Shown: positions 1 through 64,000 of the stretch, in pieces
Position numbering within the stretch: the first letter of the stretch is position 1
How the letters are laid out: each line of letters starts with the position of its first letter
Position numbers and translations under genes: made by a program
Assembly (NCBI GenBank): GCA_903893315.1
Contig: CAITLU010000024.1
Coordinates: 5,119 to 69,118 of the forward strand
Source: an uncultured bacterium
GTDB taxonomy: Bacteria; Desulfobacterota; Binatia; UBA1149; CAITLU01
Reading direction: 5' to 3'
Length of the DNA: 64,000 bases
The notes under the pieces: model-generated
Database searches by the model: none
The model's input: the letters and a program-made list of their open reading frames with translations, nothing else
Told to the model about the DNA's origin: nothing

Positions 1-1603
1 CGATATCACGATGGTGGTGCGGTTGAGCATCACGTCGCCAAGATGATCGATGATGCGGCTTTCGGTCGCGGCGTCGACGCTCGAGAGCGAGTCGTCGAGC
101 ACCAGGATGCGAGGATTGCGCGCGACCGCACGCGCAAGCGTCAGGCGCTGCTTTTGTCCGCCCGACAGCGTTACGCCTCGTTCCCCAACCGGCGTTTTCA
201 GCCCGGCCGGAAACTCGGCGAGGTCGCCGTCGAGTCCTGCGGTCTCGACCAGACCGTCGAGTTCGGCGGGTGACAGATCGGCGCGGCCGAAGCCGACGTT
301 ACGTTCTATCGTCGTCGAAAACAGGAACGGATCCTGGGGCACGAAGCCGATCGCGCCGCGCAGTGACGGCAGGTTCCAACGGCGCACGTCGATGCCGTCC
401 ACCAGCACGCGTCCGCCCACGGTATCGAACAGGCGCGGCAGCAGACAGGCCAACGTGGATTTGCCCGAGCCGGTGCGGCCGAGAATGCCGAGGCTGGTGC
501 CGGCAGCTACACGCAGCGTGATGTCGTGAAGGACTGCGGCGCTGTCGGCCTCACCGCCGTAACCGAAATCGACGTGTTCGAATACCACTTCGCCGCGCAC
601 CACCTGCGGAGCGTAGCCGTCGGGTTCGGCATCGTCGGCGGCAGGACTGGCGATGGCCGGCTCGGCGTCGAAGATCTCGCCGAGGCGAAGTACGGCGGCG
701 CGGCCTCGTTGCAGCAGTGCGACCATGAAGCCCAGCGACATGAGCGGCCACGCCAGGATCTGCAGGTAGCCCATGAAGGCGACGAACTGGCCCAGGCTCA
801 GGTGTCCTTTCACCACCTCGTTGCCGCCGTATCCGAGCACGATCACGATGCCGAGCGACGAAGCTGCACGGATGGCCGGGAAGATGCGGCCGCGCAACCG
901 TGCAACCGTCATCGCTTCGATTTGGTAGAGGTCGTTGAGAGCGCGGAATTCGGCTACGCGGGCTTCTTCGCGCACGAAAGACTTCACCACGTGGATACCT
1001 GCCAGGGTTTCCTGAGCGAAGGCCGACATCGTCGCGAGCTTTTCCTGGGTCCTGACCGTCGCCTCCATCATCGCGCGCATGTAGCGGCGCATCAGCACCA
1101 GGATGACCGGGAACGGAAGCAGCGCGGCTACCGTCAGGGCGGGGTCCATCCACACCATGATCGAGAACGCGTAGGCCAGATACAGCGGCGTATTGAGAAA
1201 GGTCAGGATGCCCGGCCCCAGCAGCATGCGCACGGCGCCGATGTCGTTGACCAGGCGCGACATGAGGTCGCCGGTTCGTTGGTGCTGGTAGTATCCCTGG
1301 TGCAGCTTGAGAAGGTGGTCGAAGAGGTCACCTCGCAGGTCGTACTCTACATCGCGTCCGGCGTTGAAGATCAGGATGCGTGAAATGGTTCTGACCACGG
1401 CCTGGCCGGCGGCCATGCAGACGATCAGCAGGGCGTAGTGTGTGACGAGCGCGACGCGCTCGGGCGCCGGTCCCACGGCGCCGATGGCGTCGATAGCTCG
1501 GCGGGTCAGTATCGGAATGGCCATCACCAGGCTGGCGGTGGCGAAAAGGCAGAGGCTCCCGAGCAGATAGCGCCAGGTGTAACGACGAAGGTATTTCCAG
1601 AGG
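1..1603 (-). CDS. ABC transporter ATP-binding/permease protein, MsbA-like exporter. Partial: the C-terminus runs off the window start; the start codon is probably the GTG at 1603.
   Basis: Reverse-complement translation of 1..180 gives ...VTLSGGQKQRLTLARAVARNPRILVLDDSLSSVDAATESRIIDHL..., i.e. the ABC signature plus Walker B. Further upstream on the minus strand a Walker A (GRTGSGKST) and a 6-TM exporter domain (VGRLWKYLRRY...) are readable. It is absent from the ORF track because it is truncated at the window edge. Confidence 0.85.
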
Positions 1604-1671
1604 CGGCCCACGAGTTGAAGCGTTCGTTTATATCCGAGGCCCGCGGGTCCGCCAGCGTCGCGTGGCGGCCG

Positions 1672-2691
1672 GTGCTGCTCTTGGCACTGACGGCGGCTGT
1701 CGGCGTATCCGGTTGCCGCGCTGCCTACGTGGCCCGTCTCGCCTACGAAGAGGTCCGCTACCTCGCCGGTGCGCGGCCCATCGAGGAACTGATTGCGCAG
1801 ACGCAGGATCCGGCGCGAGTCCAGGCGTTGGCGCTGGTACTTGAGGTGCGTCGGTTCGCGGCCGGCCGCGGGCTCGATCCCGGCAAGAGCTATCTCGAAG
1901 TCGCCGACACCGGTTCCGCCGCTCCCTTCCAGGTGGTGACGGCCGCCCCCGTCGATCGGCTCGAACCCTATACCTGGTGGTATCCCGTGATCGGAGCGAT
2001 TCCTTACCGCGGTTATTTCGACCGGGGTCAGGCCGAAGCCTTTGCAGCGAGTCTGGAAGCTGAGGGGCTCGACACCCGCATAGTCGAAGCTTCGGCCTAT
2101 TCGACTCTGGGCTGGTTCAACGATCCGCTGCCTTCCAGTGTGCTCGATCGCGGGCCGCTGGTGATCGCGACCACGGTGCTGCACGAATTGGTGCACCAGA
2201 ACTTCTTTGCGCCCGGCCAAGTGGCCTTCAACGAAACGCTGGCGACTGCCGTAGCGTACCGTCTGGCTGCGGAATTTTTTGACGGCAGGGGGGACGCTGC
2301 ATCAGGCGATCGCTTGCGACGCGCAAAGGCGGTGTGGCTGGCCCGAGGTCGGGAACTCGACGCGGGGGCTGTGTCACTCCAGACGCTGTTCGATCGCGCT
2401 CGTGCCGAGGGCTGGCCGCGCGAGCGTCTGCTCGCCGAGCGCGACGTGATTTATGGGAGCATCAAGGAGTCGGCGGCCAGGCAGGATTCTTCGTTCGCCG
2501 CCGCGCTGGCCGACGGCGGGCTTAACAACGCATCTTTTCTCGCCATTTATCGCTACGCCGAACGTGCGGCTCTGCTCGACGACTTTCTCGCCGGCCAGGA
2601 AGGGGAGTGGCTGACGGCGGCGCTGGCCCGTCTTCGCGTGCTCACCCAAAGCGGCAAGGACGCTTACGAGGCGGTGGCGAACCGGTCTTAG
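1672..2691 (+). CDS. Putative zinc-dependent aminopeptidase/metalloprotease lipoprotein (HExxH)
   Basis: ORF 1438..2691, with the real start probably internal. In-frame WRPVLLLALTAAVGVSGC reads as a lipoprotein signal with a lipobox. There is an HELVHQ HExxH motif, and the architecture resembles the predicted-aminopeptidase family. The start codon is uncertain (GTG near 1672). Confidence 0.6.
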   Translation: MLLLALTAAVGVSGCRAAYVARLAYEEVRYLAGARPIEELIAQTQDPARVQALALVLEVRRFAAGRGLDPGKSYLEVADTGSAAPFQVVTAAPVDRLEPYTWWYPVIGAIPYRGYFDRGQAEAFAASLEAEGLDTRIVEASAYSTLGWFNDPLPSSVLDRGPLVIATTVLHELVHQNFFAPGQVAFNETLATAVAYRLAAEFFDGRGDAASGDRLRRAKAVWLARGRELDAGAVSLQTLFDRARAEGWPRERLLAERDVIYGSIKESAARQDSSFAAALADGGLNNASFLAIYRYAERAALLDDFLAGQEGEWLTAALARLRVLTQSGKDAYEAVANRS

Positions 2692-2870
2692 CGCCGGTCT
2701 GAACGGCGGCCGGCGGCCGTTCGTTGCGGCGGGGATCGGCGTATCGCGGTTCGTGCCCCGCGGCGAGTTGCTCCGGCAGCGGTGCGCGCCTAAGAAACCA
2801 ACTGCTTCGCACGGGTCACTACGCCGCGGACCCGATGCGCAAAGAGACTCCAAGAAAAGGAAACAGCTAA

Positions 2871-3791
2871 ATGGCCACGCAAAGAGTCAAGGAAATTTTG
2901 AGTTGGTATGCCGGTGAGAACCCGGGCGTGCTGTCGAACCTGGCCCGCATCATGAACACGGGGAAACTGGCAGGCACCGGCCGTTTCGTGATCCTGCCGG
3001 TCGACCAGGGCTTCGAGCACGGCCCGGCGCGCAGCTTCGCGCCCAATCCCGCCGGCTACGACCCGCGCTACCACTTCCAGCTCGCCATAGACGCCGGGTG
3101 TAACGCCTATGCCGCACCGCTGGGTTTTCTCGAAGCCGGTGCCGCCGAGTACGCCGGCGATATTCCGCTGATCCTGAAGCTCAACAATCACGACTCGCTG
3201 GCGCCTGACGGCTCCGACCCTGCGCCGTCGGTGACCGGCGCCGTCGATGACGCGCTTCGACTCGGCTGCGCGGCCATAGGCTACACGATCTACCCGGGGT
3301 CGGCGCAGTTCCAGAACATGTACGAGACGCTCGCCGAACTGACCCGCGACGCGAAGGCTTGCGGTCTGGCGGTGGTCGTGTGGTCGTACCCGCGGGGTTC
3401 GGGCCTTTCCAGGGACGGCGAGACCGGAATCGACGTCACGGCCTACGCCGCGCAGATCGCCGCGCAGCTCGGCGCCAACATCATCAAGGTGAAGCCGCCC
3501 ACGGCTTTCGTCGAACAGGGTGAAGCCAAGAAGGTCTACGAAAAAGAGAAGATCGCCGTCGGGACCTTGTCAGAGCGCATCGCGCATGTGGTGCAGTCGT
3601 CCTTCGGCGGCCGCCGCATCGTGATCTTCTCGGGCGGAGCCAAGGGCGCCGACGAGAAGATCTTCGACGAGTGCAAGGCCATCCGTGATGGCGGCGGCTT
3701 CGGCTCCATCATCGGACGTAACAGCTTTCAGCGTCCCAAGAAGGAAGCTCTCGAATTCCTCGGCAAGGTGATGGCGATCTACAAGGGCTGA
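2871..3791 (+). CDS. fbaB: Class I fructose-bisphosphate aldolase (DhnA/archaeal-type family)
   Basis: N-terminal VILPVDQGFEHGP and overall DhnA-family aldolase features at 306 aa. It is followed by a strong terminator. Confidence 0.75.
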   Translation: MATQRVKEILSWYAGENPGVLSNLARIMNTGKLAGTGRFVILPVDQGFEHGPARSFAPNPAGYDPRYHFQLAIDAGCNAYAAPLGFLEAGAAEYAGDIPLILKLNNHDSLAPDGSDPAPSVTGAVDDALRLGCAAIGYTIYPGSAQFQNMYETLAELTRDAKACGLAVVVWSYPRGSGLSRDGETGIDVTAYAAQIAAQLGANIIKVKPPTAFVEQGEAKKVYEKEKIAVGTLSERIAHVVQSSFGGRRIVIFSGGAKGADEKIFDECKAIRDGGGFGSIIGRNSFQRPKKEALEFLGKVMAIYKG

Positions 3792-3823
3792 GCGGTCGGC
3801 GTTTCCAGCGCCGCCGCGCGAAT

Positions 3824-3866
3824 GAAAAAGGCCCCGTACCGTTGTTGGTACGGGGCCTTTTCTTTG
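3824..3866. terminator. Bidirectional rho-independent terminator between fba (+) and citrate synthase (-)
   Basis: GAAAAAGGCCCCGTACCgttgttGGTACGGGGCCTTTTCTTTG is a perfect 12-bp GC-rich stem flanked by an A-tract on one side and a T-tract on the other. Confidence 0.75.
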
Positions 3867-3904
3867 TTGCGCCGCCGCACTTTCGGTGCGACCTCGGCGG
3901 TGTA

Positions 3905-5236
<1,332 letters not shown>

Positions 5237-5374
5237 GGCGCAACTCTCCGTCTTCTCGTCTTTTCCTGGTGCGGCTTGACGCGACCATATCAAGGCAGCG
5301 CGACACTTCAATGAAGAGCAGGCCGGAGCGGGTCCGCATCGGATATTATTCGCGACGGGGTGTGACGCTTCGAT

Positions 5375-6025
5375 CTAGCCGGCGGAGGGCGTGCGCAGGA
5401 TTCCGGTCGTGAACATCTCCACGAGCGTGTCGGCGTGGGCTTCGACGTGTTCCGGAGAGAGCGGGTCGAAACCCCATAGCAGGTCGATCAGCGGTGCGGC
5501 GTCGAAGAAGTGCGGCACCGCACCGAGGAAGGCAAAAATCACGGACTGGATCGGCAGCTGTTTCAGGGCACCGCTGTCCAGGCCGGCCTGGAACATCATC
5601 TCGAGTTGTCGTGTCAGCGGACGCAGGTGTTTGTCGACCATCCATTCCAGGCGCGGGCTTCGCGCGGCGGACTCGGAGATGATCAGGCGCGCTACCTCGG
5701 GATGCCTGGCGTTGAAGTAGACGAAGCGGCGCGCCACGATGCGGACGGCCTCGTGCGGTTCCGACCGCATTACGTCCTCTTCGATGCCCTGGAGTACGGC
5801 CGTAAGGCGCCCGAAGGCCAACTCGACGGTGGCCCTCCACAGCGCTTCCTTGGATCCGAAATGGTAGTGGATGAGGGGCTGGGTGACGCCCACCCGGCGG
5901 GCAACGGAGGCCGTGGTCGCACCATCGTAGCCGTTCTTGGTGAATTCGACGAGCGAGGCCTCGAGGATCCTGTCGCGTGAAATCGTGGAGGATCGCCCTC
6001 GTTTGCTGCTGCTGGTTTCCGGCAC
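5375..6025 (-). CDS. TetR family transcriptional regulator
   Basis: N-terminal HTH ...RDRILEASLVEFTKNGYDGATTASVARRVGVTQPLIHYHFGSKEALW... is the classic TetR signature. It is divergent from the BNR-repeat gene. Confidence 0.85.
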   Translation of the reverse strand: MPETSSSKRGRSSTISRDRILEASLVEFTKNGYDGATTASVARRVGVTQPLIHYHFGSKEALWRATVELAFGRLTAVLQGIEEDVMRSEPHEAVRIVARRFVYFNARHPEVARLIISESAARSPRLEWMVDKHLRPLTRQLEMMFQAGLDSGALKQLPIQSVIFAFLGAVPHFFDAAPLIDLLWGFDPLSPEHVEAHADTLVEMFTTGILRTPSAG

Positions 6026-6256
6026 CGGTCCGCTCCCCCTGCCGATTTAATCGGCCCTGTTGATCTGTCTGGCTGTAAGTTGCTCGGTCTTACAGCATCA
6101 GCCACCCTTCTTCGGATCCCGCAATCCTCCAAAGGCTTCACGCATCCAAGAATCGCGACTATTTCGGAATAAGGCAATAAGGCAAGCTCCGGTGTTGCTG
6201 ATTCGCGCGGTAATTTGGCCGTTGTAGAGGTCTCAGGATAGGCTAACCTCTGTTCA
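6026..6256. promoter_or_regulatory. Divergent intergenic region (TetR <-> BNR protein), relatively AT-rich; likely promoters/operator
   Basis: The only clearly AT-enriched ~230 bp stretch in the first 10 kb, lying between divergently transcribed genes. No specific operator could be identified by eye. Confidence 0.3.
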
Positions 6257-7717
6257 ATGATTCGCTCAGCGTCGGTCCCCGTCCGTAACGTTTTACTCCG
6301 TCATTGGTTTCTTACGTTCCTCTGCCTGCCGGCATTGCTCGGGCTTGCGCCGCCGGCTCGGGCCCAGGTCGGGTTTTTCGGTTCTTCGAGCGTTCTGAAC
6401 GCTGGTGCCGACAAGGATCAGAGAAAGGACGAGGCGGTGCGCATCGCTGCAGACGGTCTCGGCGTGTGGGTGGCGGTGTGGCAGTCCGCAGGTTTCGGTC
6501 CCGGCGGTTGCGGACCGCTGGGGCGTGATGCCGACATCCTGTTCGCGCGCTCGGCCGACAATGGTTCGACCTGGACGGCGCCGGCTCCGGTAAGTTCGCT
6601 GGCCGGCGAGGACAAGGGGCAGGATGTCAGTGCGGCTCTGGCCACCGACGGGAAGGGAACCTGGATCGTCGTCTGGAGTTCGACGCAGGATCTTCACGGT
6701 CGGGACAAGAGCGACCGCGACCTTCAGTTCGTCGTTTCCACCGACAACGCTCTGACCTGGAGCGCGCCCCGCAATCTCAACACCAATGCCGAGCACGACT
6801 GGGGCGACGACGAAAGCCCCGACATCGCAACCGACGGCGCCGGCCGGTGGTTGGTGGTATGGCAGTCGACCGATTCCCTGGGGAATACCATCGGTGGTGA
6901 TCGCGACATCCTGGTGTCCAGTTCGAGCGACGCCGGCAAGACCTGGACCGCGCCGGCCCCGGTAGACAAAGGGGCCGCGCACGACCGGCGATCCGACGAC
7001 GCCCCCCGTCTGGCCACCGACGGGCACCGGCATTGGGTCGTCGCCTGGTCTTCGGGCGGTCCGACCGCCGACAACCTGCGCTACGACCACAACATCCTGG
7101 CGGCGACCTCGGCCGACAACGGGGTGACGTGGCAGGAGCCCCGAGCGGTAGTCGGCAGCGGGGACGAGGCCCGGCGGGATTGGGGGCCGCGTCTGGCAAC
7201 CGATGGGCAGGGGCACTGGCTTTGCGGTTGGTCCTCGACGGATTCGCTCGGCGGCCGCATCGGACTTGATCGAGACGTCTTGGCTGCCCGTTCCGATGAT
7301 AACGGTACGACTTGGACCGCGCCCGCAGCGCTGAATCGGGAGGCCGACCGTGATGTGGGCGACGACGGCTCTCCGGAGATCGCAACCGATGGCCGTGGTT
7401 CCTGGATCGCGGTGTGGACGACGTGGGACAATCGCAACAGGACCATCGGCTCCGACGGAGATCTCGTCGTTGCCATGTCGAGCGACAATGGTCAGACGTG
7501 GACCCCGTCGCGGCCGCTGAACGCCAACGCCGGCGACGACTACGCCGAGGATCTCAATCCCTCCGTGGCTACCGATCGCCGCGGTCTTTGGCTGGTGGCC
7601 TGGGATACCAACGAGCCTGCCGGTGGAGCCATAGGTTCAGATCGCGACCTGCTGGTGGTCAGCGGCCGTTTCGGTTCCGAAACCGCAGGCCCTCCCGCAC
7701 CGTCGCCCGCACGCTGA
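6257..7717 (+). CDS. Secreted BNR/Asp-box repeat protein (sialidase-like beta-propeller fold), six tandem ~75-aa repeats
   Basis: Signal peptide (…LCLPALLGLAPPARAQ). Six repeats each carry S-x-D-x-G-x-T-W (SADNGSTWTAP, STDNALTWSAP, SSDAGKTWTAP, SADNGVTWQEP, SDDNGTTWTAP, SSDNGQTWTPS) followed by a LATDG..W..VW element. Confidence 0.8.
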   Translation: MIRSASVPVRNVLLRHWFLTFLCLPALLGLAPPARAQVGFFGSSSVLNAGADKDQRKDEAVRIAADGLGVWVAVWQSAGFGPGGCGPLGRDADILFARSADNGSTWTAPAPVSSLAGEDKGQDVSAALATDGKGTWIVVWSSTQDLHGRDKSDRDLQFVVSTDNALTWSAPRNLNTNAEHDWGDDESPDIATDGAGRWLVVWQSTDSLGNTIGGDRDILVSSSSDAGKTWTAPAPVDKGAAHDRRSDDAPRLATDGHRHWVVAWSSGGPTADNLRYDHNILAATSADNGVTWQEPRAVVGSGDEARRDWGPRLATDGQGHWLCGWSSTDSLGGRIGLDRDVLAARSDDNGTTWTAPAALNREADRDVGDDGSPEIATDGRGSWIAVWTTWDNRNRTIGSDGDLVVAMSSDNGQTWTPSRPLNANAGDDYAEDLNPSVATDRRGLWLVAWDTNEPAGGAIGSDRDLLVVSGRFGSETAGPPAPSPAR

Positions 7718-7868
7718 TCGGTTCGTCGCTGCTGCAAGCTCCGCGGATACGCGAGCGGAGTGTTTGAAGCCTTCGTCGGGGTCGGATTAAGTGCGGCGCC
7801 CCTTGCGCGCGATATCGCACGACCGCGAGTAGTAGTGGAAGGGCAGCGGGGACGAGGGACCTTCATCA

Positions 7869-8885
7869 ATGGAACTGATCGGCGAATCGCTACGCGTTCA
7901 TCTTCTCGGCGTCGGCGGCAACAAGAAAGTCGAACAAGCGGTCGGCAACGTGCTGCTGGACCTGGCGACCGTGGCCAAGACCATAGCGAGCGAGGTCAAT
8001 CGGGCCGGACTGGCCGGCATTATCGGCAACGTCAACCACCGTAACGTCCACGGCGAGCAGGTCCAGAAACTCGACGTCTACGCGAACGACCTCATCGTCG
8101 CGTCCTTGCGCGCTTCGGGCAGCGTCTGCGGCATGGCCTCCGAGGAAGCCGAGGATATCATCGCCTCCTCCGCGATCGGCGAGAACTCCGAATACGTCGT
8201 CTGTTTCGACCCGCTTGACGGTTCCTCGAATATCGACGTGAACGTGAGCATCGGTACGATCTTCTCGATCTACAAGCGAAAGACCAGGAGCGGTGGTCCG
8301 GCCATCCTCGATGATTTTCTCCAGCCTGGCTGCAATCAAGTGGCTGCCGGCTACTTCGTGTACGGCACCAGCACGATGTTCGTCTACACGGCAGGTGACG
8401 GCGTGCACGGCTTCACACTCGAGCCTACGATCGGCGAATTTAGACTCTCGCATCCACGCATCAAGACGCCGGAGCGCGGCAAGATCTACAGTTGCAACGA
8501 AGGCCACTCGGCGACCTGGGACGAGGGCACGCGCGTTTACGTCGAGTCTCTCAAGACCCGCAGTGCCGGCACGGGACGTCCGTACTCGGGTCGCTACGTC
8601 GGTTCCTTCGTCGCCGACTTTCACCGCAATCTGCTCAAGGGCGGGATTTTCCTCTATCCCGCCGATCGCCGTGACCCCAAGCGTCCCGCCGAAGGCAAAC
8701 TGCGGCTCATGTACGAGTGCAACCCGCTGGCATTCATACAGGAGCAGGCCGGCGGCGTCGCGGTCGAGATCGACAAGCGCATGTTGGAGATCGTCCCGCG
8801 CGGCATCCATCATCGCGTGGCTCTGGTGATCGGCAGCCGCATCGACGTAGAAGAATATCTGGCCTGCCACGCCCAACACGTCTGA
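7869..8885 (+). CDS. fbp: Fructose-1,6-bisphosphatase class 1
   Basis: DPLDGSSNID metal-binding motif and overall FBPase class I layout at 338 aa. Confidence 0.9.
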   Translation: MELIGESLRVHLLGVGGNKKVEQAVGNVLLDLATVAKTIASEVNRAGLAGIIGNVNHRNVHGEQVQKLDVYANDLIVASLRASGSVCGMASEEAEDIIASSAIGENSEYVVCFDPLDGSSNIDVNVSIGTIFSIYKRKTRSGGPAILDDFLQPGCNQVAAGYFVYGTSTMFVYTAGDGVHGFTLEPTIGEFRLSHPRIKTPERGKIYSCNEGHSATWDEGTRVYVESLKTRSAGTGRPYSGRYVGSFVADFHRNLLKGGIFLYPADRRDPKRPAEGKLRLMYECNPLAFIQEQAGGVAVEIDKRMLEIVPRGIHHRVALVIGSRIDVEEYLACHAQHV

Positions 8886-8892
8886 GAGCCTT

Positions 8893-9340
8893 GCTGCAGA
8901 GGGTCCGCCGCGCCGCGGTGCGAGTGGACGCGGAGGTGGTCGGAGAGATCGGCCCGGGGCTGTGCGTGTTCGTCGGCGTCGGTCACGAGGATGGTGAAGA
9001 TGACGCGGCGCTTCTTGCCGAGCGCGTGGTCAACCTGCGTATCTTCGAAGACGAGGCCGCTAAGATGAACCGCTCGCTGTTGGACACTGGCGGTTCCCTG
9101 CTCGTGGTCTCGCAGTTCACCTTGATGGGAAACACGCGGCGTGGCCGTCGGCCTTCTTTCGTCGGCGCCGCCGAGCCGGAGCGGGCGGCGGCGCTGATCG
9201 AACATTTCATCTCTGTCGCGCGCGCGACCGGTTGTACTCTTGCTACCGGGCGTTTCGGCGCCAATATGATGATCGACATCGGAGCCGACGGCCCGGTGAC
9301 GCTGATGCTCGACAGCAAGGAAAAACGCAGTGCGTCGTGA
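8893..9340 (+). CDS. dtd: D-aminoacyl-tRNA deacylase
   Basis: LLQRVRRAAVRVDAEVVGEIGPGLCVFVGV...SQFTL...GPVT aligns along its full length with E. coli Dtd. The start is probably a TTG upstream of the track ORF (8717..9340), overlapping the fbp stop. Confidence 0.85.
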
Positions 9341-9809
9341 GGGGTTCTGGGCCATCGGTGGCTACAAGATCTCGTTTCGCCGTGACGGCTGTTGGTATGC
9401 CGACGAGGAGGTCATCGCGAACCGGCGTATTTCCAGGCTGTTTTCGCGACATCTGCGGGGAGACGGCGAGGGCGGATGGGTGATCGACGTCGGCATCGAT
9501 TGTCACCCGGTCACGGTGGAGGACACGCCTTTGGTGGTCACGTGGGTGGACGGCGACCCCGGCAGCGGATTCACCATCCGTACCAACGACGACGAGAGTG
9601 AAGTCCTCGACTGCACGAGTCTGGAGGTGGGCGAGGCGGAAGTGCTCTACTGCGAGGTGAATCGCGGTGAGCGAGGCCGTATGCGCGCCCGCTTCCTGCG
9701 CCCCGCCTACTACGCGCTGGCCGCTTACGTAGAACTCGAAGGAGGCCGTCCGGTGCTGCGCTGCCGTGGCCACAGCTTTCCCATCGGCGGCGCGGTCACG
9801 GTACACTGA
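9330..9809 (+). CDS. Conserved hypothetical protein, DUF1285-like
   Basis: Pattern ...ISFRRDGCWYADEEVIANRRISRLFSRHL...VIDVG...HPVTVEDTPLVV... recalls DUF1285. This is a family assignment from memory only. Confidence 0.5.
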   Translation: MRREGFWAIGGYKISFRRDGCWYADEEVIANRRISRLFSRHLRGDGEGGWVIDVGIDCHPVTVEDTPLVVTWVDGDPGSGFTIRTNDDESEVLDCTSLEVGEAEVLYCEVNRGERGRMRARFLRPAYYALAAYVELEGGRPVLRCRGHSFPIGGAVTVH

Positions 9810-9842
9810 CGCGATCTTCGCTCGGATCCCCGAGACCAACGC

Positions 9843-10295
9843 ATGCGCATCGTCCTTCTCGAACCAGAGATTCCGCAGAACACCGGTTCGATCGCACGTC
9901 TCGCTGCGGCTACTCAGACTGCTCTGGACCTCATCGGCCCGCTCGGATTTTCCCTCGAGGATCGTTACCTGAAGCGCGCCGGACTCGATTACTGGCCGTG
10001 GGTGGACCTTACCGTTCACGAAAGTTGGAACTCGTACGGCGAGGTTTCCCGTCCGGGGCGTCTGGTCGGCTTTTCGGCTCGGGCCTCTACCTCGTACACG
10101 CGCTGTGAGTTCCGCAGCGACGACCGTCTGCTTTTCGGCAAGGAGACCAAGGGGCTGTCGCCCGAGGTGATGGAAGGCCTGGGCAGCGAAGTGTACGCGA
10201 TTCCGATATCGAGTCCTCACGTTCGCAGCCTGAACCTCTCCAACGCGGTTTCCATCGTCGTGTACGAAGCGCTGCGTCAACTCGGTCTGGTCTGA
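9843..10295 (+). CDS. trmL: tRNA (cytidine/uridine-2'-O)-methyltransferase TrmL (SpoU/TrmH class)
   Basis: MRIVLLEPEIPQNTGSIARLAAAT...LKRAGLDYWPW...AIPISSPHVRSLNLSNAVSIVVYEALRQ is diagnostic for TrmL at 150 aa. Confidence 0.88.
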   Translation: MRIVLLEPEIPQNTGSIARLAAATQTALDLIGPLGFSLEDRYLKRAGLDYWPWVDLTVHESWNSYGEVSRPGRLVGFSARASTSYTRCEFRSDDRLLFGKETKGLSPEVMEGLGSEVYAIPISSPHVRSLNLSNAVSIVVYEALRQLGLV

Positions 10296-10426
10296 AGCGC
10301 GCCTCTATCGCGCAACCCGCTGGGACTTCCACAGGGTGAAGGACGCACGTGTCGGGCTTTCCCCGGCGGGCGCAGCGGTTGCGTCCCGCCTTTTGTTTTG
10401 CCGACTTCCCGCGTATAGCGCTCGCC

Positions 10427-11500
10427 ATGTACAGGAACTACTGGAAACTCTACGCCGTCCCGATGTCATTGTTCTCGGCGAAGATCCGGCCAGTGCTTCG
10501 CTACAAGAAGATTCCCCACGTGGAGGTCTGGGCCGACGCCAAGGTGATCCGCGAGGTGATTCTGCCCAAGACCGGCGTGGGTTTCATACCGGTGATCGAA
10601 ACCGACACGGGGGAAGTCCTGCAGGACACGCCGCGAATGATCGAGCGCATCGAGACGCTGCATCCGTACCCTCAGGTGCTGCCGGCAGATCCTGCCGTAC
10701 GCATGGTCGCCGAAGTCATTCAGGATTTCTGCGACGATACCTGCGTGCTGCCGGCGATGCACTACCGCTGGAGTTTTTCGGAACAACGCCAGTGGATCAT
10801 CGACGATTGGACCGCGGTGTTCGGCGCGTCGGCGATGCGCTTCGTCGGACAGATGTCGGGGGCGCTGCCGTTTCTCGGCATCACCGACAAGACCACCGGA
10901 GTCATCGAAGAATTCTACGAACGCCTGCTTGATCTGCTCGATGCCCACTTCCTGGAGCACCGCTTTCTTCTGGGCGACTCGCTCACGTTGGCGGATCTCG
11001 CGTTCATCGGAGCTTTCTACCCTCATCTGGGCCGCGATCCCGTTCCCGCCCGCATCATGCGCGAGCGTTCGCCGCGCGTGATGGCGTGGGTTCACGAGGT
11101 AAACGACGCGGCACCGCCGTCGCCGTGGGCCGAACCTCCCGAAGTGCACGAGACGTTGTTGCCGATCCTGGCCGAGATCGGTCGGGTATTCGTGCCGATG
11201 CAGATGGCCGTGAGCGCCTTTGTCGAGGAAGCGGTCAGCGCGCTCGCCGTCGGCGAAGAGGCTCCGCGCGTACTCGGAATGGTCGAGCAGAACGTGCTCG
11301 GTGTGCGCGAGCAGCGCATCGCCAGTGCCTACTCTGTGTGGCGTCACCAGCGCACCGCGCGGCGCTACGCGGTACTGCCCGAGGGCGAACGCACTGTGGT
11401 TGACGAGATTCTCGGCCCGGCGGGCGTTCTTCCCTACCTGCAGACGATTCCCAAGGCGCGCCTGGCGATGGATCGCTTCGTGTTGAAAGTCGCCGACTGA
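10427..11500 (+). CDS. Glutathione S-transferase-like protein
   Basis: An N-terminal thioredoxin-like GST fold (LYAVPMSLFSAKIR...IPVIETDTGEVLQDT) and a C-terminal helical GST domain (LGDSLTLADLAFIG). The start is taken at the internal Met. Confidence 0.7.
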   Translation: MYRNYWKLYAVPMSLFSAKIRPVLRYKKIPHVEVWADAKVIREVILPKTGVGFIPVIETDTGEVLQDTPRMIERIETLHPYPQVLPADPAVRMVAEVIQDFCDDTCVLPAMHYRWSFSEQRQWIIDDWTAVFGASAMRFVGQMSGALPFLGITDKTTGVIEEFYERLLDLLDAHFLEHRFLLGDSLTLADLAFIGAFYPHLGRDPVPARIMRERSPRVMAWVHEVNDAAPPSPWAEPPEVHETLLPILAEIGRVFVPMQMAVSAFVEEAVSALAVGEEAPRVLGMVEQNVLGVREQRIASAYSVWRHQRTARRYAVLPEGERTVVDEILGPAGVLPYLQTIPKARLAMDRFVLKVAD

Positions 11501-11516
11501 GCGGCCTCGTTTCGAC

Positions 11517-13373
11517 TCAGCCCTCGGCGCCGCGTTTGAGCACGTTGGCCCATTCGTCCTTGAGAGTCGCGGTGCGGTTGAATACCAGGGCTCCCGTGCG
11601 TGAGTCGGGGTCCACGGTGAAATAGCCCATCCGCTCGAACTGAAACGTCTGACCCGGCGCGGCCGACGTCAGACTCTCTTCCAATCTCGCTTCGGTATTC
11701 AACTCGAGCGAAGTCGGGTTCAGGTAGTCGAAGATAGTCGCGCCTTCCTCGACCCGAGCCGGATTTTCACGCGTGAAGAGCTGATTGTAGAGGCGTACTT
11801 CGGCGGGCAGGGCATGGGCTGCCGCTACCCAGTGCAGGGTTGCCTTTACTTTGCGTCCATCGGGCGCGTTGCCACCCGTGGTGGCCGGGTCGTAGGTGCA
11901 GCGAAGCTCGGTGATATCGCCGGCCTCGTTCTTCACGACGCCCGTGCAGGTGATGAAATAACCGTAGCGGAGTCTGACCTCGCGGCCCGGGGCGAGGCGG
12001 AAGAACTTTTTCGGCGGATCTTCCTGGAAGTCCTCGCGCTCGATGTAGAGTTCACGCGAGAACGGAACCTTGCGCGTTCCAGCCGACGGATCTTCCGGGT
12101 TGTTGACGGCGTCGAGGTACTCGACCCTGCCATCAGGGTAGTTCTCGATCACCATCTTGAGCGGCCGCAACACGCCCATCACGCGCGGCGTGTGGCGGTT
12201 GAGGTCGTCGCGTACGCAGAACTCGAGCTGCGCGAACTGCACCAGGTTGTCGCTGCGCGCAATGCCGATGCCTTCGCAGAAAGCGCGGATAGAGGCCGGC
12301 GTGTAGCCGCGCCGGCGCATGCCGGAGATGGTCGGCATGCGCGGGTCGTCCCAGCCGCGCACGTGCCCTTCCTCGACCAGCAACCTCAGCGTACGTTTGC
12401 TCATCACGGTGTAGGTGAGGTTCAGGCGCGCGAACTCGAACTGCCGCGGTCGTGAAGAATGCGCGCTGAGATCCACGTGGTCGAGCACCCAGTCGTAGAG
12501 AGCTCGATTCGGTACGAATTCCAGCGTGCACAACGAATGGGTGACGCCTTCGATGGCGTCGGAGAGACAGTGGGCGAAATCGTACATCGGGTAGATGCAC
12601 CACTTGTCGCCGCTGCGGTGATGTGAAGAGTGCTGGATGCGGTAGATGACCGGGTCGCGCATCGCGATGTTGGGTGCGGCCATGTCGATCCTGGCGCGCA
12701 GGGTCCGTGCGCCGCCGGCGAACTCGCCTGCGCGCATACGCCGGAAAAGATCCAGGTTCTCGTCCGTCGAACGTTCCCGCCATGGGCTGTGGCGGCCGGG
12801 TTCGGTGAGCGTGCCGCGATACTCGCGCATCTGCTCCGCGTTCAGGTCGCAGACGAAAGCGTTGCCTTTGCAGATAAGTTCTTCGGCAAAAAGGTAGAGG
12901 CGCTCGAAGTAGTCGGCCGCGTGGTAGAAGTGCGGCCCCCAGTCGAAACCGAGCCAGCGCACGTCCGCGGTGATCGAGTCCACGTACTCGACGTCTTCCT
13001 TGCTCGGGTTGGTGTCGTCCATGCGCAGGTGACAGCGCCCGCCGTTCTCGGCCGCCACGGTGAAGTTGAGACAGATGGCCTTGGCGTGGCCGATGTGGAG
13101 GTAGCCGTTCGGCTCGGGCGGAAAGCGCGTGACTATGGTTCGCCTTGGCCTGCCCGCCGCGACGTCGCCGGCGAGGTCGGCAGCTATGATCTGACGGATG
13201 AAGTCACTCCCTCCGGAAGCGGCGGGGACGGCGGTGTCGGCGGCATCTGCGCCGGCGCCCGAAGGCGTCGGTGACTTGGGTCGGGTATCGATGGGCACGC
13301 GAAAGTTCCTCTTGGCCTGTCTGCTCGTTCGGACGGCGGGGGAATAGATATGCGTTGCAGGGGGTGCGAACAA
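11517..13373 (-). CDS. glnS: Glutaminyl-tRNA synthetase
   Basis: [11 protein letters not shown]...[22 protein letters not shown]...[17 protein letters not shown] aligns to E. coli GlnRS from about residue 10. The true start is probably ~30 codons inside the ORF; otherwise there is a short N-terminal extension. Confidence 0.9.
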
Positions 13374-13663
13374 AAGGGGGAGTGCGGTTGAGGGCGGCGT
13401 CGAGGGGAAGGGCGTCGAGGATGTGTGGGTGCGGATCGCCGCTGCGCCCGTGAAGGCGAGGCCGGTGAGATGTCGGTAGTTTCGCGGCCACTGCCGTCAA
13501 CGCTCGGGTCAACGCTCAACCTATTCCGATTCGAAATAGGGAATCGCCTGCGACTCTAGGGTCGCCGGCACTCCGTCGCTACGATCGCTCGTCGACGGCG
13601 TGGGCCGGTGGAACTCGGCCCTTTGCCTGCCGCGTCCCCGGGCAGCCCCGTCGCTGAGGATGC

Positions 13664-16270
13664 GTGAGAGGTTTGTTGACTCTGCTGTGGTGGGTGAGCC
13701 GCCGCGAACTGCGAGCGAGGCCCGTCAGGGTGGCGTTGTTCGTGGGCTCGATCGCTACTGGAGTGGCGCTGCTGACGGCGATGCGCGTGGCCACCGACAG
13801 CATCGTCGACGGCTTCACCGCCGATCTCCAACGCATTGCGGGCAAGGCCGACCTGGAGATCGCCTGCGGCAGCGGTGAAATCGGTTTTCCTGAAGAGACG
13901 CTGGACAGGATTCGCGGGCACCCGGCGGTGGCACAGGCGGCGGCCCTGGTGCGCGGCTCGGTGAGGATCGAGGGCGAGAGGCCCGAGACGGTCGATCTGT
14001 TCGGGATCGACGTCCTGCAGAAGGAAGTGCTGGAACTGTTCGACGTCAACGTACTCGAACGCACCAAGGACGACTTCACTATCCTGAACGACCCGCGCGC
14101 GGTGTTCGTCACGCAGAAGCTGGCCGGCGAGCGAGGCCTGCACCTCGAAGACAAGATCCGCATGAGCGGCGTCGATGGGCTTCACGAGTACACGGTCAGG
14201 GGCATCTTTGCCGCCCAAGGTCTTGGCGAAGTCTTCGGCGGGCGTCTCGCGGCCATGTACCTGCCCGCAGCTCAGCCGGTTGTCGGAACGCGAGGCGATC
14301 TGGAGGTGTCGCTGATAGATCAGATTGCCGTGCGTCTGGTTGCCGGCACGGACGTGGATGTCGCAGAGCGCGAACTTCAGGTCCTGGCGGGTCCCTCGTT
14401 GATCGTTGCGGAGCCGTTGCAGAGGCGGGCGGTAGCTGAACGCACGGTGCGTGGGCTGCGCGCGACGTTGGTCGGCATGAGTACGCTGGCACTGATGGCC
14501 GCGGTTTTCATCGTCTATGCGTCGACCGTGACGCTGGTCGCGCAGCGCAGATCCAGCGCGGCGATGCTTGTCGCCATCGGGACGCGGCCGAATGCACTGG
14601 TGGCGCTGATCATGGCGGAGGCCGGTATTCTCGGGGCGATCGGCTCGATCATGGGAGTCGGCATCGGGCTGATGCTGGCGGGCGTGGTGATCGGCGATGT
14701 CGCTGAAGGGATGCGGCTGAACTATTCGCTATCGCTCGGCGAACCCGTTCGCTCGCTCAATCGTGCGATGCTGTTCGTCGTGCATCCGGCGGGCGGCGTG
14801 TTGACGGCCATGTTGTCGGCTCTTCTGCCGGCGCGGCGGCTGCGCGGAATAGATCCGCTGTGCTTGCAGCGACGGCACGGCGATCATTCGGACTCGGCGC
14901 GTTGGGCGCTGCCGTGGCGGGTCTTTACGGGTGGAGTCTCGGGACTCGCGTCGGGCGGCGCCGCGATCTGGTGGGGCGTACGAACGTCATCTTCCGCATG
15001 GTGCGCTTTCGGCGGCGTGGCGGTGGTGCTGGCTGCGGTGATAGTCGGGATCCCTGTGGTCATTTCGTCGTGGCGTTTCGCTGCGACCGCGCTCGCTCGT
15101 TTCCTCGGTATGCCGGGGAGGCTGGCAGCAGAGAATCTCGCCCGAAGCCTGGAACGCAGCGTGATCACTTCCGCCGCCATCGCGCTTTGCATCGCGGTAG
15201 CCGTCGGGGCGGGAAGCCTGGTCGCGAGTTTTCGTCAGTCGGTCACCAACTGGTACGGGTTCGCGGGTGATGCCCTGGTGTCGTCGCCTATCACCGACGG
15301 CGGATGGCTCTCCGCGCCGACTGCCGGAATTGTCGAGGGTCGGCTGCATGAACTCGCTTGCGTCAAGGGCGTAGAGACTCTGCGGGTTGTCCAAGGCGTG
15401 ATGTTCCGTGGTGAGCGGATTGCGTTGTCGGCGCTGAGCTCGGGTCTTCTCGACGTGGCACTCCAAGAGGCGCGGCCGCTGGGAGTCGCGAGTGTTGTAG
15501 AGGCAAGTGCGCGCATCCGGCGAGGAGAGGCGGCCGCCGTGTCGGAGAACTTCGCGCGACACTTCTCGCAGGACTCATACGCGGGGCGCGTAAGACTCGA
15601 CTCGCCTACAGGAACGGTCGAATTGCCGGTGGTCGCAGTGCTGCCCGACTACGTGTCGGACAAAGGGTCGCTGATCATCTCACGGCAGGTTCTTGCCGAC
15701 CGATGGCATGACGACGCCGTCAACTATTTTGCCGTCAACCTGGTGCATGGCGCCGCCGTCGATGATCTTCGTGAACAGGTCGCGACTCAGCTCGGCGCAT
15801 CTTTCAACCTTTCGGTCCTTCGCTCCGGCGATATGATTGAGCGCGTGGACGCAATGATAGGAGCGGCGTTCGCCGACATCGATACGATCAAGCTGCTGGT
15901 GCTGTTCCTGACGCTGGTCGGCATCGCGGATCTGCTGGCATCCAATATTCTCGACCGTCAGTGGGAGATGGCGGTCCTGCGTCTCGTCGGGATGCGCGAC
16001 TCCGAACTGGTTCGCGTGATGGTACTCGAGGCGCTGTGTGTCGGCATCGCGGCGTCGCTGCTCGGAGTGCTGGTCGGCGCTGTCTCGGCCTGGGTCTGGG
16101 TCGAGTTCAGCTACCCGGTACTGGTCGGCTATGTTCTCGAGTTCGTGTTCGGTTGGTGGGGCGCCGGCTTGTGCTTGGTATTGACCGTCTGCGCTGCGTA
16201 TCTTGCCGCCGTGGTTTGTGGATGGGCATCGCTGCGGATCTCAGCGCTGGAAGCTGTTCGTTATGAGTGA
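13664..16270 (+). CDS. ABC transporter permease, FtsX/MacB-LolE family, tandem-duplicated (two 4-TM FtsX domains, each with a large periplasmic loop)
   Basis: At 868 aa it has an N-terminal TM, a periplasmic domain and 3 TM, then a second copy ending in a typical FtsX C-terminal TM bundle. This is a YbbP/MacB-like architecture. Confidence 0.8.
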   Translation: MRGLLTLLWWVSRRELRARPVRVALFVGSIATGVALLTAMRVATDSIVDGFTADLQRIAGKADLEIACGSGEIGFPEETLDRIRGHPAVAQAAALVRGSVRIEGERPETVDLFGIDVLQKEVLELFDVNVLERTKDDFTILNDPRAVFVTQKLAGERGLHLEDKIRMSGVDGLHEYTVRGIFAAQGLGEVFGGRLAAMYLPAAQPVVGTRGDLEVSLIDQIAVRLVAGTDVDVAERELQVLAGPSLIVAEPLQRRAVAERTVRGLRATLVGMSTLALMAAVFIVYASTVTLVAQRRSSAAMLVAIGTRPNALVALIMAEAGILGAIGSIMGVGIGLMLAGVVIGDVAEGMRLNYSLSLGEPVRSLNRAMLFVVHPAGGVLTAMLSALLPARRLRGIDPLCLQRRHGDHSDSARWALPWRVFTGGVSGLASGGAAIWWGVRTSSSAWCAFGGVAVVLAAVIVGIPVVISSWRFAATALARFLGMPGRLAAENLARSLERSVITSAAIALCIAVAVGAGSLVASFRQSVTNWYGFAGDALVSSPITDGGWLSAPTAGIVEGRLHELACVKGVETLRVVQGVMFRGERIALSALSSGLLDVALQEARPLGVASVVEASARIRRGEAAAVSENFARHFSQDSYAGRVRLDSPTGTVELPVVAVLPDYVSDKGSLIISRQVLADRWHDDAVNYFAVNLVHGAAVDDLREQVATQLGASFNLSVLRSGDMIERVDAMIGAAFADIDTIKLLVLFLTLVGIADLLASNILDRQWEMAVLRLVGMRDSELVRVMVLEALCVGIAASLLGVLVGAVSAWVWVEFSYPVLVGYVLEFVFGWWGAGLCLVLTVCAAYLAAVVCGWASLRISALEAVRYE

Positions 16271-16321
16271 CGGCGTGGGGCCACGCCGCCGGCGCGTGGC
16301 GCGCCTCGGGATCGATCGCGA

Positions 16322-17350
16322 ATGACTGCGATGCGAATTCTCGGGGTGGGGTCGAGTCTGCCGCAACGGGTTGTTCTCAACGCCGAGATCGAGGCTCTGA
16401 CCGGGATGCCGCACGGGCGGATCCGCGAACTCTTCGGGGTGGACGAGCGTCGCTGGTCGCGAGGTGTCGAGAGCGCTGATCCACCCGAAGGGCAGCGCTG
16501 CAGCGACCTGGCGGCGGCGGCCGGCGCGGCCGCGCTGGCGGACGCGGGGATCGATCCTGCGGAGGTCGATCTGCTGGTCGCGGTCACCACGACTCCCGAC
16601 TGTCTGAATCCGCCGTTCGACGCGCTGGTCGCCAGGAAACTCGGGCTGGTCGGAGCCTTGGGGTTTACTCTGAGCGCTCCGTGTACCGGTGTGTTTCGAG
16701 GCACCGCACTTGCTGAAGCGATGCTCGCTTCGGGCCGCGCGCGCCGCGCATTGGTAGTCGCGGCGGAAACGCTTTCGCCGTTCTTCCGCTTCGGACCAAC
16801 GATTCCGAAGGACCACTGCTTGAATTCGGTATTGTACGCCGATGGTGCGGGCGCGTGGGTGCTGGGCACGGAAGGGACGCGCGAACCGAAAATTGAACTC
16901 CTCGATATCGAGTTGGCACAACTCGACGAAGAGCCTGGTGTGATGTTCCCGGGAATGTTGTCTGCGACGCCTCCGTCACTCGAGCGATTCTCCAGCTGTG
17001 ACGATCTCGGCTATCACGACTTCAGGCGTGTGCTCGCCAAAGGCGGGCGGCTCGCCGCCGAGGCCGCCGAGAGGGTGATGAAGAAGCTCGGCGTTGGTAC
17101 CGATGACGTGCGTTTTTTCGTGACCCACCAGGCCACAGGCAACATGCACAGGATAGGTGCTTCCTACGGACTTCCGCCGGAGAAGATTCCGGTCAACATC
17201 GACCGCGTCGGGAACACGGTCTCTGCGTCGATCCTGCTGCTGCTCGACGAACTCAAGCGCGAAGGGAGACTTGCGGCCGGAGATCTGCTCGTGCTGCATA
17301 CGGCAGAGAGTTCCACCTGGAGTTCCGCCGGGATGGCGATCCGCTGGTGA
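16322..17350 (+). CDS. 3-oxoacyl-ACP synthase III (FabH-like KAS III), catalytic Cys-His-Asn present
   Basis: The SAPCTG (Cys), FFVTHQATGN (His) and NIDRVGNTVSAS (Asn) motifs at the canonical spacings. It sits 51 bp downstream of the FtsX permease on the same strand. Confidence 0.8.
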   Translation: MTAMRILGVGSSLPQRVVLNAEIEALTGMPHGRIRELFGVDERRWSRGVESADPPEGQRCSDLAAAAGAAALADAGIDPAEVDLLVAVTTTPDCLNPPFDALVARKLGLVGALGFTLSAPCTGVFRGTALAEAMLASGRARRALVVAAETLSPFFRFGPTIPKDHCLNSVLYADGAGAWVLGTEGTREPKIELLDIELAQLDEEPGVMFPGMLSATPPSLERFSSCDDLGYHDFRRVLAKGGRLAAEAAERVMKKLGVGTDDVRFFVTHQATGNMHRIGASYGLPPEKIPVNIDRVGNTVSASILLLLDELKREGRLAAGDLLVLHTAESSTWSSAGMAIRW

Positions 17351-17402
17351 AGCGTCCTTGTCCTGGCCTTCTGGCGTAGTCGCAGGAAGCGAACGGGTTT
17401 CG

Positions 17403-18107
17403 TCAGGCGCGACCGGCGCCGCCGCTTCCCGTCAGTGCGATGTCTTCGGTTATCCTGCCGTCACTGACTCTGACGATCCGATCGCAGAACGATCCCCACA
17501 CCGGGTCGTGGGTGACGACCAAGGTCGTCACCCCGAGGTCTTCGTTGAGCATGCGCAGCAGCTCGATGATCTGGCGGCCGGCAATCGAGTCCAAGTTTCC
17601 GGTCGGCTCGTCCGCGAGGACTACCGACGGCGAAATGGCTAGCGCGCGTGCGATCGCGACCCTCTGCATTTCTCCGCCTGACAGAGAGTTGGCTTGATGA
17701 TTTTTCCGGTGCGTCATCCCGACCATGTCCATCGCTCTTGCGACTCTCTCGCGTTCCTCGTCGTGGGCTATGCCGTCGAGTCGCAGAGGCAGTGCGACGT
17801 TTTCGTCAGCGGTCAGGTACGGAAGCAGATTGAAAAACTGGAATACGATCCCTATTTCGCGCCTGCGCATGAGTGACAGGTCGTCGCTGCTCATGGCGGA
17901 AAGTTCTCGGTCCCCGAGCAGGACGCGACCGTGGTCGGGGTGCAGGAGTCCGGCGACCAGGTGCAACAGGGTGCTCTTGCCCGATCCGCTCGGTCCCATG
18001 ATCGCGCACATCTGTCCTCGCGGCACGTCGAAGTCGATGCCGCGAAGGGCCTCGACACGGGTGGTGCCGTGGCCGAATGCTTTCTGGACAGCGTCGAAGT
18101 GGATCAT
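17403..18107 (-). CDS. ABC transporter ATP-binding protein (LolD/MacB-type ATPase)
   Basis: Walker A GPSGSGKST, Q-loop, signature LSGGEMQRVAIARAL and Walker B VLADEPTGNLD. Confidence 0.9.
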   Translation of the reverse strand: MIHFDAVQKAFGHGTTRVEALRGIDFDVPRGQMCAIMGPSGSGKSTLLHLVAGLLHPDHGRVLLGDRELSAMSSDDLSLMRRREIGIVFQFFNLLPYLTADENVALPLRLDGIAHDEERERVARAMDMVGMTHRKNHQANSLSGGEMQRVAIARALAISPSVVLADEPTGNLDSIAGRQIIELLRMLNEDLGVTTLVVTHDPVWGSFCDRIVRVSDGRITEDIALTGSGGAGRA

Positions 18108-18120
18108 CTTGCGGCCTGCC

Positions 18121-18669
18121 TCAGCCCTGTTTGATCAATCGGCGCTCGATGCTTTCCAGCCAGGTCAGGTCGGCCCGTACACGCATTTCCGCACCGTCGA
18201 GGACGATTTCGGTGGCGCGCATGTCGACGCCGGCTTTCTCGAGTCTTCGTCGTCGCCTGGTGATCCTTGCGAGTCTGGTGAGGTAGACACTGCGTTGCTG
18301 CTTGATCATCGTGTAAACGCGGTCGATGTCGTCCGGTCCGAGAAACAGCAGCTTGAGGATCAATTCGTCGCGTAGAGGTTGTGCGTCTTCACGCACCGGA
18401 GCCAGCAGCCAGTCGTCGAGGTTCTGCTTTCCGTCGTGCGTGATGCGGTAGACCTTCCGGTTGGGCCGCCCCTTTTGGATCTCGTCCGCGACGGAGAGTT
18501 CGCCCGCCTTCTCGAGTTCGTCGAGTATCCGATAGAGCCGCCCGTAGTTCAGCGACCAGAACTCATCGGCGATGGCTTCGCATTCGCCGCGCAGGCGATA
18601 TCCGTGGATACCGTCGGATTTAGAGGCGATCAGGCCAAGTACCGCATAGCGAAGATTCCCAACCGACAT
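18121..18669 (-). CDS. PadR family transcriptional regulator
   Basis: A winged-helix PadR N-terminal domain (LRYAVLGLIASKSDGIHGYRLR...SLNYGRLYRILDELEKAGEL...GRPNRKVYRIT) with a C-terminal coiled extension. Confidence 0.8.
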   Translation of the reverse strand: MSVGNLRYAVLGLIASKSDGIHGYRLRGECEAIADEFWSLNYGRLYRILDELEKAGELSVADEIQKGRPNRKVYRITHDGKQNLDDWLLAPVREDAQPLRDELILKLLFLGPDDIDRVYTMIKQQRSVYLTRLARITRRRRRLEKAGVDMRATEIVLDGAEMRVRADLTWLESIERRLIKQG

Positions 18670-18795
18670 GGTGCGCTCCCCCTCGGGTCGTCTTCAGACG
18701 ATGGAAACACGATGGCAAAGCCCACGTCAACGAGGCAGGGGAGCTCGGCCGCAATATTTTGTTCTCTTTGGAGATAGCTCCGTGAGTGAGCTTGG

Positions 18796-19221
18796 TCACT
18801 TATCCTGGCCGACCAGGACGGACTTCAGCGAGTGCAGCCTTTCGCGGATCTCGTCCCTGGCCAGCCGAAATCGCCTTCGTGTTTCTCCGGTCTCGACATC
18901 CGGGACGCTCGAGGCCGGATCCGCGATCGGCCAGTGAAGACGCTGGATCCGGCCCGGCAGCAGCGGGCAGACTTCTTCGGCGCACAGCGTGACGACCAAG
19001 TCGATCGTGGTCGGGTCGATCTCGTCCACCGACTTGGAGTGATGCCGGGAGATGTCGACGCCGACCTCGGCCATCGCTTCGATGGCGTAGGGGTTGACCG
19101 TCGAGGGCTTGGATCCCGCGCTCTGGACCTCGGCGTGGCCAGCCAGCAGTTGGCGAGCGAGACCTTCGGCCATCTGGCTTCTGGCCGAGTTGGCCACGCA
19201 TAGGAAAAGGATGCGCTTCAT
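18796..19221 (-). CDS. arsC: Arsenate reductase, thioredoxin-coupled LMW-PTP family (ArsC-like)
   Basis: [20 protein letters not shown]...[12 protein letters not shown] closely parallels B. subtilis ArsC, but the second P-loop Cys is replaced by Ala. The start is at the internal Met of a 381-aa shadow ORF. Confidence 0.7.
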
Positions 19222-20130
19222 GTCCTGCCCGATCCTGCCGACTTCAAGGTTGGTCGCGGTCCTACTTACGCCAGGGCTCTGCGGCCAGCGCAGTCTTAGC
19301 GGTTGCCGGCCGGTGCCTCCAGTGAACGCGAAACCGTTCCGGACGAATGCATGACGGCGTTGACGGCGAGGCTCGTGGGCGTGAGCGAGTGATTGGCCGC
19401 GGCGGACCCGGAGTGCGCGATGCGCGCACCGGACCGGAACGGGGCAGGGGGAGGAGTTCGTGCAGTGATTGTTAGTGGCGTGGTTCCGACGAGGGGGTCC
19501 GGATGGGAGCCGGCACCCCGCTCGAAACAATCCAGGCCGCGATCCGGCCGGTGCGCGAAACCGACAGTGGGCCGCGTTCCTGCGAGCGTCAAGTCGTCGC
19601 AGTCGCACTTCTTGGCTCTCGCGCATTTCAGCCTCGGGTCGCTTCGAGGGAGAGAGGGAGCAGCTTGCGTTGTGGGAGGATGCACCGTCCGCTCGATTCC
19701 TGGGATCGGCGTGTCTGCGTGGGATAATAGGGAGATAGGAGACGTAACTCGATTTCACCCGAAGCCCTGACCGCGCTTTCTCCGGCGGCCCGAGAGGTCG
19801 CGGGCGAGCCTCGGCGCACGCCCTGCCCGCAAAATACTTAGCACGCGTTTGCGGCGGCAAACGCTTGTTTGGGAGGTGCGGCATTGAAGCCGCGCTTGCG
19901 CGCGATCTAAGAGCCGAACCGGCCGGTCCCGGGCCTTGCAAGAGCCTGCGGGCTTGGCGTTGCGGGAGCCGGCGGGCCTCCTGCGTCTCGTCCGTTGGCT
20001 GCCTTTTCTCCGTTGCCTTCCGCGGGGCAGCGCGGCGAGAATCGCGGTGTGCCGACCACTGTGGTTTTCCGCCTTGGGGCCCTGCTTGGGGTCGCGAGTT
20101 TCGTCGTCCTTTGGCCCGTGCCCCGAATCA

Positions 20131-20771
20131 TCCGCCCAGGTCGTGCCTGGCGGCCAGATCACCAAGGCCAACTCGGAGAGGATCGAGGCGCTGGTCCCGC
20201 CGGGCGTCAAGTGGCGTGTCAATAACGGCATGAACATCGACATCGTCAAGACCGAGCGTTTCCGATCCGCGCCGACTACAAGGCCGTCACCGAGAAGTAC
20301 TCGGCCCAGGTGGTACTCGTCGTCAACAACGAACTCGACAACCGGGTGGCTGGCAAGCCTTTCCCGGGGATCGATCCGAACGATTCTCAGGCTGCGCAGA
20401 AGATCATGTACGACTTCGGGCACACCCATTACTGGCCCGAGACCCTCGACCTTCACCTTACCGTCGCCGACACAGGCAGCATCTACGTCGATACCAACGG
20501 CAACCGCCGCTATAACGTCGAGCGTCACTTCGTGCCCGACTGGATGCGCGTGCTGGGTTTCCAGGGCCGCATCAAGAACGAGCGGAAGCCGCAGTTTCTG
20601 CCGAACAATGACAAGGTATTTCAGAAGGCGGGGCTCTATCCTCTGATCGAGCCTTTCGACTTGAAGGGAGTCGGCGGAGTGTCGTTTCGCTGTCTCGACC
20701 AGACCGAGCAGGACGACACCTGGCTTGATCTTCCTTTCGTGCGCCGCCCGCCCCGTTGTCGCGGAAAGTAA
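20131..20771 (+). pseudogene. Frameshifted and truncated gene fragment (possibly DUF1329-like secreted protein). No signal peptide, a -1 frameshift near 20255, and no C-terminal half.
   Basis: A protein-like translation (…GQITKANSERIEALVPPGVKWRVNNGMNIDIVKTERF | IRADYKAVTEKYSAQVVLVVNNELDNRVAGKPFPGIDPND…HTHYW…) continues across two frames, separated by a 1-nt slip in a TTTCC run. The reading ends abruptly at 20771. Confidence 0.4.
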
Positions 20772-20921
20772 CTGGACAGCGAGGCTCCCCTGGGGCACAA
20801 GAAAAACCGTCGCGGAAAAACCCGTGTCGGGAACACCCGCGGGTAAATCGAACCGGCCCTCGCCGGTTTGAACTGCAACCGCAGATATTCGGTAGAAGGC
20901 TGAGGGACTGGAGGTCGGATC

Positions 20922-23804
20922 ATGAGGTTTCCGAAAGCGGGCAAGAGCGTGGCCGGCGTGGCGATGGCGGTTTCGTCGATGCTGCTGGGGGCCGCGCCGG
21001 CAGCCGCAGCGGGCTTCTGCGGTGCGGGTTCCAACGTCCCGCGGCCGCAGAACGTGATCCTGTTCGTGCTCGACGATTCCAGCCCCTCGGATCTTCCGTT
21101 CTTCAACACGCCGTTGGTGTGGCCGGACCAGAACAACCCTCCGCGGACCCTGCCGGACCCGGTGCTCACGGAAGGCGCCCTGCGACTGCCCGAATACAAC
21201 AGGGCGATGGCCAGGTTCTACGCTTCGCGTAACTGTCCGAGCGGCCTGTGTTCGCTCGGAGACAATTTCCTGCACCCGACCTCTTCGTCATCGCTGGTGG
21301 TTCCCGTGGATCTCGACGGCGATCAGACGGTGGTTTCTGCGACCAACGCCGACTCCTTCCGCTACGTCGAACGTAATCAAGCCGGCAATCTCTGCGGCGA
21401 AGAAACCGGGACCTGCGATGCCAACACGGACGTATTGTCGTCACACGGTGGCTTGCGCAAACTGGTAGAAGAGGGGCTTGCGTTTCGGCGTTTCTACGCC
21501 ACTTCGGCAAAGTGCGCGCCGACCCGCGCTTCGATGTTCACCGGTCGTTATCCGGGACAGGTCGGAGTGAGTCTGAACGGGAGCAAACTGGAAATTTCGG
21601 AACTGACGGCCGGCGACCTGCTCAAGGGACTGCCGGGATGCAAGGACGACGACGAGAACACTCCGTGTTATTCCACCGGCCATCTCGCCAAGTGGCATCT
21701 GGGAAGCAAGGAACACGCGAACCAGACTCCCTGGCAACGCGGCGCTGACGAGGCGGTATTCTTCCGCGGAGCGAGCCGGGTTCCGTTCAAGGACAGCCAG
21801 TTGCTCTGCGGTCCGCCGCCGATGCCGCACAACCCACCGGCGAATTACCGCCAGGGTTTCTATTGCAACAACGCGGCGCTGGCGGCGGCGGTTCCAGGTT
21901 GCATAACGAGCTCGCAGTGTGACGCCGCGTGTCCGGGTGGCCCTGGACGCTGCGCGTGCGCGGAAGGGCGTGACGTCGTGAGCAGTGACGACAACTTCTG
22001 CTATGAACTCGACCCGACGCCCTGTGCTTCGGATTCCGAGTGCCGGGCTGGTGCTAGCGACCACGACACCTGCGTGGCGTGGGGCCAGAACGTCGGCCCC
22101 GGAAATCAGACTGCCTGCCATCCTGACGATGCGGATCTGAATCTGGATTGCTGCACGCCACGCGCCAAGACTCCGACGCGCGGGCCTTTGGAAGGTCTCT
22201 ACTATTTCAAGAACAAGCAGATCGACGCCGGTGGGACGGCCAAGAAATTTTGGTTCAAGGACGGCGAGCGTGATCTTCTCACCGGTGAATCCCATTACCC
22301 GTGCAACTCCGATGCTAGCTATCTCGATTCGGGGCTCGAAGGCTGCATGTACGACACGCGGGTCTACCGCGACTGGGCGACCAATTTTATCGGTCGTCAT
22401 GCCGACGAACCGTTCTTCCTCACTATTCCTCTGCACTCGCTGCACGAACCCATGGACGCTCCGGTGCGCACGTTGGCGCACTACTCGACGGCGGGCCTGG
22501 TGACTAACGCTCCAGGCACCGCCGACAGGTTCTGGAGTTCGCTCGAGGAAGTGGACGCCGCTATCGGCAAGGTGATCGAGACCCTGGAAGGCGGCGTCTG
22601 CAACAGCAAGTCGTCGCCGGAGACAGCCGGCTTGAAGTGCGCGTCCAACGGCGACTGCGGAGGGACACCCGGAGCGGCTTGCGTGACCGATCTCGCTCAG
22701 CGAACCCTGATTCTGTTCACTGCCGACCAGGGCCAGACCAACGCACCCTACGGCAGCGCGATCCTGCGCGAGGGAAAGGGCTCGACGTTCGACGGCGGTC
22801 TGCGTGTCGGATTGCTGGCGTGGGATCCGGGTCTGGGCGTGGGAAGTGCGGCACCGGGCGGACATATGCGCGGCGATCCGTTCGTCGCCAGTCAGGTGGA
22901 CATATTGCCGACCGTGTTGGATGCGGCGGGCTGTGCGCCGAACCACGGAGACGATCAATACGAGATCAAGGCGTGCGTCGGCAGGAACGTCAGTCGGCCG
23001 AGTCTCTGCGACAGCGACCAGGATTGCGCGGCGGTTGGTGGCGGATCTTGCGTGTCGAGGTTGATAGCGGGCAGAACGATGCTGCCGGCGCTGGTGGGAG
23101 CGGGAACGCCGGTACGTGATTTTGCCTTCGCGTCGTATCCGAGCGAGCCGCAGATGATTTCCGTTCGCAGTGGATACTACAGCGACGGTTGCAGCGGCAA
23201 TGCCGACTGCAATGGCGCGGCGAAGATTTGCAGCTATGTCGGTGAACAAGGGCCGGACGCAGCGTCCGGAACACTGGACCGCAGCCGCCTCGGTGGATCC
23301 TGCGATGTCTGCGAGAGCGATGGTGACTGCAGCGGCACCATGTGCATCGCCAGCGGTACGTACTGCGTTCCAAGTACCGATTCGAGTTATCTGAGTCGTT
23401 GTACGGCTGAACCCGCCGGTGGAGCGCTGGATCCGGTCGGTGACGAATGTGATCCGGCTGCGTTCCAGCGCTGCTGGTCGGCCGTTGATTGTGGCCGGGA
23501 TGAGAGATGCGTTCAGGTGGAAACAACTTGCAACGGATGCCGTGCGGCGGCGTGGAAACTTATGGGCGGTGGCGGCGTAGGGGTCGGCAACCCGAGCAAG
23601 TCGGTCGCTCTCTTCGACCTCGGCAGCAACCCCGAAGAGAGCGAGTCCCTGGACTGCATCGACGAGGCCAAGAACCCGAGCAACCCGGACTACGCCAAGT
23701 TGAGCGCGACTGACGATGATCTGCGCCGACGTCTGGACGGCTGGTTCGACTGCATCAGCGCCGGTCTATCGGTCGATTGCGACACGCAGAAATCCCCGCA
23801 GTGA
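20922..23804 (+). CDS. Secreted sulfatase (formylglycine-dependent; CxPxR present) with multiple large cysteine-rich insertions, 960 aa
   Basis: Signal peptide; NVILFVLDD; the CAPTRASMFTGRYP sulfatase signature; GHLAKWHLG; PFFLTIPLHSLHEP; LILFTADQGQ. More than 60 Cys are spread through long inserts. Confidence 0.8.
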   Translation: MRFPKAGKSVAGVAMAVSSMLLGAAPAAAAGFCGAGSNVPRPQNVILFVLDDSSPSDLPFFNTPLVWPDQNNPPRTLPDPVLTEGALRLPEYNRAMARFYASRNCPSGLCSLGDNFLHPTSSSSLVVPVDLDGDQTVVSATNADSFRYVERNQAGNLCGEETGTCDANTDVLSSHGGLRKLVEEGLAFRRFYATSAKCAPTRASMFTGRYPGQVGVSLNGSKLEISELTAGDLLKGLPGCKDDDENTPCYSTGHLAKWHLGSKEHANQTPWQRGADEAVFFRGASRVPFKDSQLLCGPPPMPHNPPANYRQGFYCNNAALAAAVPGCITSSQCDAACPGGPGRCACAEGRDVVSSDDNFCYELDPTPCASDSECRAGASDHDTCVAWGQNVGPGNQTACHPDDADLNLDCCTPRAKTPTRGPLEGLYYFKNKQIDAGGTAKKFWFKDGERDLLTGESHYPCNSDASYLDSGLEGCMYDTRVYRDWATNFIGRHADEPFFLTIPLHSLHEPMDAPVRTLAHYSTAGLVTNAPGTADRFWSSLEEVDAAIGKVIETLEGGVCNSKSSPETAGLKCASNGDCGGTPGAACVTDLAQRTLILFTADQGQTNAPYGSAILREGKGSTFDGGLRVGLLAWDPGLGVGSAAPGGHMRGDPFVASQVDILPTVLDAAGCAPNHGDDQYEIKACVGRNVSRPSLCDSDQDCAAVGGGSCVSRLIAGRTMLPALVGAGTPVRDFAFASYPSEPQMISVRSGYYSDGCSGNADCNGAAKICSYVGEQGPDAASGTLDRSRLGGSCDVCESDGDCSGTMCIASGTYCVPSTDSSYLSRCTAEPAGGALDPVGDECDPAAFQRCWSAVDCGRDERCVQVETTCNGCRAAAWKLMGGGGVGVGNPSKSVALFDLGSNPEESESLDCIDEAKNPSNPDYAKLSATDDDLRRRLDGWFDCISAGLSVDCDTQKSPQ

Positions 23805-23874
23805 CGGACGCGGGGATCGTCAGCGCCAAAGGGTTCGGCACGCCTGACGTGCGTGCCGGTGACGATGTGGAGCG

Positions 23875-24621
23875 CTAGACCCGTCCGACCTTGAGGATGA
23901 GGGGCCACGAGATTTCGCGGCGCCGCTGAGGGTCGCTCCAGACTCCGGCGAGCCTTTCGGCGAAGGCCGGCATCGGATCTTCGTCCTTTTGTTGTCGATA
24001 CCCGTCCACGGATGACCAGGTGCCGATATAGGCGAGCATGTGGTCGAGGCTCCAGTGGGCCGTCATCGAAAAAGACGGTGCCGAAAGCAGTTCGAATGGA
24101 AAAGATACCCCGGCGTAAGACGCGTCGACGATGCCGCGCTGGGGCGGCCAGTATGGCCCCACGGTCCTGCTGCTGAACTCCCTGATCGCCTCGTCGACCC
24201 CGGGATCCACTGACGCAAGGCCGTAGCCCCAAACTGCCACTGCACCGTGGGGCCGCAGGACTCGGTGCACTTCGCGCCAGAAAGCCTCGATGTCGAACCA
24301 GTGCAGGGCCTGCGCGGCAGTGACGAGGTCAACGGAGGCGTCGTTGAAAGGGCAACACTCGGCGCGCGCGACCCGGTACTCGACGTGGGGATGAGGCTCG
24401 GCGCTGGCGATCTGTGCGGCGCTGGCGTCGGTAGCAAGCACGCGCGTGAATACTTCGCCGAGCATGGTCGCGGCTTGTCCGTTGCCGGTTGCGCAGTCCC
24501 AGGCCAGACCGCGGCCTGGTGCGGTGGTGGCCAGATAGTCGAACAACGCGCGGGGATAACCCGGCCTCCATCGGCGGTAACTCTCGGCTACGGTGCTGAA
24601 GTGATCGTTCCAGTCGGACAT
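23875..24621 (-). CDS. Class I SAM-dependent methyltransferase
   Basis: The LAWDCATGNGQAA motif (SAM-binding motif I) and LRPHGAVAVWGY (motif post-II). There is an AGGAGG RBS 6 nt upstream of the chosen ATG. Confidence 0.75.
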   Translation of the reverse strand: MSDWNDHFSTVAESYRRWRPGYPRALFDYLATTAPGRGLAWDCATGNGQAATMLGEVFTRVLATDASAAQIASAEPHPHVEYRVARAECCPFNDASVDLVTAAQALHWFDIEAFWREVHRVLRPHGAVAVWGYGLASVDPGVDEAIREFSSRTVGPYWPPQRGIVDASYAGVSFPFELLSAPSFSMTAHWSLDHMLAYIGTWSSVDGYRQQKDEDPMPAFAERLAGVWSDPQRRREISWPLILKVGRV

Positions 24622-24654
24622 TGCGAACCTCCTGCACCAGTTTGAAGCGGACAA

Positions 24655-24685
24655 GAAAAAAGGGCCGTCCTGTGTGGACGACCCC
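24655..24685 (-). terminator. Rho-independent terminator downstream of the secreted repeat-protein gene
   Basis: Minus-strand GGGTCGTCCacacaGGACGGCCC followed by TTTTTT. Confidence 0.55.
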
Positions 24686-24754
24686 TATTCCTTGTTTCCA
24701 TTAGTCTTCAGATCTGCGCGTCCCGTGACGCGAGTCCGCTGACGCCCCGGCGGC

Positions 24755-25570
24755 TCAGGGAAAAGAGATGAACTGCGGTGTTCCAGTGTGGCCGCCGTTG
24801 TCGATCAGCACGTCGGCATCGGGGCCGCCGGTGATCTTGACGTAAGCTCCGACCGTGATGTTTCCCACCGTCACCGTGTCGACGTCGTTGCCCGTGTTGA
24901 CGAGGATCTTTCCCCGCCAGTTGGCATCGGTCAGCGTGAACTGGTCAGCGCCGTTGCCGGTTTTGACGGCCAGCTTCCCCTTAGGATCGACGTGGTGCGA
25001 GTTTGCGAGGACGACGATGTCGTCACCGTTCTTGGTCGTGATGCCACCGCGATACTCGACGTCGTCGAACAGAACCGAGTCCGGGCCGTTGCCTGTGACT
25101 ATTTTGCTCGGCTCGGAGATGTCGGTGTTGTTCATGTCGATGAGGTTGGTACCGTCACCCATGGTCAGTCGCAGCTGCTTGTTGAGAACCACGTTGTTCA
25201 TGGTCACAGAAGAATCACCGATGCCGGTAGTGATCTTGCACAGGCGGGTGATGGTCACGTTGTTCATCACCAAGTCGTCGGAGCCGCCTCCCATGTCGAT
25301 GTAGACTTCGTGATTGGCGACTGGGGTAGTGTAAGGGCTCGACGCACCATTGATGGTGGTGCTTCCATCGCCGGGAGTTACCAGAAATACGCTGGTGTCG
25401 AGCGTACCCTCGATGACGACCGAGTTGTCGGCCGCGTCGCCGGTCACTGTCATGACGCCCAAGTTGACGGAGACGGAGACATTCCCGGAGGCCCTGGCCT
25501 GTGAGGCGCCAAGCGCGAGCACTGCGAAGCCAACGGCTGACATAAGAACCACGGATTTTGTGTTGATCAT
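24755..25570 (-). CDS. Secreted repeat protein, probably a parallel beta-helix (Thr/Gly/Asp/Asn-rich ~20-aa pseudo-repeats)
   Basis: Signal peptide MINTKSVVLMSAVGFAVLALGASQARA. Recurring (V/I)T-G-x-G-x-D-x-V and N-N-V-T units. Confidence 0.55.
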   Translation of the reverse strand: MINTKSVVLMSAVGFAVLALGASQARASGNVSVSVNLGVMTVTGDAADNSVVIEGTLDTSVFLVTPGDGSTTINGASSPYTTPVANHEVYIDMGGGSDDLVMNNVTITRLCKITTGIGDSSVTMNNVVLNKQLRLTMGDGTNLIDMNNTDISEPSKIVTGNGPDSVLFDDVEYRGGITTKNGDDIVVLANSHHVDPKGKLAVKTGNGADQFTLTDANWRGKILVNTGNDVDTVTVGNITVGAYVKITGGPDADVLIDNGGHTGTPQFISFP

Positions 25571-25725
25571 GACCTAGAACCCTCCCCAGGACTGTCGAAA
25601 AGTAACCGACTCAACGTGTCGCCAGTGTCGCCCGGAACGCATCGAAGTGTCAAACCGTGAAAGGGCCGATCCCGTGCGGCGGCCGGGGTGCCGCCCCTTC
25701 GGTTTTTCCCGCTAACTAAGCCACT

Positions 25726-26133
25726 TCAGCGCGCCAAGGTGATCTCGAGGACGGCCCTGGCGTGGTAGCGTCCCGAGAGTTTTGACAGCACATCGACGAG
25801 CCACTTTTGCCATCCGTACTTGCGGTCCAGACTCCCGTAGGCTTTCGCGATCAGGGCCGGTTCGGTGACGATGCGCCCGGTGCCTTTCCAACTCGGTCCC
25901 CGCACTACCCCGCGCCAGTTACAGGCGGCCAGTTCTACATCCGAGTTTCGGCCCAGCCTCTTGACCTTGAACGATCCAGCTTCGGTGAACATATAAATCC
26001 TGCTGCCCACAACCGCGTGCCAGATCGGTACGGCCACCGGTGAGCCGTCGCGCTTGTACGTGGTAAGGCTAACGTATGCTTCCTTTTCGATAGAGCCCCG
26101 TCCCTTGGAGGCGCTTCCTCGTGATCTAACCAT
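25726..26133 (-). CDS. Pyridoxamine 5'-phosphate oxidase-like split-barrel protein (PPOX class / putative F420- or FMN-binding)
   Basis: 135 aa. ...EAYVSLTTYKRDGSPVAVPIWHAVVGSRIYMFTEAGSFKVKRLGRNSDVELAA... matches the PPOX-class small proteins from memory. Confidence 0.55.
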   Translation of the reverse strand: MVRSRGSASKGRGSIEKEAYVSLTTYKRDGSPVAVPIWHAVVGSRIYMFTEAGSFKVKRLGRNSDVELAACNWRGVVRGPSWKGTGRIVTEPALIAKAYGSLDRKYGWQKWLVDVLSKLSGRYHARAVLEITLAR

Positions 26134-26211
26134 TTTTTTCTCCTGTGAACCGGTTGTCCATGGTGTGTCGCTGCGGGTCTGGCCGGTTTCGAATCCCTGT
26201 GTCGCGAGGAG

Positions 26212-27144
26212 TTATCCGTCCACGCGTTCGATGACTACCAGGCGTCCGATGAGATGCCCGGGCGGAGGCGCCGGCGGGACTTGGATTTCGATACGTCCCG
26301 CCACTCCTTGGACGAGTCGTACTCCGGCGGCGGTAACGACGAAACCCTTCACCCTGAGCGCGCCGCGCTCCGACAGTTCGCCGAGCAGGACTTCGGGATC
26401 GACGATGCCGTCGACGACCATCTCCCGGCTGCAGTAATCATCGTGATGACGGTGGGTGTGGTCTTGCCGAGTGCGAGCGGCGGTGCCGTCACCAGCGAGG
26501 ATCCTGTTCTCGGGACTGTGGTCGCGGGGCTTCACGCCCGCCGGCGACGGCGGGAACACGATTCTCTCGTCGATCGTGCCGAAGCGGCAGCGCACGATAG
26601 CTACGCCCGGTTGTATCCGCTGCAACTCGGCTTCCGCGCGTACGCAGTCTTCGCTGCTGACAAGGTCGGTCTTGTTGAGAACCAGGAGGTCCGCCGAGCA
26701 GATCTGATCGATGAAAACAGGATCGAGGTCGCGGCCGGCGGCAACCTGCTCGGCGCTGACCACGACGATCGCGGTTTCGTCGCGGGCCCAGCCCCGCACC
26801 GGATCGCGCCAGAAGTTCAGCAGCGTGTCGTAGGGCAGGGCCACGCCGGATGTCTCGACGATGACGCGCTGGGGACGGGCCCTCTCCCACAGTTCCTGAA
26901 GTGTGCGCAGCAGGTCGTCGGAGAGGCGGCAGCACACGCAGCCTCCCGACAACTCCACGTAGTCGGCGGCGGCGTCCGCCAGCAAGGCTTCGTCGATGCC
27001 GAGTTCGCCGAACTCGTTGGAGACGACCGCGGTGCGGATGCCCTGACGCTGGCCCTCTTCGAGGAGATGGCGAACCAGCGTTGTCTTGCCTGAGCCGAGA
27101 AAGCCGGAGACGACCAGGGCCTGGGCGCTGTCGTGCTCTACCAT
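26212..27144 (-). CDS. COG0523 (CobW/ZigA-like) metallochaperone GTPase with a His-rich segment
   Basis: Walker A GFLGSGKTTL, the CxCC metal motif GGCVCC, NKTD, and a His-rich linker RTRQDHTHRHHDDYCS. Its start overlaps the stop of the MBL gene. Confidence 0.8.
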   Translation of the reverse strand: MVEHDSAQALVVSGFLGSGKTTLVRHLLEEGQRQGIRTAVVSNEFGELGIDEALLADAAADYVELSGGCVCCRLSDDLLRTLQELWERARPQRVIVETSGVALPYDTLLNFWRDPVRGWARDETAIVVVSAEQVAAGRDLDPVFIDQICSADLLVLNKTDLVSSEDCVRAEAELQRIQPGVAIVRCRFGTIDERIVFPPSPAGVKPRDHSPENRILAGDGTAARTRQDHTHRHHDDYCSREMVVDGIVDPEVLLGELSERGALRVKGFVVTAAGVRLVQGVAGRIEIQVPPAPPPGHLIGRLVVIERVDG

Positions 27145-27998
27145 GTCAGAATCGAAAAGCTCTGACCGGGGTACCTCTTGACCAGTCCGCCGAGCCACCA
27201 CACGCGCTCCGGTGCGGCTCTTTGTTCGAGGATGGAGGTGAGCGTTTGCTGGAGCGCAACCAGCGCCTCGCGCGGCATCGTCGTGCCCATATGACCGCAC
27301 AGCACGGTTCGTATTTCCGGGTAGTCGCCAAGCAGACGCTTGGTTGATTCAAGATAGGCGGCCAGATCGGCACCCGGCAGAAAAGTGTAAAGTTCCCCCG
27401 CATAAAGAAAGTCGCCGACGAATGCGTAGCCACGGGCCCGGTCGACAAGGGCGATCGAGTCGGGCGAGTGTCCGGGGATCGAAACGGCTTCGAGAACGCG
27501 ACCGCCGATGTCGATTTTTTCGCCGGGCTTCCACCATTCAGTGACCATGAAGCTGCTCGCCAACGGCGACAGACTCATCGCCAGCGATGGCGTGTAGCGG
27601 TTGTCGACGGTGTGCTCGCGGTTGATCGGCAGGTCGACCATGGCAATCTCATCGAAACTGCCGATGCTGCCGATGTGGTCGTAGTGAACGTGCGACGGAA
27701 TCACGGTTGTCGGCTTGCGCGTGACGTTGTCGGACATGTGCTTGATGTCGCGGGTGCCCGAACCGGCGTCGAACAGGATCGTGCGAACTTGTCCCTTGAT
27801 GATGAAGGAATTGTTCTTCTGCCAGTACTTGGGTTCTGAGATGGCCCAGGTGTCGGCGTCGATACGCGAGACGTCGAAGTACCCGTCGGTGGCGCTGATG
27901 CTGACCGGGGTCTGGGCCGAAGCCGGGCTCGGGCAACCCAATACGCATGTGGCCGCGGCTGCTGCCGCCGCGGCCATGACGACGAGGCTGGTGGCGAC
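27138..27998 (-). CDS. MBL-fold metallo-hydrolase, exported (probable lipoprotein)
   Basis: The HVHYDHIG (HxHxDH) metallo-beta-lactamase motif. N-terminal MAAAAAAAATCVLGC is a signal with a lipobox. The start is uncertain; the 5' part of the 377-aa ORF overlaps hrpB and is rejected. Confidence 0.7.
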   Translation of the reverse strand, partial: VATSLVVMAAAAAAAATCVLGCPSPASAQTPVSISATDGYFDVSRIDADTWAISEPKYWQKNNSFIIKGQVRTILFDAGSGTRDIKHMSDNVTRKPTTVIPSHVHYDHIGSIGSFDEIAMVDLPINREHTVDNRYTPSLAMSLSPLASSFMVTEWWKPGEKIDIGGRVLEAVSIPGHSPDSIALVDRARGYAFVGDFLYAGELYTFLPGADLAAYLESTKRLLGDYPEIRTVLCGHMGTTMPREALVALQQTLTSILEQRAAPERVWWLGGLVKRYPGQSFSILTW

Positions 27999-28198
27999 CT
28001 GCCGCCGCGGTCTCGATTCCGACAGCTTCCCGCTGCCGCGACCGGAATCGGAAACTCCCCGCGCCGGACGTTGCCGAAGCGAAACGGTGGTGTCGTGGGC
28101 GATCGGCGATGAGGTGATGAGGACGGCGGCTTTCACGGTGACCTGCTTGTATTCGCGCCCGGTGCAGGCGGCAACCGGTACCTGCGGCGAACAGGTGT

Positions 28199-30796
28199 TC
28201 AGGCGTTGCGCCGTCGTCCGAAACTTCCCGGTTTGCGCTCCGGCTTGGCGTCGAGCGGGTTCTCCGGCCACGAGTGCTTGGGGTATCGCGCGCGCAGTTC
28301 GCGACGCACCTCGAGGTAGGCAGTGCGCCAGAAGCTGGCCAGGTCTTCGGTCACCTGCTCAGGGCGGCCGTTGGGAGCCAGCAGGTGCACCACTACGGCG
28401 ACGCGTCCCGCCGCTACGCGCGGCGTCTCCGTCAGTCCGAACAACTCCTGGATGCGCGCAGCCAGTGCCGGTGCGCGGCCGGGCACATAGTCGAGACGGA
28501 TGTGGCTGCCGCTCGGAACCTCCAGATGTTCGGGGGCGTTGCGGTCGAGCGCGCGGCGTTGTTCGTGGGTCAGGCGGGCCCTGAGCGCTTCGAGCAGAGG
28601 TGCACGCCTGGTCTCTTCGAAAGACTGGCGTCCTTGGGCCAGTTCTCGTGCGACATCGGCTATCGAAGCTTGATCGAACGTCGTGAGTCCCAGCTCTGGC
28701 ATCCACTGGGCCAGCGAGCGTACGCGGGCCAGCAAACTCTGCACGTCGGCGTTGTCGAGTGACAGTGCACGGGTTGGCTGAAGCGCAGCGTGCTCGGCCA
28801 GCAAGTTTCCAGATTCGGCGCGGTCGACGCGCGGCAGCGGTTTTTCTTCGATGACGAGATCGCGGTAGGCGGTCCGCTCCGCCGCGACCACGCGTTCTGT
28901 GGAATCTTCGAAGAACAGTGCACGCGACTGCCTGGTAGGAAGCCACTCGGCTTCGATCGCGGAGGCCTGTCGTACCAGGGTTTCCGAGCGCTCGCCGCGA
29001 CGGCCACCGTCGAGTTCGACGCACACGAACAGTTCGGCGGTATGCACGACGCTCTCGGCGGCCAGACGCAGGCCACGGCCGCCGACCATCACCGCACGCT
29101 CGCTGCCGCGCTGGCGCCTGCGCCCGACTCGATCGGGAAACGCCGCCAGCAGTGCGCGCAGCAGGGCGTCTTCGGCGCCAGCACCGTGACTCCGGCTGCC
29201 GCTGCCGCGTGCTTCTGACGGCCGCATCGAAGCAGTGCCCGGTAGTAAATTTCTTGCGAGGTCTTTGGCTACGCGCAATACGGCGTGCGCGGCGCCGACA
29301 CTGAGTTCGGGCCACGCCGACGGCGAACGTGTCGCAGCGGCGGCGAAGCGTTCGAGCAGCAGCACCCGCTCCACCACGTCTGACTCGCAAGTGGTCGCAG
29401 CGCTGCGTCCGCGAAACGCGTCACGGCGAAACGGATCACGTTCGCTCAACATCGCGGCGGCCAGCGCCGCCTGTTGCGCGCAGCCGTGCGTGCGTCCCTC
29501 TACCAGCAGGCGTGCGATGCGCGGCGCCAATGGAAGATGCGCGAGTTCGCGACCGAGTTCGGTGACGCCGCGTTCGTCGACGGCGCCGAGGTCTTCGAGA
29601 AGACGTGCGGCGGCGGCGAGCGCAGCGGCTTCCGGTGCTTCGAACCAGCCGAAGCCCGCAGCGCTCGGCTCTCCCCATGTACGAAGCTCGAGCACCGCGC
29701 GAGAAAGGTCGACGCGGCGGATCTCCGGATCTTCGCTTGCTTTCAGCGACGCGTCGTCGTGAGCGCTCCACAGACGCAGGCACAGCCCCGGCGCCGTGCG
29801 ACCGGCGCGTCCTGTCCGCTGATCGGCCGAAGCGCGCGAGATGCGCGTCAGTTCCAGACGGTCCACGCCTACGGCAGGGTCGAAGCGCAACACCCGCGCG
29901 AGTCCCGAGTCGACCACGGCCGTGATGTTGTCGATCGTTACCGAGGTCTCGGCCACGTTGGTCGACAGCACTACCTTGCGCAACTGAGCGCGACGCAGCA
30001 CCGCGTCTTGTTCTTCGGCGGGCAGATCGCCGTACATTTCCATGACGACCAGCCCTCGTTGCCGGGCGGTGTCCGCCAGTGTTTCGCCGGCGCGACGGAT
30101 CTCGGCGAGGCCGGGAAGAAAGACCAGTACGTCGCCCGCAGTCTGTTCGAGCGCGATTTCGACCGCGGCGGCTACGGCATTCTCGAGACGCGCCTCGGCG
30201 GCGACGGCGAGATTGCGGACTTCGACCGGATACAAGCGACCCCGGCTTTCGATCACGGGCGCGTCGCCGAGGAAGTGTGCGATCGGGGCCGGATCGAGCG
30301 TTGCCGACATGACCACGATCCTGAGATCGCTGCGCGCTTCCAACTGCACTTTGCGCGTCATCGCCAGCGACAGGTCGGCGTCGAGGCTGCGTTCGTGAAA
30401 CTCGTCGAACAGCACCGCGCCGATGCCGTCCAAAAACGGATCGTCCTGGAGGCGCCGCAGAAAGACGCCTTCGGTCATTGCCACCAGACGTGTGCGCGGC
30501 CCCACCTTGCGGTCGAAGCGCACGGCGTAGCCGACCTCTTCACCCAACTCGCCGCCGCGCTCGAAAGCGATGCGCCGCGCCGCCGCGCGCGCCGCCACCC
30601 GCCGCGGCTGCAGCAACACGACCGTACCGTGGCACGACTGCGCGTCGAGAATTGCCGCTGCCACGCGCGTGGTCTTGCCGGCTCCTGTGGGCGCGCGCAG
30701 AACCAGGTTTGGTGTGAGTTCCAGCGACGCGACGATGTCGGCGATGACGGCGTCGATGGGGAGCGGCTCACGCTCGCGCGTTGTGGGGGCGGTCAT
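28199..30796 (-). CDS. hrpB: ATP-dependent RNA helicase HrpB (DEAH-box)
   Basis: APTGAGKTT Walker A, DEFHER (DEAH) box, SATLD, the helicase C domain and the HrpB-specific C-terminal region, at 865 aa. Confidence 0.92.
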   Translation of the reverse strand: MTAPTTREREPLPIDAVIADIVASLELTPNLVLRAPTGAGKTTRVAAAILDAQSCHGTVVLLQPRRVAARAAARRIAFERGGELGEEVGYAVRFDRKVGPRTRLVAMTEGVFLRRLQDDPFLDGIGAVLFDEFHERSLDADLSLAMTRKVQLEARSDLRIVVMSATLDPAPIAHFLGDAPVIESRGRLYPVEVRNLAVAAEARLENAVAAAVEIALEQTAGDVLVFLPGLAEIRRAGETLADTARQRGLVVMEMYGDLPAEEQDAVLRRAQLRKVVLSTNVAETSVTIDNITAVVDSGLARVLRFDPAVGVDRLELTRISRASADQRTGRAGRTAPGLCLRLWSAHDDASLKASEDPEIRRVDLSRAVLELRTWGEPSAAGFGWFEAPEAAALAAAARLLEDLGAVDERGVTELGRELAHLPLAPRIARLLVEGRTHGCAQQAALAAAMLSERDPFRRDAFRGRSAATTCESDVVERVLLLERFAAAATRSPSAWPELSVGAAHAVLRVAKDLARNLLPGTASMRPSEARGSGSRSHGAGAEDALLRALLAAFPDRVGRRRQRGSERAVMVGGRGLRLAAESVVHTAELFVCVELDGGRRGERSETLVRQASAIEAEWLPTRQSRALFFEDSTERVVAAERTAYRDLVIEEKPLPRVDRAESGNLLAEHAALQPTRALSLDNADVQSLLARVRSLAQWMPELGLTTFDQASIADVARELAQGRQSFEETRRAPLLEALRARLTHEQRRALDRNAPEHLEVPSGSHIRLDYVPGRAPALAARIQELFGLTETPRVAAGRVAVVVHLLAPNGRPEQVTEDLASFWRTAYLEVRRELRARYPKHSWPENPLDAKPERKPGSFGRRRNA

Positions 30797-30878
30797 CTAT
30801 CTCGCGATGCCCGACCGTGTTCTCTGCCGGGACGCCGCAGGCGAATCATTGCGGGCGCGGGTGGCAGAGGACGCCGGT

Positions 30879-31607
30879 TCATTTCGCGTAGTGGTCCCAG
30901 CTCACCACTTCGCGGGGATGTGGGCGCTTTACGGGGCCGAACTTGCCCATCGGATAGCCGAGCGGAATCACGGCGGCCAGCGTCACGGTGGAAGGAATGC
31001 CGAGAACCTCTTCGAACTGGCCGGGAACGAAGAAGTGCGGCGTGGTCAGCACCGCGCCGAGGCCGAGAGCCCGGGCCGCGAGCAGCAGGTTCTGCACCGC
31101 GGGGTAGGCGGTCGAGCCGTCGATGAGTCCGCGGGTGCGCCCGCCGCCGGCTGCGAGTTTGATAGCTCCGGTCAGGCCGAAGTTCTGCACCGCTTTCACC
31201 AGCGTCGCCGGTGATGCCAGAGCCTTGGCGATGGCTTCGTCCTTGGCCACGCACACGCAGATCAGCGCCGGCACTTCGTGGATGTGCTCGACCATGTAGG
31301 TGCCGGTCGCGGTTGCTTTCCGGCGATCTTCGGGCTTTTCGCCGGGGCGCAACTCGGCCTTGGCGAGGGTCTCCTGGTAGAAGTTCCAGGTCTTGCGCCA
31401 CAGCGCCTGGATCTTCTTTTTCTGCTCCCCGTCGCGGACGATGACGAAGCGCCAGTTCTGGGCGTTGCTGCCACTGGGACCATGAAGAGCCGCATCGACC
31501 AGCTGAAGCAGCAGCTGTTCGGGAATCGGGTCCGGCTTGAGCCGGCGCATGGCACGGCAGGTATGGAGTATTTCAAAGAGTGGAGCGTCGCCGGCGGGTA
31601 TCGTCAT
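30879..31607 (-). CDS. Nitroreductase family protein
   Basis: ...RRLKPDPIPEQLLLQLVDAALHGPSGSNAQNWRFVIVRDGEQKKKI... is the classic nitroreductase N-terminal. The start is taken at MTIPAGD; the upstream part of the 566-aa ORF is antisense to the next gene. Confidence 0.8.
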   Translation of the reverse strand: MTIPAGDAPLFEILHTCRAMRRLKPDPIPEQLLLQLVDAALHGPSGSNAQNWRFVIVRDGEQKKKIQALWRKTWNFYQETLAKAELRPGEKPEDRRKATATGTYMVEHIHEVPALICVCVAKDEAIAKALASPATLVKAVQNFGLTGAIKLAAGGGRTRGLIDGSTAYPAVQNLLLAARALGLGAVLTTPHFFVPGQFEEVLGIPSTVTLAAVIPLGYPMGKFGPVKRPHPREVVSWDHYAK

Positions 31608-31886
31608 GGTAGGTCTCCGTGACTTGGTGCTAGCAGGCTCGCGCCGGACCTGCCAACCGGGCGTTCTGGCGCAGAGTCCCGCCGCCCTGCCCATCGGCCC
31701 CGATTCGTCATCTGACCCGGCGGTCGTCAAGCCGCTGGATCGGAGGACGTGACCCCGTGGCGCGTTGCGTCCCCGTGTGCGGCAGTTATGCTGCGCCGAT
31801 GGTCGGGCTCGCTGCGGCCATCTCGCGTCTGCCTTGGTGATGAGTTTCCGCTCTTGTGCCCATCGATCCTCCCTTGGAGAGTGAAC

Positions 31887-33398
31887 ATGACCTCGACCCC
31901 AATCACGGATTCTGCGCTGTCCTACACGGAACCGGGCGGTGTGCCGGTCGCCAATTTGCGATCGTGGCTGCTCACCGATGATCCGGCGCGCTTTGCCGCG
32001 CGGCATCTGACGCTGGCCGCGATATTTGCGGTATGTGGGCTTGTCGCAGCCCTGCCGCTGCGGATCGAACTCCTCACGCCGCAACTCGATTTCCTCGCCG
32101 CGCGGACCTTCGGCGCTCTGCTTTCGCTGCACGGCACCCTGATGTTCTACTTCGTGGCGCTGCCGGCGTTTCCCGGTGTCCTGGGCTACGCGCTGCTGCC
32201 CGAAGCTTTGGGCGTGAGGACCTTGGTGTTCCCGCGGCTGATGACACTTTCCTGGTGTCTCGCGGCCGCCGGAGGCGCGACAGTGCTGGCGGGGTTCATC
32301 GCGGGAGGCAGCGAAGTGGGCTGGACCTTCGATGCCGAGTTCGGCGGGCACTTCAGTGCTGTCGGGGTCGTTCCGATGGCAGCCGGCGTATTCATGGCGG
32401 CGGCCGCTCTGGTGGCGATGTCGGTCAACTTCATCGCTACGATCATGCAGTGGAGACGAACGCAGCCCGCGCCTCGCGTGCTGACGCCGCTGGCATCCTC
32501 GCTTCTGTTCGCGAACGTCGGCGCGTTGGTCGCGGCGCCCTTCCTTGCCTGCTGCATGCTGCTCGTCGTGCTGGATCACTACGGATTGACGTCACTGTTT
32601 GATCCCGCTTCGGGTGGTGATCCGCTGCTGTTCAAGACGCTCTTCAGATTTTTTGTCTCACCGGCCAAGAGCATGGTGCTGGTGGCCGCGCTCGGTACCG
32701 TAGTCACTGTGGTGTCGGCACGCGCGCCGGGCGGCGGCACGGATGCACGCGACCGTGTCCTGAACCGGACGCTCGCTCTGCTGGCGGTAGCCGGGCTCGG
32801 GGCGTGGGGCGGCGCCGAAACATCGCCGTCGATCGGTGTGGTGATGCAGGATCTGTCTTTCGTGCTGTGCGCGGTGGCGGTGATCGCCGCCGGTTCCGTC
32901 GTGTTTCGTACGGTGGCGATCATGCGTCGGGGCATTACGCGCATCGACGCGCCGATGGTCTATGCCCTGGGGTTTCTGGCGATGGCTGTCCCGGTTCTCG
33001 GCTGCGCTCTGGCGCTGGGGATTCCGGCGACCCGTACCCTTCTTGGCAACACGACCTTCGCGACCGCGCAGCTGCATCTGTTGATGATGGCCACGCTCGC
33101 GATGGCCTTTCTTGCTGGCGTTCACGAGATCTGGCCGCGCCTGGCAGGTCGTCGCTTTGCAGACCGGATCGCGTGCGGCGCGGCGGCAGTCATCCTGATA
33201 GGCACCGTACTGTCGTTCGGTCCCCAACTTCTGCTGGGTCTGAAGGGTGCGTCGTTTCGCGCCAACGAGTACCTGCCTGAGTTCCAGGTGCTGCAAGTTC
33301 TGTCCACCGCTGGCACGAGCGTCCTGGGGGCGGCAACTGTCGTTGCGATCGCCAACCTGGTGCTGGGCCGCCGCATCGGCGAACCGGGCGACGCATGA
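31887..33398 (+). CDS. Heme-copper oxidase subunit I-like polytopic membrane protein (divergent; conserved CuB His ligands apparently missing)
   Basis: About 12 TM. ...LSLHGTLMFYFVALPAFPGVLGYALLP... and ...GGDPLLFKTLFRFFVSPA... parallel the COX1 helix II and helix VI regions. GGAGAG RBS 5 nt upstream. Confidence 0.55.
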   Translation: MTSTPITDSALSYTEPGGVPVANLRSWLLTDDPARFAARHLTLAAIFAVCGLVAALPLRIELLTPQLDFLAARTFGALLSLHGTLMFYFVALPAFPGVLGYALLPEALGVRTLVFPRLMTLSWCLAAAGGATVLAGFIAGGSEVGWTFDAEFGGHFSAVGVVPMAAGVFMAAAALVAMSVNFIATIMQWRRTQPAPRVLTPLASSLLFANVGALVAAPFLACCMLLVVLDHYGLTSLFDPASGGDPLLFKTLFRFFVSPAKSMVLVAALGTVVTVVSARAPGGGTDARDRVLNRTLALLAVAGLGAWGGAETSPSIGVVMQDLSFVLCAVAVIAAGSVVFRTVAIMRRGITRIDAPMVYALGFLAMAVPVLGCALALGIPATRTLLGNTTFATAQLHLLMMATLAMAFLAGVHEIWPRLAGRRFADRIACGAAAVILIGTVLSFGPQLLLGLKGASFRANEYLPEFQVLQVLSTAGTSVLGAATVVAIANLVLGRRIGEPGDA

Positions 33399-33511
33399 CC
33401 AAGCTGGTTTGCTCGGCTCGAGGTCGCGGACAATCATTGCCGCACGTTTGAACGGTGACGCGTGTCTTGCGTGATGCGCCGCCGGGGACCGCGTCGTTTT
33501 CGGAGCGATCT

Positions 33512-33952
33512 ATGAAGTTTGAGACGATCCTCGTTACAACCGATTTTTCTGCGGAGGCCGACGTCGCCATTCCGGTTGCCTTTCAGTTGGCGAAAGAACA
33601 CGGCGGCAGCGTGGTTCTCGCGCACGTGGTCGAGGGTTTCGGGATCCCCAATCCTCTCTACCCGCATTACAGCGCGACTCTCTCTCCGCAGGAACACGCG
33701 CGCATCGACGGCGAAGTGCGCAAGGCTTTGGCCGACCGTGTACCGGCCGAGTACCGCAAGGAAGTGGTCTGGGAAACGATCACGGCCGCCGGCGAGCCTG
33801 CTGCCGAACTTGCGCGGCTGGCGGAGCAGGTTAACGCGTCGCTGATCGTGATCTCCTCACACGGTCGCACCGGCCTGAGGCGCCTGGCTCTGGGCAGCGT
33901 GGCCGAGCGCGTTCTGCGTCTGTCTACCGGTCCGATCCTGATCTTGCGTTGA
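33512..33952 (+). CDS. Universal stress protein (UspA family)
   Basis: MKFETILVTTDFSAEADVA...SLIVISSHGRTGLRRLALGSVAERVLR is the UspA fold with its ATP-binding G-x2-G-x9-G(S/T) region. Confidence 0.85.
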   Translation: MKFETILVTTDFSAEADVAIPVAFQLAKEHGGSVVLAHVVEGFGIPNPLYPHYSATLSPQEHARIDGEVRKALADRVPAEYRKEVVWETITAAGEPAAELARLAEQVNASLIVISSHGRTGLRRLALGSVAERVLRLSTGPILILR

Positions 33953-34041
33953 TGCGTGACCCGCGCCTGTGTGCGGCGCGGCACCGCATCCGTTGCGGCG
34001 TAACCAGCGGCGCAGCCGCCTGACGAGTCAGTCGCGAAGAG

Positions 34042-35514
34042 ATGATGAGCGCAGGGGAAACGAGATTCGCCCGACTGGTCGCCGGGATGTTTTTCGCGGT
34101 GTCGTTGGCCAAGCTCTTTACCCACGAGCCGTGGCGCGATGAGTGGGGCCCATGGGGAATCGCGCTGGCCAGCGACGGTCTGCGGCAACTGTGGCGGGCG
34201 TTGCCGTACGAGGGGCACGCCCGGTTCTGGTACTTCCTGGTCTTTGCGCTCGAGCGCGTTACCGGCCGCTTCGAGTCGGTACAACTGGTCACCGCGGTGT
34301 TCGCGACTGTCGCTGTGTGGGTAGTTGCGAGGTTCGCGCCGTTCCCGCGCTGGGCCCGGGTGCTGTTCGCCGTCGGCTACTATCCGCTCTTCGAGTACGG
34401 GTCGATCGCGAGACCTTACTCGATCGAACTGGCCGCGACATGCGTGGCCGCCGCTGTCTTTTGCCGCGCGCGCCGCGCGCCGCTGCCGTTGGCCGTCGCG
34501 CTCGTGGTTCTCGCGCAGACGACGATCTACGGCGTGATCCTGGCTGCGGCGTTCGGCGTGGCCTGGCTCGCTGATCTCTGGCGGGCAGCGCCGGGCGATC
34601 GCGCCTTGCCGTCGCACAGTTGGATCGCGGCCGGGATCGTCGGCGTCAGTATGGTTGCAGCGGTGGCACAGATGGTGCCGCCGTCCGATTCGACGTTCGC
34701 GCGCGGATGGCGCACGAAATTGGAGCCGTCGCGCGTGGCGCGCGTGGTGGCGACGGTGACGCGCGGAGTGACGCCGCTACCGCGCCCTCAGGTACACTTC
34801 TGGAACACCCACGTGCTGGACGGCAGCCCGCGGGTAGAGTGTGCCGTCGGCGCCGCGATGCTGCTCGTGTTCTCGTTGCTGTTCGTGCGCTCGCCGTCCG
34901 CATTGCTGCTGTGGATCGTCGCGACCGCCGGCCTGCTGGCCTTCGAGTACATCAAGTACGAGGGCTACGCGCGTCATCAAGGCCACTTCTTTCTCGCTTT
35001 CCTGGCGGCGGCGTGGCTCGCGATGGAGGCGCAGCGGGCAGCCGGAGCGAAGAATAATGTCGTGGCCTCGCTCGGGCTGGCGGTGCTGGCCGTGGTTCTC
35101 GTCGTCAACGCCGCTGGAGGACTGCTGGCCGTGGCGGTGGACTGGACGTTCCCGTTCTCGACCGCGACCGCCGCCGCGCAGACCCTGCGCCGCCGCGGTC
35201 TGGCCGAACTCCCGGCCGTGGGCCGCCGTGGATCGACCACCGCCGCGGTCGCTGCCGTGCTCGGACGGCCGATCGTGCTTGCCGGCACCGGCCGCACCTC
35301 GACGTTCGTCAGTTGGGACCACACCTACAGGGTTCCGTCGCTGCCGCGTGCGACCGAGGAAGCACGGCGCCTGGCGGCGACGTCAGGTTCGGCGGTGCTG
35401 CTCATCCTCGACACTCCGCTCGTGAAACTTCCGCGCCGCGTCGAATGGCTGGCTTCGATGGCCGAACCAATCGTGCGCGACGAGCAGTTCCACATCTACG
35501 TAGTGCAACCCTGA
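34042..35514 (+). CDS. Integral membrane protein, possibly a GT-C-type glycosyltransferase / DUF2029-like
   Basis: About 11 predicted TM, with an acidic W-rich first periplasmic loop (HEPWRDEWGPWG). The family cannot be assigned from sequence by eye. Confidence 0.5.
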   Translation: MMSAGETRFARLVAGMFFAVSLAKLFTHEPWRDEWGPWGIALASDGLRQLWRALPYEGHARFWYFLVFALERVTGRFESVQLVTAVFATVAVWVVARFAPFPRWARVLFAVGYYPLFEYGSIARPYSIELAATCVAAAVFCRARRAPLPLAVALVVLAQTTIYGVILAAAFGVAWLADLWRAAPGDRALPSHSWIAAGIVGVSMVAAVAQMVPPSDSTFARGWRTKLEPSRVARVVATVTRGVTPLPRPQVHFWNTHVLDGSPRVECAVGAAMLLVFSLLFVRSPSALLLWIVATAGLLAFEYIKYEGYARHQGHFFLAFLAAAWLAMEAQRAAGAKNNVVASLGLAVLAVVLVVNAAGGLLAVAVDWTFPFSTATAAAQTLRRRGLAELPAVGRRGSTTAAVAAVLGRPIVLAGTGRTSTFVSWDHTYRVPSLPRATEEARRLAATSGSAVLLILDTPLVKLPRRVEWLASMAEPIVRDEQFHIYVVQP

Positions 35515-35606
35515 CGCAGCGCCGAGGCTGCGGGCAAGCCGGAGCGGTCAGCGCCCGGCCCGGGCGTCGTCCGCGCATGAGCCGCGAAGTGCGCCAGGGC
35601 GGCCGG

Positions 35607-35885
35607 TCAGAGGAACTCGCACAGGTAGGCGACGGGCGCCTCGGCCTTCACGTCGAAGCCGCTCTTGGCCGCGACTTCGAAAGCCGTACCAGCGGGAAAC
35701 GCCCTCATCTCGGCGCCGGGCAGACGCACCCACAATTCGCCGCTGACGATCGTCATGCGCTCGGGGGCGTCGGTGCCGAAGTGAAATTCGCCCTTGGCGA
35801 TCACGCCGGCCGTCTGTCTGCGCCCGTTGCGCTCGAAGCCGATGCTTTGGACGTCACCGTTGAAATAACTGTTGTGGATGAGCAT
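35607..35885 (-). CDS. ppnP: Pyrimidine/purine nucleoside phosphorylase PpnP (DUF1255 cupin)
   Basis: MLIHNSYFNGDVQSIGFE...GEFHFGTDAPERMTIVSGEL...AYLCEFL aligns end to end with E. coli YaiE/PpnP. Confidence 0.85.
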   Translation of the reverse strand: MLIHNSYFNGDVQSIGFERNGRRQTAGVIAKGEFHFGTDAPERMTIVSGELWVRLPGAEMRAFPAGTAFEVAAKSGFDVKAEAPVAYLCEFL

Positions 35886-36217
35886 GCGCGCTGTGTAGCC
35901 GAGACGCCGTAAAGGGGCCAGAGCGGCCAATGCCGTATGTGGACAAGAGTGTAAGCGGCGAGACAGCAAAACTGACGGTCGAGGCCGTCGTGCACAAGGA
36001 GAGGCACCTCGTAAGTGCCGATCGGCGGCCTTTGTTCCACGCAGCGGGCTGCCGCTCCGATGCCTTCGTAGAAAAAATCTCGTTGACGCGGCGCGCCGTT
36101 GTCGGATTCCGTTGGAAGTCGGTCGAAGCGGCGAGGCATTATGCGCGCGTCGTGAGATTGAGGCGCCGCATCCGAGTACCGGATGCGGCTATGGCTTTCG
36201 GCAACGGGCCGCACTGA

Positions 36218-36409
36218 ATGAAGGAAACTATCGTAGAGCAATTGCGCCGCCGGGCGATTGGTTGCGAAGACGAGGCCGAGATCGAGGCCGCGTTTTCGGA
36301 AATCGACGCGAGGTTGCGCTCACTGGTCGAATCGATCGATACCGCACGTGTTGATGAACCCGAATCGGGATGCTGGGAGTCCTCCAATCCGTGGCATGGC
36401 GCGCAGTAG
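36218..36409 (+). CDS. Small hypothetical protein (63 aa), questionable
   Basis: MKETIVEQLRRRAIGCEDEAEIEAAFSEIDARLRSLVESIDTAR… is helix-like in composition. It lies directly upstream of the coiled-coil gene; there is no other support. Confidence 0.25.
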   Translation: MKETIVEQLRRRAIGCEDEAEIEAAFSEIDARLRSLVESIDTARVDEPESGCWESSNPWHGAQ

Positions 36410-36455
36410 GCTTGCCGGCCGAGAGACGGGGTGTGTGGATGAAGATTGAACGAAT

Positions 36456-37541
36456 ATGAAAGTTGAATCTCCTCAGCCGGGGATGGCCACCGATCCTCTT
36501 CTGGGTCGTATTGAAACCGCCAAGCGCGACGCGATCGCGTCCGTTGCTTCGCTGCGCGAGACCCTGTGGGCGCGTACTCTCGTGCTGTCTCAACTGCGCG
36601 CCGACCTTGCCCGTGCTGTCGATGCCTTCGAAGAGGATCGCCGTGCGCTCGAGCGAGAGCGCGAGCAATTGGACAAGCAGATCAATCAGCCGCTCGACCC
36701 GCAGGTTTTCGAAGCGCGGTTGATCGAACAACGGGATCAGCTGGTTCGGGATCTTGCTGCTTTCGAGGGTGAGTCCACGGCGATTCGCGAGCGCGCTTCC
36801 AAGCGAGCCGAAGAGATGGCGGCGCGCGAAAAAGCGTTGGCCGAGGCGCAAGCCGATCTGGACGAGGAATACCGGACTTGCGCGCGCGAACGTGCGGCGA
36901 TGCAGGCCACGGCTCAAGCCAGCGGCCGGGAAATTGCCGCTCGTGAGAACGCGCTCTGTGCCGAGCGTGAGCAATTCTCGACGGACGTCGCGGGTTTCAC
37001 TCAGGAACGGACCGAGGCCGAAGCGCGCCTTGCGGCGTTCGGCAGCGAGCTCGATTCCCGTGAGCGTGTTCTGGAAGTCGAAAGGTCCGCTCTTCAGCAG
37101 CAGCGTCGAGAAGTGGAACAGCACGAGCAGGACGTACGCAGATCCGAGACGGCGGGTGCGCAGGAACTTGCCCGCCGCCGTCTGGAACTCGAAGAACGCC
37201 GCGTGGAATTGGACCAGGAAAGCGAAGCGCTCGCTCAGGCCCGCGAGGGGCTCGACCCCGAATGCGAACGTCGCTCCGGCGAACTGAAAGTTCTCGCCGC
37301 GAGTCTCGACGAGCAGCGCCAGACACTCGAACAAGAGCGCGTCGAAATGGAGAACGAGCGCCGGAGAGTGTCGCAAGAGCGTCGAACGCTCGACCAGTCG
37401 GCGGCTTCAAAACTGGCGGAACTCGGAGCCCTTGAAGTCTGGCTTGCGCAGTCGCGTGCGCGACTCGAGTTCGAGGTTTCACAGGTCACGGCCGAACGTG
37501 AACGACTAGGTGCCCAAGCGCGCACGTCTAAAACTGTTTGA
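36456..37541 (+). CDS. Coiled-coil protein (361 aa, E/R/A/L/Q-rich, heptad-like throughout)
   Basis: The translation is almost entirely coiled-coil forming (…LEREREQLDKQINQ…ERVLEVERSALQQQRREVEQHEQ…). The opposite-strand ORF is F/L-rich mirror junk. Confidence 0.7.
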   Translation: MKVESPQPGMATDPLLGRIETAKRDAIASVASLRETLWARTLVLSQLRADLARAVDAFEEDRRALEREREQLDKQINQPLDPQVFEARLIEQRDQLVRDLAAFEGESTAIRERASKRAEEMAAREKALAEAQADLDEEYRTCARERAAMQATAQASGREIAARENALCAEREQFSTDVAGFTQERTEAEARLAAFGSELDSRERVLEVERSALQQQRREVEQHEQDVRRSETAGAQELARRRLELEERRVELDQESEALAQAREGLDPECERRSGELKVLAASLDEQRQTLEQERVEMENERRRVSQERRTLDQSAASKLAELGALEVWLAQSRARLEFEVSQVTAERERLGAQARTSKTV

Positions 37542-37601
37542 TCGGCTCGCGGCTTTCGCCACGAAACTCCACGCCGGCGTCTATCCAGGGATACTCTCGG
37601 C

Positions 37602-37925
37602 ATGAATGACACCGTTATCGACGAAGCGATGCGGATCGGCGGCGTGCGTGGCGTGGCCGTGGTCGGCGCGTCAGGCAAGGTCTCGGCGGCCAGTGGTGCC
37701 GCCGGCGAACTCAGCCATTTTTTCGAAATGCTTTTCGCTGCGGCCTTGCCTCACGCTCGCGACGCTGCGGCGCTGTCGCTTCGACGCATTGTGGTGCGAA
37801 CCGACAGGGATGAAGTGTTTTCTCTCTTGATGGAACGCGCTGAAGCCTTGGGGCTCGTTTCCGAAAAATGGCGACCGGTTACCGAACTGTGCGCGGACCT
37901 GGAAGCGCTGCTGGCGCGCAACTGA
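37602..37925 (+). CDS. Roadblock/LC7 (MglB-like) domain protein, divergent
   Basis: 107 aa. …AMRIGGVRGVAVVGASGKV.AASG… followed by an alpha-beta core resembles the LC7 fold. Its stop overlaps the next start (TGATG). Confidence 0.6.
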   Translation: MNDTVIDEAMRIGGVRGVAVVGASGKVSAASGAAGELSHFFEMLFAAALPHARDAAALSLRRIVVRTDRDEVFSLLMERAEALGLVSEKWRPVTELCADLEALLARN

Positions 37926-38539
37926 TGCGGACCGTTCTGCGAGATCTTGAAAGCGTCAGCGGGGTTCGTTGCGGCTGCATAGTGCGCGACGGCGAAGTCC
38001 TGGCGTCGACGTTCATCGGTGACAGTGCGGCCACGCTCGCCGCAAGCCGGGAACTCGTCGGTGCGATCGCCGAGGGCCTGGAACTGCTGGGCCGGGAATT
38101 GGATGAGGTGCTGTTGGATCTCGGTGAGGCATCCGTAGTGGTCGTCCCGGTCGAAGAGGGATTCACGCTCACGCTGCTGGCGGGAGCGGAGACGAACCTG
38201 GACCTGCTGCGCGTGGTGATGCAGTCGTCGGTGCGGCAGATCCGCATGATGCTTTCGCGGGCGCCTCAGGTCTCTGCGTCGTCGGTGAGCACCAAGCAGC
38301 CGGACACTTCTGACGAAGACGTCGAGCGGCTCTTTCCGAAGATCATCGAACTTCTCACGGTGAGCATCGGGCCGGCTGCGCGAGTGGTCTTCAAGCACGG
38401 CGTTTCGATGTGGAAGGCGTCGCACACACCGACGGTCGGCAATCTGGTTTCGCTGGTCGAGATCCTGTCGGTGGACCTTGCCTCCGACGAGGATAGGCTT
38501 TGGTTTTGCCAAGAGGTCGAGCGTCTGCACACAGGCTGA
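37925..38539 (+). CDS. Roadblock/LC7 (MglB-like) domain protein with ~95-aa C-terminal extension
   Basis: LRDLESVSGVRCGCIVRDGEVLAS…ASVVVVPVEEGFTLTLLAGAETNLDLLRVVMQSSVRQIRMML is a textbook MglB-type Roadblock. The extension is then …FPKIIELLTVSIGPAARVVF…. Confidence 0.75.
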   Translation: MRTVLRDLESVSGVRCGCIVRDGEVLASTFIGDSAATLAASRELVGAIAEGLELLGRELDEVLLDLGEASVVVVPVEEGFTLTLLAGAETNLDLLRVVMQSSVRQIRMMLSRAPQVSASSVSTKQPDTSDEDVERLFPKIIELLTVSIGPAARVVFKHGVSMWKASHTPTVGNLVSLVEILSVDLASDEDRLWFCQEVERLHTG

Positions 38540-38614
38540 TGATTGCCGGTGACGGCTACGGATTCGTTCTCGTGCAGCCATATCCTCAAGGACAAAGGAA
38601 CACAGTGACAGTCG

Positions 38615-39799
38615 ATGCTTAGTCTGCGCAACAAACTCGCGTTGGCGTTCGCCGCCGTCGTGCTGCCGCCGCTGATCGCGCTCGGCTGGTACGGCGGCAA
38701 CCGGATCGAAACGACACTTCGCGCTCAGAGCCGCGAGCGGCTCGAGACACGAATCGAGGCGTTGTCCGTGCAGATCGAGAGATACCTGGCAGGTACCGAC
38801 GGTGACTTGTTGTTGCTGGCCGGGATGCCTGCGTTCGCGCAGTACCTGCTCGCGCTCGACAGCGGCGACCTGCAACTGACGGATGCGGCCAGGAGCAATC
38901 TGGCCCTGGGCTTCGCGCGCGTGTCGGAGATCCGCGCAACCTATTCGCAGATCCGCTACATCGACGCGTCAGGTGCCGAGATGATCAGGGTTGAGCGAAA
39001 CGGTGACGTCACGACCATCGTGGCCGCCGGCAAAGTCGATGCCAGGCGCAGCGGGACCGACTTCGAAGAAACCATGAAGCTTGCCAAGGATGGGGTCAGG
39101 GTTTCTCCGGTGGGGCTCGATCGTGAGAACGGCGTGATCGAAGATCCGCGCCGGCCCGTCATTCACTACAGCACGCCGGTATTTGATGCGTCGGCCCAGC
39201 GCCGCGGAGTGCTGGTGATCGGTGTGGCCGTAGTACCGATCCTGGAGATGGTGGCGAAAGCGTCGGTTGATGGTGAAAAGTTGCTGATGGTCGACGCCGC
39301 CGGCTCGTACTTGAGACATCCTGAAGCGAGTAAGGACTGGGGAGGGGATTCCGATCTCAAGACGGGCGAGAGCCTGGTGCGAGACTACCCTGAACTGGGA
39401 GCGAGGATCCTGGCGGTGAAGTCGCGCTTCACGAGCGAAGGCGACGAGGATTTCACTCTCGCCAGGGCGATCGCCGTCCCGGGCGCCAAGAGCGCGGGTT
39501 TCGGTATCGTGGTCGATCTGGTGCCGACGCGGATCCTGGATGCGGCGGCCAGCCAATGGCGCATCGTATTGAACGTTCTCACGCTCGTTGCCGCGGTGTT
39601 TGCCATCGCTGCGGGCGCGCTCGTGGCTCACTTCGTCACGCGTCCGATTCTGGCGCTGATACAGGTCGTAGACCGCACGAGTCGCGGTGACCTCGACCAG
39701 CCCATCGTGGTGGTGGCTGGTGACGAGACGCAAATCCTGGCGAGCGCTGTGGAGCGTCTGCGCAAGTCGCTGAAGCTGATGATTGACAAGTACTCGTGA
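38615..39799 (+). CDS. Membrane sensor: TM1 - periplasmic (Cache/dCache-like) domain - TM2 - HAMP, no output domain
   Basis: TM1 LALAFAAVVLPPLIALGWYGG; a ~280-aa periplasmic region; TM2 IVLNVLTLVAAVFAIAAGALVAHFV; a HAMP-like TRPILALIQVVDRTSRGDLDQ…LRKSL. The ORF ends about 25 aa after HAMP. Confidence 0.7.
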   Translation: MLSLRNKLALAFAAVVLPPLIALGWYGGNRIETTLRAQSRERLETRIEALSVQIERYLAGTDGDLLLLAGMPAFAQYLLALDSGDLQLTDAARSNLALGFARVSEIRATYSQIRYIDASGAEMIRVERNGDVTTIVAAGKVDARRSGTDFEETMKLAKDGVRVSPVGLDRENGVIEDPRRPVIHYSTPVFDASAQRRGVLVIGVAVVPILEMVAKASVDGEKLLMVDAAGSYLRHPEASKDWGGDSDLKTGESLVRDYPELGARILAVKSRFTSEGDEDFTLARAIAVPGAKSAGFGIVVDLVPTRILDAAASQWRIVLNVLTLVAAVFAIAAGALVAHFVTRPILALIQVVDRTSRGDLDQPIVVVAGDETQILASAVERLRKSLKLMIDKYS

Positions 39800-39841
39800 C
39801 GGCGGCGCCTGCGTGCCGGGCGTGCGGCTGTCACGAGCAGG

Positions 39842-41200
39842 ATGCTCTCCGCTAGCGCGGCCCGGGACCTTCGCGGACGCAGAGGCGAAGCTTGGAATCG
39901 GCTGCCGTTCTCATACTATCGCGCGTCCGTGTTCCCGGTCTTACTGAAATTCGGCCCCTTTACCGTCTACAGCTTCGGCGTGTTGATGGCGCTCGGGTTC
40001 TACTTCGGATCGTTGGTTTCGGTGAAGGAGTTCGAACGCCGCGGCGGGGATGGCGAAACACTCTGGAACCTTCTGGTATGGGTGTTTCTCGGCGGCCTCG
40101 TCAGTTCGCGGGTGCTGTCGATCTTCAACAACCCTTCGGCGTTTTTCGAGAGCCCGCTGTCGGAGATCTTCGCGGGCGCGGGTTTCGTCTGGTACGGCGG
40201 GTTTCTCGGCGGCGCGGCGACGGCGTGGCTGCTCGGCCGTCGAAAGAACCTCGCCTTCTTGACCCTGGCCGACTGCTGCGCGCTGGGGCTGGCCCTCGGT
40301 CAGGCTTTCGGGCGTGTGGGCTGTCACGTCGCGGGCGACGGGGACTGGGGCAAGGTCACCGATCTGCCTTGGGGCGTCGCCTATACGCATGCCATCGTCG
40401 GCTGGTCCTACCCTGATGGAGTCCTCGTGCATCCGACTCCACTGTACGAGGTGGCCGCTTACCTGGCGCTGTTCGCGTTCCTGTGGCGCTACCGTCATCG
40501 CAACCCGCCGACCGGGTCGATGTTCGCGGTCTATCTGATCGGCAACGGCTTCGCGCGTTTCTGGGTAGAGTTCCTTCGCATCGAGCCGGTGCTGGCTCTG
40601 GGGTTGACGCAGGCCCAGTGGATCGGCATGGCGTTGACCGCGGCGGGTGCCATATGGCTGCTGCGTCGCGGTCCGGCCGTCAACGCGAGAGCGACGGCCG
40701 TGGGATTGGCCGCCCTGCTCCTGGTGGTTCCGCTTGGCGGCTGCGACAGCAAGGTCGGTGTCTCCGAGGGAGACCTGGCCCCCGATTTCATCCTGCAGAG
40801 TGCCGACGGACAGACGCGCAAACTTTCCAACTATCGCGGGCACGTCGTGCTGGTGAATCTGTGGGCGACCTGGTGTCCGCCCTGCATGGAAGAGATGCCG
40901 GTGCTCAACCAACTGGCCGAGCGGTATCGCGACAAGGGCTTGGTGGTGCTCGGTCTTGCCGGGGATGACGACCCTCAGCGGGTCCGCGACTTTGTCGCCA
41001 AGTCACCGCTCAAATTCGAAGTTCTGCTCGACTCGGACGGTGCGATCGGAACTCAGTATGGTATAACCGGCTACCCGGAGACCTTTTTCATAGATAGAGA
41101 AGGCCGGGTTCGCGACAAGATCATCGGAGCCATTCCCGGCCGGGCCGGCGGTGTGTCTCCCCAGTTCGCGCAGCGGCTGGAAAGTCTGTTGGGTGGTTAG
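39842..41200 (+). CDS. lgt: Prolipoprotein diacylglyceryl transferase (Lgt) fused to a C-terminal TlpA/ResA-like thioredoxin domain (WCPPC)
   Basis: N-terminal 270 aa: GPFTVYSFGVLMALGF, the GRVGCHVAGDGDWG (Lgt signature-like) and HPTPLYE motifs. C-terminal 170 aa: …RGHVVLVNLWATWCPPCMEEMP…GYPETFFIDREG… is a thioredoxin fold with a CxxC motif. The start codon is uncertain. Confidence 0.75.
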   Translation: MLSASAARDLRGRRGEAWNRLPFSYYRASVFPVLLKFGPFTVYSFGVLMALGFYFGSLVSVKEFERRGGDGETLWNLLVWVFLGGLVSSRVLSIFNNPSAFFESPLSEIFAGAGFVWYGGFLGGAATAWLLGRRKNLAFLTLADCCALGLALGQAFGRVGCHVAGDGDWGKVTDLPWGVAYTHAIVGWSYPDGVLVHPTPLYEVAAYLALFAFLWRYRHRNPPTGSMFAVYLIGNGFARFWVEFLRIEPVLALGLTQAQWIGMALTAAGAIWLLRRGPAVNARATAVGLAALLLVVPLGGCDSKVGVSEGDLAPDFILQSADGQTRKLSNYRGHVVLVNLWATWCPPCMEEMPVLNQLAERYRDKGLVVLGLAGDDDPQRVRDFVAKSPLKFEVLLDSDGAIGTQYGITGYPETFFIDREGRVRDKIIGAIPGRAGGVSPQFAQRLESLLGG

Positions 41201-41281
41201 GCAGTGGCCGGCGTCGCCGGGGTTGGAAGGACGCGGGTCGATGGGTTGTGGTGGAGGAGTAGCGGTGCTGCTGAAGCTGGG

Positions 41282-41962
41282 ATGATCCGAGTTCACGGTG
41301 TCAGTAAATCTTACGGAGGGACGCGTCAGGCCCTTCGTGGTGCCAGTCTGCAAGTACGCGAGGGCGAGTTTGCCGCGCTGACCGGCCCGAGCGGGTCCGG
41401 CAAGACGACGCTGTTTCGTCTGTTGATCGGCGAGCTGCGGGCCGAAGGCGGCAGCGTCGTGGTGAACGGCCGCAACCTCTCGCGTCTGGACGCCTCCGGT
41501 ATCGCTGAGTTGCGTCGTGAACTGGGGCTGGTCTTTGAAGAACCGCATTTGATCGAACGGCTGACGGTCGAAGGCAACGTGGCCCTGGCGGCCCAGGTTG
41601 CGGGCCGCTCGTGCCGTGAGGCGCGCCGGTTGGCCGAAGAAGCTCTCGAGAGAGTGGGGCTCGACGATGCGGCCGGTTGTTTCCCGAGCGCGCTGTGCGC
41701 CGGCGAGCGCCAACGCGTCAGTATCGCGCGGGCCCTGGTAAATCGGCCCGCGCTGATTCTTGCCGACGAGCCCACGCTCGGCCTCGACCCCGACCAGGGT
41801 CTTTACGTGTTGAAGATTCTCACGCAGGCTTGTCGCGATGGCGCCACGGTTTTGATGGCGACTCACGACATGGAAGCCCTTTCCGTGCTGAGGGGGCGAG
41901 TCCTGGTGATGGCACGCGGCCGCTTCGTGGAAGACTGCGAAGGCGACAGCGCCTACAACTGA
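41282..41962 (+). CDS. ftsE: Cell division ATP-binding protein FtsE
   Basis: MIRVHGVSKSY…GPSGSGKTTL…ERQRVSIARALVNRPALILADEPTLGLD. Confidence 0.9.
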   Translation: MIRVHGVSKSYGGTRQALRGASLQVREGEFAALTGPSGSGKTTLFRLLIGELRAEGGSVVVNGRNLSRLDASGIAELRRELGLVFEEPHLIERLTVEGNVALAAQVAGRSCREARRLAEEALERVGLDDAAGCFPSALCAGERQRVSIARALVNRPALILADEPTLGLDPDQGLYVLKILTQACRDGATVLMATHDMEALSVLRGRVLVMARGRFVEDCEGDSAYN

Positions 41963-41981
41963 CGACGAGGACGCCGGACCC

Positions 41982-42863
41982 TTGGAGTATTATTTCCGTC
42001 GCGCGCTCGACAGCATCAAGGCCTCACCGGCAGCCTCGGGTGTGGCAGTGGCGAGCATTGCCGCGAGCGTGTTGTTCGCGGGCGCGGTGTTGCTGGTCAG
42101 TTCGAACGCCTACCGCATGGTGGCCCGCTGGGCGGCGGCCGGTGTCGACGTCTCGATCTTCTTCGCCGGCGACGCCCGCGAAGCCGACATCGTCGTCGTC
42201 AAGGCCCGCGTCGCGGCCGACTCTGACGTCATAGACTCACGCTTCGTCAGTTCCGAGGATGCCTGGCAGTTTCTCGCCGACACGCTCGACCGGTCGGCCG
42301 AGTTGCTGGCTGGAATGGACCCTTCGGTGTTGCCTGCTTCCGTGGAAGTGAAACTGGAACGCTCGCTCGGCGATGGTGAGATCCAGGCGCGATTGGCCGA
42401 GTGGCGCGCGCTGCCCGGCGTTTCCGACGTACAGTCGAGTCGCAGCCTGGGGAGCGCCGGGAACGGGGCCTTGGACGTCGTACGCTGGGTGGCCTGGGCG
42501 CTAGGCGCCCTTACACTGGTCGCTTCGGTGATAATCGTGGCGAGCACGTTCCAGCTGGCCGCTTACACGCGTCGCGAAGAGATGAACCTGCTGCGCCTGG
42601 TCGGCGCGGTGGGCCCCGTTTACTGGGGGCCGATCGTGCTCGCGGGGTTCCTCGAAGGAATCGCGGCGTCGGCGATCGCGCTGGCCCTTCTTTTCCTGGT
42701 CTTTGCCGGGGTGGCAATCCCGATCAGCAGTGAGCTTCCGGTGGTTTCTGCTGCGCTGGCCTTTCTCGGAGCGCGGCAATGTCTGACTCTGGCGCTGTGG
42801 GGCGCCGCTCTCGGCGGCGCCGGCAGCGCGCTCGGAATGTGGAGGATATCGCGGTGGCGATGA
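41982..42863 (+). CDS. ftsX: Cell division permease FtsX
   Basis: 293 aa with an N-terminal TM, a periplasmic domain and three C-terminal TM. It directly follows ftsE, and its stop overlaps the envC start (ATGA). Confidence 0.88.
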   Translation: MEYYFRRALDSIKASPAASGVAVASIAASVLFAGAVLLVSSNAYRMVARWAAAGVDVSIFFAGDAREADIVVVKARVAADSDVIDSRFVSSEDAWQFLADTLDRSAELLAGMDPSVLPASVEVKLERSLGDGEIQARLAEWRALPGVSDVQSSRSLGSAGNGALDVVRWVAWALGALTLVASVIIVASTFQLAAYTRREEMNLLRLVGAVGPVYWGPIVLAGFLEGIAASAIALALLFLVFAGVAIPISSELPVVSAALAFLGARQCLTLALWGAALGGAGSALGMWRISRWR

Positions 42864-44590
42864 CGCTTCGGCGTCCCACCATCGCTGCGGCGCCGGCCGC
42901 GTCCCAAGCTCTGCGGCTCGCTGTCCGCGGCCTGCTCTCCATTCCCGCAAACTCGTTCACCGCTGTGGGTCGCTGCGCGTTTGGTGTGTGGCTTTGCCTC
43001 TTCGCTTGCGTTGGTCTCGGCGGTGCCGGTCGCGCGCGAGCCGAGGACCCGGCGCAGCGTGCTGCGCAGATCCGCGACGAAATTCTCGCCAAGCGCCGTT
43101 CGCAGAGCGAGCGCGGAGGCCGTCAGCAGGCGCTCGAACGTGAAATGGATCAGGCGCGTGCGCGCGCCGATCGGATCCGTGCCGATCTCGATGCGGCTGC
43201 CGAGCGGATTGCTCGTGTCGACGCTCAGCATGCCCGCATCGTCGCCAAGCTGGCCGATCTCGATGCGGCCACGCAGCGCCAACGCAGCATCCAGCGCACC
43301 CGGCTGGCGGCGATGTATCGCGCCGCGGATCTCGGCGCGGGTGCGGCTGGGTGGCAGTCCGGCTTCAGCGCCGAGAGCATTCGTCTGGCCCGATATCTGG
43401 TCGCCGCCGCATCACGAGGCGGCAGCGAGACGGCAACGCTCGAGGTGCAAAGGGGCAGTAACCTGGCGGCGCTCAACCAGTCCGGTGTCGACAGACAACG
43501 CGTCCTCGACGAGCAGCGCCGTCTCCAGGACTCGCGCGTGATCGCCGAGAGTGATCTGGCCCGCGCGCAGTCCAGACGCGAGCCGGCCGACTCATCGGCG
43601 GGTTTCGGGTCCGCTGAGGCGACGGCGGGGCTGGCGGCCGTTGCCGCGGAACTGGAGAGGAAAAGCGCCGACGGGGCTCGCCAGGGTCGGGCGCAGGTTT
43701 CGCCGGGTCTGCAGCAGGACTCCGCGCCGGGCGTCTCCACCGAAACCAAGGCGCTGGCGGACAGGAAGGCCCAGGCCACCGATACCCAGGCTTTGCTGGC
43801 CGAGGCCAGGATGCGCGCCGCCGCGGCGCAGGCGCGAGATCAAGCCGGCTCGGCGCGCAAGGCCGGTGCTGACACCGTGCGCGCGCAGCCGCAGGGTTCG
43901 ACGTTTGATTGGTCTGAGCAGGCGGCGGGAGCGTCGCGCGGCGAGTCTGCAGGCAGCCTCGCCATGGCCGGGCGGGGAGGTGCTCCTGGCGCCGGCGACC
44001 TCAACGGCGGGCCGGGTCGGGCGAGTTCCATTGCGCCCGGCGAAGGGGCCAGCGCTCGGCAAAGCGGCGCGGCAGCGCCGGCGGATGCCGCACAGGCACC
44101 GGCAACTGCGCCGGCGGCTGAAGCGAGTGGAGCGGGCGCGCAGGGCGGAGTGCTATCGCATCAGTTCGGCAGCGACAGCGAGGAGGCCAAGCGCTTCGCT
44201 TCGAGCAAGGGTTCGCTGGTGCCGCCGCTGGCGGGTCGGGTGGTGGCGAAGTTCGGACAGCGCAACGGCGGCTCTACTTATCGAGGGGTGGTCGTGCGCG
44301 GTGACCGTGGATCTTCGGTCAGGTCGGTGGCCGGCGGGACAGTACTCTTTGCGGGGTCGCTGCCGAATCTGGGCAGCACGTTGATCGTCAGCCACGGTGG
44401 CCGCTATCACGCCGTCTATGCCCGCCTCGGTTCTTTGCGATTCAAAGTCGGCGATCACGTCAACGCCGGTGACGTCGTCGGCACGCTGCCGGCCGATGAC
44501 GGCGACCTTCATTTCGAGATGCGACTGGACGGTCACGCCATCGATCCGTTGCCGTGGCTCAAGGGCAGCGGTCGGGATCTGTCGCGTTAG
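42860..44590 (+). CDS. envC: EnvC-like murein hydrolase activator (coiled coil + long A/G/S-rich linker + degenerate LytM/M23 domain)
   Basis: Signal/TM, a ~150-aa coiled coil and a ~200-aa low-complexity linker. The C-terminal M23-like domain lacks HxxxD and has a single His in LHFEMR, which predicts an inactive activator type. Confidence 0.8.
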   Translation: MTLRRPTIAAAPAASQALRLAVRGLLSIPANSFTAVGRCAFGVWLCLFACVGLGGAGRARAEDPAQRAAQIRDEILAKRRSQSERGGRQQALEREMDQARARADRIRADLDAAAERIARVDAQHARIVAKLADLDAATQRQRSIQRTRLAAMYRAADLGAGAAGWQSGFSAESIRLARYLVAAASRGGSETATLEVQRGSNLAALNQSGVDRQRVLDEQRRLQDSRVIAESDLARAQSRREPADSSAGFGSAEATAGLAAVAAELERKSADGARQGRAQVSPGLQQDSAPGVSTETKALADRKAQATDTQALLAEARMRAAAAQARDQAGSARKAGADTVRAQPQGSTFDWSEQAAGASRGESAGSLAMAGRGGAPGAGDLNGGPGRASSIAPGEGASARQSGAAAPADAAQAPATAPAAEASGAGAQGGVLSHQFGSDSEEAKRFASSKGSLVPPLAGRVVAKFGQRNGGSTYRGVVVRGDRGSSVRSVAGGTVLFAGSLPNLGSTLIVSHGGRYHAVYARLGSLRFKVGDHVNAGDVVGTLPADDGDLHFEMRLDGHAIDPLPWLKGSGRDLSR

Positions 44591-44672
44591 CCTCACGGCT
44601 TAGTGGTGTTCCGTGCACCGCCGCGGCTGATCGCTTTGTTGCCGGCTCCAAGCCCTTTGCTATACTCCGCCG

Positions 44673-46019
44673 GTGTTTGTCCGAAAAAGGTCCCGTAAAC
44701 TTCTTCTCACCTTCTCCTTAGCCGCCGCAGCCGGTGGGTTCCTGTATCTGACCGGGCAGCGAGCCGCCTCCGCAGCCAAGGGCACCTACGAGAGCCTCGA
44801 GACCTTCGCCAGCATCATGGCGATCGTCCAGAAGAGCTACGTCGATGAGGTTCCGAGTGAGGACCTGATCCAGGGCGCCATCAAGGGCATGGTCGGGTCG
44901 CTGGATCCGCACAGTTCCTATCTCACGCCCGACGGTTACAAGGAGTTGCAGATCGAAACCACCGGCGAGTTCGGTGGACTCGGCATCGAACTCACCGTTC
45001 GTGACAACCTCCTGACGATCGTCACGCCGATCGACGGAACGCCGGCCTTTCGCGGCGGCGTCAAGCCCGGCGACCAGATCATCAAGATCGATGACGATCT
45101 GACGATGGACATGGGACTTCAGGAAGCCGTCGACAAGATGCGCGGCAAGCCCGGCAGCCGGGTGAGGTTGTCGTTGCGTCGTGAAGGCGTGCAGGGTCTG
45201 GTCGACATCAACCTGACACGTGAGGTGATTCACGTGAAGAGCGTCCGCGGCGGCCGTCTGGTCGACGGCCGCTTCGCGTACGTCCGGCTCACCAGTTTTC
45301 AGGAAGCTTCGGCCGATGAGTTGGTCCAGGCTCTGGACAAACTCGACAAGGAGAAGCACGGCGGCGTCGACGGCATCGTGCTCGATCTGCGTTTCAATCC
45401 CGGCGGTCTGCTCACGCAGGCGGTGGCGATCTCCGATCTGTTCCTCGATGCAGGCCTGATCGTTCGCACTGACGGACGCATCGAATCTCAGGTGCACAAG
45501 TTCTTCGCCCAGGCCGAAGGTACCCGGCGCATGGTTCCGATGGTGGTGATCGTCAACGAAGGTTCGGCCAGCGCTTCTGAAATCGTAGCCGGGGCTCTTC
45601 AGGATCAGCATCGCGCGATCGTCGTCGGTACCCGCAGCTTCGGTAAGGGATCGGTGCAGACCATCCTGCCGCTGCCCGACGATTCGGCTTTGCGTCTGAC
45701 TACGGCGCGCTATTACACGCCTTCGGGGCGATCGATCCAGAGCACTCCGATCCAGCCTGATGTCGTCGTGGAAATGCCCAAGCTCGACGCCAAGCAGACG
45801 GCGGACGCGATCGCCGCAGCCGAAAAGCGTTCGCCCCACGAGGATTATTTCGATCTTGCCCGCGACCCCCAGCTCGCCAGGTCTTTCGAACTGCTGCGTT
45901 CCTGGGATGGCGACATCCAAAGGATTGGCGGCGTTGCCGGCTTCCATCTGGAACGATTGGCGAAGGCTGAACCTGTCAAGGCTGAACCTGCCAGGGGAGC
46001 GGCCAAGTCCAAGAAGTAG
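44673..46019 (+). CDS. ctpA: Carboxyl-terminal processing protease (S41, CtpA/Prc-like) with PDZ domain
   Basis: PDZ (…GGLGIELTVRDNLLTIVTPIDGTPAFRGGVKPGDQIIKID…) and an S41 catalytic region with …GSASASEIVAGALQD…SFGKGSVQ…. Confidence 0.9.
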   Translation: MFVRKRSRKLLLTFSLAAAAGGFLYLTGQRAASAAKGTYESLETFASIMAIVQKSYVDEVPSEDLIQGAIKGMVGSLDPHSSYLTPDGYKELQIETTGEFGGLGIELTVRDNLLTIVTPIDGTPAFRGGVKPGDQIIKIDDDLTMDMGLQEAVDKMRGKPGSRVRLSLRREGVQGLVDINLTREVIHVKSVRGGRLVDGRFAYVRLTSFQEASADELVQALDKLDKEKHGGVDGIVLDLRFNPGGLLTQAVAISDLFLDAGLIVRTDGRIESQVHKFFAQAEGTRRMVPMVVIVNEGSASASEIVAGALQDQHRAIVVGTRSFGKGSVQTILPLPDDSALRLTTARYYTPSGRSIQSTPIQPDVVVEMPKLDAKQTADAIAAAEKRSPHEDYFDLARDPQLARSFELLRSWDGDIQRIGGVAGFHLERLAKAEPVKAEPARGAAKSKK

Positions 46020-46027
46020 ACCTCACT

Positions 46028-47440
46028 TTGTCACTTCCTTTGCTCGAAACGGAGGAAGAAGCGCCGCTTACGGTTTCCGAGCTGGTCGGGCTCGTCGGCG
46101 GCACCTTGGAGCGCGAGTTCTCGCATCTGCTGGTGCTCGGCGAGCTTACCAGCATGAGCCGCGCCGGCAGCGGGCACTGCTACTTCACGCTGTCCGACGG
46201 ACACTCCTCGGTTGACGCGGTGTTGTGGCGTGCCGATGCGCTGCGTCTGGCGTTCCGTCCGGAGATCGGCGACGAAGTGGTGTGCCGCGGCCGCATGAGC
46301 GTCTTCGCGCGTCAGGGCCGCATGCAGTTTTACGTGTCGGCGATGAAGCCGGTGGGGGCTGGCGCCGCGCAGCGGGCGCTGGTCGAACTTCGCCGGCGCC
46401 TGGCGGCCGAAGGACTTTTCGCGGCTGAGCGCAAGCGGCCGTTGCCTTATCTCCCGCGCACCATCGGTGTGGTGACTTCGCGACGTGGCGCCGCTCTCCA
46501 CGACATCGTGATCACGTTGCGGCGCCGCTTTGCGGGCGTACACGTGGTGCTCGCGTCGGCGGTCGTGCAGGGCGCGGAGGCGCCGCGCCAGATCGTGCGC
46601 GCGCTCGAGATGCTGACCGAATACGGCGCCTGCGACGTGGTGATAGTCGGCCGCGGCGGCGGCGCCAGTGAAGACCTCGCGGCTTTCAACGACGAAAAAG
46701 TAGTGCGCGCGGTAGCCGGTTTCCCAGTGCCGATAGTTTCGGCGGTCGGACACGAGGTGGACGTTTCGCTCTGCGATCTGGTTGCCGACCATCGCGCCGC
46801 CACGCCGACCGCGGCCGCCGAAGCCGTGGTGCCGGTGCGCGGAGAACTGCTCGTCGAACTGGCGACGGCATCCCACCGGCTGCACGCGTCGGCGCGGCGT
46901 CTGGTGGTTTCGCTTCGCGATCACGTCGATGCAGTGGGCGGCAGACTGCGCGATCCGGCCACTGCTCTGGCTCAGTCACGCCAAGCCATCGATCGCATCG
47001 AAATGGGCCTGGAACGGGCTCTGCGAAGGCGTCTGCACGAAGCTGCGCGGGATCTGGACGGCGTCACACGCGCATTTCTCGAGGCCGGGCGCACTCGCAG
47101 TGCCGCCGCTCGGGCGCGCACCCAGGCCGCGGCTACGACGCTCGATCGTGCAATGCGTGCGCGTCTTGCCGGGCGCGCCGGACGTCTTGTCGCTCTCGCT
47201 TCCAAGCTCGACGCACTGAGCCCGCTTGCGGTGCTCGGTCGAGGCTATAGCCTCGCCGAACGTGCCGACGGAACATTGGTCCGGTCGGCGGCGGAGTTGC
47301 AGATAGGGGAGACACTGTCACTGCGTTTCCACGCAGGACGCGCGCAGGCGCAGGTGATGTGGCGGTCGCCGGTCGAGGTCGTCCCCGAGCAAGGCACTCC
47401 AGGTTCGCAAGAAGCCGAGGACACGGGCGAGGAACGCTGA
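46028..47440 (+). CDS. xseA: Exodeoxyribonuclease VII large subunit
   Basis: An OB-fold N-terminal and a catalytic core …GVVTSRRGAALHDIV…VGRGGGASEDLAAFNDE…SAVGHEVDVSLCDLVADHRAATPTAAAE. Confidence 0.9.
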   Translation: MSLPLLETEEEAPLTVSELVGLVGGTLEREFSHLLVLGELTSMSRAGSGHCYFTLSDGHSSVDAVLWRADALRLAFRPEIGDEVVCRGRMSVFARQGRMQFYVSAMKPVGAGAAQRALVELRRRLAAEGLFAAERKRPLPYLPRTIGVVTSRRGAALHDIVITLRRRFAGVHVVLASAVVQGAEAPRQIVRALEMLTEYGACDVVIVGRGGGASEDLAAFNDEKVVRAVAGFPVPIVSAVGHEVDVSLCDLVADHRAATPTAAAEAVVPVRGELLVELATASHRLHASARRLVVSLRDHVDAVGGRLRDPATALAQSRQAIDRIEMGLERALRRRLHEAARDLDGVTRAFLEAGRTRSAAARARTQAAATTLDRAMRARLAGRAGRLVALASKLDALSPLAVLGRGYSLAERADGTLVRSAAELQIGETLSLRFHAGRAQAQVMWRSPVEVVPEQGTPGSQEAEDTGEER

Positions 47441-48372
47441 TGCGACCGAGAAATACACTGGCGGTGCTGCTGATCGCAGCGGCTATGGGTTTGGCGGCGG
47501 GCGCCGGCACCGCAGCCGCCGAACCGGCCTATCTGCCTTACTACGCCGTGATGGATCCGCCCATCGTTTATCCCGGCGCGGTGGTTCGGTTCCAGATCCG
47601 TCCTGCGGCCGATGCCGACACCGGTACCGTGCTGGTGGCCGGCCGGCGCTTCCAGGGCGAGATCAAGGAAGGCATCTTCAGTGCCTACTTCGCCGTCGAT
47701 GTAGACACGTTGCCGGGGCCTTACACGCTCAGTTACGACGTTGGTTCGCGCCGCGGCACCCGCACCGTGACAGTCCGCGCGCGGCGCTTCGATGAAGAAG
47801 GGCGAGTGGCGGTACCGATCTCGCGCGACGACCAGGCTGTCGAAGATCTGACCAGGGGCAATCCCCGGCTGGTCTCATTGTGGAACCGTGTCACGCTCGA
47901 GCGTTACTGGAGCGACTCGTTCCTGACGCCGGTGCCGGGTGTGGTCGGTGCACCGTTCGGTATGAGAAAGACGGTCGATTCGTCGGCGGCGATGCCGCTT
48001 ACCAGCGTCGGTCTGGTTTCGACGTCGGCCGCGTCGGTGGTCGCCGCCAATGCCGGTACCGTCGCGTTGGTGGCCGACGTTCCGGGAGGAAAGTTCCTCG
48101 TCATTGATCACGGCCTCGGCGTTTACACCTACTATGCCGGGCTTGCCAAGGTTGTGGTGGGAGAAGGCAAGTCGGTCGCGCGCGGAGCGGAGATCGGCAA
48201 ACTTCCCGGCGGTTCGCGGCCGGTTCTGCACTTCGGTGCGCGTCTGGGCGGCGCCGATGTCGATCCGATCACACTGCCCGGGATTCAATTGCACGTTCCC
48301 GATCTGTTGCCGGAGGCGGCGCATCGTGCGCCGAGCGAAGAACGCTACCGCGCACATGACTACGACTACTGA
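47440..48372 (+). CDS. Exported LytM/M23-domain protein, degenerate active site (probable regulatory/activator type)
   Basis: Signal peptide, then …LVIDHGLGVYTYYAGL…PVLHFGARLGG. The HxxxD His and the second His of HxH are absent. Its start overlaps the xseA stop by 1 nt. Confidence 0.7.
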   Translation: MRPRNTLAVLLIAAAMGLAAGAGTAAAEPAYLPYYAVMDPPIVYPGAVVRFQIRPAADADTGTVLVAGRRFQGEIKEGIFSAYFAVDVDTLPGPYTLSYDVGSRRGTRTVTVRARRFDEEGRVAVPISRDDQAVEDLTRGNPRLVSLWNRVTLERYWSDSFLTPVPGVVGAPFGMRKTVDSSAAMPLTSVGLVSTSAASVVAANAGTVALVADVPGGKFLVIDHGLGVYTYYAGLAKVVVGEGKSVARGAEIGKLPGGSRPVLHFGARLGGADVDPITLPGIQLHVPDLLPEAAHRAPSEERYRAHDYDY

Positions 48373-48958
48373 TCCGCCGCCGGCCGGTGCGCGGATCGAC
48401 GCGTTGCTGCTTGCCGGCGGGCGGTCGCGCCGCTTCGGTCGCGACAAACGTCACGCACTGCTCGGAGGCCGCACGCTGGCCGACATCGCGATGTGCAAGC
48501 TGCGCGCGGTGGTGGATGGAGACCTGTGGGTAGCCGGCGCCGGCACCTTCAACGTCGCAGGCCGTGCTTTCCTGGTCGATGATCTCGTGCACGGCCGCGG
48601 TCCCATGTCCGGAATCGCCGGGGGATTGCTGCGCGTGCGCTTCGGTGTGCTGGTGCTGCCTTGCGACGTTCCGCTCGTCACCGCCGATACGCTGTCGGCT
48701 CTGGTTCGGATGGCTCGCCGCAGCGGTCAGGTGGTCGCGCTGCGCAGCGGGCGAGGGTGGGAGCCGCTGGTCGGCTTTTACCCGCGCGCGGCTTTGCCGC
48801 AGCTTGCCGCCGCGTTAAGGGATGGGCAGCGCGCTCCGCACCGGCTGCTCGACCGACTCGGTGCGCTCGCGCTACCGGTGGGACGCGCGAGAGAGACCTG
48901 GAACGTCAATCGTATCGAAGATTTGAAGGCGGCTGCCGAGGTCGCGGGCCGCGCCTGA
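48356..48958 (+). CDS. mobA: Molybdenum cofactor guanylyltransferase MobA
   Basis: …LLLAGGRSRRFGRDKRHALLGGRTL… (LAGGxSxRMG-like), …LVLPCDVP…. Confidence 0.8.
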   Translation: MTTTTDPPPAGARIDALLLAGGRSRRFGRDKRHALLGGRTLADIAMCKLRAVVDGDLWVAGAGTFNVAGRAFLVDDLVHGRGPMSGIAGGLLRVRFGVLVLPCDVPLVTADTLSALVRMARRSGQVVALRSGRGWEPLVGFYPRAALPQLAAALRDGQRAPHRLLDRLGALALPVGRARETWNVNRIEDLKAAAEVAGRA

Positions 48959-48982
48959 ACGCCGCCGGGAGCAGACGACACG

Positions 48983-49261
48983 ATGAGCGCACAGAAGATC
49001 AGGAAGAACGCCGAGCCGAAGTTTGAAGAGGCGATGGCTGAACTCGAAGAAGTGGTGCGCAGAGTCGAGACCGGAGACACTCCTCTGGAAGAATCGCTGC
49101 AAGCTTTCGAACGCGGCGTCGCGCTGGTTCGCAGGCTCCATGCGCGTCTGGACGCCGTGCAGTCGCGTATCGAAGAACTTTCGCGCGGTCCCGAAGGTGC
49201 GCTTGGGACGGTCGCCCTGGCCGGATTCTCGGACGACGAAGGAGAGGACGACGAGCCGTGA
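48983..49261 (+). CDS. xseB: Exodeoxyribonuclease VII small subunit
   Basis: 92 aa. …FEEAMAELEEVVRRVETGDTPLEESLQAFERGVALVRRLHARLDAVQSRIEEL is diagnostic for XseB. Confidence 0.9.
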   Translation: MSAQKIRKNAEPKFEEAMAELEEVVRRVETGDTPLEESLQAFERGVALVRRLHARLDAVQSRIEELSRGPEGALGTVALAGFSDDEGEDDEP

Positions 49262-50214
49262 GCGCGTCGCGCGCCGATCACGCTGCGGCTCGCAGTCCCG
49301 GCGCAGCGGCTTCGATGCGGCGCCTGTTGGTGCTGATCGAGGATGCTGTCGTCAGCGCGCTGCCGACGGTCGCGCCGAGCGGTGCGGCCGGTTTCGGCGT
49401 CGATCGTCTGGCGGAATCGATGCGCTACTCGCTGTGCACTCCCGGCAAGCGTATTCGCCCTTTGCTGTTGCTCGCGGCTGCCGAAACGGTCGGCGCCCAG
49501 GCCGCGCGGTTGTCCCGTTTTGCCGCCGGCCTGGAGATGATTCACGCTTACTCGCTCATCCACGACGATCTGCCTGCGATGGACGACGACGACTTGAGGC
49601 GCGGCTTCCCGACCAATCACGTCATCTACGGTGAAGGGCTGGCGATCCTCGCGGGCGACGGTCTGTTGAGCGAGGCCTTCGTGCTGATGCTTGAACCGGT
49701 GACGGATGCGGCCATCCAAGCCCGCGTCGTTCACGAGATTGCGCGGGCCTCCGGACGCGAGGGCATGGTGGGCGGTCAGGCAGCCGACCTGATGGGCGAA
49801 GGCCGCGCGCCGGATCCTTCGTTGCTCAGAGCCATTCACGCGCGCAAGACCGGTGCTCTGCTGCGCGTGTCGGTACAGGCCGGAGCGATGCTCGGCGGAT
49901 CGACGCCTGCGCAGTTGGCCGCGCTTTGCGATTTCGGCGAGCGCTTCGGGCTGGCGTTTCAGATCGCGGACGACATCAAGGACGAAGTCGCGCCGCCGCA
50001 GGTCACCGGCAAGAGCGCAGGAGGTGACCAAGTCGCGGGCAAGGTGACCTATCCTTCCTTGTTCGGCATCGATCGCTCGCGCGAACTGCTGCTTGCGGAA
50101 CTCGAAGCGGCGCTTCAGGCCTTGCGCAGTTTGGAGGGTGACACGACGTTGCTCGAGGCGATCGCGCTGGAGGCCGTGGCGCCGGCTTTGGCGAACGGCG
50201 TTGCGGAGGATTGA
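49258..50214 (+). CDS. ispA: Polyprenyl diphosphate synthase (farnesyl/geranylgeranyl diphosphate synthase)
   Basis: The first and second Asp-rich motifs LIHDDLPAMDDDDLRRG and FQIADDIKD. Conserved xseB-ispA synteny. Confidence 0.9.
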   Translation: MSASRADHAAARSPGAAASMRRLLVLIEDAVVSALPTVAPSGAAGFGVDRLAESMRYSLCTPGKRIRPLLLLAAAETVGAQAARLSRFAAGLEMIHAYSLIHDDLPAMDDDDLRRGFPTNHVIYGEGLAILAGDGLLSEAFVLMLEPVTDAAIQARVVHEIARASGREGMVGGQAADLMGEGRAPDPSLLRAIHARKTGALLRVSVQAGAMLGGSTPAQLAALCDFGERFGLAFQIADDIKDEVAPPQVTGKSAGGDQVAGKVTYPSLFGIDRSRELLLAELEAALQALRSLEGDTTLLEAIALEAVAPALANGVAED

Positions 50215-51071
50215 TCCTGGCCTCGCGTCGTCCTCGCCAGGTGGGCGCTTCGGGCGCGGACCGTACTCGTTCGAACGAGGCGTGCGATGCTGCCGACGCC
50301 GTCGGCAAGTCACGTTCCAGACTTCGTGCCGACGATCGTCTGGTCGAACTGGAACTGGCCGCGTCACGTGACGAAGCGGCCAGGTTGATCCTCGCCGGAT
50401 TGGTCAAAATCGGCAGCGAGCGCATCGTCAAAGCCGGTCAACTCGTCGCGTCTGACGCCGATCTGGCGGTGCGTGACCGCGCCCGCTTCGTTTCGCGAGG
50501 CGGTACCAAACTCGAAGCCGCACTCGACCGCTTCGATGTGACGTGCCGGGGCGTTACTGCGCTCGATGCCGGCTGCTCGACAGGCGGTTTCACTCACTGT
50601 CTTCTCGAACGGGGAGCCGCGCGCGTCTATGCGGTCGACGTCGGTTACGGTCAGTTCGCGTGGAAGCTGCGCGTCGATCCGCGCGTCGTGCTGATGGAGC
50701 GCACCAACATCCGCAGCGTCGCGGCCGCGACGCTGGCGCCGCGACCTTCGCTGGTGGTGGCCGATCTGTCGTTCGTTTCGCTGCGCAGCGTGCTGGGCGT
50801 GTTGCTCGATCTCGCCGCTCCTGCCGCGACCTTCGTGCTGCTGGTCAAGCCGCAGTTCGAGGTAGCGCCCGAGAAACTCGAACGTGGTGTCGTAGTCAGT
50901 GCCGAGGTGCGCGCGCAGGCGTTGGCCGGGGTCGAAGCCGATGTGGTCGGCAACGGTCTCGTCGTTGCGGGTGTGGTGGAGTCACCGATCCGCGGGGCCG
51001 ACGGGAACGTGGAGTACCTGCTGGTCGCGCGCAGGGCCGGCGCTGCCGATCAGGAAAACATCCAGCCGTGA
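50211..51071 (+). CDS. tlyA: TlyA family rRNA (cytidine-2'-O)-methyltransferase (hemolysin A-like), S4 + FtsJ-like MTase
   Basis: An S4-like region (…RLVELELAASRDEAARLILAGLVKIGSERI…) and an MTase motif I ALDAGCSTGGFTHCLLERGAARVYAVDVGYGQ. The start codon is uncertain (the track start is a TTG). Confidence 0.85.
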   Translation: MILASRRPRQVGASGADRTRSNEACDAADAVGKSRSRLRADDRLVELELAASRDEAARLILAGLVKIGSERIVKAGQLVASDADLAVRDRARFVSRGGTKLEAALDRFDVTCRGVTALDAGCSTGGFTHCLLERGAARVYAVDVGYGQFAWKLRVDPRVVLMERTNIRSVAAATLAPRPSLVVADLSFVSLRSVLGVLLDLAAPAATFVLLVKPQFEVAPEKLERGVVVSAEVRAQALAGVEADVVGNGLVVAGVVESPIRGADGNVEYLLVARRAGAADQENIQP

Positions 51072-51724
51072 AGGTTGTAGAGTATCGTCGCGATCACCAC
51101 TCCGGCGGTCAGCGCAAGCCACGGCAGTTCGGATAGCACCAGGCGGCCGCGGCCGGTCACGATGGCGCCGAACGGGAGCAGCGAGGTTTCGGCGAAGAAT
51201 CCGTCGAGGCGGCCTTTCTCTGTAACGCGCTTGCGTGCGTCCTGATGCATGCAGCCGAGTAGCCCGACCGCGAACAGACCGCCGAAGAAGGCGACGTCGC
51301 TGGCGAAGCCGTTCACCGCCATGTGGGCCAGACCCCACAGGCCCATCGGCAGGAACATCGGGTGACGCGTGATGCGTGTCAGTCCATACGCCGACGTGCG
51401 GGCTCCGGCGGTGAGGCTGGCAGGACTCGGCTGCGTCGGGGATGCGACCACGAAGGCGAACGAGGCGCCGGCGAGCAACAGCGCCAACGTGTGCACGCCC
51501 GGTACGTCGCCCAAGGTCCACAGCAGCGGACCGGTGTGGATGTTTTTCAGGTAGATCCTGACTGCGGGGACGAAGGTGGCGAACGAGATCAGCGAATACA
51601 CGCCGAGGTACGGCTTCTGTCCGAGCCGCGCCACCAGGCCAGGCCTGAACGTGACCGATGACATTACCATGTGTGTTGCGGCAAAGGCGGACATCCAAAA
51701 TAGAATCAGGCTCCAAGCAGGCAT
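51050..51724 (-). CDS. NnrU family membrane protein
   Basis: Five to six TM with the GLTRITRHPMF motif characteristic of NnrU-like proteins. Confidence 0.6.
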   Translation of the reverse strand: MPAWSLILFWMSAFAATHMVMSSVTFRPGLVARLGQKPYLGVYSLISFATFVPAVRIYLKNIHTGPLLWTLGDVPGVHTLALLLAGASFAFVVASPTQPSPASLTAGARTSAYGLTRITRHPMFLPMGLWGLAHMAVNGFASDVAFFGGLFAVGLLGCMHQDARKRVTEKGRLDGFFAETSLLPFGAIVTGRGRLVLSELPWLALTAGVVIATILYNLHGWMFS

Positions 51725-51742
51725 GGCGTTCTCCGTTTCGTG

Positions 51743-52489
51743 CTATCGGGCGAGGGCCGGCTTGCTGCCGGAGTCGGGCTTGGCGGTAGCGGTTTCGACA
51801 CGCTGCATCCACAGGCCGACGCGCTCGAAGTCCGTCAGCGTGGCCGCACCTTCCTTGGTACCGCAGATGCAAGCGAACTGAACGAACACCGCGATGTCGG
51901 CCAACGTCATGCTGCTGCCGACCAGCCAGGGGCCGGTGCTCAGCATTCCGTCGAGTGCCTCGAAGTGCCGCCTCAGATCGGCCATGACCTGCTTACGGCT
52001 CTTTCGGCCGAGTCCTTGTTTGACCAAGATGGCCTTCATGTGGCGGGGGATGACGAAGCGCGCCGCGCGGCTGACGATTTCGCTGTCGTTGGCACACAGC
52101 AACGGCACCCACCTGGCCGCGTTGTGCCCGAGCGTGAAGCGCAGGAACATCTCGTAGAAGTAGAGGCTCTCGTCGGCCCAATCCTCGAGGACGTGGCACA
52201 GGGCTCGCTCGCGCGGATCGCTCGGCAGCAGGCGCGGCTCCGGGAAACGCTCTTCGAGGTAGTAGGCGATGTCGGTGGAGTCGCCGAAGCGTCGTCCCTC
52301 GTGCTCGATGGCCGGCAATTTGCCTACGGGGTTCACCTTGCGGACCTTGGTCACCGCATCCTGCATCGATATCTCGCGGGTCGTGTAGTCGACGCCTTTG
52401 ACGTGAAGGACGCGACGAATCTTGTCGCAGAATGGCGAGATCTCGAACTGATATAACGTGACCACTCTGCGTCTCCGGTCAGTCCCCAA
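51743..52489 (-). CDS. Glutathione S-transferase
   Basis: …VTLYQFEISPFCDKIRRVLHVKGVDYTTREI…KLPAIEHEGRRFGDSTDIAYYLEERFP… is a GST N-terminal thioredoxin fold plus the C-terminal domain. Confidence 0.8.
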   Translation of the reverse strand: MGTDRRRRVVTLYQFEISPFCDKIRRVLHVKGVDYTTREISMQDAVTKVRKVNPVGKLPAIEHEGRRFGDSTDIAYYLEERFPEPRLLPSDPRERALCHVLEDWADESLYFYEMFLRFTLGHNAARWVPLLCANDSEIVSRAARFVIPRHMKAILVKQGLGRKSRKQVMADLRRHFEALDGMLSTGPWLVGSSMTLADIAVFVQFACICGTKEGAATLTDFERVGLWMQRVETATAKPDSGSKPALAR

Positions 52490-52545
52490 TTTTGACTTGC
52501 TGCCGGGCTCTGACTAGGGTCAGCCCTTATTGAGAGGGCTGAACG

Positions 52546-52749
52546 ATGGCAAGAGTAACCGTAGAAGATTGTTTAGAAAAGGTTCCCAACCGTTTCATGC
52601 TGGCGACTGTCGCCGTGCGCCGCGCCAAACAGCTTCTGCGTGGTGCCAGGCCGCTCGTCGAAACGGACAACAAAGAGGTCGTCACCGCGCTTCGCGAGGT
52701 CGCGGCCGGTCTGGTGGGGCCCGTTGCAGTGGTCGAGGACGGCCAGTAA
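52546..52749 (+). CDS. rpoZ: DNA-directed RNA polymerase subunit omega
   Basis: [30 protein letters not shown] is the canonical RpoZ N-terminus, at 67 aa. Confidence 0.92.
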
Positions 52750-52948
52750 CGATTCCTCTCGGAGTTGGTTGTCCACCTACCTGTTGAGAGGCTCATCTGT
52801 GCAGTCTTTTCGATAAGGTCCGGATGCAGGGCGAGGGCGGTGATAGCGAGCGCGGTCGTATTGTAGGGTACGCCGCCGTGGCGAGCTTGCGGGGCCCGGC
52901 CTCGCGGGAATCCGTTCTTCAAAAAGACGCTGGTGGAAGGCTGGCGGC

Positions 52949-54142
52949 ATGGCCGTAAAGAAGTCAGCAGGCGAGTCTTCCGAGCCGAAGAGGCGCAAGC
53001 GTACGAGCCGCGCGAAGCCGGGCGGATCTCGGCGTTCCTCCGCGTCGCAGTCCGAGCCGGTCCCCGAGTCAGACGAGGGCGGGGACGGAATCAGCCCCGA
53101 CGAAAGTCTTGAGCCGGAGCTTATCGAAGGCGAAATTCTCGACGCCAACTACGGCGACGAGCCTGTCGCCGCCGCGGACCCTGACTCTGACCCCGACTCT
53201 GATGCGGCCGAAGACGGGAGCGACGACGCTGTCGAGGCGGTGCCCGGCAAGCGTCTGGCGATAGCGGCCGGCGCTGCCGGAGCGTTGGTTCTCAGCAGTT
53301 CCCTGGATCGCTATCTGGCTGAGGTCCGCACCTATCCGATCCTTTCGCGCGAGCAGGAGCTCGAAGTCATCGACCGTTACTACGTTCAGGGCGATGCCGA
53401 AGCCGCGGTCAAACTGGTCACCTCCAACCTGCGTCTGGTCGTGATGGTGGCTCGCGAATATCAGCGCGCCTTCCACAATCTTCTGGACCTGATCCAAGAG
53501 GGCAACATCGGCCTTCTCGAAGCCGTCAAGCAGTTCGATCCGTACCGTGGGGTGCGCTTCCCTTCCTACGCCGTGTGGTGGATCCGCGCCTACGTGATCC
53601 GCTACGTGATGAACAACTTCCGCCTCGTCAAGGTCGGCACTACTCAGGCCCAGCGACGTCTGTTCTTCAACCTGAGGAAAGAGAAGGCCAGGCTCGAAGC
53701 GTTGGGCTTTGCGCCGACCCCCCAGCGCATCGCCGAAGTGCTTGGGGTCAAGGAGAAAGAAGTCATCGAGATGGACCAGCGTCTGGCGACTTCTTCAGAA
53801 GTCTCGGTGGAGACTCCGCTCGGGTACGATTCCGGAGCCGGTACCATGCTCGATCTTCTTCCGGCTCCGGGTGAGAGCGCCGAAGAAGAGGTTGCCGGCG
53901 GTGAGTTCTACGCGCTGATGAAGGAAAAACTAGGCGATTTCGCTCTCACCCTGCGTGGGCGGGAGGCCGAGATATTCCGCGAGCGGCTGATGGCCGAGGC
54001 CCCGCTGACTCTTCAGGAATTGGGGGACCGCTACGGTGTCAGCCGCGAGCGGGTCAGGCAGATGGAAGCCACCGTGAAGAAGAGGCTGCGCGAGTATCTG
54101 GTCTCGCAGGTCCGCGACCTTCACGAAGACATGGTCGGCTGA
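52949..54142 (+). CDS. rpoH: RNA polymerase sigma-32 factor RpoH with ~110-aa N-terminal charged/acidic extension
   Basis: The RpoH box QRRLFFNLRK; region 2 …DLIQEGNIGLLEAVKQFDPYRGVRFPSYAVWWIRAYV…; region 4 …LQELGDRYGVSRERVRQME…. The N-terminal 110 aa (K/R-rich, then D/E/S/P-rich) has no counterpart in E. coli RpoH. Confidence 0.88.
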   Translation: MAVKKSAGESSEPKRRKRTSRAKPGGSRRSSASQSEPVPESDEGGDGISPDESLEPELIEGEILDANYGDEPVAAADPDSDPDSDAAEDGSDDAVEAVPGKRLAIAAGAAGALVLSSSLDRYLAEVRTYPILSREQELEVIDRYYVQGDAEAAVKLVTSNLRLVVMVAREYQRAFHNLLDLIQEGNIGLLEAVKQFDPYRGVRFPSYAVWWIRAYVIRYVMNNFRLVKVGTTQAQRRLFFNLRKEKARLEALGFAPTPQRIAEVLGVKEKEVIEMDQRLATSSEVSVETPLGYDSGAGTMLDLLPAPGESAEEEVAGGEFYALMKEKLGDFALTLRGREAEIFRERLMAEAPLTLQELGDRYGVSRERVRQMEATVKKRLREYLVSQVRDLHEDMVG

Positions 54143-54232
54143 GCGTGCTGCAAAATCACCGCTACCGCTTTGCGCAACGACTGTCGCCCGACTCGGGCGC
54201 TCGTGCTAGCGTCGCCAGCCGTGCGTGAGAGC

Positions 54233-54958
54233 ATGAGCGCAGGGCTTGTGGTGATCGGCAACGAGATCCTGTCGGGCAAGGTTGCCGACGCGAACACCCC
54301 GTTCCTGGCGCGAGAGTTGCGTGTTCTCGGGGTCGCTCTTGAGCGGGTGATCGTGGTTCCCGATGAAGTGGACACGGTGGCCGGCGTGGTTGCCGATTTC
54401 GCGCGGCGCTTCGAGGTCGTGTTCACTTCCGGCGGGGTCGGCCCCACTCACGATGACGTGACCATGGATGCTGTGGCGCAGGCGTTCGGACGGCCAATGG
54501 TCGAAAACGCCGGACTGCGCCGGGCCATCGAGGGGTTTGTCGGAAGCGCGGTCAACGAGGCTCATCTCAAGATGGCGATGGTTCCCGAGGGCTGCGAACT
54601 CGTGATCGACGGACACCCAGCGTTTCCCACCGTCGTTGTCGAGAACGTCTACGTTCTGCCCGGCATCCCGGAAATATTCCAGGCCAAGCTCGTCGCCTTG
54701 CGTGATCGCTTTCGCTCGCAGCCCTACCATCTGCGTCAGGTATTGGTTCGCGAGCACGAGACCGACATCGCCGAGTTCCTCAACGCGACCCTGGCGGCTT
54801 TTCCCGAGTTGTTGCTCGGCTCGTATCCCAAGTTGTCGAATCCGGAGTACCGGGTGCGGCTCACGCTCGAATCGAAAGACGAAAGTTACGTCGAAGCGGC
54901 ACTGGCTGACTTGCTCCGGCGCCTGCCGCAGGGTTTTGTGGTCAAGGTGGAGAACTGA
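54233..54958 (+). CDS. Molybdopterin-binding (MoCF-biosynthesis / CinA N-terminal-like) domain protein
   Basis: …GLVVIGNEILSGKVADANTPFLARELRVLGVAL…VVFTSGGVGPTHDDVT… is the characteristic MoCF/CinA N-domain. Confidence 0.7.
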   Translation: MSAGLVVIGNEILSGKVADANTPFLARELRVLGVALERVIVVPDEVDTVAGVVADFARRFEVVFTSGGVGPTHDDVTMDAVAQAFGRPMVENAGLRRAIEGFVGSAVNEAHLKMAMVPEGCELVIDGHPAFPTVVVENVYVLPGIPEIFQAKLVALRDRFRSQPYHLRQVLVREHETDIAEFLNATLAAFPELLLGSYPKLSNPEYRVRLTLESKDESYVEAALADLLRRLPQGFVVKVEN

Positions 54959-54976
54959 AGAAGTGGAGGTGGAAAG

Positions 54977-55426
54977 ATGAAATCACAAAAGACCAAGGTT
55001 CGATTCTCGGCGACGGTTCTGGCGGCGGCGCTGTGGCTGTCTCCGTTGGCGGCTACCGCCGAGTCTTCACAGGCCGGCCAGGCCGGCGCGGATTTCGGCT
55101 TCGGTGTCCTGGCGGTGTTCAGCAACGTTCTCTACATGCCGGTCAAGTTTTGTTACGCCGTGCTCGGCAGCGTCACCGGCTCTCTGGCCTACGGGCTGAC
55201 CGGTGGGAATCGCGAAATAGCCGACGGTATCTGGGTGCCGTCGATGGGTGGCGACTATGTGCTCACCTCCGCGATGATGACGGGTGATGAGCATGTCTAT
55301 TTCAGCGGCCTCCGTAAGGGGGCGGGTTCCGGGCGCGAAGGCGCGAGCGACGAGCCCGCCTCTTCGGGCGACGAAGAAGAGCGGCAGGGTGGCTCTTCCG
55401 GCTCGCGCGGCGGCTCGACATTCTGA
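54977..55426 (+). CDS. Secreted hypothetical protein with G/S/E-rich acidic tail
   Basis: Signal peptide (…ATVLAAALWLSPLAATAESS) and a hydrophobic core. The C-terminal …SGREGASDEPASSGDEEERQGGSSGSRGGSTF is low complexity. Confidence 0.5.
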   Translation: MKSQKTKVRFSATVLAAALWLSPLAATAESSQAGQAGADFGFGVLAVFSNVLYMPVKFCYAVLGSVTGSLAYGLTGGNREIADGIWVPSMGGDYVLTSAMMTGDEHVYFSGLRKGAGSGREGASDEPASSGDEEERQGGSSGSRGGSTF

Positions 55427-55613
55427 TCTGGCCAAGCGGGCGACTCTGTTGCCGCATGGCGTGGGGAGGGCACCTGCGCCATGCGGCCCGCTTGTTCAGA
55501 CCGGGAGGGTGGGCTAGCTTCTCGCCGCCCGCGCTGTCCCGGGCCGCTGCCGTTGTAGAATTCGCGCGGCGTAGTCTTTTTACAGTCTGCATATTGCCCG
55601 AGAGGTCGAGCGG

Positions 55614-56219
55614 ATGAACAAGAAAATTCGTGTTTTTACCCTGGTTGCGGCTCTGGTGGCCGTTGGTGGAGTGGTCGGCTGCGATGCGATCGGCGGCTTC
55701 TTCCGTGCCCGTAATGCGGCGGTCAAGTGGGAAGGTCCGATCGACGAGATCGCTTTCGCCAACCTGCCCAAGGACGGCAAGGTATTCGACATCGAGATGC
55801 ACTCGCGCATCGACGCCCCGGCCGACAAGGTCTGGGAGGCGATGAAGCACCCGGAAAAGCTCTCGCAGAACAGCGAGCAGTACAAGAAGAGCGAACTCCT
55901 CAAGGATGAGGGCAACGTCAAGGAACTGGAACTCCACGTCATGGTTCTCGACAACCTACAGACCCTGACGGTTCGCATGGAGTTCGACGACGTGACCAAG
56001 ACCGTCAAGATCAAGACGCTGACGTCTTCGATGGCCGACATCGACGGCAGCTATCACCTCGAGGCCTCTCCTGACGGACAGAAGACTGCGTACATCTACA
56101 AGGCCAAGCAGACCGACAAGATTATGATGCCGATCTCCGAAGACGTGCAGCGCAGCGCTGTCAAGGAAAGCTTCGTCAACCAGGTGCGCGCGATCAAGAA
56201 GCAACTCGGCCTTGGCTGA
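55614..56219 (+). CDS. SRPBCC (START/Bet v1-like, polyketide cyclase/dehydrase-type) lipoprotein
   Basis: A lipobox (…VGGVVGC) and …RIDAPADKVWEAMKHPEKL… typical of SRPBCC-fold proteins. Confidence 0.6.
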   Translation: MNKKIRVFTLVAALVAVGGVVGCDAIGGFFRARNAAVKWEGPIDEIAFANLPKDGKVFDIEMHSRIDAPADKVWEAMKHPEKLSQNSEQYKKSELLKDEGNVKELELHVMVLDNLQTLTVRMEFDDVTKTVKIKTLTSSMADIDGSYHLEASPDGQKTAYIYKAKQTDKIMMPISEDVQRSAVKESFVNQVRAIKKQLGLG

Positions 56220-56246
56220 GTGTGATCTGCTGCTACGGCGTTCGTT

Positions 56247-56285
56247 TGGGGCCGCCTCCGCTTCGGGGGGGCGGCCTCTTTAGTT
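56247..56285 (+). terminator. GC-rich hairpin followed by a T-rich tail downstream of the SRPBCC gene
   Basis: GGGGCCGCCtccgcttcggggGGGCGGCCTCTTTA. It immediately precedes the engB start. Confidence 0.45.
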
Positions 56286-56877
56286 GATGAAGGTAACTCT
56301 CGCCGAGTTCCGCGCTTCCGCCGTGACGCCTGCGGCAATTCCCGCCGCCGTTCATCCGGAGGTGGCGATCGCCGGTCGTTCCAACGTCGGCAAGTCGTCG
56401 CTGATCAACCGCATGACCGGGCGGCGCAGTCTGGCGCGCACCAGCCGTACGCCCGGCTGTACGCGCGGGCTGATCTTCTACAACATCAACGACGCGCTGA
56501 CCCTCGTCGATCTTCCCGGCTACGGTTACGCGAGCCGTTCCCAGACCGAGCGCCGCCAGTGGAAGAGCCTGGTGGAACGCTATCTGGCCACCCGCGAAGA
56601 ACTCGCCTGCGTGCTGATCCTGATCGACTGCCGTCGGGGCCCGCAGCAGGAGGAACTCGACCTCGCCGAGTATCTGTCGTCGGTGGGACTCGTCTACGTC
56701 TACGTTCTGACCAAGACCGACAAACTGAGCCGCTCGGAGTTGTCCCGTCACGGAGCGGTGCTGCGCGCTGCGGTAGAGCCGGCGCCGGTGATCGCGACAT
56801 CTTCCGAAAGCGGCGCAGGAATAGACTCCCTGTGGAAGTGGATCCGCGCGGCGATCGCCACGGAGCGGCAGGGGTGA
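56284..56877 (+). CDS. engB: Ribosome biogenesis GTP-binding protein EngB (YsxC/YihA)
   Basis: G1 AGRSNVGKSSLIN, G3 DLPGYG and G4 TKTD, at 197 aa. Confidence 0.9.
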   Translation: MMKVTLAEFRASAVTPAAIPAAVHPEVAIAGRSNVGKSSLINRMTGRRSLARTSRTPGCTRGLIFYNINDALTLVDLPGYGYASRSQTERRQWKSLVERYLATREELACVLILIDCRRGPQQEELDLAEYLSSVGLVYVYVLTKTDKLSRSELSRHGAVLRAAVEPAPVIATSSESGAGIDSLWKWIRAAIATERQG

Positions 56878-57773
56878 GCCGCAGGTCCGCCGCCGGCACA
56901 TGGTGGATCGGTGACTGGATCGAACTGCTGCGGCCTTCGCAGTGGGTCAAGAACGGCTTCGTTCTGGCCGCGTTGGTGTTTTCGCTCAAGCTGCTGCAGC
57001 CGGCGCCGCTGCTGAGAAGCCTGCTCGCTTTGGTGGTGTTCTGCGCGGCATCAAGTGCCGCCTACGTCGTCAATGACGTTGTCGATGCAGAGCGTGACCG
57101 CTCCCATCCCGAGAAGATCCGGCGCCCTCTGGCGTCCGGGCGGGTCAAGCCTGCTGCCGCCTGGGCGGTCGCGGTCTCGCTGACCGTGTTTGCGCTGCTC
57201 GGGGCTACGGCGCTGGGCACGCCTTTCGTTGCCTGCGTGGCGGCCTTCCTGGCCCTGCAACTCCTCTACACGACGCGCATCAAACACGTGGTGGTCCTTG
57301 ACGCTACCGCAATCGCCGGCGGCTTCGTGCTGCGCACCGAGGCCGGGGTGCTGGCTGCTGGTGCGCACATGTCACCGTGGCTGTTTCTGATGACCTTCTT
57401 GCTGGCGCTGTTGCTGGCCCTGGCCAAGCGCCGCCACGAGCTGCTGCTGCTGGGCGTCGATGCTCGCTTGCACCGCGGCGTCCTCGAAGACTACCGGGCT
57501 ACGCCGTTGGATCCTTTGATCGTATCGTTGGCGGCGGCCGTTATCGGGGTCTACATCCAGTACACGCTTTCGGCCGACGTGGCGGCGCGACTCGGTACCG
57601 ACCGGCTCTGCCTGACAGTTCCCTTTGTGGTCTTAGGGATTTTTCGATACCTCTTCCTGATCTACGGGCGTGAGCAGGGCGGGAATCCGACCGGAACCCT
57701 CCTCGGGGATCGCCCGCTCCAAATCACCGTGGCCCTGTGGGCGGTCGCGGTGGTCGCGTTGCTGTACGGATAG
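56874..57773 (+). CDS. UbiA-family prenyltransferase (decaprenyl-phosphate phosphoribosyltransferase-like)
   Basis: …[28 protein letters not shown]… is the UbiA Asp-rich motif NDxxDxxxD, in a protein with ~8 TM. The start is a GTG overlapping the engB stop (GTGA). Confidence 0.8.
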
Positions 57774-57789
57774 CCTGCACTCCCGATCA

Positions 57790-60606
<2,817 letters not shown>

Positions 60607-60610
60607 TCCG

Positions 60611-61822
60611 ATGAAGATCGAATCGGCACCGGCTCCCGCGCAGGTTCGCGGCTTTCGATTCTCGGGAATCCACGGCGGCATCAAGAAGAAGGGCCGGCGC
60701 GACTTCGCGCTGATCGTTGCTGATCGTCCCTGCGCGGGCGCGGCGGTCTTCACCCGTAACCGCTGCGCGGCCGCGCCCGTGGTCGTTGCTCGCGAGCACG
60801 CCTCGTCGGGCCGCATCCAGGCGATCATGATCAATTCCGGCAACGCCAATTGCGCCACCGGGGAGCAGGGTCTCAAGCTGGCGCGCTGGAGTTGCGAAGA
60901 AGTGGCCGGACGTCTCGGCATCGCGCCGTCGCTGGTGCTGCCGTGCTCGACCGGAGTGATCGGAGTACAACTCGACCACCGTGTGATGGCGAAGGCCATC
61001 TCCCTTGGTGTCGATGCGCTGAGCCGTCGCGGTTTTGCGGCCGCGGCGCGCGCCATTTTGACCTCCGACGCTTTCCCTAAATGGGCCTCGCGCACGCTGC
61101 GACTGAACGACCACGAGGTCACGGTGGCGGCGATGGCCAAGGGGGCGGGCATGATCGAGCCGCACATGGCGACCATGCTCAGCTTCGTGCTCACCGACGC
61201 CAAACTTTCTCCGGACGCTGCGCGCAGTGTGCTCGAGAGTGCGGTCGCGACCAGTTTGAACCGCATCAGCGTCGACGGCGACACCAGCACCAACGATACC
61301 TGTGTATTGATGGCGTCGGGCGAGTCGGCCGGGGCGATGATCGACGGACCGGCCAGTGAAGGCTACGAAACTCTGGCCAGGGCCGTCGCCGAGATTCTCG
61401 ACGAAGTATCGCGCATGATCGTCAGGGACGGCGAGGGCGCCACCAAGATGGTGGATCTCGTGGTTGTCGGCGCGCTCGATGACGGAGAAGCAGATCGCGT
61501 CGCGCGGCGTATCGCCAACTCTCCGCTGGTCCGCACCGCGCTGACAGGAGCGGATCCGAACTGGGGCCGTATTGTCATGGCTCTTGGTAACTCCGAGGCC
61601 TCGTTAGAGATGGCGGCATTGGAAGTGGACGTCGGCGAAGTGGCGTTGGTGCGCGCCGGCACCGTCATTTCCGAGGAAGCGGTCGCCGCGGCTCGCCGAG
61701 TGATGAAACGCGATGCCTACGCGATGACGGTTCGGCTCGGGGCCGGGCCGGGCCGGGCGACGATCGTCACCAGCGATCTCACCGAAGCGTACGTGCGCCT
61801 CAATTCGGCCTACACGAGCTGA
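60611..61822 (+). CDS. argJ: Bifunctional glutamate N-acetyltransferase / amino-acid acetyltransferase ArgJ
   Basis: …KGAGMIEPHMATMLSFVLTDA… is the autoproteolytic ATML site, in the right context and at 403 aa. Confidence 0.92.
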   Translation: MKIESAPAPAQVRGFRFSGIHGGIKKKGRRDFALIVADRPCAGAAVFTRNRCAAAPVVVAREHASSGRIQAIMINSGNANCATGEQGLKLARWSCEEVAGRLGIAPSLVLPCSTGVIGVQLDHRVMAKAISLGVDALSRRGFAAAARAILTSDAFPKWASRTLRLNDHEVTVAAMAKGAGMIEPHMATMLSFVLTDAKLSPDAARSVLESAVATSLNRISVDGDTSTNDTCVLMASGESAGAMIDGPASEGYETLARAVAEILDEVSRMIVRDGEGATKMVDLVVVGALDDGEADRVARRIANSPLVRTALTGADPNWGRIVMALGNSEASLEMAALEVDVGEVALVRAGTVISEEAVAAARRVMKRDAYAMTVRLGAGPGRATIVTSDLTEAYVRLNSAYTS

Positions 61823-64000
61823 TCGGCATCGCCCGGGTCCGGTCGGTCTTCGACCGTAGGATCGAGGGTGAAATAGATCGTCGCGCCCTGGCCGGGCCTT
61901 CCTTCGGCCCATACTCTGCCACCGTGAACGCTGACGATGCGTTGGACCGTGGCGAGGCCGACCCCGTAGCCTTCGAAGATTCCCGGGGTGTGGAGGCGCC
62001 GGAACGGTTCGAACAACGTCTCGGCCTGCGAAGGGTCGAAGCCGACTCCGTCGTCGCGTACGTAGAAGACGCGCCCATTCCCATCCTGGAAGCTGCCGAG
62101 TTCTATTCGTGTTTTGTCGCGGGTGCTGCTGAACTTCCAGCTGTTGCGCAGCAGATTGTCGAGCAGCACCCGCAGAAGGCGGGGCTCACCATCGACGATC
62201 ATGGCTGGTTCGAGTACGAAGGTGACACGGCGGTCGGGATCGCTTTCGCGGAGTGATTCGCAGATTGCCGCTGCCATCGCAGTGAGGAAAACGGTCTTGC
62301 GCTTGGGTTGCGAACGCGTGATCCGGGAAAGCGTCAGCAGTGCATTGATCAGCCCGTCCATGCGCTGACAGGTGCCGCGGATTCGCTCAAGCACCGCGCG
62401 GGCCGGGGCCGAAAGCCCGGCCGCGTGATCTTCGGCGAGGATGCGGCTGAACCCGTCGATGCCGCGCAGCGGCGCGCGCAAGTCGTGGGATACGGTGTGA
62501 CTGAAGGCTTCGAGTTCCCTGTTGGCGGCTTCGATCTGTGAAGTCCTGGCGGTGAAGCGTTTCTCCAACTCGGAGTGGACCAGCCGTCTGCGCTGCCAGA
62601 TGTGGCGTCTTTCGAGAGCCGCTCCGATCACCTCTCCGACGATGCGCAGCAGCGCGACGCGCGATTCATACCACTGTTCGTCGCTGCGTCCGGACACGAA
62701 GGTGATGAATCCGATCGCCTTTCGACGCCGAAGCAGCGGCAGCGCCAACGCCGAGCGTACGCCGCGCTCTTCGGGATAGCGTCGTTCGGGGAAGTCCTCG
62801 AGCAGATCGCTGCCGCCATCGCGAATGAGAATGAAGTCGCGCTTGGCGAACGCGGCGTCCCATCGCCCCATGGTAGATAGTTGGATGCGCCGGGGCCTGG
62901 AATCGGCGGTAGTGCGATCCGATCGATCCCATCGGTGGGTCAGTTCTGCCTGATTGTCGCCTCCCGGCAGAAACTGCCAGGCGCTACAGCGATCCAGCTC
63001 GATTACTTCCGCGATCTCGCGTAGCGCGTCCTCGATGGCCACGTCTATGTGCTCGGGGTCGATTCCGATGAACCTCGTCGACAGCAACGTTATCAAGCGT
63101 GTCAGTCTGTTGCGCTCGGTCAGTTCATGTTCGGAACGCTTGCGCGCGCTGACGTCGAGAGCGAACACCAGAAACGTTCCCGGGCTGTCCTGCACTGCGG
63201 CCAGGCCGAGCAGTACCGCGACGCGGCTGCCGTCGCGGCGGTAGAAGTCCTGCTCCCAGGGCGGGCAGTGGCCCGCGCGTTCGAATTGATCCATGGCTGC
63301 CGTGGTCATGTGGCGATACTCAGATGGCGTCATCTTGTCCCAGCGCATCTGCCCTGCCGCCACCGCGGTGTGGTCGTGACCGGTGACCATCAACGCAGCG
63401 TCGTTCGCGTCGACGATCCTGCCGTCGCGGTGCGCGGTGAGTATCCCGAGCATTCCTGCGCCGCGCAGACCGCGCAGACGCGCCTCGCTGCGAACCAGTC
63501 TGCTGTGTTCGCGCTGACGCAACAGCGCGGCGCGCAGCATGTCGCAGACGACCTCGCGCACAGGCGCGAAATCGTATGGCCAGTCTCCCTCTCGGTCGTG
63601 GGAGAGGAACAGCGCCGCGCCAAGCAATGCGGACTCAGAGTTCAGTATCGGCAGTATGATCGCGGAGCGAATACCGAACTGCTCACGAAGACGGTGTTCG
63701 CTGTCCGCTTCGGGCGGAAGGTCGCTCGAACTCCCTACGTGCACGGGCTCGCCAGCCGACAACTTCGCGAGTGTCCATAGCGGTGTGCTCGCCTCGACTG
63801 CCTTGGTCACCTCCGCGGCGAGCGGCGCGAGACCTTCCTCGTGCCATTCGCAGGCAGTATGCCAGTGGCCGTCGTCGTCGATTGCGGAAAGCCATCCGCG
63901 TTGGTCACCGCCGAAGCTGGCGATTCGTTGAAGCGTCCGGCAGACGCCCTGATCGAGATCTTCGACGCGAGAGTCGACGAGGTCGGCTGCCAGTTCGGCC
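61810..64000 (-). CDS. Sensor histidine kinase with GAF and PAS domains. Partial: the N-terminus runs off the window end.
   Basis: HisKA H-box HTVSHDLRAPLRGIDGFSRIL; HATPase_c N/G1/G2 boxes (LRNSWKFS…VRDDGVGFDP…GVGLATV). The reading frame stays open to position 64000, and the track start at 63810 is an internal GTG. Confidence 0.88.
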   Translation of the reverse strand, partial: AELAADLVDSRVEDLDQGVCRTLQRIASFGGDQRGWLSAIDDDGHWHTACEWHEEGLAPLAAEVTKAVEASTPLWTLAKLSAGEPVHVGSSSDLPPEADSEHRLREQFGIRSAIILPILNSESALLGAALFLSHDREGDWPYDFAPVREVVCDMLRAALLRQREHSRLVRSEARLRGLRGAGMLGILTAHRDGRIVDANDAALMVTGHDHTAVAAGQMRWDKMTPSEYRHMTTAAMDQFERAGHCPPWEQDFYRRDGSRVAVLLGLAAVQDSPGTFLVFALDVSARKRSEHELTERNRLTRLITLLSTRFIGIDPEHIDVAIEDALREIAEVIELDRCSAWQFLPGGDNQAELTHRWDRSDRTTADSRPRRIQLSTMGRWDAAFAKRDFILIRDGGSDLLEDFPERRYPEERGVRSALALPLLRRRKAIGFITFVSGRSDEQWYESRVALLRIVGEVIGAALERRHIWQRRRLVHSELEKRFTARTSQIEAANRELEAFSHTVSHDLRAPLRGIDGFSRILAEDHAAGLSAPARAVLERIRGTCQRMDGLINALLTLSRITRSQPKRKTVFLTAMAAAICESLRESDPDRRVTFVLEPAMIVDGEPRLLRVLLDNLLRNSWKFSSTRDKTRIELGSFQDGNGRVFYVRDDGVGFDPSQAETLFEPFRRLHTPGIFEGYGVGLATVQRIVSVHGGRVWAEGRPGQGATIYFTLDPTVEDRPDPGDADQLV

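Follow-up and report, generated by a model that had tools for sequence, protein, structure and literature searches.

A conserved PadR-associated four-gene module linking a YbbP-type permease to a KAS III-like enzyme in uncultured Binatia- and Myxococcota-like bacteria

Results

The window, i.e., the whole stretch of 64,000 nucleotides that was analysed, carries a locus of four genes recognized by ORF calls and by Pfam and NCBIfam models, which encode a permease, a KAS III-like enzyme, an ABC ATPase, and a PadR regulator (Table 1). The KAS III-like gene starts 51 bp past the stop codon of the permease gene. On the other strand, padR lies upstream of the ATPase gene with 13 bp between them, and the ATPase and KAS III-like genes converge over a gap of 52 bp. 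The ORF coordinates agree with the preliminary description, in which the ATPase and PadR genes were placed on the other strand and convergent to the permease and KAS III genes, and, with the residue alignment, with its account of a same-strand KAS III homolog that keeps its Cys-His-Asn triad.

Table 1. Genes and operator-like sites of the module (positions in the window)
Feature	Positions	Strand	Characteristics
YbbP-type duplicated FtsX permease	13664..16270	+	868 aa; 10 predicted TM helices; two periplasmic MacB-type core domains
KAS III-like thiolase-fold enzyme	16322..17350	+	342 aa; Pfam ACP_syn_III and ACP_syn_III_C
ABC ATPase, LolD/YbbA/MacB class	17403..18107	-	234 aa; Pfam ABC_tran, 2.6e-36
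PadR-family regulator, subfamily 1	18121..18669	-	182 aa; Pfam PadR, 4e-16; C-terminal Vir_act_alpha_C, 2.5e-8
Operator-like 19-bp palindrome	13521..13539		CTATTCCGATTCGAAATAG; consensus CTATTCC-N5-GGAATAG; ~125 nt upstream of permease start codon
Degenerate palindrome copy	18759..18777	-	CTATCTCCAAAGAGAACAA; 108 nt upstream of PadR start codon

The permease had been described as a tandem-duplicated FtsX-family protein of 868 aa, and this is confirmed by its paired Pfam domains (two MacB_PCD and two FtsX) and by the alignment of its halves in register (25% identity, E = 8e-4); the helix count is backed by hydropathy. The alignments favor the GTG start codon at 13664 over the 846-aa start of public gene callers: in the longer form, the first 22 residues (LLWWVSRRELRARPVR) align with homologues from residue 2 to 7 on. 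The AF2 model (mean pLDDT of 83.7) has as its top Foldseek match in the PDB the Escherichia coli permease YbbP (9ge6_A; E = 2.8e-21), with TM-scores of 0.62/0.65 over the full length (885 alignment columns). The label "MacB/LolCDE-like" given earlier thus proved too loose for a YbbP-type 10-helix duplicated permease that scores 20 to 43 bits with LolC/LolE models (cut-offs of 360 to 540) and has no MacA-type adaptor. In the permeases linked to the KAS III-like gene, clade-specific conserved residues cluster in TM1, stalk/TM2, the periplasmic end of TM3, TM7, stalk/TM8, and shoulder loop 2, with almost none in the cytoplasmic linkers; by analogy with LolCDE and YbbAP, the clustered residues would lie in the region of the outer-leaflet substrate cavity.

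The ATPase retains intact Walker A, signature, Walker B, and H-loop motifs, and among NCBIfam models and PDB entries it matches LolD, FtsE, YbbA, BceA, and MJ0796 best. It is the cognate nucleotide-binding subunit of the window permease, since its orthologue lies directly upstream of this permease, on the same strand, in six co-linear loci (L083, L089, L101, L105, L174, and L010); this contradicts the alternative, raised beforehand, of an ATPase serving a permease encoded elsewhere. The closest solved relatives of the PadR protein are Bacillus subtilis PadR and AphA.

The KAS III-like enzyme (AF2 model with a mean pLDDT of 93.8; no signal peptide) has its triad C121, H269, and N298 in place, together with an HQAT motif and an invariant A328-E329-S330 loop. 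Across 69 sequences, the triad is kept almost without exception (Cys in 68/69, His and Asn in 69/69). FabH (E. coli 1HN9/1EBL), which also has the thiolase fold, the two ACP_syn_III domains (N- and C-terminal), the triad, and a length of ~340 aa, is its top match in sequence and fold, yet identity to E. coli FabH is 26%, and the scores with the two NCBIfam FabH models (163.7 and 140.4 bits) fall short of the respective cut-offs (249 and 292). W32, R36, R151, and N247 of FabH have roles in CoA binding (PMC4606726). Arg249 and W32 are conserved in 44/44 canonical FabH sequences and R36 in 43/44, whereas the KAS III-like family carries W32->R, R36->L, N247->T, and R249->N, and has therewith lost CoA- and ACP-binding residues of FabH. 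Further changes are E-S-S in place of F304-G305-G306, T37->F, G209->F, and a 6-residue insertion (FRFGPxxPKD). Judged by sequence, the enzyme is a member of a small, discrete family distinct from FabH, which accounts for about five of the 50%-identity clusters in a set of 1.84 billion representatives. Triad retention and the replacement of FabH residues across the family were both counted in favor of a predicted condensing enzyme outside the FabH role.

The four-gene unit is conserved among uncultured Binatia- and Myxococcota-like bacteria, all family members coming from metagenome-assembled genomes, and KAS III identity to the window copy ranges from 41 to 100% across the relatives in which all four genes co-occur. 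The same duplicated FtsX permease is encoded directly upstream of the KAS III-like gene in 33/33 family loci with at least 500 nt of upstream DNA, and no such permease is found near the KAS III gene in 136 non-family loci. The adjacency, which the preliminary description had proposed to check in relatives, is therefore conserved beyond chance, and the gene content of the neighborhood is not coincidental. Family boundaries are sharp and parallel: KAS III scores drop from 394 to 193 bits, and the permeases go from 41% identity to at most 30%. Among the loci examined, the KAS III-like family always adjoins this permease clade and was never seen in a fab operon; neither the window nor any related locus contains fab or acp genes. 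Sub-cut-off scores, lost invariant residues, and the constant permease neighbor thus support, at the sequence level, the earlier suggestion of a protein dedicated to the transporter rather than a stray housekeeping FabH.

In deeper-branching relatives, PadR, ATPase, permease, and KAS III genes form, in this order, a single tightly packed operon with padR as the first gene; in L083, L089, and L174, the genes overlap or lie 5 to 10 nt apart. This co-linear layout forms the basal clade of the neighbor-joining tree, and one operon appears to be the ancestral form, so that the split across strands in the window is a derived inversion. The PadR-ATPase pair is thus inverted, as first described, but the KAS III gene cannot be called "inserted", as it belongs to the operon as an integral and, apparently, ancestral member. 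In L102, a PEMT/ICMT-type membrane methyltransferase gene lies between permease and KAS III genes, and in L172, an outgroup permease gene is followed by one for a CMAS-type lipid methyltransferase; both were counted toward a lipid theme. The module lies in a housekeeping chromosomal region devoid of other biosynthetic genes, with an Lgt gene elsewhere in the window.

The palindrome upstream of the permease is the sole match in the window at up to 3 mismatches, and at least 14 orthologous loci carry the CTATTCC-N5-GGAATAG motif at this place. At up to 2 mismatches, 19 of the 20 matches in family loci (472 kb) lie directly upstream of permease or padR, compared with a single match in non-family loci (1.79 Mb). 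On the PadR side, the degenerate copy is followed downstream by a conserved TTGAC box; a weight matrix derived from the sites upstream of the permease finds its best match 104 to 123 nt upstream of padR in 15/17 loci, and these matches rank in the top 0.4 to 6% when compared with random segments of those loci. The sharing of palindrome versions by both transcription units suggests their co-regulation, and we infer that PadR binds these candidate operators. The palindrome precedes the putative -35 region, and this position, like the degeneracy of the PadR-side copy, was counted against PadR binding.

Discussion

The closest described counterpart of this module is YbbAP-TesA. Both combine a separate ATPase with a single, internally duplicated permease of ~800 to 870 aa with 10 TM helices, whose two periplasmic domains, of the Porter/Sabre type, lie between TM1-2 and TM7-8; both lack a MacA-type adaptor, and both have transporter genes adjoining a gene for an enzyme acting on acyl-(thio)esters. 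While YbbP ranks first among the structural matches over the full length, it shares only 14% sequence identity with the module permease and was not found by phmmer. Moreover, the module partner is a cytoplasmic thiolase-fold enzyme whereas TesA is a periplasmic SGNH hydrolase, and in the module, unlike in YbbAP, the partner gene follows the permease gene in a common transcript, and a dedicated PadR regulator and operator-like palindromes are part of the unit. LolCDE and MacAB-TolC resemble the module in their FtsX/MacB_PCD permease architecture and LolD-like ATPase, and extraction is proposed as the mechanism in each case, but both permease halves are here fused in one 10-helix chain, and no locus examined encodes a MacA/HlyD adaptor, a fused NBD, or LolA/LolB. 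In LmrR-LmrCD and in acidobacterial PadR/ADOP pairs (TIGR03433/TIGR03434), PadR is likewise encoded with an ABC transporter or a duplicated FtsX permease and, as in the module, is probably autoregulated. Nevertheless, the module reaches 36 bits with the ADOP model and 34.5 bits with the padR_acidobact model (cut-offs of 622 and 102), and its TATTCC-N5-GGAATA motif differs from the ATGT-N8-ACAT operators of B. subtilis PadR and LmrR. We know of no KAS III gene in PadR-regulated ABC operons or PadR/ADOP pairs.

Regarding the enzyme, OleA, the pyrone synthases CorB/MxnB, PqsD, and DarB/StlD are likewise single thiolase-fold proteins using acyl-thioesters outside fatty acid synthesis, and PpyS is another stand-alone KAS III-like condensing enzyme making lipophilic products or signals. 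Profile scores remain below that of FabH (167 bits) for PqsD (118), MxnB (115), CorB (105), and OleA (86), and DarB/StlD models reach 46 to 56 bits (cut-offs of 450 to 550). Some stand-alone KAS III-like enzymes use an active-site glutamate as base, and the window family has an invariant Glu329 beside the oxyanion loop, a position that we take to differ from that of OleA Glu117.

We propose a PadR-governed module in which a YbbAP-type Type VII (mechanotransmission) transporter, made of the 10-helix duplicated permease and the separate ATPase, extracts the lipophilic product of a dedicated KAS III-like enzyme, a model to which we give a probability of roughly 40%. The enzyme would use acyl-thioesters at the cytoplasmic face of the membrane to form a lipophilic acyl-derived product (e.g., a beta-keto-acyl derivative, a ketone, or a pyrone-like lipid) that would partition into the inner membrane. 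The ATPase dimer would then drive the permease, pulling the product from the outer leaflet and releasing it to the envelope or medium, and PadR, bound to the palindromes, would tune both operons according to how much of a hydrophobic ligand, possibly the product, is present. A role in exporting, or resisting, a lipid- or polyketide-like small molecule produced in situ, as first suggested, would be compatible with the data. To our knowledge, Type VII transporters do not take up cytoplasmic substrates, so that passage of the product from a cytoplasmic enzyme to the outer leaflet is an assumption (a neutral lipid flipping spontaneously). Since the module contains no gene for an ACP, acyl-CoA ligase, thioesterase, or tailoring enzyme, a single-enzyme pathway has to be assumed. 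Genes for periplasmic or outer-membrane partners are likewise absent from its vicinity. In four lineages (L007, L009, L088, and L090), the permease-KAS III pair stands without an adjacent ATPase or PadR gene, a layout that was counted against this model.

An inducible resistance cassette is a less probable reading, in which PadR would sense a hydrophobic toxin or antibiotic that the YbbAP-type pump clears from the membrane, the KAS III-like protein being either a drug-insensitive FabH replacement (target duplication against FabH inhibitors) or a toxin-inactivating acyltransferase. Operons that combine PadR, ABC ATPase, and FtsX-permease genes have the layout of detoxification or resistance modules, the closest solved PadR relatives include ligand-released repressors such as B. 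subtilis PadR, and the housekeeping surroundings fit as well. Docking puts FabH W32 in contact with platencin (PMC4606726), and the altered CoA tunnel entrance, including W32, could confer drug insensitivity. However, the loss of the ACP-docking Arg249 and of the CoA-binding W32 and R36, with the failure of FabH models, makes a FabH substitute in fatty acid synthesis unlikely, and the retained Asn of the decarboxylation triad favors condensation over simple acyl transfer. We know of no KAS III-type enzyme shown to detoxify a xenobiotic.

Slightly less probable still is a membrane-lipid quality control or recycling system, in which aberrant or surplus lipids (e.g., lysolipids or free acyl chains) would be extracted while the enzyme re-routes lipid-derived acyl-thioesters or primes an alternative fatty acid class under envelope stress. 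YbbAP-TesA has been proposed to extract and hydrolyse lipids (PMC12646458), lipid-modifying enzymes recur beside related permeases, and the module sits among housekeeping genes in a window that also carries Lgt. Yet TesA is periplasmic, where its transporter delivers, whereas a cytoplasmic enzyme cannot receive the substrate of an outward-extracting Type VII transporter, and such a patchy, small family is unlike core homeostasis. Finally, an ordinary FabH fortuitously beside an unrelated transporter, with an ATPase serving another permease, would agree with FabH as the best-scoring known family but is very improbable, being already contradicted by an adjacency that holds down to 41% KAS III identity, by the co-linear operons, by the residue losses and sub-cut-off scores, and by the palindrome common to both upstream regions.

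Rather than a chance neighborhood, the conserved unit points to an undescribed system handling a lipid-like molecule.

Results

The PadR regulator, the ABC ATPase, the duplicated FtsX permease, and the KAS III-like enzyme constitute a conserved and self-contained module of four genes. Related loci were drawn from genome and metagenome collections and from exact look-ups, and the four window proteins were mapped on them by tblastn. The KAS III homology search delimited a tight family at 47 to 100% identity, followed by an abrupt fall to canonical FabH at ≤38%; with a profile search, members down to 41% identity were added, and the scores showed a gap from 394 to 193 bits. The boundary of the permease family is equally sharp (41 to 100% identity, then ≤30%). 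The adjacency seen in the window holds across the family: wherever a family locus extends 500 nt or more upstream of the KAS III gene (33 of 33 loci), an orthologous permease directly precedes that gene on the same strand. Among loci carrying a different KAS III gene, 0 of 136 showed a permease match within 6 kb, and no KAS III gene neighbors the nearest outgroup permeases. The relatives are labeled Binatia, Myxococcales, and Polyangiaceae, with Limnocylindrales and Hyphomicrobiaceae occurring once each.

Most loci share the convergent layout of the window. The order PadR, ATPase, permease, KAS III is co-linear, with genes overlapping or nearly abutting, in the loci L083/L084/L105, L089, L101, and L174, and L010 has at least ATPase, permease, and KAS III in co-linear order; in L007, L009, L088, and L090, the permease is followed by KAS III, and the retrieved flanks contain neither ATPase nor PadR. 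Because the co-linear loci form the basal clade of a neighbor-joining tree rooted on canonical FabH, the split across strands looks like a derived inversion, and the KAS III gene, which the preliminary description had regarded as inserted, instead appears to be an original member of the module. The same co-linear operons, in which an ATPase orthologue adjoins the permease, assign the window ATPase to the window permease rather than to a transporter elsewhere.

In the window, open reading frames and Pfam/NCBIfam matches bore out the four gene positions described initially, including the 868-aa permease. Public gene callers place the permease start at 13730 (846 aa); the longer reading is preferred because the 22 residues preceding that start are conserved in homologues. 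The GC content of the window is ~64%. No convincing terminator was found between the convergent KAS III and ATPase genes, the fold of their 52-bp gap being no better than that of shuffled sequence (z = 0.68), and a scan for consensus promoters and terminators gave a chance-level result. Scans of the window for tRNAs and Rfam families returned no matches, and the PADLOC anti-phage defense models gave generic ABC-ATPase matches only.

Features of the module and of its surroundings (window coordinates unless another locus is named)
Feature	Position	Strand	Remarks
Permease, 868 aa	13664-16270	+	MacB_PCD x2, FtsX x2 (Pfam)
KAS III homologue, 342 aa	16322-17350	+	Starts 51 bp past the permease stop codon
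ABC ATPase, 234 aa	17403-18107	-	Motifs all intact; convergent with the KAS III gene, gap 52 bp
PadR regulator, 182 aa	18121-18669	-	Vir_act_alpha_C domain present
Palindrome, permease side	13521-13539		One mismatch; sole match in 64 kb
Degenerate palindrome copy, PadR side	18759-18777		Minus strand; found by weight-matrix scan
Glutaminyl-tRNA synthetase	11517-13373	-	
ArsC-like gene	18796-19221	-	
Region between ArsC-like and sulfatase-like genes	19222-20921		~1.7 kb
Sulfatase-like protein, 960 aa	20922-23804	+	
Lgt and AhpC/TSA-Redoxin ORF, 452 aa	39842-41200	+	
Syntenic region past PadR	25726-27300 and beyond		
Syntenic region past PadR, L173	12098-14402		
Genes past PadR, L087	9550-9957		

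Several neighbors deserve a record of their own. The glutaminyl-tRNA synthetase covers a "GlnRS/YqeY fusion" model only at positions 6 to 558 of 769, i.e., its GlnRS part, and is not the fusion form. The region after the ArsC-like gene contains only overlapping ORFs of 506 aa (minus strand) and 236 aa (plus strand) with no Pfam matches, and public gene calls give a 153-aa ORF of unknown function there. The following sulfatase-like protein, kept as a module neighbor in the closest relatives only, matches the Sulfatase domain in three weak and separate stretches (E 1.3e-23) and has long regions without a match. Further on, a single ORF joins Lgt (prolipoprotein diacylglyceryl transferase, residues 32 to 273) to a C-terminal AhpC/TSA-Redoxin domain (309 to 432), in what appears to be an unusual fusion. 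The window and L173, a locus labeled Hyphomicrobiaceae whose KAS III is 47% identical, share synteny in the genes past PadR (PNPOx-like, CobW GTPase, metallo-beta-lactamase fold, HrpB helicase); this synteny suggests that the taxonomic label of that metagenome-assembled contig may be unreliable. In L088 and L090, the permease is directly preceded by a 242-aa protein-kinase/Kdo-kinase-like gene (L088:4518-5246, L090:4444-5172) with no adjacent ATPase or PadR, and the palindrome described below is still found between this gene and the permease.

Although no known family is nearer to it than FabH, in sequence or in fold, the KAS III-like enzyme is not FabH by any curated or residue-level criterion. 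It scored 163.7 bits against a cut-off of 249 with the NCBIfam FabH model NF006829 and 140.4 against 292.1 with TIGR00747, and is 26% identical to E. coli FabH. When 69 family members and 44 canonical homologues were aligned with E. coli FabH, the catalytic triad predicted at the outset (C121, H269, and N298 in the window enzyme) proved to be present and kept across the family (Cys in 68, His in 69, and Asn in 69 of 69) within a thiolase fold. Positions nearly invariant in FabH are changed family-wide (E. coli numbering: W32→R, R36→L, T37→F, G209→F, N247→T, giving HQAT, and R249→N, the latter replacing the ACP-docking arginine of FabH), and R151 is retained in only 22 of the 69 sequences, the position being V/R. 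Canonical homologues keep W32, R36, R151, N247, and R249 in 42 to 44 of 44 cases. The F304-G305-G306 oxyanion loop, Gly-rich in FabH and located beside the catalytic Cys, becomes E-S-S/A, with the Glu and the first Ser invariant (69/69), and the family enzymes carry a six-residue insertion. W32, R36, R151, and N247 of FabH contact CoA (PMC4606726). Judged from these alignments, this is a discrete KAS III-like family in which the catalytic residues are kept and the FabH substrate contacts are not.

Nor do the other named families that were scored accommodate the enzyme: the models for DarB/StlD, DpgA, HMG-CoA synthase, and further KAS III-like families gave 34 to 93 bits for cut-offs of 244 to 550. 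PqsD, MxnB/CorB, and OleA all scored below FabH in a PDB profile search. The fold could not tell the enzyme type, since Foldseek against the PDB returned FabH, AbyA1, BioZ, and PqsD with near-equal scores. When 1.84 billion representatives were searched exhaustively with an HMM, the family proved small, with about five clusters at 50% identity; public annotation of the window enzyme is the generic "3-oxoacyl-ACP synthase III family protein." Having neither a signal peptide nor a hydrophobic N-terminus, the enzyme is predicted to be cytoplasmic. Neither fab nor acp nor other biosynthetic genes were found near ~24 distinct loci and within the 64-kb window. Of the 51 ORFs on a rough list for the window, 30 were scanned with Pfam and yielded no fab or acp gene, and tblastn queries with FabH of E. 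coli and three further canonical FabHs recovered this gene alone as a KAS III in the window.

The search also brought up a sister KAS III group (library proteins P0273 and P0276 to P0288; 349 to 427 aa, 190 to 243 bits) with the common loop A-E-[AS]-[ST]-K-W, in which Pro often replaces the catalytic His (PPQAN or xPQAN); the contig retrieved for it (L175) is only 1.9 kb long. A further library protein, P0274 (4818 aa), consists of 12 chalcone-synthase copies in a row; it is probably an artifact of the gene model and was set aside as irrelevant.

In the permease, a single chain carries a pair of MacB-type periplasmic core domains and a pair of FtsX four-helix units, and its halves align in register at 25% identity. 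Its AlphaFold2 model (mean pLDDT, 83.7), read together with hydropathy, gives 10 TM helices, big periplasmic domains between TM1 and TM2 and between TM7 and TM8, and a TM5-TM6 linker pair; the published YbbP topology served as the reference for the helix comparison (PMC12646458). By sequence, the permease is only distant kin of LolC, LolE, and LolF. Foldseek against the PDB gave as best and sole full-length match E. coli YbbP (9ge6_A; E 2.8e-21; TM-score 0.62/0.65; 885 columns), followed by LolE, LolC, and MacB at half length. The ATPase, a separate NBD gene, is of the LolD/FtsE/YbbA/MacB class. On this structural model, the transporter is best described as a YbbP-type Type VII system. It departs from LolCDE, in which LolC and LolE are separate whereas the halves are fused here, and scores far below the corresponding cut-offs (TIGR02212, 42.7 versus 362; LolC, 34 versus 473; LolE, 23.7 versus 439). 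It also departs from MacAB-TolC, in which the NBD is fused to the permease next to a MacA/HlyD adaptor: here the NBD has its own gene, and no MacA-type adaptor or outer-membrane factor accompanies the module at any locus.

The positions whose conservation is specific to the KAS-linked permease clade map to TM1, the stalk/TM2, the periplasmic end of TM3, TM7, the stalk/TM8, and the second shoulder loop. This distribution, read by analogy with LolCDE and YbbAP, places the specialization of the clade around the presumed outer-leaflet cavity region. A cytoplasmic docking patch for the KAS III enzyme was also considered; the cytoplasmic linkers are almost devoid of clade-specific residues, and direct enzyme-permease docking is therefore unsupported.

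Comparison of upstream regions revealed a 19-bp palindrome, CTATTCC-N5-GGAATAG, 5' of the permease in at least 14 loci, including loci without an adjacent PadR. When up to two mismatches are allowed, family loci totaling 472 kb contain 20 copies, 19 of these directly upstream of permease or PadR, and 1.79 Mb of unrelated loci contain one. With a weight matrix made from the permease-side sites, the best match upstream of PadR fell 104 to 123 nt before its start in 15 of 17 loci, within the top 0.4 to 6% of random segments from the same loci. Since each convergent unit carries a version of one element, these data support their co-regulation. The PadR protein matches the PF03551 winged helix (4e-16) and the PF10400 C-terminal dimerization domain (2.5e-8), as in PadR subfamily 1, its solved relatives being PadR and AphA, and we infer that it is the protein binding the palindrome. 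The window proteins differ from the acidobacterial PadR/ADOP pairs (TIGR03433/TIGR03434), scoring 34.5 for a cut-off of 101.8 and 36.4 for one of 622.3.

Discussion

We propose a tentative model, to which we give a probability of about 0.4, in which the enzyme makes a lipophilic acyl-derived product that the transporter extracts and releases, with PadR tuning expression. The KAS III-like enzyme would work at the cytoplasmic membrane face, and its product would then enter the membrane and, by a route that we assume, reach the outer leaflet, where the YbbAP-type transporter could extract and release it, presumably by ATP-driven mechanotransmission. Expression of the module would be tuned by PadR.

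Two related loci lend indirect support to the lipid theme, through methyltransferases in one family locus and beside one outgroup permease. In the family locus (L102:176-8077), a PEMT/ICMT-family membrane methyltransferase (5503-6000) lies between permease and KAS III. Two or three more FtsX-permease paralogues or fragments flank the permease-KAS III pair of this locus. In L172:7001-10523 (GCA_029261965.1, JAJDAH010000424.1), whose permease is among the nearest outgroups at ~26% identity, a CMAS-type (PF02353) lipid methyltransferase follows the duplicated FtsX permease after 32 nt on the same strand. L172 offers a second instance of a YbbP-like permease paired with a lipid-modifying enzyme of the cytoplasm.

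A resistance cassette, with the enzyme acting as a drug-insensitive FabH surrogate or acylating a toxin, seems doubtful to us. A role in lipid quality control or recycling on the model of YbbAP-TesA, a Type VII ABC transporter reported in 2025 to work with an acyl-ester hydrolase (PMC12646458), is rather improbable. The transporter resembles YbbP over its full length, but the partner of YbbAP is the hydrolase TesA, whereas the conserved partner here is the KAS III-like gene, and no SGNH hydrolase (TesA-like) gene belongs to the conserved module at any locus. A still less probable extension of our proposal would be a minimal synthase-exporter-receptor circuit, in which a pyrone-, diketone-, or ketone-type lipid made from two acyl-thioesters is released by the YbbAP-type transporter and sensed by PadR via the palindromes; the invariant Glu329, invoked in this scheme, sits beside the catalytic Cys. 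A merely coincidental neighborhood, finally, is contradicted by the comparative data and is hardly credible.

Our literature searches turned up no account of KAS III linkage either to an FtsX/Type VII transporter or to PadR, and nothing relevant on PadR-FtsX-ABC operons. The module marks a KAS III clade, now annotated as FabH-like, that is recognizable by its E-S-S loop, its HQAT motif, and the loss of CoA/ACP contacts. It represents a second case, independent in evolution, of a YbbP-type extractor paired with an enzyme for acyl-thioesters; in this case the enzyme is a cytoplasmic condensing enzyme of an uncharacterized KAS III family, and the module is equipped with its own regulator and operator-like sites. 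If the product of the enzyme is the substrate of the transporter, the transporter field gains a system with a genetically specified substrate, and the module would constitute a compact make-and-release route for a lipid-like molecule in Binatia- and Myxococcota-like bacteria.

Follow-up and report, generated by a model that had tools for sequence, protein, structure and literature searches.

Here we describe a gene that probably encodes an active, Sec-exported, formylglycine-dependent S1 sulfatase of a distinct and unnamed clade. It lies in the window, the whole 64-kb stretch of DNA that was analysed, and its predicted product combines a core of ~450 aa with four conserved elaborations: three insertions (A, B and C) and a C-terminal region that is enlarged.

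Gene, export signal and catalytic core

The 960-aa open reading frame is a real gene. The identical protein recurs on as many as 10 independent contigs from metagenomes, and comparison with the ortholog at locus L093 gave a dN/dS of 0.14 for the whole gene, with 0.10 in the core and 0.12-0.17 in the insertions; these values are rough, since dS is ~1.4 and near saturation. On this comparison the insertions, too, are under purifying selection. A secreted protein of 960 aa had been predicted originally, and the ORF at 20922..23804 (+) indeed has a good ribosome-binding site and a signal peptide, which would be of the Sec type since a twin-arginine motif is absent. In the full-length AlphaFold model the N-terminus is disordered over aa 1-29 (pLDDT <50). 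It is unlikely that Cys33 serves as a lipoprotein cysteine: AGFC is a poor lipobox, and the parity rule described below holds if Cys33 is paired. The features of the gene and its core are as follows, with conservation referring to 57 aligned family members:

20910..20914, + strand: Shine-Dalgarno sequence GGAGG, 7 nt 5' of the ATG, read from the sequence
20922..23804, + strand: sulfatase gene, 960 aa plus stop codon, ATG start (ORF call; PF00884 at 84.2 bits)
20922..21011, + strand: signal peptide, aa 1-30, with basic n-region, hydrophobic core and a putative cleavage site AAA|G
21051..21077, + strand: first core strand NVILFVLDD with metal-ligand Asp51/Asp52; D51 invariant, D52 at least 90% conserved
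21513..21554, + strand: formylglycine signature C198-A-P-T-R202-ASMFTGRYP; C198 and R202 invariant, P200 at least 90% conserved
21690..21704, + strand: KWHLG with catalytic Lys257 / His259; K257 invariant, aligned to KWHLG of 7stt and 9fo1
22410..22445, + strand: core strand PFFLTIPLHSLH with catalytic His508, which is kept in at least 90% of members; matches PFFL...H in solved sulfatases
22704..22781, + strand: TLILFTADQG...REGKG, which supplies the metal ligands Asp602/Gln603 and the catalytic Lys619 and aligns with SDNG...LRxGK in 7stt

Both its sequence and its predicted structure identify the product as a genuine S1 sulfatase that is formylglycine-dependent, belongs to the Cys (CxPxR) type and has an alkaline-phosphatase fold. 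All core sulfatase motifs quoted in the original prediction were located in the protein (VILFVLDD at aa 45-52, CAPTRASMFTGRYP at 198-211, GHLAKWHLG at 253-261, PFFLTIP at 497-503 and ILFTADQG at 597-604). The profile search proposed at the time gave a PF00884 match (E=1.3e-23, 84.2 bits against a gathering cut-off of 25 bits) that the insertions split into three stretches; the motifs do align with this family, and significantly so, although a failure to align had been envisaged. The nearest solved chains by sequence are all S1 sulfatases, with aligned CxPxR, KWHLG, PFFL..H and DxG..GK motifs. Residues D51, D52, K257, H259, H508, D602, Q603 and K619 all fall on motifs of solved sulfatases, and the C198 signature on their CSPTRAS motif; this signature agrees with the consensus C/S-x-P/A-x-R plus a following xxxxTG(R/K). 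Within the family T595, D602 and G604 are invariant and K619 is at least 90% conserved; position 603 is aligned to solved sulfatases only, and position 259 varies in some members. The predicted model has an alkaline-phosphatase-like alpha/beta fold with a C-terminal subdomain, and the top 50 Foldseek matches listed were all S1 sulfatases (probability 1.0). Hence the alkaline-phosphatase-like reading is backed by PF00884, by the alignment with solved chains and by Foldseek. TM-scores were 0.5-0.63 per target and ~0.3 per query; values of ~0.6 per target but ~0.3 per query indicate that about half of the sulfatase chain is extra.

Sulfate esters would be hydrolysed in the standard way, with D51, D52, D602 and Q603 as metal ligands and with formylglycine 198, R202, K257/H259, H508 and K619 as further active-site residues. 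A maturase whose gene lies elsewhere would turn Cys198 (in CAPTR) into formylglycine, most likely on the unfolded chain before its export by Sec.

The 57 aligned members, which share only ~30% identity, keep the residues of the catalytic set without exception or in at least 90% of cases. Together with the low dN/dS of the core (a rough 0.10), this argues against a catalytically dead binding or surface structural protein that keeps the sulfatase fold, a reading that the unusual size and the operon partners of relatives (repeat-rich secreted proteins without assigned function) might suggest and that we find scarcely credible. It might also be possible that the enzyme is mainly not a sulfatase and cleaves, for example, phosphonate monoesters or phosphodiesters in the manner of the PehA/PMH-type hydrolases, which likewise use formylglycine. 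PehA is the best NCBIfam match, the PMH-type chains 4upk and 2vqr are among the PDB matches, and catalytic promiscuity is well established in this superfamily. However, at 34.9 bits the PehA match stays far below its cut-off of 900 and is confined to ~30 residues about the formylglycine motif, and carbohydrate sulfatases and arylsulfatase A match more strongly by sequence and by fold. We regard such a main activity as very unlikely and prefer the sulfatase reading.

Insertions and cysteine pairing

The four elaborations map as follows, the dN/dS values being rough as stated above:

21090..21446, + strand: insertion A, aa 57-175, a gap between aligned core segments; dN/dS 0.16
21780..22286, + strand: insertion B, aa 287-455, the largest of the Cys-rich blocks, having 15 Cys in the span C296-C411; dN/dS 0.13
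22590..22688, + strand: insertion C, aa 557-589, a four-Cys cassette C560/C573/C579/C587; dN/dS 0.12
22950..23801, + strand: enlarged C-terminal region, aa 677-960, 24 Cys, ~168 aa longer than its equivalent in 7stt

Insertion A sits between the DD strand and the helix of the catalytic Cys, where it adds ~100 aa relative to 7stt. The distance from the first motif to CxPxR is 146 aa, close to the ~150 aa given originally, and the Cys-rich strings quoted there were found in the protein as well. Insertion B has 13 invariant Cys in sub-alignment A3. Besides the canonical sheet and helix, the C-terminal region contains several Cys cassettes, with C770, C797, C803, C808, C815, C851, C857, C863, C870 and C873 at least 90% conserved among the 57 members. 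The full-length model (pLDDT 89.4, pTM 0.92) is one compact body in which most of the insertions are confident: pLDDT is mostly >90 in insertion A, with dips around aa 131-140 and 151-170, 82-95 by block in insertion B, and mostly >90 in the C-terminal region, where it falls to 56 at aa 831-840.

The sulfatase holds 51 Cys, fewer than the more than 60 first claimed. They make up 5.3% of the protein, compared with a median of 0.85% and a maximum of 3.1% for the 53 other ORFs called in the window (some of them spurious) and with ~1% in ordinary sulfatases (n=30). An odd number of Cys in the mature protein was found in 53/57 family members (p=6e-12), while 20/30 ordinary sulfatases had an odd count, which is not significant. 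Such a count fits one catalytic Cys with all others paired; the rule is broken by 4/57 members, possibly owing to a crude signal-peptide cut. Across the family, Cys are gained and lost in even-numbered blocks (560/573/579/587, 346/360/368/374, 685/696/702/710, 240/249, 399/411 and 797/873), and the four Cys of insertion C are kept or lost together with phi values of 0.83-1.0. Parity and co-occurrence, both read from sequence, thus indicate that the insertions are very probably disulfide-rich, as had been proposed.

Parity, co-occurrence and predicted secondary structure suggest that the other 50 Cys pair into as many as 25 disulfides once in the oxidising periplasm or outside the cell. Many appear to belong to a recurring cassette C-x(7-12)-C-x5-C-x(4-9)-C, predicted as a strand, a short Asp/Ser-rich helical turn and a second strand. 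The spacing C-x5-C-x(3-9)-C occurs 8 times in the sulfatase, against 0.86 +/- 0.93 times in 2000 shuffles. The stapled loops would pack on the core as a single rigid body and form no separate domains. Insertions A and B directly follow strands that carry catalytic residues and hence probably form walls of the substrate pocket, going by the topology of the alpha/beta fold; they may also harden the enzyme for extracytoplasmic life.

The Cys-rich blocks might instead be metal-binding modules, such as zinc ribbons, Fe-S clusters or metallothionein-like copper sites. Cys density is high, CxxC, CxC and CC spacings occur in a few places (794/797, 870/873, 344/346 and 410/411), and a neighbour of one relative has a weak match to a MopE-type metal motif. 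However, a Sec-type signal peptide implies folding in an oxidising compartment, and the odd count together with the even-numbered gain and loss is what pairs predict, not clusters of three or four ligands. The protein has just 15 His in 960 aa, and a Pfam search of the whole sulfatase at E<=1 returned PF00884 alone and no EGF-like, LDL-A or metal-binding family. Parity and co-occurrence favour disulfides, and the metal-binding modules offered in the original prediction appear very unlikely. That search also bears on the idea that the insertions are autonomous adhesive or recognition domains of a known kind (EGF-like, LDL-A-like or knottin-like) fused into the sulfatase. Their short multi-Cys repeats with Asp-rich turns (CDSDQDC, CESDGDC) recall calcium-binding LDL-A or EGF modules in a superficial way, yet the cassette has four Cys and not the six of EGF or LDL-A. 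When modelled alone, insertion B reached a pLDDT of 56.6 and matched no solved fold in the PDB (best E 3.5; none at E<=0.001), which is weak evidence since the isolated model is poor and of low confidence. The same residues, aa 287-455, are confident within the whole protein, where the pTM speaks for one rigid body. We consider known fused domains exceedingly unlikely, and neither the independent disulfide-rich domains nor the EGF-like modules first suggested are supported. The reading as disulfide staples on a sulfatase core is the one we retain.

The clade and its genomic neighbourhood

A profile search of 1.84 billion representatives returned ~60-70 full-length relatives (cluster representatives) of 720-1090 aa that share the insertions. 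They come from metagenomes and carry 25-64 Cys each, and the relative loci that were fetched all have 63-67% GC. The comparison with homologs proposed at the time hence shows that the insertions are not unique to this gene; and of the suggestion that they represent a known domain commonly fused in the lineage, the known domain was not found, but the Cys-rich segments are common to the whole clade, so that the gene is not a one-off. A word-indexed protein search with the 57-member alignment gave nothing beyond P0001-P0007, and a scan of genome contigs with the full family alignment yielded only ordinary sulfatases through generic motifs (KWHL, WxxLEEVD) and no close relatives.

The clade appears to be annotated as "sulfatase" only: we found neither a dedicated Pfam or NCBIfam model nor a solved structure, and the literature gave no description of such a sulfatase clade. 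NCBIfam equivalog matches to the sulfatase are far below their cut-offs, and the cluster names are uninformative, the only one being 'arylsulfatase A-like enzyme', for P0021. Assignment to an S1 subfamily (S1_1 to S1_110) in SulfAtlas relies on tree placement within it or on at least 40% identity to its members (PMC9825549). The best solved relatives (S1_15, S1_16, S1_19) align over short core segments only. The clade looks like a previously undescribed branch of a well-known family, with ordinary chemistry.

Since one FGE or anSME commonly acts for many sulfatase genes to which it is not linked, the lack of a maturase gene nearby carries little weight. The original prediction had noted none adjacent; Pfam maps and a six-frame motif scan extend this to the whole 64-kb window, in which no FGE (PF03781) or anSME (radical SAM + SPASM) gene was found. 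None was seen either among the annotated genes beside the sulfatases of seven relatives, with L095 partly annotated. Directly upstream of the sulfatase lies a remnant that is context and not part of the enzyme:

20049..20771, + strand: DUF1329 gene remnant, weak PF07044 match

It matches only residues 91-323 of the intact 523-aa ortholog in L093, with ~640 bp of the 3' end missing. A 153-aa ORF upstream, considered as a decayed operon partner, was ruled out as such, being this DUF1329 remnant.

In more distant relatives the sulfatase gene lies in operons that also hold a conserved partner of ~520 aa, unannotated and beta-solenoid-like, and glycan-type neighbours (PF13229 Beta_helix, BNR_2, GH123_N-like, SASA). 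For the partner, Pfam gave nothing credible, its one match of 18 bits falling below the 29-bit cut-off, and the PDB no relative; a metagenome scan with it found one new locus only, L095. From the nearest solved relatives and these neighbours, our best guess is that the substrate might be a sulfated glycan or glycoconjugate; what distant relatives contribute here is weak, because the lineage of the window has neither the partner nor glycan-type genes beside the sulfatase and has the decayed DUF1329 gene upstream instead. The C-terminus of the partner carries CTLDANCTVGC and variants. It might be that the four-Cys cassette is a portable new structural element, perhaps Ca-binding, that was inserted independently at five or more sulfatase loops and at the C-terminus of the partner, and that lets the two proteins assemble into an extracellular machine which attacks a sulfated polymer, in a high-GC lineage without cultured members. 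We consider this scenario as a whole unlikely.

Known sulfatases compared

Solved single-domain S1 carbohydrate sulfatases (Pedobacter yulinensis 7STT, S1_16 9FO1, S1_19 PsS1_19B 6PRM/6PSM, iota-carrageenan sulfatase 6BIA) share the fold, the formylglycine signature, the metal ligands and the catalytic Lys/His pairs, and include the best sequence matches (E=7.6e-18 to 1e-11; fold probability 1.0). However, they are 445-480 aa long, about half of our protein, and have neither insertions A to C nor a C-terminal region enlarged and rich in Cys. Among the top Foldseek matches, human arylsulfatase A (1AUK, 1N2K) and GALNS (4FDI) are secretory-pathway Cys-type sulfatases stabilised by some disulfides; they have ~480-500 residues, few disulfides and no repeated four-Cys cassette, compared with ~25 predicted disulfides here. 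The vertebrate Sulf1/Sulf2 are ~870-aa extracellular S1 endosulfatases in which a large insertion in the catalytic fold governs substrate recognition. As oversized S1 sulfatases they offer an analogy for how our protein may work, with no sequence relationship seen; their insertion is basic, hydrophilic and largely disordered, whereas that of our protein is predicted to be a rigid Cys-rich elaboration. Multi-domain or tandem bacterial sulfatases (such as P0075, P0081, P0084 and P0090) are also large and bear PF00884, but owe their size to repeated sulfatase or appended domains and have 0.3-0.9% Cys, while here a single core is expanded from within. The sulfatase-maturase operon atsBA of Klebsiella reflects the same need for formylglycine maturation that we predict, although the window has no such maturase gene.

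Bacterial proteins with ~25 predicted disulfides are rare. An odd Cys count provides a simple sequence test that could flag fully Cys-paired formylglycine enzymes elsewhere, and the heavily cross-linked scaffold could give a robust extracellular sulfatase of interest for enzyme engineering. Known sulfatase chemistry is left unchanged by the clade. In conclusion, this family is a natural example of a common enzyme fold doubled from within by stapled loops, accompanied by a conserved partner protein whose fold has no known match, and it probably has an undescribed substrate specificity.

Sulfatase core and cysteine content

We found the gene to be a complete reading frame:

20922 (ATG) to 23802-23804 (stop), + strand: called sulfatase ORF of 960 codons
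7 nt 5' of the ATG, + strand: GGAGG, seen in the sequence

The same protein sequence recurs on as many as 10 metagenome contigs that were assembled independently, of which the longest measures ~159 kb; hence the ORF is not an assembly artefact. The sulfatase motifs quoted in the original prediction were all present at the expected positions, and the protein matches the Pfam profile Sulfatase (PF00884) at 84.2 bits (cut-off 25), the match being split into three stretches. No further Pfam family was found at E<=1, and NCBIfam matches stayed far below threshold (e.g. PehA, 34.9 bits versus 900). The closest solved chains are all S1 sulfatases, namely 7STT, 9FO1 (S1_16), 6PRM (S1_19), GALNS and ARSA. 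Local alignments to such chains span aa 176-268, 454-556 and 590-676 and place CAPTR (198-202), KWHLG (257-261), PFFL..H (497-508) and ADQG..GK (601-619) on the catalytic motifs. Judging from these alignments, the protein is a real S1 sulfatase; core and chemistry are those of a standard Cys-type enzyme, and every mark of membership that could be tested was found.

The count of more than 60 cysteines given originally was too high, the actual number being 51 (5.3%). Even at 51 the density is exceptional: ordinary sulfatases contain ~1% Cys (n=30), and for the other ORFs of the window the median is 0.85% and the highest value 3.1% (53 called ORFs, some of them spurious).

Conserved insertions and predicted disulfides

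Measured relative to 7STT (459 aa), the additional sequence is distributed as follows:

aa 57-175: insertion A, ~100 extra aa, after the DD strand
aa 287-455: insertion B, ~165 extra aa, after KWHLG
aa 557-589: insertion C, ~20-30 extra aa, before the DxG strand
aa 677-960: enlarged C-terminal region, ~168 extra aa

The long Cys-rich insertions are, by sequence comparison, a family trait. A word-indexed search returned only seven full-length relatives, in which the insertions, like about 30 Cys, stay invariant even where BLASTP identity falls to 28-35%. In an exhaustive profile search (1.84 billion representatives) about 60-70 clusters at 50% identity, 720-1090 aa long, matched the whole profile. 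Family members contain 25-64 Cys (3.4-7.1%), compared with 0.3-0.9% Cys in generic multi-domain sulfatases of the same search. In a 57-member alignment N44, D51, C198, R202, K257, D602 and others are invariant, as are C475 and C770; conservation is 90% or higher for D52, P200, H508 and K619 as well as for C296, C410, C461, C797, C803, C808, C815, C851, C857, C863, C870 and C873. All loci carrying members have a GC content of 63-67%, as does the window. One source names a member, simply as 'arylsulfatase A-like enzyme'.

The insertions are under constraint. Against the ortholog of locus L093 (73% identical) the dN/dS values were as follows: core 0.10, A 0.16, B 0.13, C 0.12, C-terminal region 0.17; they are rough at a dS of ~1.4. 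AlphaFold2 modelled the full sulfatase from a 57-sequence alignment with a mean pLDDT of 89.4 and a pTM of 0.92. The pLDDT dropped under 50 solely in the signal peptide (aa 1-29) and in a single short loop. Top Foldseek matches in the PDB were exclusively S1 sulfatases, with TM scores of ~0.6 normalised to the target and ~0.3 to the query, so that about half of the sulfatase body is new. Modelled in isolation, insertion B reached a pLDDT of 56.6 and a pTM of 0.49, and this low-scoring model had no match in the PDB (best E 3.5). We read the insertions in these models as loop elaborations packed onto the core and not as autonomous modules, with the caveat that the alignment for isolated B was shallower (17 versus 57 sequences).

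When the signal peptide is removed by a crude cut, the Cys count is odd in 53 of 57 members (binomial p=6e-12), as expected from one unpaired catalytic Cys with the rest paired; in the control set of ordinary sulfatases the count was odd in 20/30, which is not significant. For the window sulfatase, 50 Cys would give up to 25 predicted disulfides. Variable Cys columns of the family alignment are gained and lost jointly in even blocks:

560/573/579/587: co-varying block, phi 0.83-1.0
346/360/368/374 and 685/696/702/710: co-varying blocks of four
240/249, 399/411, 158/165, 827/843 and 797/873: co-varying pairs

The cysteines thus appear to behave as disulfide partners. The sulfatase has 8 occurrences of the spacing C-x5-C-x(3-9)-C versus 0.86 +/- 0.93 in shuffles, mostly with a further Cys 7-12 residues upstream. 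Ser, Asp, Asn and Glu are frequent among the x5 residues (CASDSEC, CASNGDC, CDSDQDC, CSGNADC, CESDGDC), and several four-Cys cassettes form strand, short helix and strand in the predicted model.

Maturase and window neighbourhood

As originally predicted, no maturase lies nearby. Pfam annotation over nearly all of the 64-kb window, and a six-frame scan of the remainder for FGE (N-x-W-E-W, RGGS-W) and radical-SAM (CxxxCxxC) hallmarks, gave no FGE or anSME candidate. Annotated genes flanking the sulfatases of seven relatives include no maturase either (L095 is annotated in part only). It is common for one maturase to serve numerous sulfatases encoded at unlinked sites, so this absence is not anomalous.

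20049-20771, + strand: DUF1329 gene remnant directly upstream of the sulfatase (residues 91-323 of a 523-aa ortholog)
6257-7717, + strand: BNR_2 (sialidase-like) gene, 34% identical to that of L007

The intact DUF1329 ortholog lies upstream of the sulfatase in L093 (178-1749); the remnant has lost about 640 bp at its 3' end. Its 153-aa ORF is also called in L004-L006, three other contigs with the identical sulfatase, so the decay does not stem from a fault in one assembly. The ~0.8 kb that separates the remnant from the LMWPc phosphatase gene (19222-20048) has no called gene; it may represent either the region upstream of the DUF1329 gene or the gene's decayed 5' part. Downstream of the sulfatase lies a convergent methyltransferase gene. 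The BNR_2 gene is 13 kb from the sulfatase, its L007 counterpart directly downstream of one.

Two window ORFs with good codon bias, 24755-25570 (-, 271 aa) and 34042-35514 (+, 490 aa), had no Pfam match; the former is absent from the otherwise syntenic L093. A 452-aa ORF (39842-41200, +) joins LGT (prolipoprotein diacylglyceryl transferase, aa 32-273) to a C-terminal AhpC/TSA-Redoxin thioredoxin-fold domain (aa 309-432), which is an unusual fusion.

A secreted partner in relatives

More distant family members have other surroundings than the window gene. Directly upstream of the family sulfatase, 6 of 9 contexts examined encode a homologous secreted partner:

L001 8413-9975; L007 2-1510; L091 5701-7251; L092 1738-3372; L095 ~5494-7425; L097 1-672

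It is about 500-545 aa long, Gly-rich, beta-solenoid-like and Cys-rich at both ends, and the C-x5-C motif of the sulfatase recurs near its C-terminus. The partners are 34-61% identical over their full length, without a credible Pfam match or a PDB relative, and a family sulfatase follows in 5/5 complete partner loci found. No homolog was found in the window. Other genes near the sulfatases of relatives are:

L001, L091: PF13229 Beta_helix
L007, L095: BNR_2 sialidase-like, directly downstream
L095: GH123_N-like
L096: SASA
L001 7677-8165, + strand: secreted thioredoxin-like protein (PF13899), two genes upstream of the sulfatase (P0007 locus); again in L003

The PF13899 protein may assist in forming or isomerising disulfides. 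Secreted proteins with many Cys seem to be common in the lineage as a whole. Adjoining the partner-sulfatase pair of L091 (2112-4625, -) is a gene whose 837-aa product contains 42 Cys and Thr-rich linkers and weakly matches a MopE-type metal motif.

SulfAtlas divides S1 into 110 subfamilies plus unclassified sequences (PMC9825549). We found no profile, structure or paper describing the present architecture in Pfam, NCBIfam, the PDB or the literature. In conclusion, what is new is a clade-wide architecture: a single core is doubled by conserved, apparently disulfide-stapled elaborations, among them a four-Cys cassette that recurs, and in most lineages the operon includes a conserved partner that lacks annotation. 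Taken from distant relatives and not from the window gene, the neighbours hint at a role in the breakdown of sulfated glycans or glycoconjugates.

Follow-up and report, generated by a model that had tools for sequence, protein, structure and literature searches.

The 64,000-nucleotide stretch of DNA analyzed here (the window) carries, at 36218-39799, five co-directional genes on the + strand, which we denote S, A, B, C, and D. S (36218..36409), the first gene of the module, encodes a small helical protein of 63 aa, and A (36456..37541) a coiled-coil protein of 361 aa. B (37602..37925) encodes a probable, divergent Roadblock/LC7 protein of 107 aa; C (37925..38539) a 204-aa protein consisting of a Roadblock domain, a short linker, and a DUF8082 domain; and D (38615..39799) a 394-aa sensor with a double-Cache-like domain between two transmembrane (TM) segments, followed by HAMP. 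The initial annotation had listed the four genes from A to D, and all of these lie on the + strand where it had placed them. It had also set the start of the region at position 36218; a conserved gene does start there, and this gene is S, a fifth member which that annotation did not describe. The distribution of substitutions over codon positions indicated that A, B, C, and D all evolve under purifying selection.

A gene-neighborhood survey, which had been proposed as a check, revealed that the arrangement recurs in loci with differing flanks. S-A-B-C-D was found in about ten MAG loci, mostly labeled Binatia (present in L005/L018, L008, L011, L013, and L020-L022), and A-B-C-D in L007 and L019, where S is not visible because both contigs start within A. 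The flanking genes are unrelated between loci: lgt/ftsEX in the window, DUF1329/CAP/FG-GAP in L011, and an ABC transporter with dehydrogenases in L013. Since the arrangement is kept amid completely different flanks, it represents a module and not an accident of synteny. At L016, which is more distant, B, C, and D are preceded by a coiled coil spanning no fewer than 1,644 aa, and B-C-D also recurs in a lineage with 38-41% GC, where A is absent and a second HAMP-only sensor (Tll0287-like + HAMP) comes next. The B-C-D linkage spans lineages from 64% GC to 38% GC, with all other neighbors turned over. B lies directly 5' of C wherever upstream DNA is present, and their spacing is tight or overlapping in all loci; in the window, the stop and start codons overlap by 1 nt (TGATG), as the initial annotation had noticed. 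We conclude that S-A-B-C-D is a real, conserved five-gene operon of uncultured bacteria. Our search of the searchable literature found no description of this module, which is so far undescribed.

In D, hydropathy places TM1 at residues 6-28 (38630-38698, +) and TM2 at about residues 313-335 (39551-39619, +). The periplasmic region between them (38699-39550, +) matches PF21623 (HK_sensor_dom_bact) above threshold (E 2.5e-15) and dCache_1 below the cut-off. HAMP follows TM2 (residues 336-387; 39620-39775, +; E 4.1e-8, 33.9 bits vs a cut-off of 25), its AS1 Pro and AS2 Glu do not vary across the ortholog alignment, and after a 7-residue tail the protein stops at residue 394. These data match the earlier description of a TM-periplasmic-TM-HAMP sensor with no output domain. 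D thus shares its input half, TM + PF21623 + TM + HAMP, with Cache-HAMP histidine kinases, chemoreceptors, and diguanylate cyclases; unlike these, it stops 7 residues past HAMP in 41/41 orthologs, and no MCPsignal, HisKA+HATPase, or GGDEF domain was found C-terminal to HAMP in D or in any of the 41. The orthologs (49-71% identity) are 387-399 aa long and all end at HAMP, and we therefore rejected the possibility that D is a truncated MCP or histidine kinase. Orthologs from the low-GC lineage (392-393 aa; D-HMM E 3e-97) also end at HAMP.

D is highly conserved over its whole length, including the C-terminal ERLRKS.KLM.DKYS, and the conservation of its short cytoplasmic part to the last residues fits a dedicated partner. 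This argues against D being an accessory co-sensor in mixed complexes with a complete histidine kinase, chemoreceptor, or cyclase from another locus, with the Roadblock genes as co-regulated neighbors. That the nearest non-orthologous relatives of D are 578-aa Cache-HAMP-GGDEF proteins with 24-27% identity speaks for such a role, and the two adjacent HAMP-only sensors of the low-GC lineage might indicate sensor-sensor complexes. However, the B-C-D linkage has survived complete neighbor turnover, and no kinase, MCP, or cyclase was found in the flanks of related loci, which leads us to consider this explanation unlikely.

The initial annotation had called both B and C Roadblock proteins, and these calls hold at the level of profiles and structure; as single sequences, both fall below the Pfam Robl_LC7 (PF03259) gathering cut-off of 23 bits, with 19 bits (E 1.2e-3) for B and 16 bits (E 0.01) for C. 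Each of the two alignments spans nearly the whole model, and the ortholog P0002 scored 20 bits against it. For residues 1-111 of C (37925..38257, +), the profile search against PDB recovered the Asgard Roadblock 7f8m (E 4.4e-9), 7yh1 (E 3.9e-6), 9jue (E 3.7e-4), CvnB5 (3leq, E 7.2e-6), and Rv3364c (E 1.5e-3). The AF2 model of C has a helix-strand-strand-helix-strand-strand-strand-helix topology, and the top 50 Foldseek matches were all Roadblock, MglB, or LAMTOR proteins (best E 5e-7, TM 0.6-0.8). Based on the profile matches and the model, the N-terminal domain of C is a Roadblock. The label “canonical MglB-type”, previously attached to C, is overstated, as its similarity to MglB is at the level of the fold, with 16-20% identity. 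MglB is not known to supply a catalytic residue that can be read from sequence.

The evidence for B comes from weaker matches. A broad profile of B recovered only Roadblocks from PDB, with weak scores (7f8m, E 2.6e-3; 7yh1, E 4e-3), and hhalign aligned it to the N-domain profile of C with a probability of 93.6% (E 2e-7). Four of seven B-family members match Robl_LC7, the sole other family match being that of one member at E 0.11. The AF2 model of B is poor (pLDDT 58.6, central strands mis-modeled), and its fold search gave no significant match. B is best described as a putative, divergent paralogous Roadblock, with a fold supported by weak profile matches.

The remainder of C was described earlier as an extension of about 95 aa, which exists and consists, more exactly, of an 18-aa linker and a 75-aa DUF8082 domain. 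The linker (residues 112-129; 38258..38311, +), delimited by alignments, is Pro/Ala-rich and 65-230 aa long in relatives, vs 18 aa here. DUF8082 (PF26309; residues 130-204 and the stop codon; 38312..38539, +) was assigned through precomputed PF26309 matches on C orthologs; on the window C itself, the match is faint. The domain is predicted to form four helices, in a part of the model where confidence is low, and an alignment of 43 domains yields the motif L..LT..IGPvArv.FK..v..W.....PT...L..L..iLa.dL. It is rare, with only 39 matches when its own profile was run against 1.84 billion representative proteins, and sequence searches found no solved homolog. Since DUF8082 is also found on REC-PATAN response regulators and Ser/Thr kinases, it belongs to a signaling context. 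The extension is thus a small helical domain, neither a GTPase nor a kinase, in line with the initial view that the locus encodes no such enzyme.

S orthologs, 67-76 aa long and with 30-70% identity to the window S, lie immediately upstream of A in L005, L008, L011, L013, and L020-L022, and S matches no Pfam family. A is a pure coiled coil of 361 aa, as had been proposed: 65% of its residues are E/A/R/L/Q and 1.7% are Pro, heptad periodicity runs throughout, and hydropathy revealed no TM segment. It has no Pfam domain, only weak matches of the coiled-coil type, and when PADLOC defense-system models were run against the components, the sole match was a weak one of the same type, between A and the rod of LmuB (E 7.5e-5). 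An antisense ORF (36228-37376) has a higher GC3 than A; it was rejected as a real gene, as substitutions between A and its orthologs fall mainly on third positions of the + frame (52/40/139 by codon position), identifying A as the gene.

The relatives of A are far longer, at 1,050-1,370 aa, and carry four to seven copies of the motif LExWLAxSRxRLE, mostly exactly 156 aa apart. Residues 1-290 of the window A form a conserved head, colinear with residues 1-290 of the L005 protein (65-85% identity), and residues 290-361 best match the repeat ends, so that A comprises this head and the end of one 156-aa repeat (motif at W329). From its sequence, A is a short allele of a long repeat protein, about 700-1,000 aa shorter than all relatives through an in-frame deletion. 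At about a quarter of the usual length, the rod would be dispensable in this organism or have changed its function. In two lineages, the module is inherited together with a giant coiled coil whose repeats are exactly 156 aa long.

The short A, together with the short linker of C, could also be marks of a module in decay, one that has lost its function in this organism, and L002, an assembly of a near-identical strain, has D as two ORFs. We consider this highly improbable, as three independent assemblies have the identical sequence and, like the window, five unbroken ORFs, the in-frame deletion in A has spared the conserved head and a repeat end, and D and both conserved domains of C are unimpaired.

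The proposal that no GTPase or kinase accompanies the module in cis was borne out. No MglA-like GTPase was found in the window: its 64 kb encode just two GTPases, one belonging to CobW/COG0523 (26212-27300, -) and one of the EngB type (56284-56877). The genes downstream of D (lgt-tlpA, ftsE, ftsX, an M23 peptidase, ctp, and xseA) are not output enzymes. Across loci, we found no MglA-family GTPase within 10 kb of any Binatia-type or B-C-D locus, no GTPase in cis in the approximately 12 loci carrying D, and, with the exception of FtsE, no P-loop protein (GTPase, kinase, or other) beside the S-A-B-C-D or B-C-D modules. Under the definition of Wuichet & Sogaard-Andersen (2014), a Roadblock gene is coupled when a cognate MglA-family GTPase gene lies within four genes; neither the window nor the flanks of related loci have such a gene at this distance, and only the distant locus L025 has one, as a fusion. 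Orphan Roadblock genes are common (328/749 MglB homologs, 44%; PMC4316618), so that a module without a GTPase in cis is not unusual in itself.

In L025, which has no D, a 371-aa fusion of a GTPase and B lies directly 5' of a C-type gene; L017 is possibly a second case. The L025 fusion begins with a small GTPase domain (ATP_bind_1, 2.6e-12; Ras, 1.5e-4) with a GPVGAGKT P-loop, GTPGQ, a TRSD G4 without Lys, and DGR, and a Roadblock of the B family occupies residues 271-371 (B-HMM E 2e-25). Such peculiarities of G4/G5 have been described for MglA Groups 2 and 3 (PMC4316618). The fusion links the B-type Roadblock to an MglA/CvnD-type GTPase and suggests that the module acts via a GTPase encoded elsewhere. 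It gives direct support to the trans-acting GTPase that the initial annotation had raised as an alternative; in this genome, such a GTPase would lie outside the window.

The same fusion speaks against a scaffold that operates with no nucleotide switch, in which B and C would be a structural adaptor joining D to A and to a DUF8082 partner, and a ligand would reorganize or relocalize a cytoskeleton-like rod. Possible models are LC7 in dynein and MglC in the Myxococcus polarity module; at least one characterized orphan-type paralog, MglC, is an adaptor and not a GAP (PMC4719450). The lack of a cis GTPase in the D-carrying loci, the frequency of orphan Roadblocks, the co-inheritance of the giant repeat coiled coil, and the additional protein-interaction-type domain that C bears on a flexible Pro/Ala linker are all consistent with such a scaffold. 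However, the low-GC B-C-D loci lack A, and in the window it is trimmed to 361 aa; the coiled coil is therefore not a universal output. We regard a scaffold of this kind as possible, though doubtful.

The reading that we tentatively prefer, while giving it somewhat less than an even chance, is that S-A-B-C-D is a receptor-coupled Roadblock module, a kinase-less relative of conservons (actinobacterial G protein systems) and of MglA/MglB; its HAMP-only receptor would use the pair of Roadblocks to signal to a GTPase supplied in trans. A periplasmic ligand would be bound by the double-Cache-like domain of D, and the signal would cross the membrane to the HAMP bundle. As D has no enzymatic output, a bound protein must read this signal. 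Roadblock proteins generally form dimers, and the readers would be B and C, paralogs encoded by translationally coupled genes and probably forming a heterodimer of this kind. We infer that this heterodimer docks to HAMP, where it could serve as a platform or a GAP-/GEF-like regulator of a small GTPase of the MglA/CvnD family whose gene lies elsewhere in the genome. The DUF8082 tethered on C may contact a further partner. In Binatia-type lineages, A (with S) might act as a scaffold or effector, parallel to AglZ and FrzS.

This receptor-coupled module can be placed among known systems. Conservons rely on the joint action of a membrane sensor with a HAMP domain, a Roadblock (GAP), a DUF742 protein (GEF), and a GTPase (PMC13343842; PMC4316618). 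Like conservons (CvnA-D; mycobacterial Mfp), which are thought to signal by protein contacts to a small GTPase of the MglA family, the module has a TM/HAMP sensor gene beside an MglB-type Roadblock gene, with B and C directly 5' of D, the place of a CvnB-type Roadblock adjoining its sensor. The matches of C to CvnB5 and Rv3364c and the Group 2/3-type G4/G5 of the L025 GTPase add to this likeness. Unlike conservons, D has no DHp/HATPase kinase module, nor do 41/41 of its orthologs, and no DUF742 (CvnC) or GTPase (CvnD) was found among the five proteins or their neighbors. The module also has two Roadblocks rather than one, the second bearing DUF8082, adds the coiled-coil A and the small helical S, and resides in hosts that are not Actinomycetota.

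With MglA/MglB(/MglC) of Myxococcus, the module would share Roadblock-fold regulators of a Ras-like GTPase and paired paralogs (MglB + MglC); paired Roadblocks are also seen in Group 3 systems of beta/gamma-Proteobacteria (1:2 MglA:MglB). Two MglB homologs per MglA, and MglB homologs near PATAN proteins, have been described in some systems (PMC4316618), and PATAN proteins also carry DUF8082. AglZ and FrzS are long coiled-coil partners of MglA. In contrast to these systems, the module has no coupled mglA within four genes, its similarity to MglB is confined to the fold, it has its own transmembrane HAMP-only receptor, and it bears a DUF8082 that MglB and MglC lack. A more remote parallel is Ragulator (LAMTOR2/3, LAMTOR4/5) with the Rag GTPases, in which small heterodimers of Roadblock paralogs, as predicted for B and C, form a platform at the membrane, next to a nutrient sensor embedded in it. 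Ragulator is eukaryotic and anchored via lipidated LAMTOR1, and the homology is of the fold only, making this an analogy of architecture only; the best structural matches of C include LAMTOR2 and MP1/p14.

The module comprises five open reading frames read in one direction with short gaps between them at window positions 36218-39799 (window GC content, 64%): S (36218-36409, + strand, 63 aa), A (36456-37541, +, 361 aa, coiled coil), B (37602-37925, +, 107 aa, Roadblock), C (37925-38539, +, 204 aa, Roadblock followed by a linker and DUF8082) and D (38615-39799, +, 394 aa, a membrane sensor ending at HAMP). The intergenic distances are 46 nt (S-A), 60 nt (A-B), -1 nt (B-C) and 75 nt (C-D), and the B/C junction is a TGATG in which the stop codon of B and the start codon of C have one base in common. 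The initial annotation, which gave a four-gene module at 36218-39799, described A to D correctly but left out S, although 36218 is the start of S. An antisense open reading frame (36228-37376, - strand, 382 aa) overlaps A, and gene picking by GC3 selects the wrong strand at this position (0.73 vs 0.64 for A). Substitutions between A and its counterpart in the related locus L005 were distributed 52/40/139 over the three codon positions of the + frame, with the third position dominant, and those in B, C and D relative to their orthologues were likewise concentrated at the third position. This bias indicates that the + strand genes are real and under purifying selection, and rules out the antisense frame as a true gene; it is a shadow frame that arises because the coiled-coil gene is rich in GAG, CGC and GCC codons. 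A reading of the module as a defense system was also rejected.

The assignment of B and C to the Roadblock family failed for single sequences, in which both match only Robl_LC7 and score 19 and 16 bits, under the Pfam cut-off of 23, but it stood at the profile level, where matches to solved Roadblock structures were recovered. A profile of the 111 N-terminal residues of C (1-111), aligned with 18 relatives, matched the PDB entries 7f8m (4.4e-9) and 7yh1 (3.9e-6), as well as CvnB5 (7.2e-6) and Rv3364c (1.5e-3). A Roadblock topology is also seen in the AlphaFold model of C (pLDDT 63), whose best 50 Foldseek matches in the PDB were Roadblock, MglB or LAMTOR proteins without exception (50/50). For B, a profile of nine members matched Roadblock chains only (2.6e-3, 4e-3 and 0.08); a narrower profile found no relative in the PDB, such that the matches came from the broadened profile alone. 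The B profile also matched the N-domain profile of C (93.6% probability, E = 2e-7), and Robl_LC7 was matched by four of seven B orthologues, the sole other Pfam match being that of one member at E = 0.11. A structure model of B, built from three sequences, was too poor to use, and a fold search with it returned no match. The profile results thus settle the question of the Roadblock identity of B and C.

When the C-terminal extension of C was checked for a GTPase or kinase, its last 75 residues proved instead to be DUF8082 (PF26309), a predicted four-helix domain. Sequence searches against solved structures found no homologue of this domain, only spurious matches to designed TPR proteins; NCBIfam holds no model for it, and nothing on it was found in the literature searched. 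Among 1.84 billion representative proteins, a profile search recovered DUF8082 in only 39, the majority of which share the Roadblock-linker-DUF8082 architecture at 210-350 aa, including one that JGI lists as a Roadblock/MglB-family regulator. Further members combine REC, DUF4388 (PATAN) and DUF8082, or carry DUF8082 in two to four copies on a Ser/Thr kinase. MglA is known to have PATAN proteins and MglB homologues among its genomic neighbors (PMC4316618).

The protein D matches PF21623, a bacterial histidine-kinase sensor domain (E = 2.5e-15), and HAMP (residues 336-387, E = 4.1e-8), both above the Pfam threshold, as well as dCache_1 under the threshold. Hydropathy places its transmembrane segments at residues 6-28 and approximately 313-335, and the stop codon lies seven residues past HAMP. 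A search of 5.8 billion proteins yielded 41 orthologues (49-71% identity, 387-399 aa), all of which consist of a Cache-like domain and HAMP with no further domain, as expected of the sensor without an output domain that had been described from the window; that not one exceeds 399 aa rules out a truncated pseudogene. Conservation is strong over the full length, the C-terminal ERLRKS.KLM.DKYS included, and the nearest relatives beyond the orthologues are Cache-HAMP-GGDEF proteins of 578 aa (24-27% identity). In one strain assembly that is 99.7% identical (L002, 5789-6975), D is broken into open reading frames of 268 and 127 aa, either because the strain carries a frameshift or because the assembly is wrong at this point. 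A second output-less sensor directly follows D in the low-GC lineage (L027, 4387-5268; L026, 8189-8824): it consists of a transmembrane segment, a Tll0287-like domain (PF11845, E = 3e-33) and HAMP, is 293 aa long, and likewise stops right after HAMP, with a HAMP and tail that resemble those of D.

The composition of A (rich in E, A, R, L and Q, with hardly any Pro or Gly and no hydrophobic segment) and its heptad periodicity throughout confirm the 361-aa coiled-coil protein of the initial annotation. Its relatives are far longer (1,051-1,372 aa), and in them the motif LExWLAxSRxRLE occurs four to seven times, mostly at a spacing of exactly 156 residues, each copy closing a 156-residue repeat. 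There are seven such motifs in L005 (5422-9540) and L008, five in L013 (5497-8661) and at least five in L007. A in the window (36456-37541) is colinear with residues 1-290 of these relatives, their best-conserved part (50-85% identity), after which it is joined straight to the final ~70 residues of one repeat unit and stops. Since this short form is identical in three independent assemblies, also occurs in a fourth at 99.7% identity, and the repeats within the relatives are only 25-50% identical to one another, too diverged to collapse, an assembly collapse is ruled out and the short allele is genuine. The Pro/Ala-rich linker of C is 18 aa long in the window vs 65-230 aa in relatives; both extended elements, the repeats of A and this linker, are thus shortened together in the same organism. 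That the module is decaying locally, a reading to be set beside these shortened elements, is very improbable.

The complete S-A-B-C-D arrangement is present in the related loci L005/L018, L008-L010, L011, L013 and L020-L022, and A-B-C-D in L007 and L019, whose contigs both start within A, leaving the S region outside the contig. Close relatives have the whole neighborhood in common (nitroreductase through lgt-tlpA, ftsEX, M23, ctp and xseA). However, the flanks of L011, L013 and L020-L022 are wholly different (DUF1329, CAP, FG-GAP, ABC transporter and dehydrogenase genes), and in L007 the gene downstream of the module lies on the opposite strand; the arrangement is conserved beyond what shared synteny explains. 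The taxon labels of the metagenome-assembled genomes (Candidatus Binatia, Deltaproteobacteria, 'uncultured Myxococcales' and Limnocylindrales) conflict even between nearly identical modules, and we therefore use "Binatia-type" as a loose group name.

In the more distant L016 (GCA_003354045.1), a coiled-coil gene of at least 1,644 aa is followed by an OmpA-family gene, B, C and the start of D. The OmpA-domain gene (5053-6174, - strand) separates B from the giant coiled-coil gene and is read on the opposite strand; coiled-coil and OmpA-domain proteins are conserved neighbors of Group 1 Rup GTPases (Wuichet & Sogaard-Andersen). When metagenomes were scanned with low-GC relatives of C, loci of 38-41% GC emerged, of which L026 and L027 encode B, C and a D orthologue of 392-393 aa ending at HAMP (D-HMM E = 3e-97), the coiled-coil gene being absent from both. 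B and C alone were found in L023 (with B as the C-terminal part of a gene call of 189 aa), L014 and L017. Given these loci and those with varying partners, B-C is the module core, D a frequent partner linked to it across very deep divergence, and A with S a lineage-specific addition. That D, so recurrently linked to B-C, serves as a co-sensor is unlikely.

As initially reported, neither a GTPase nor a kinase of the module is encoded in cis. No MglA-like sequence was found in the 64-kb window, whose only GTPases, a CobW/COG0523 protein and an EngB-type protein, were rejected as partners, being members of housekeeping families encoded 9 and 17 kb from the module. Beside the Binatia-type and B-C-D loci, FtsE was the only P-loop protein in flanks of up to 10 kb, often less. 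Gene fusion is classical evidence that parts cooperate where they are encoded separately. Such a fusion occurs in L025 (8695-9810), where a 371-aa protein encoded directly 5' of a C-type gene joins a small GTPase (ATP_bind_1, 2.6e-12; Ras, 1.5e-4) to a B-family Roadblock (residues 271-371, B-HMM E = 2e-25), an indication that the B-type Roadblock cooperates with a GTPase in relatives that encode the two separately. Its GTPase motifs are a P-loop GPVGAGKT, GTPGQ, a G4 TRSD without lysine, and DGR; in its unusual G4 and G5 motifs it agrees with MglA Groups 2 (conservon CvnD) and 3 (PMC4316618), and the domain was classed as MglA/CvnD-type. The C-type gene of L025 is followed by a periplasmic protein that by eye resembles the rhodanese-like open reading frame 3' of C in L017, which probably has the same arrangement, its contig being cut there.

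From the anatomy and conservation observed, we infer the interactions of a kinase-less receptor-coupled Roadblock module, a full mechanism that we hold at slightly less than even confidence. Its GTPase would be a trans-encoded one, the signal would be transmitted by docking of HAMP to the Roadblocks, and A and S would, in analogy to AglZ and FrzS, serve as a scaffold or an effector. The main rival, a GTPase-independent role as adaptor or scaffold, fits loci devoid of a cis GTPase and is faced with the L025 fusion; we consider it possible, if rather doubtful. Equally tentative is the broadest reading, a widespread and overlooked kinase-free pathway from receptor to G protein, in which a HAMP-only receptor would dock a Roadblock heterodimer gating a trans MglA-family GTPase and, in the Binatia-type, also position a ruler-like coiled coil of 156-residue repeats, with DUF8082 as a new adaptor domain common to PATAN regulators and Ser/Thr kinases.

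Bacterial sensor-coupled small-GTPase systems are known mainly from actinobacterial conservons. These comprise a HAMP-containing membrane sensor that also has a kinase module, together with a Roadblock (GAP), DUF742 (GEF) and a GTPase, and how the sensor communicates with the Roadblock and GTPase is still open (PMC13343842). The sensor-HAMP-Roadblock logic is common to both systems, whereas the present module is without kinase, DUF742 and cis GTPase, has two Roadblocks rather than one, and includes DUF8082 as well as, in some lineages, a giant coiled-coil protein. MglA/MglB modules, including those with 1:2 MglA:MglB, and orphan MglB homologues (328/749; PMC4316618) are also among the closest described systems. 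All domain types except the uncharacterized DUF8082 are known and the logic resembles known systems, but no description of the S-A-B-C-D arrangement was found in the literature searched. The module represents a minimal form of the conservon problem, as the cytoplasmic part of the receptor is HAMP only, always beside two Roadblock genes. Were the proposed mechanism true, it would offer a simple system for how a Roadblock platform reads a HAMP conformational change, extend 'G-protein-coupled' signaling past Actinomycetota and Myxococcota, and give DUF8082 and a family of orphan Roadblocks their first functional context. Among relatives, the A-type coiled coil ranges from a single repeat motif to at least seven, a natural length series on which ideas of a scaffold or ruler can be tested.

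Upstream of the module, a 490-aa protein without a Pfam match (34042-35514, +) has a 489-aa counterpart 5' of the module in L005 and L002 that is absent in L008, and is probably unrelated to the module. A DUF1329/LolA-like gene lies immediately 5' of S in two otherwise different contexts (L011, 2732-5008; L013, 3576-5243); in the window, unlike these, the module lies upstream of lgt. A tie of the module to lipoprotein or envelope biology is possible. The lgt gene (39842-41200, +) encodes a prolipoprotein diacylglyceryl transferase (LGT, E = 1e-49) fused to a C-terminal TlpA/ResA-like domain of thioredoxin fold (Redoxin/AhpC-TSA, E = 1e-29). This unusual fusion, which brings together lipoprotein maturation and a periplasmic thiol-disulfide oxidoreductase, is kept in relatives at 425-452 aa. 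Further downstream (41204-46019, +) is a cell-division and envelope cluster of ftsE, ftsX (FtsX_ECD), an M23 peptidase and a CtpB-type S41 protease, followed by xseA; the M23 peptidase is an EnvC-like protein of 603 aa with a long, Ala/Arg/Gly-rich and partly coiled N-terminal region.
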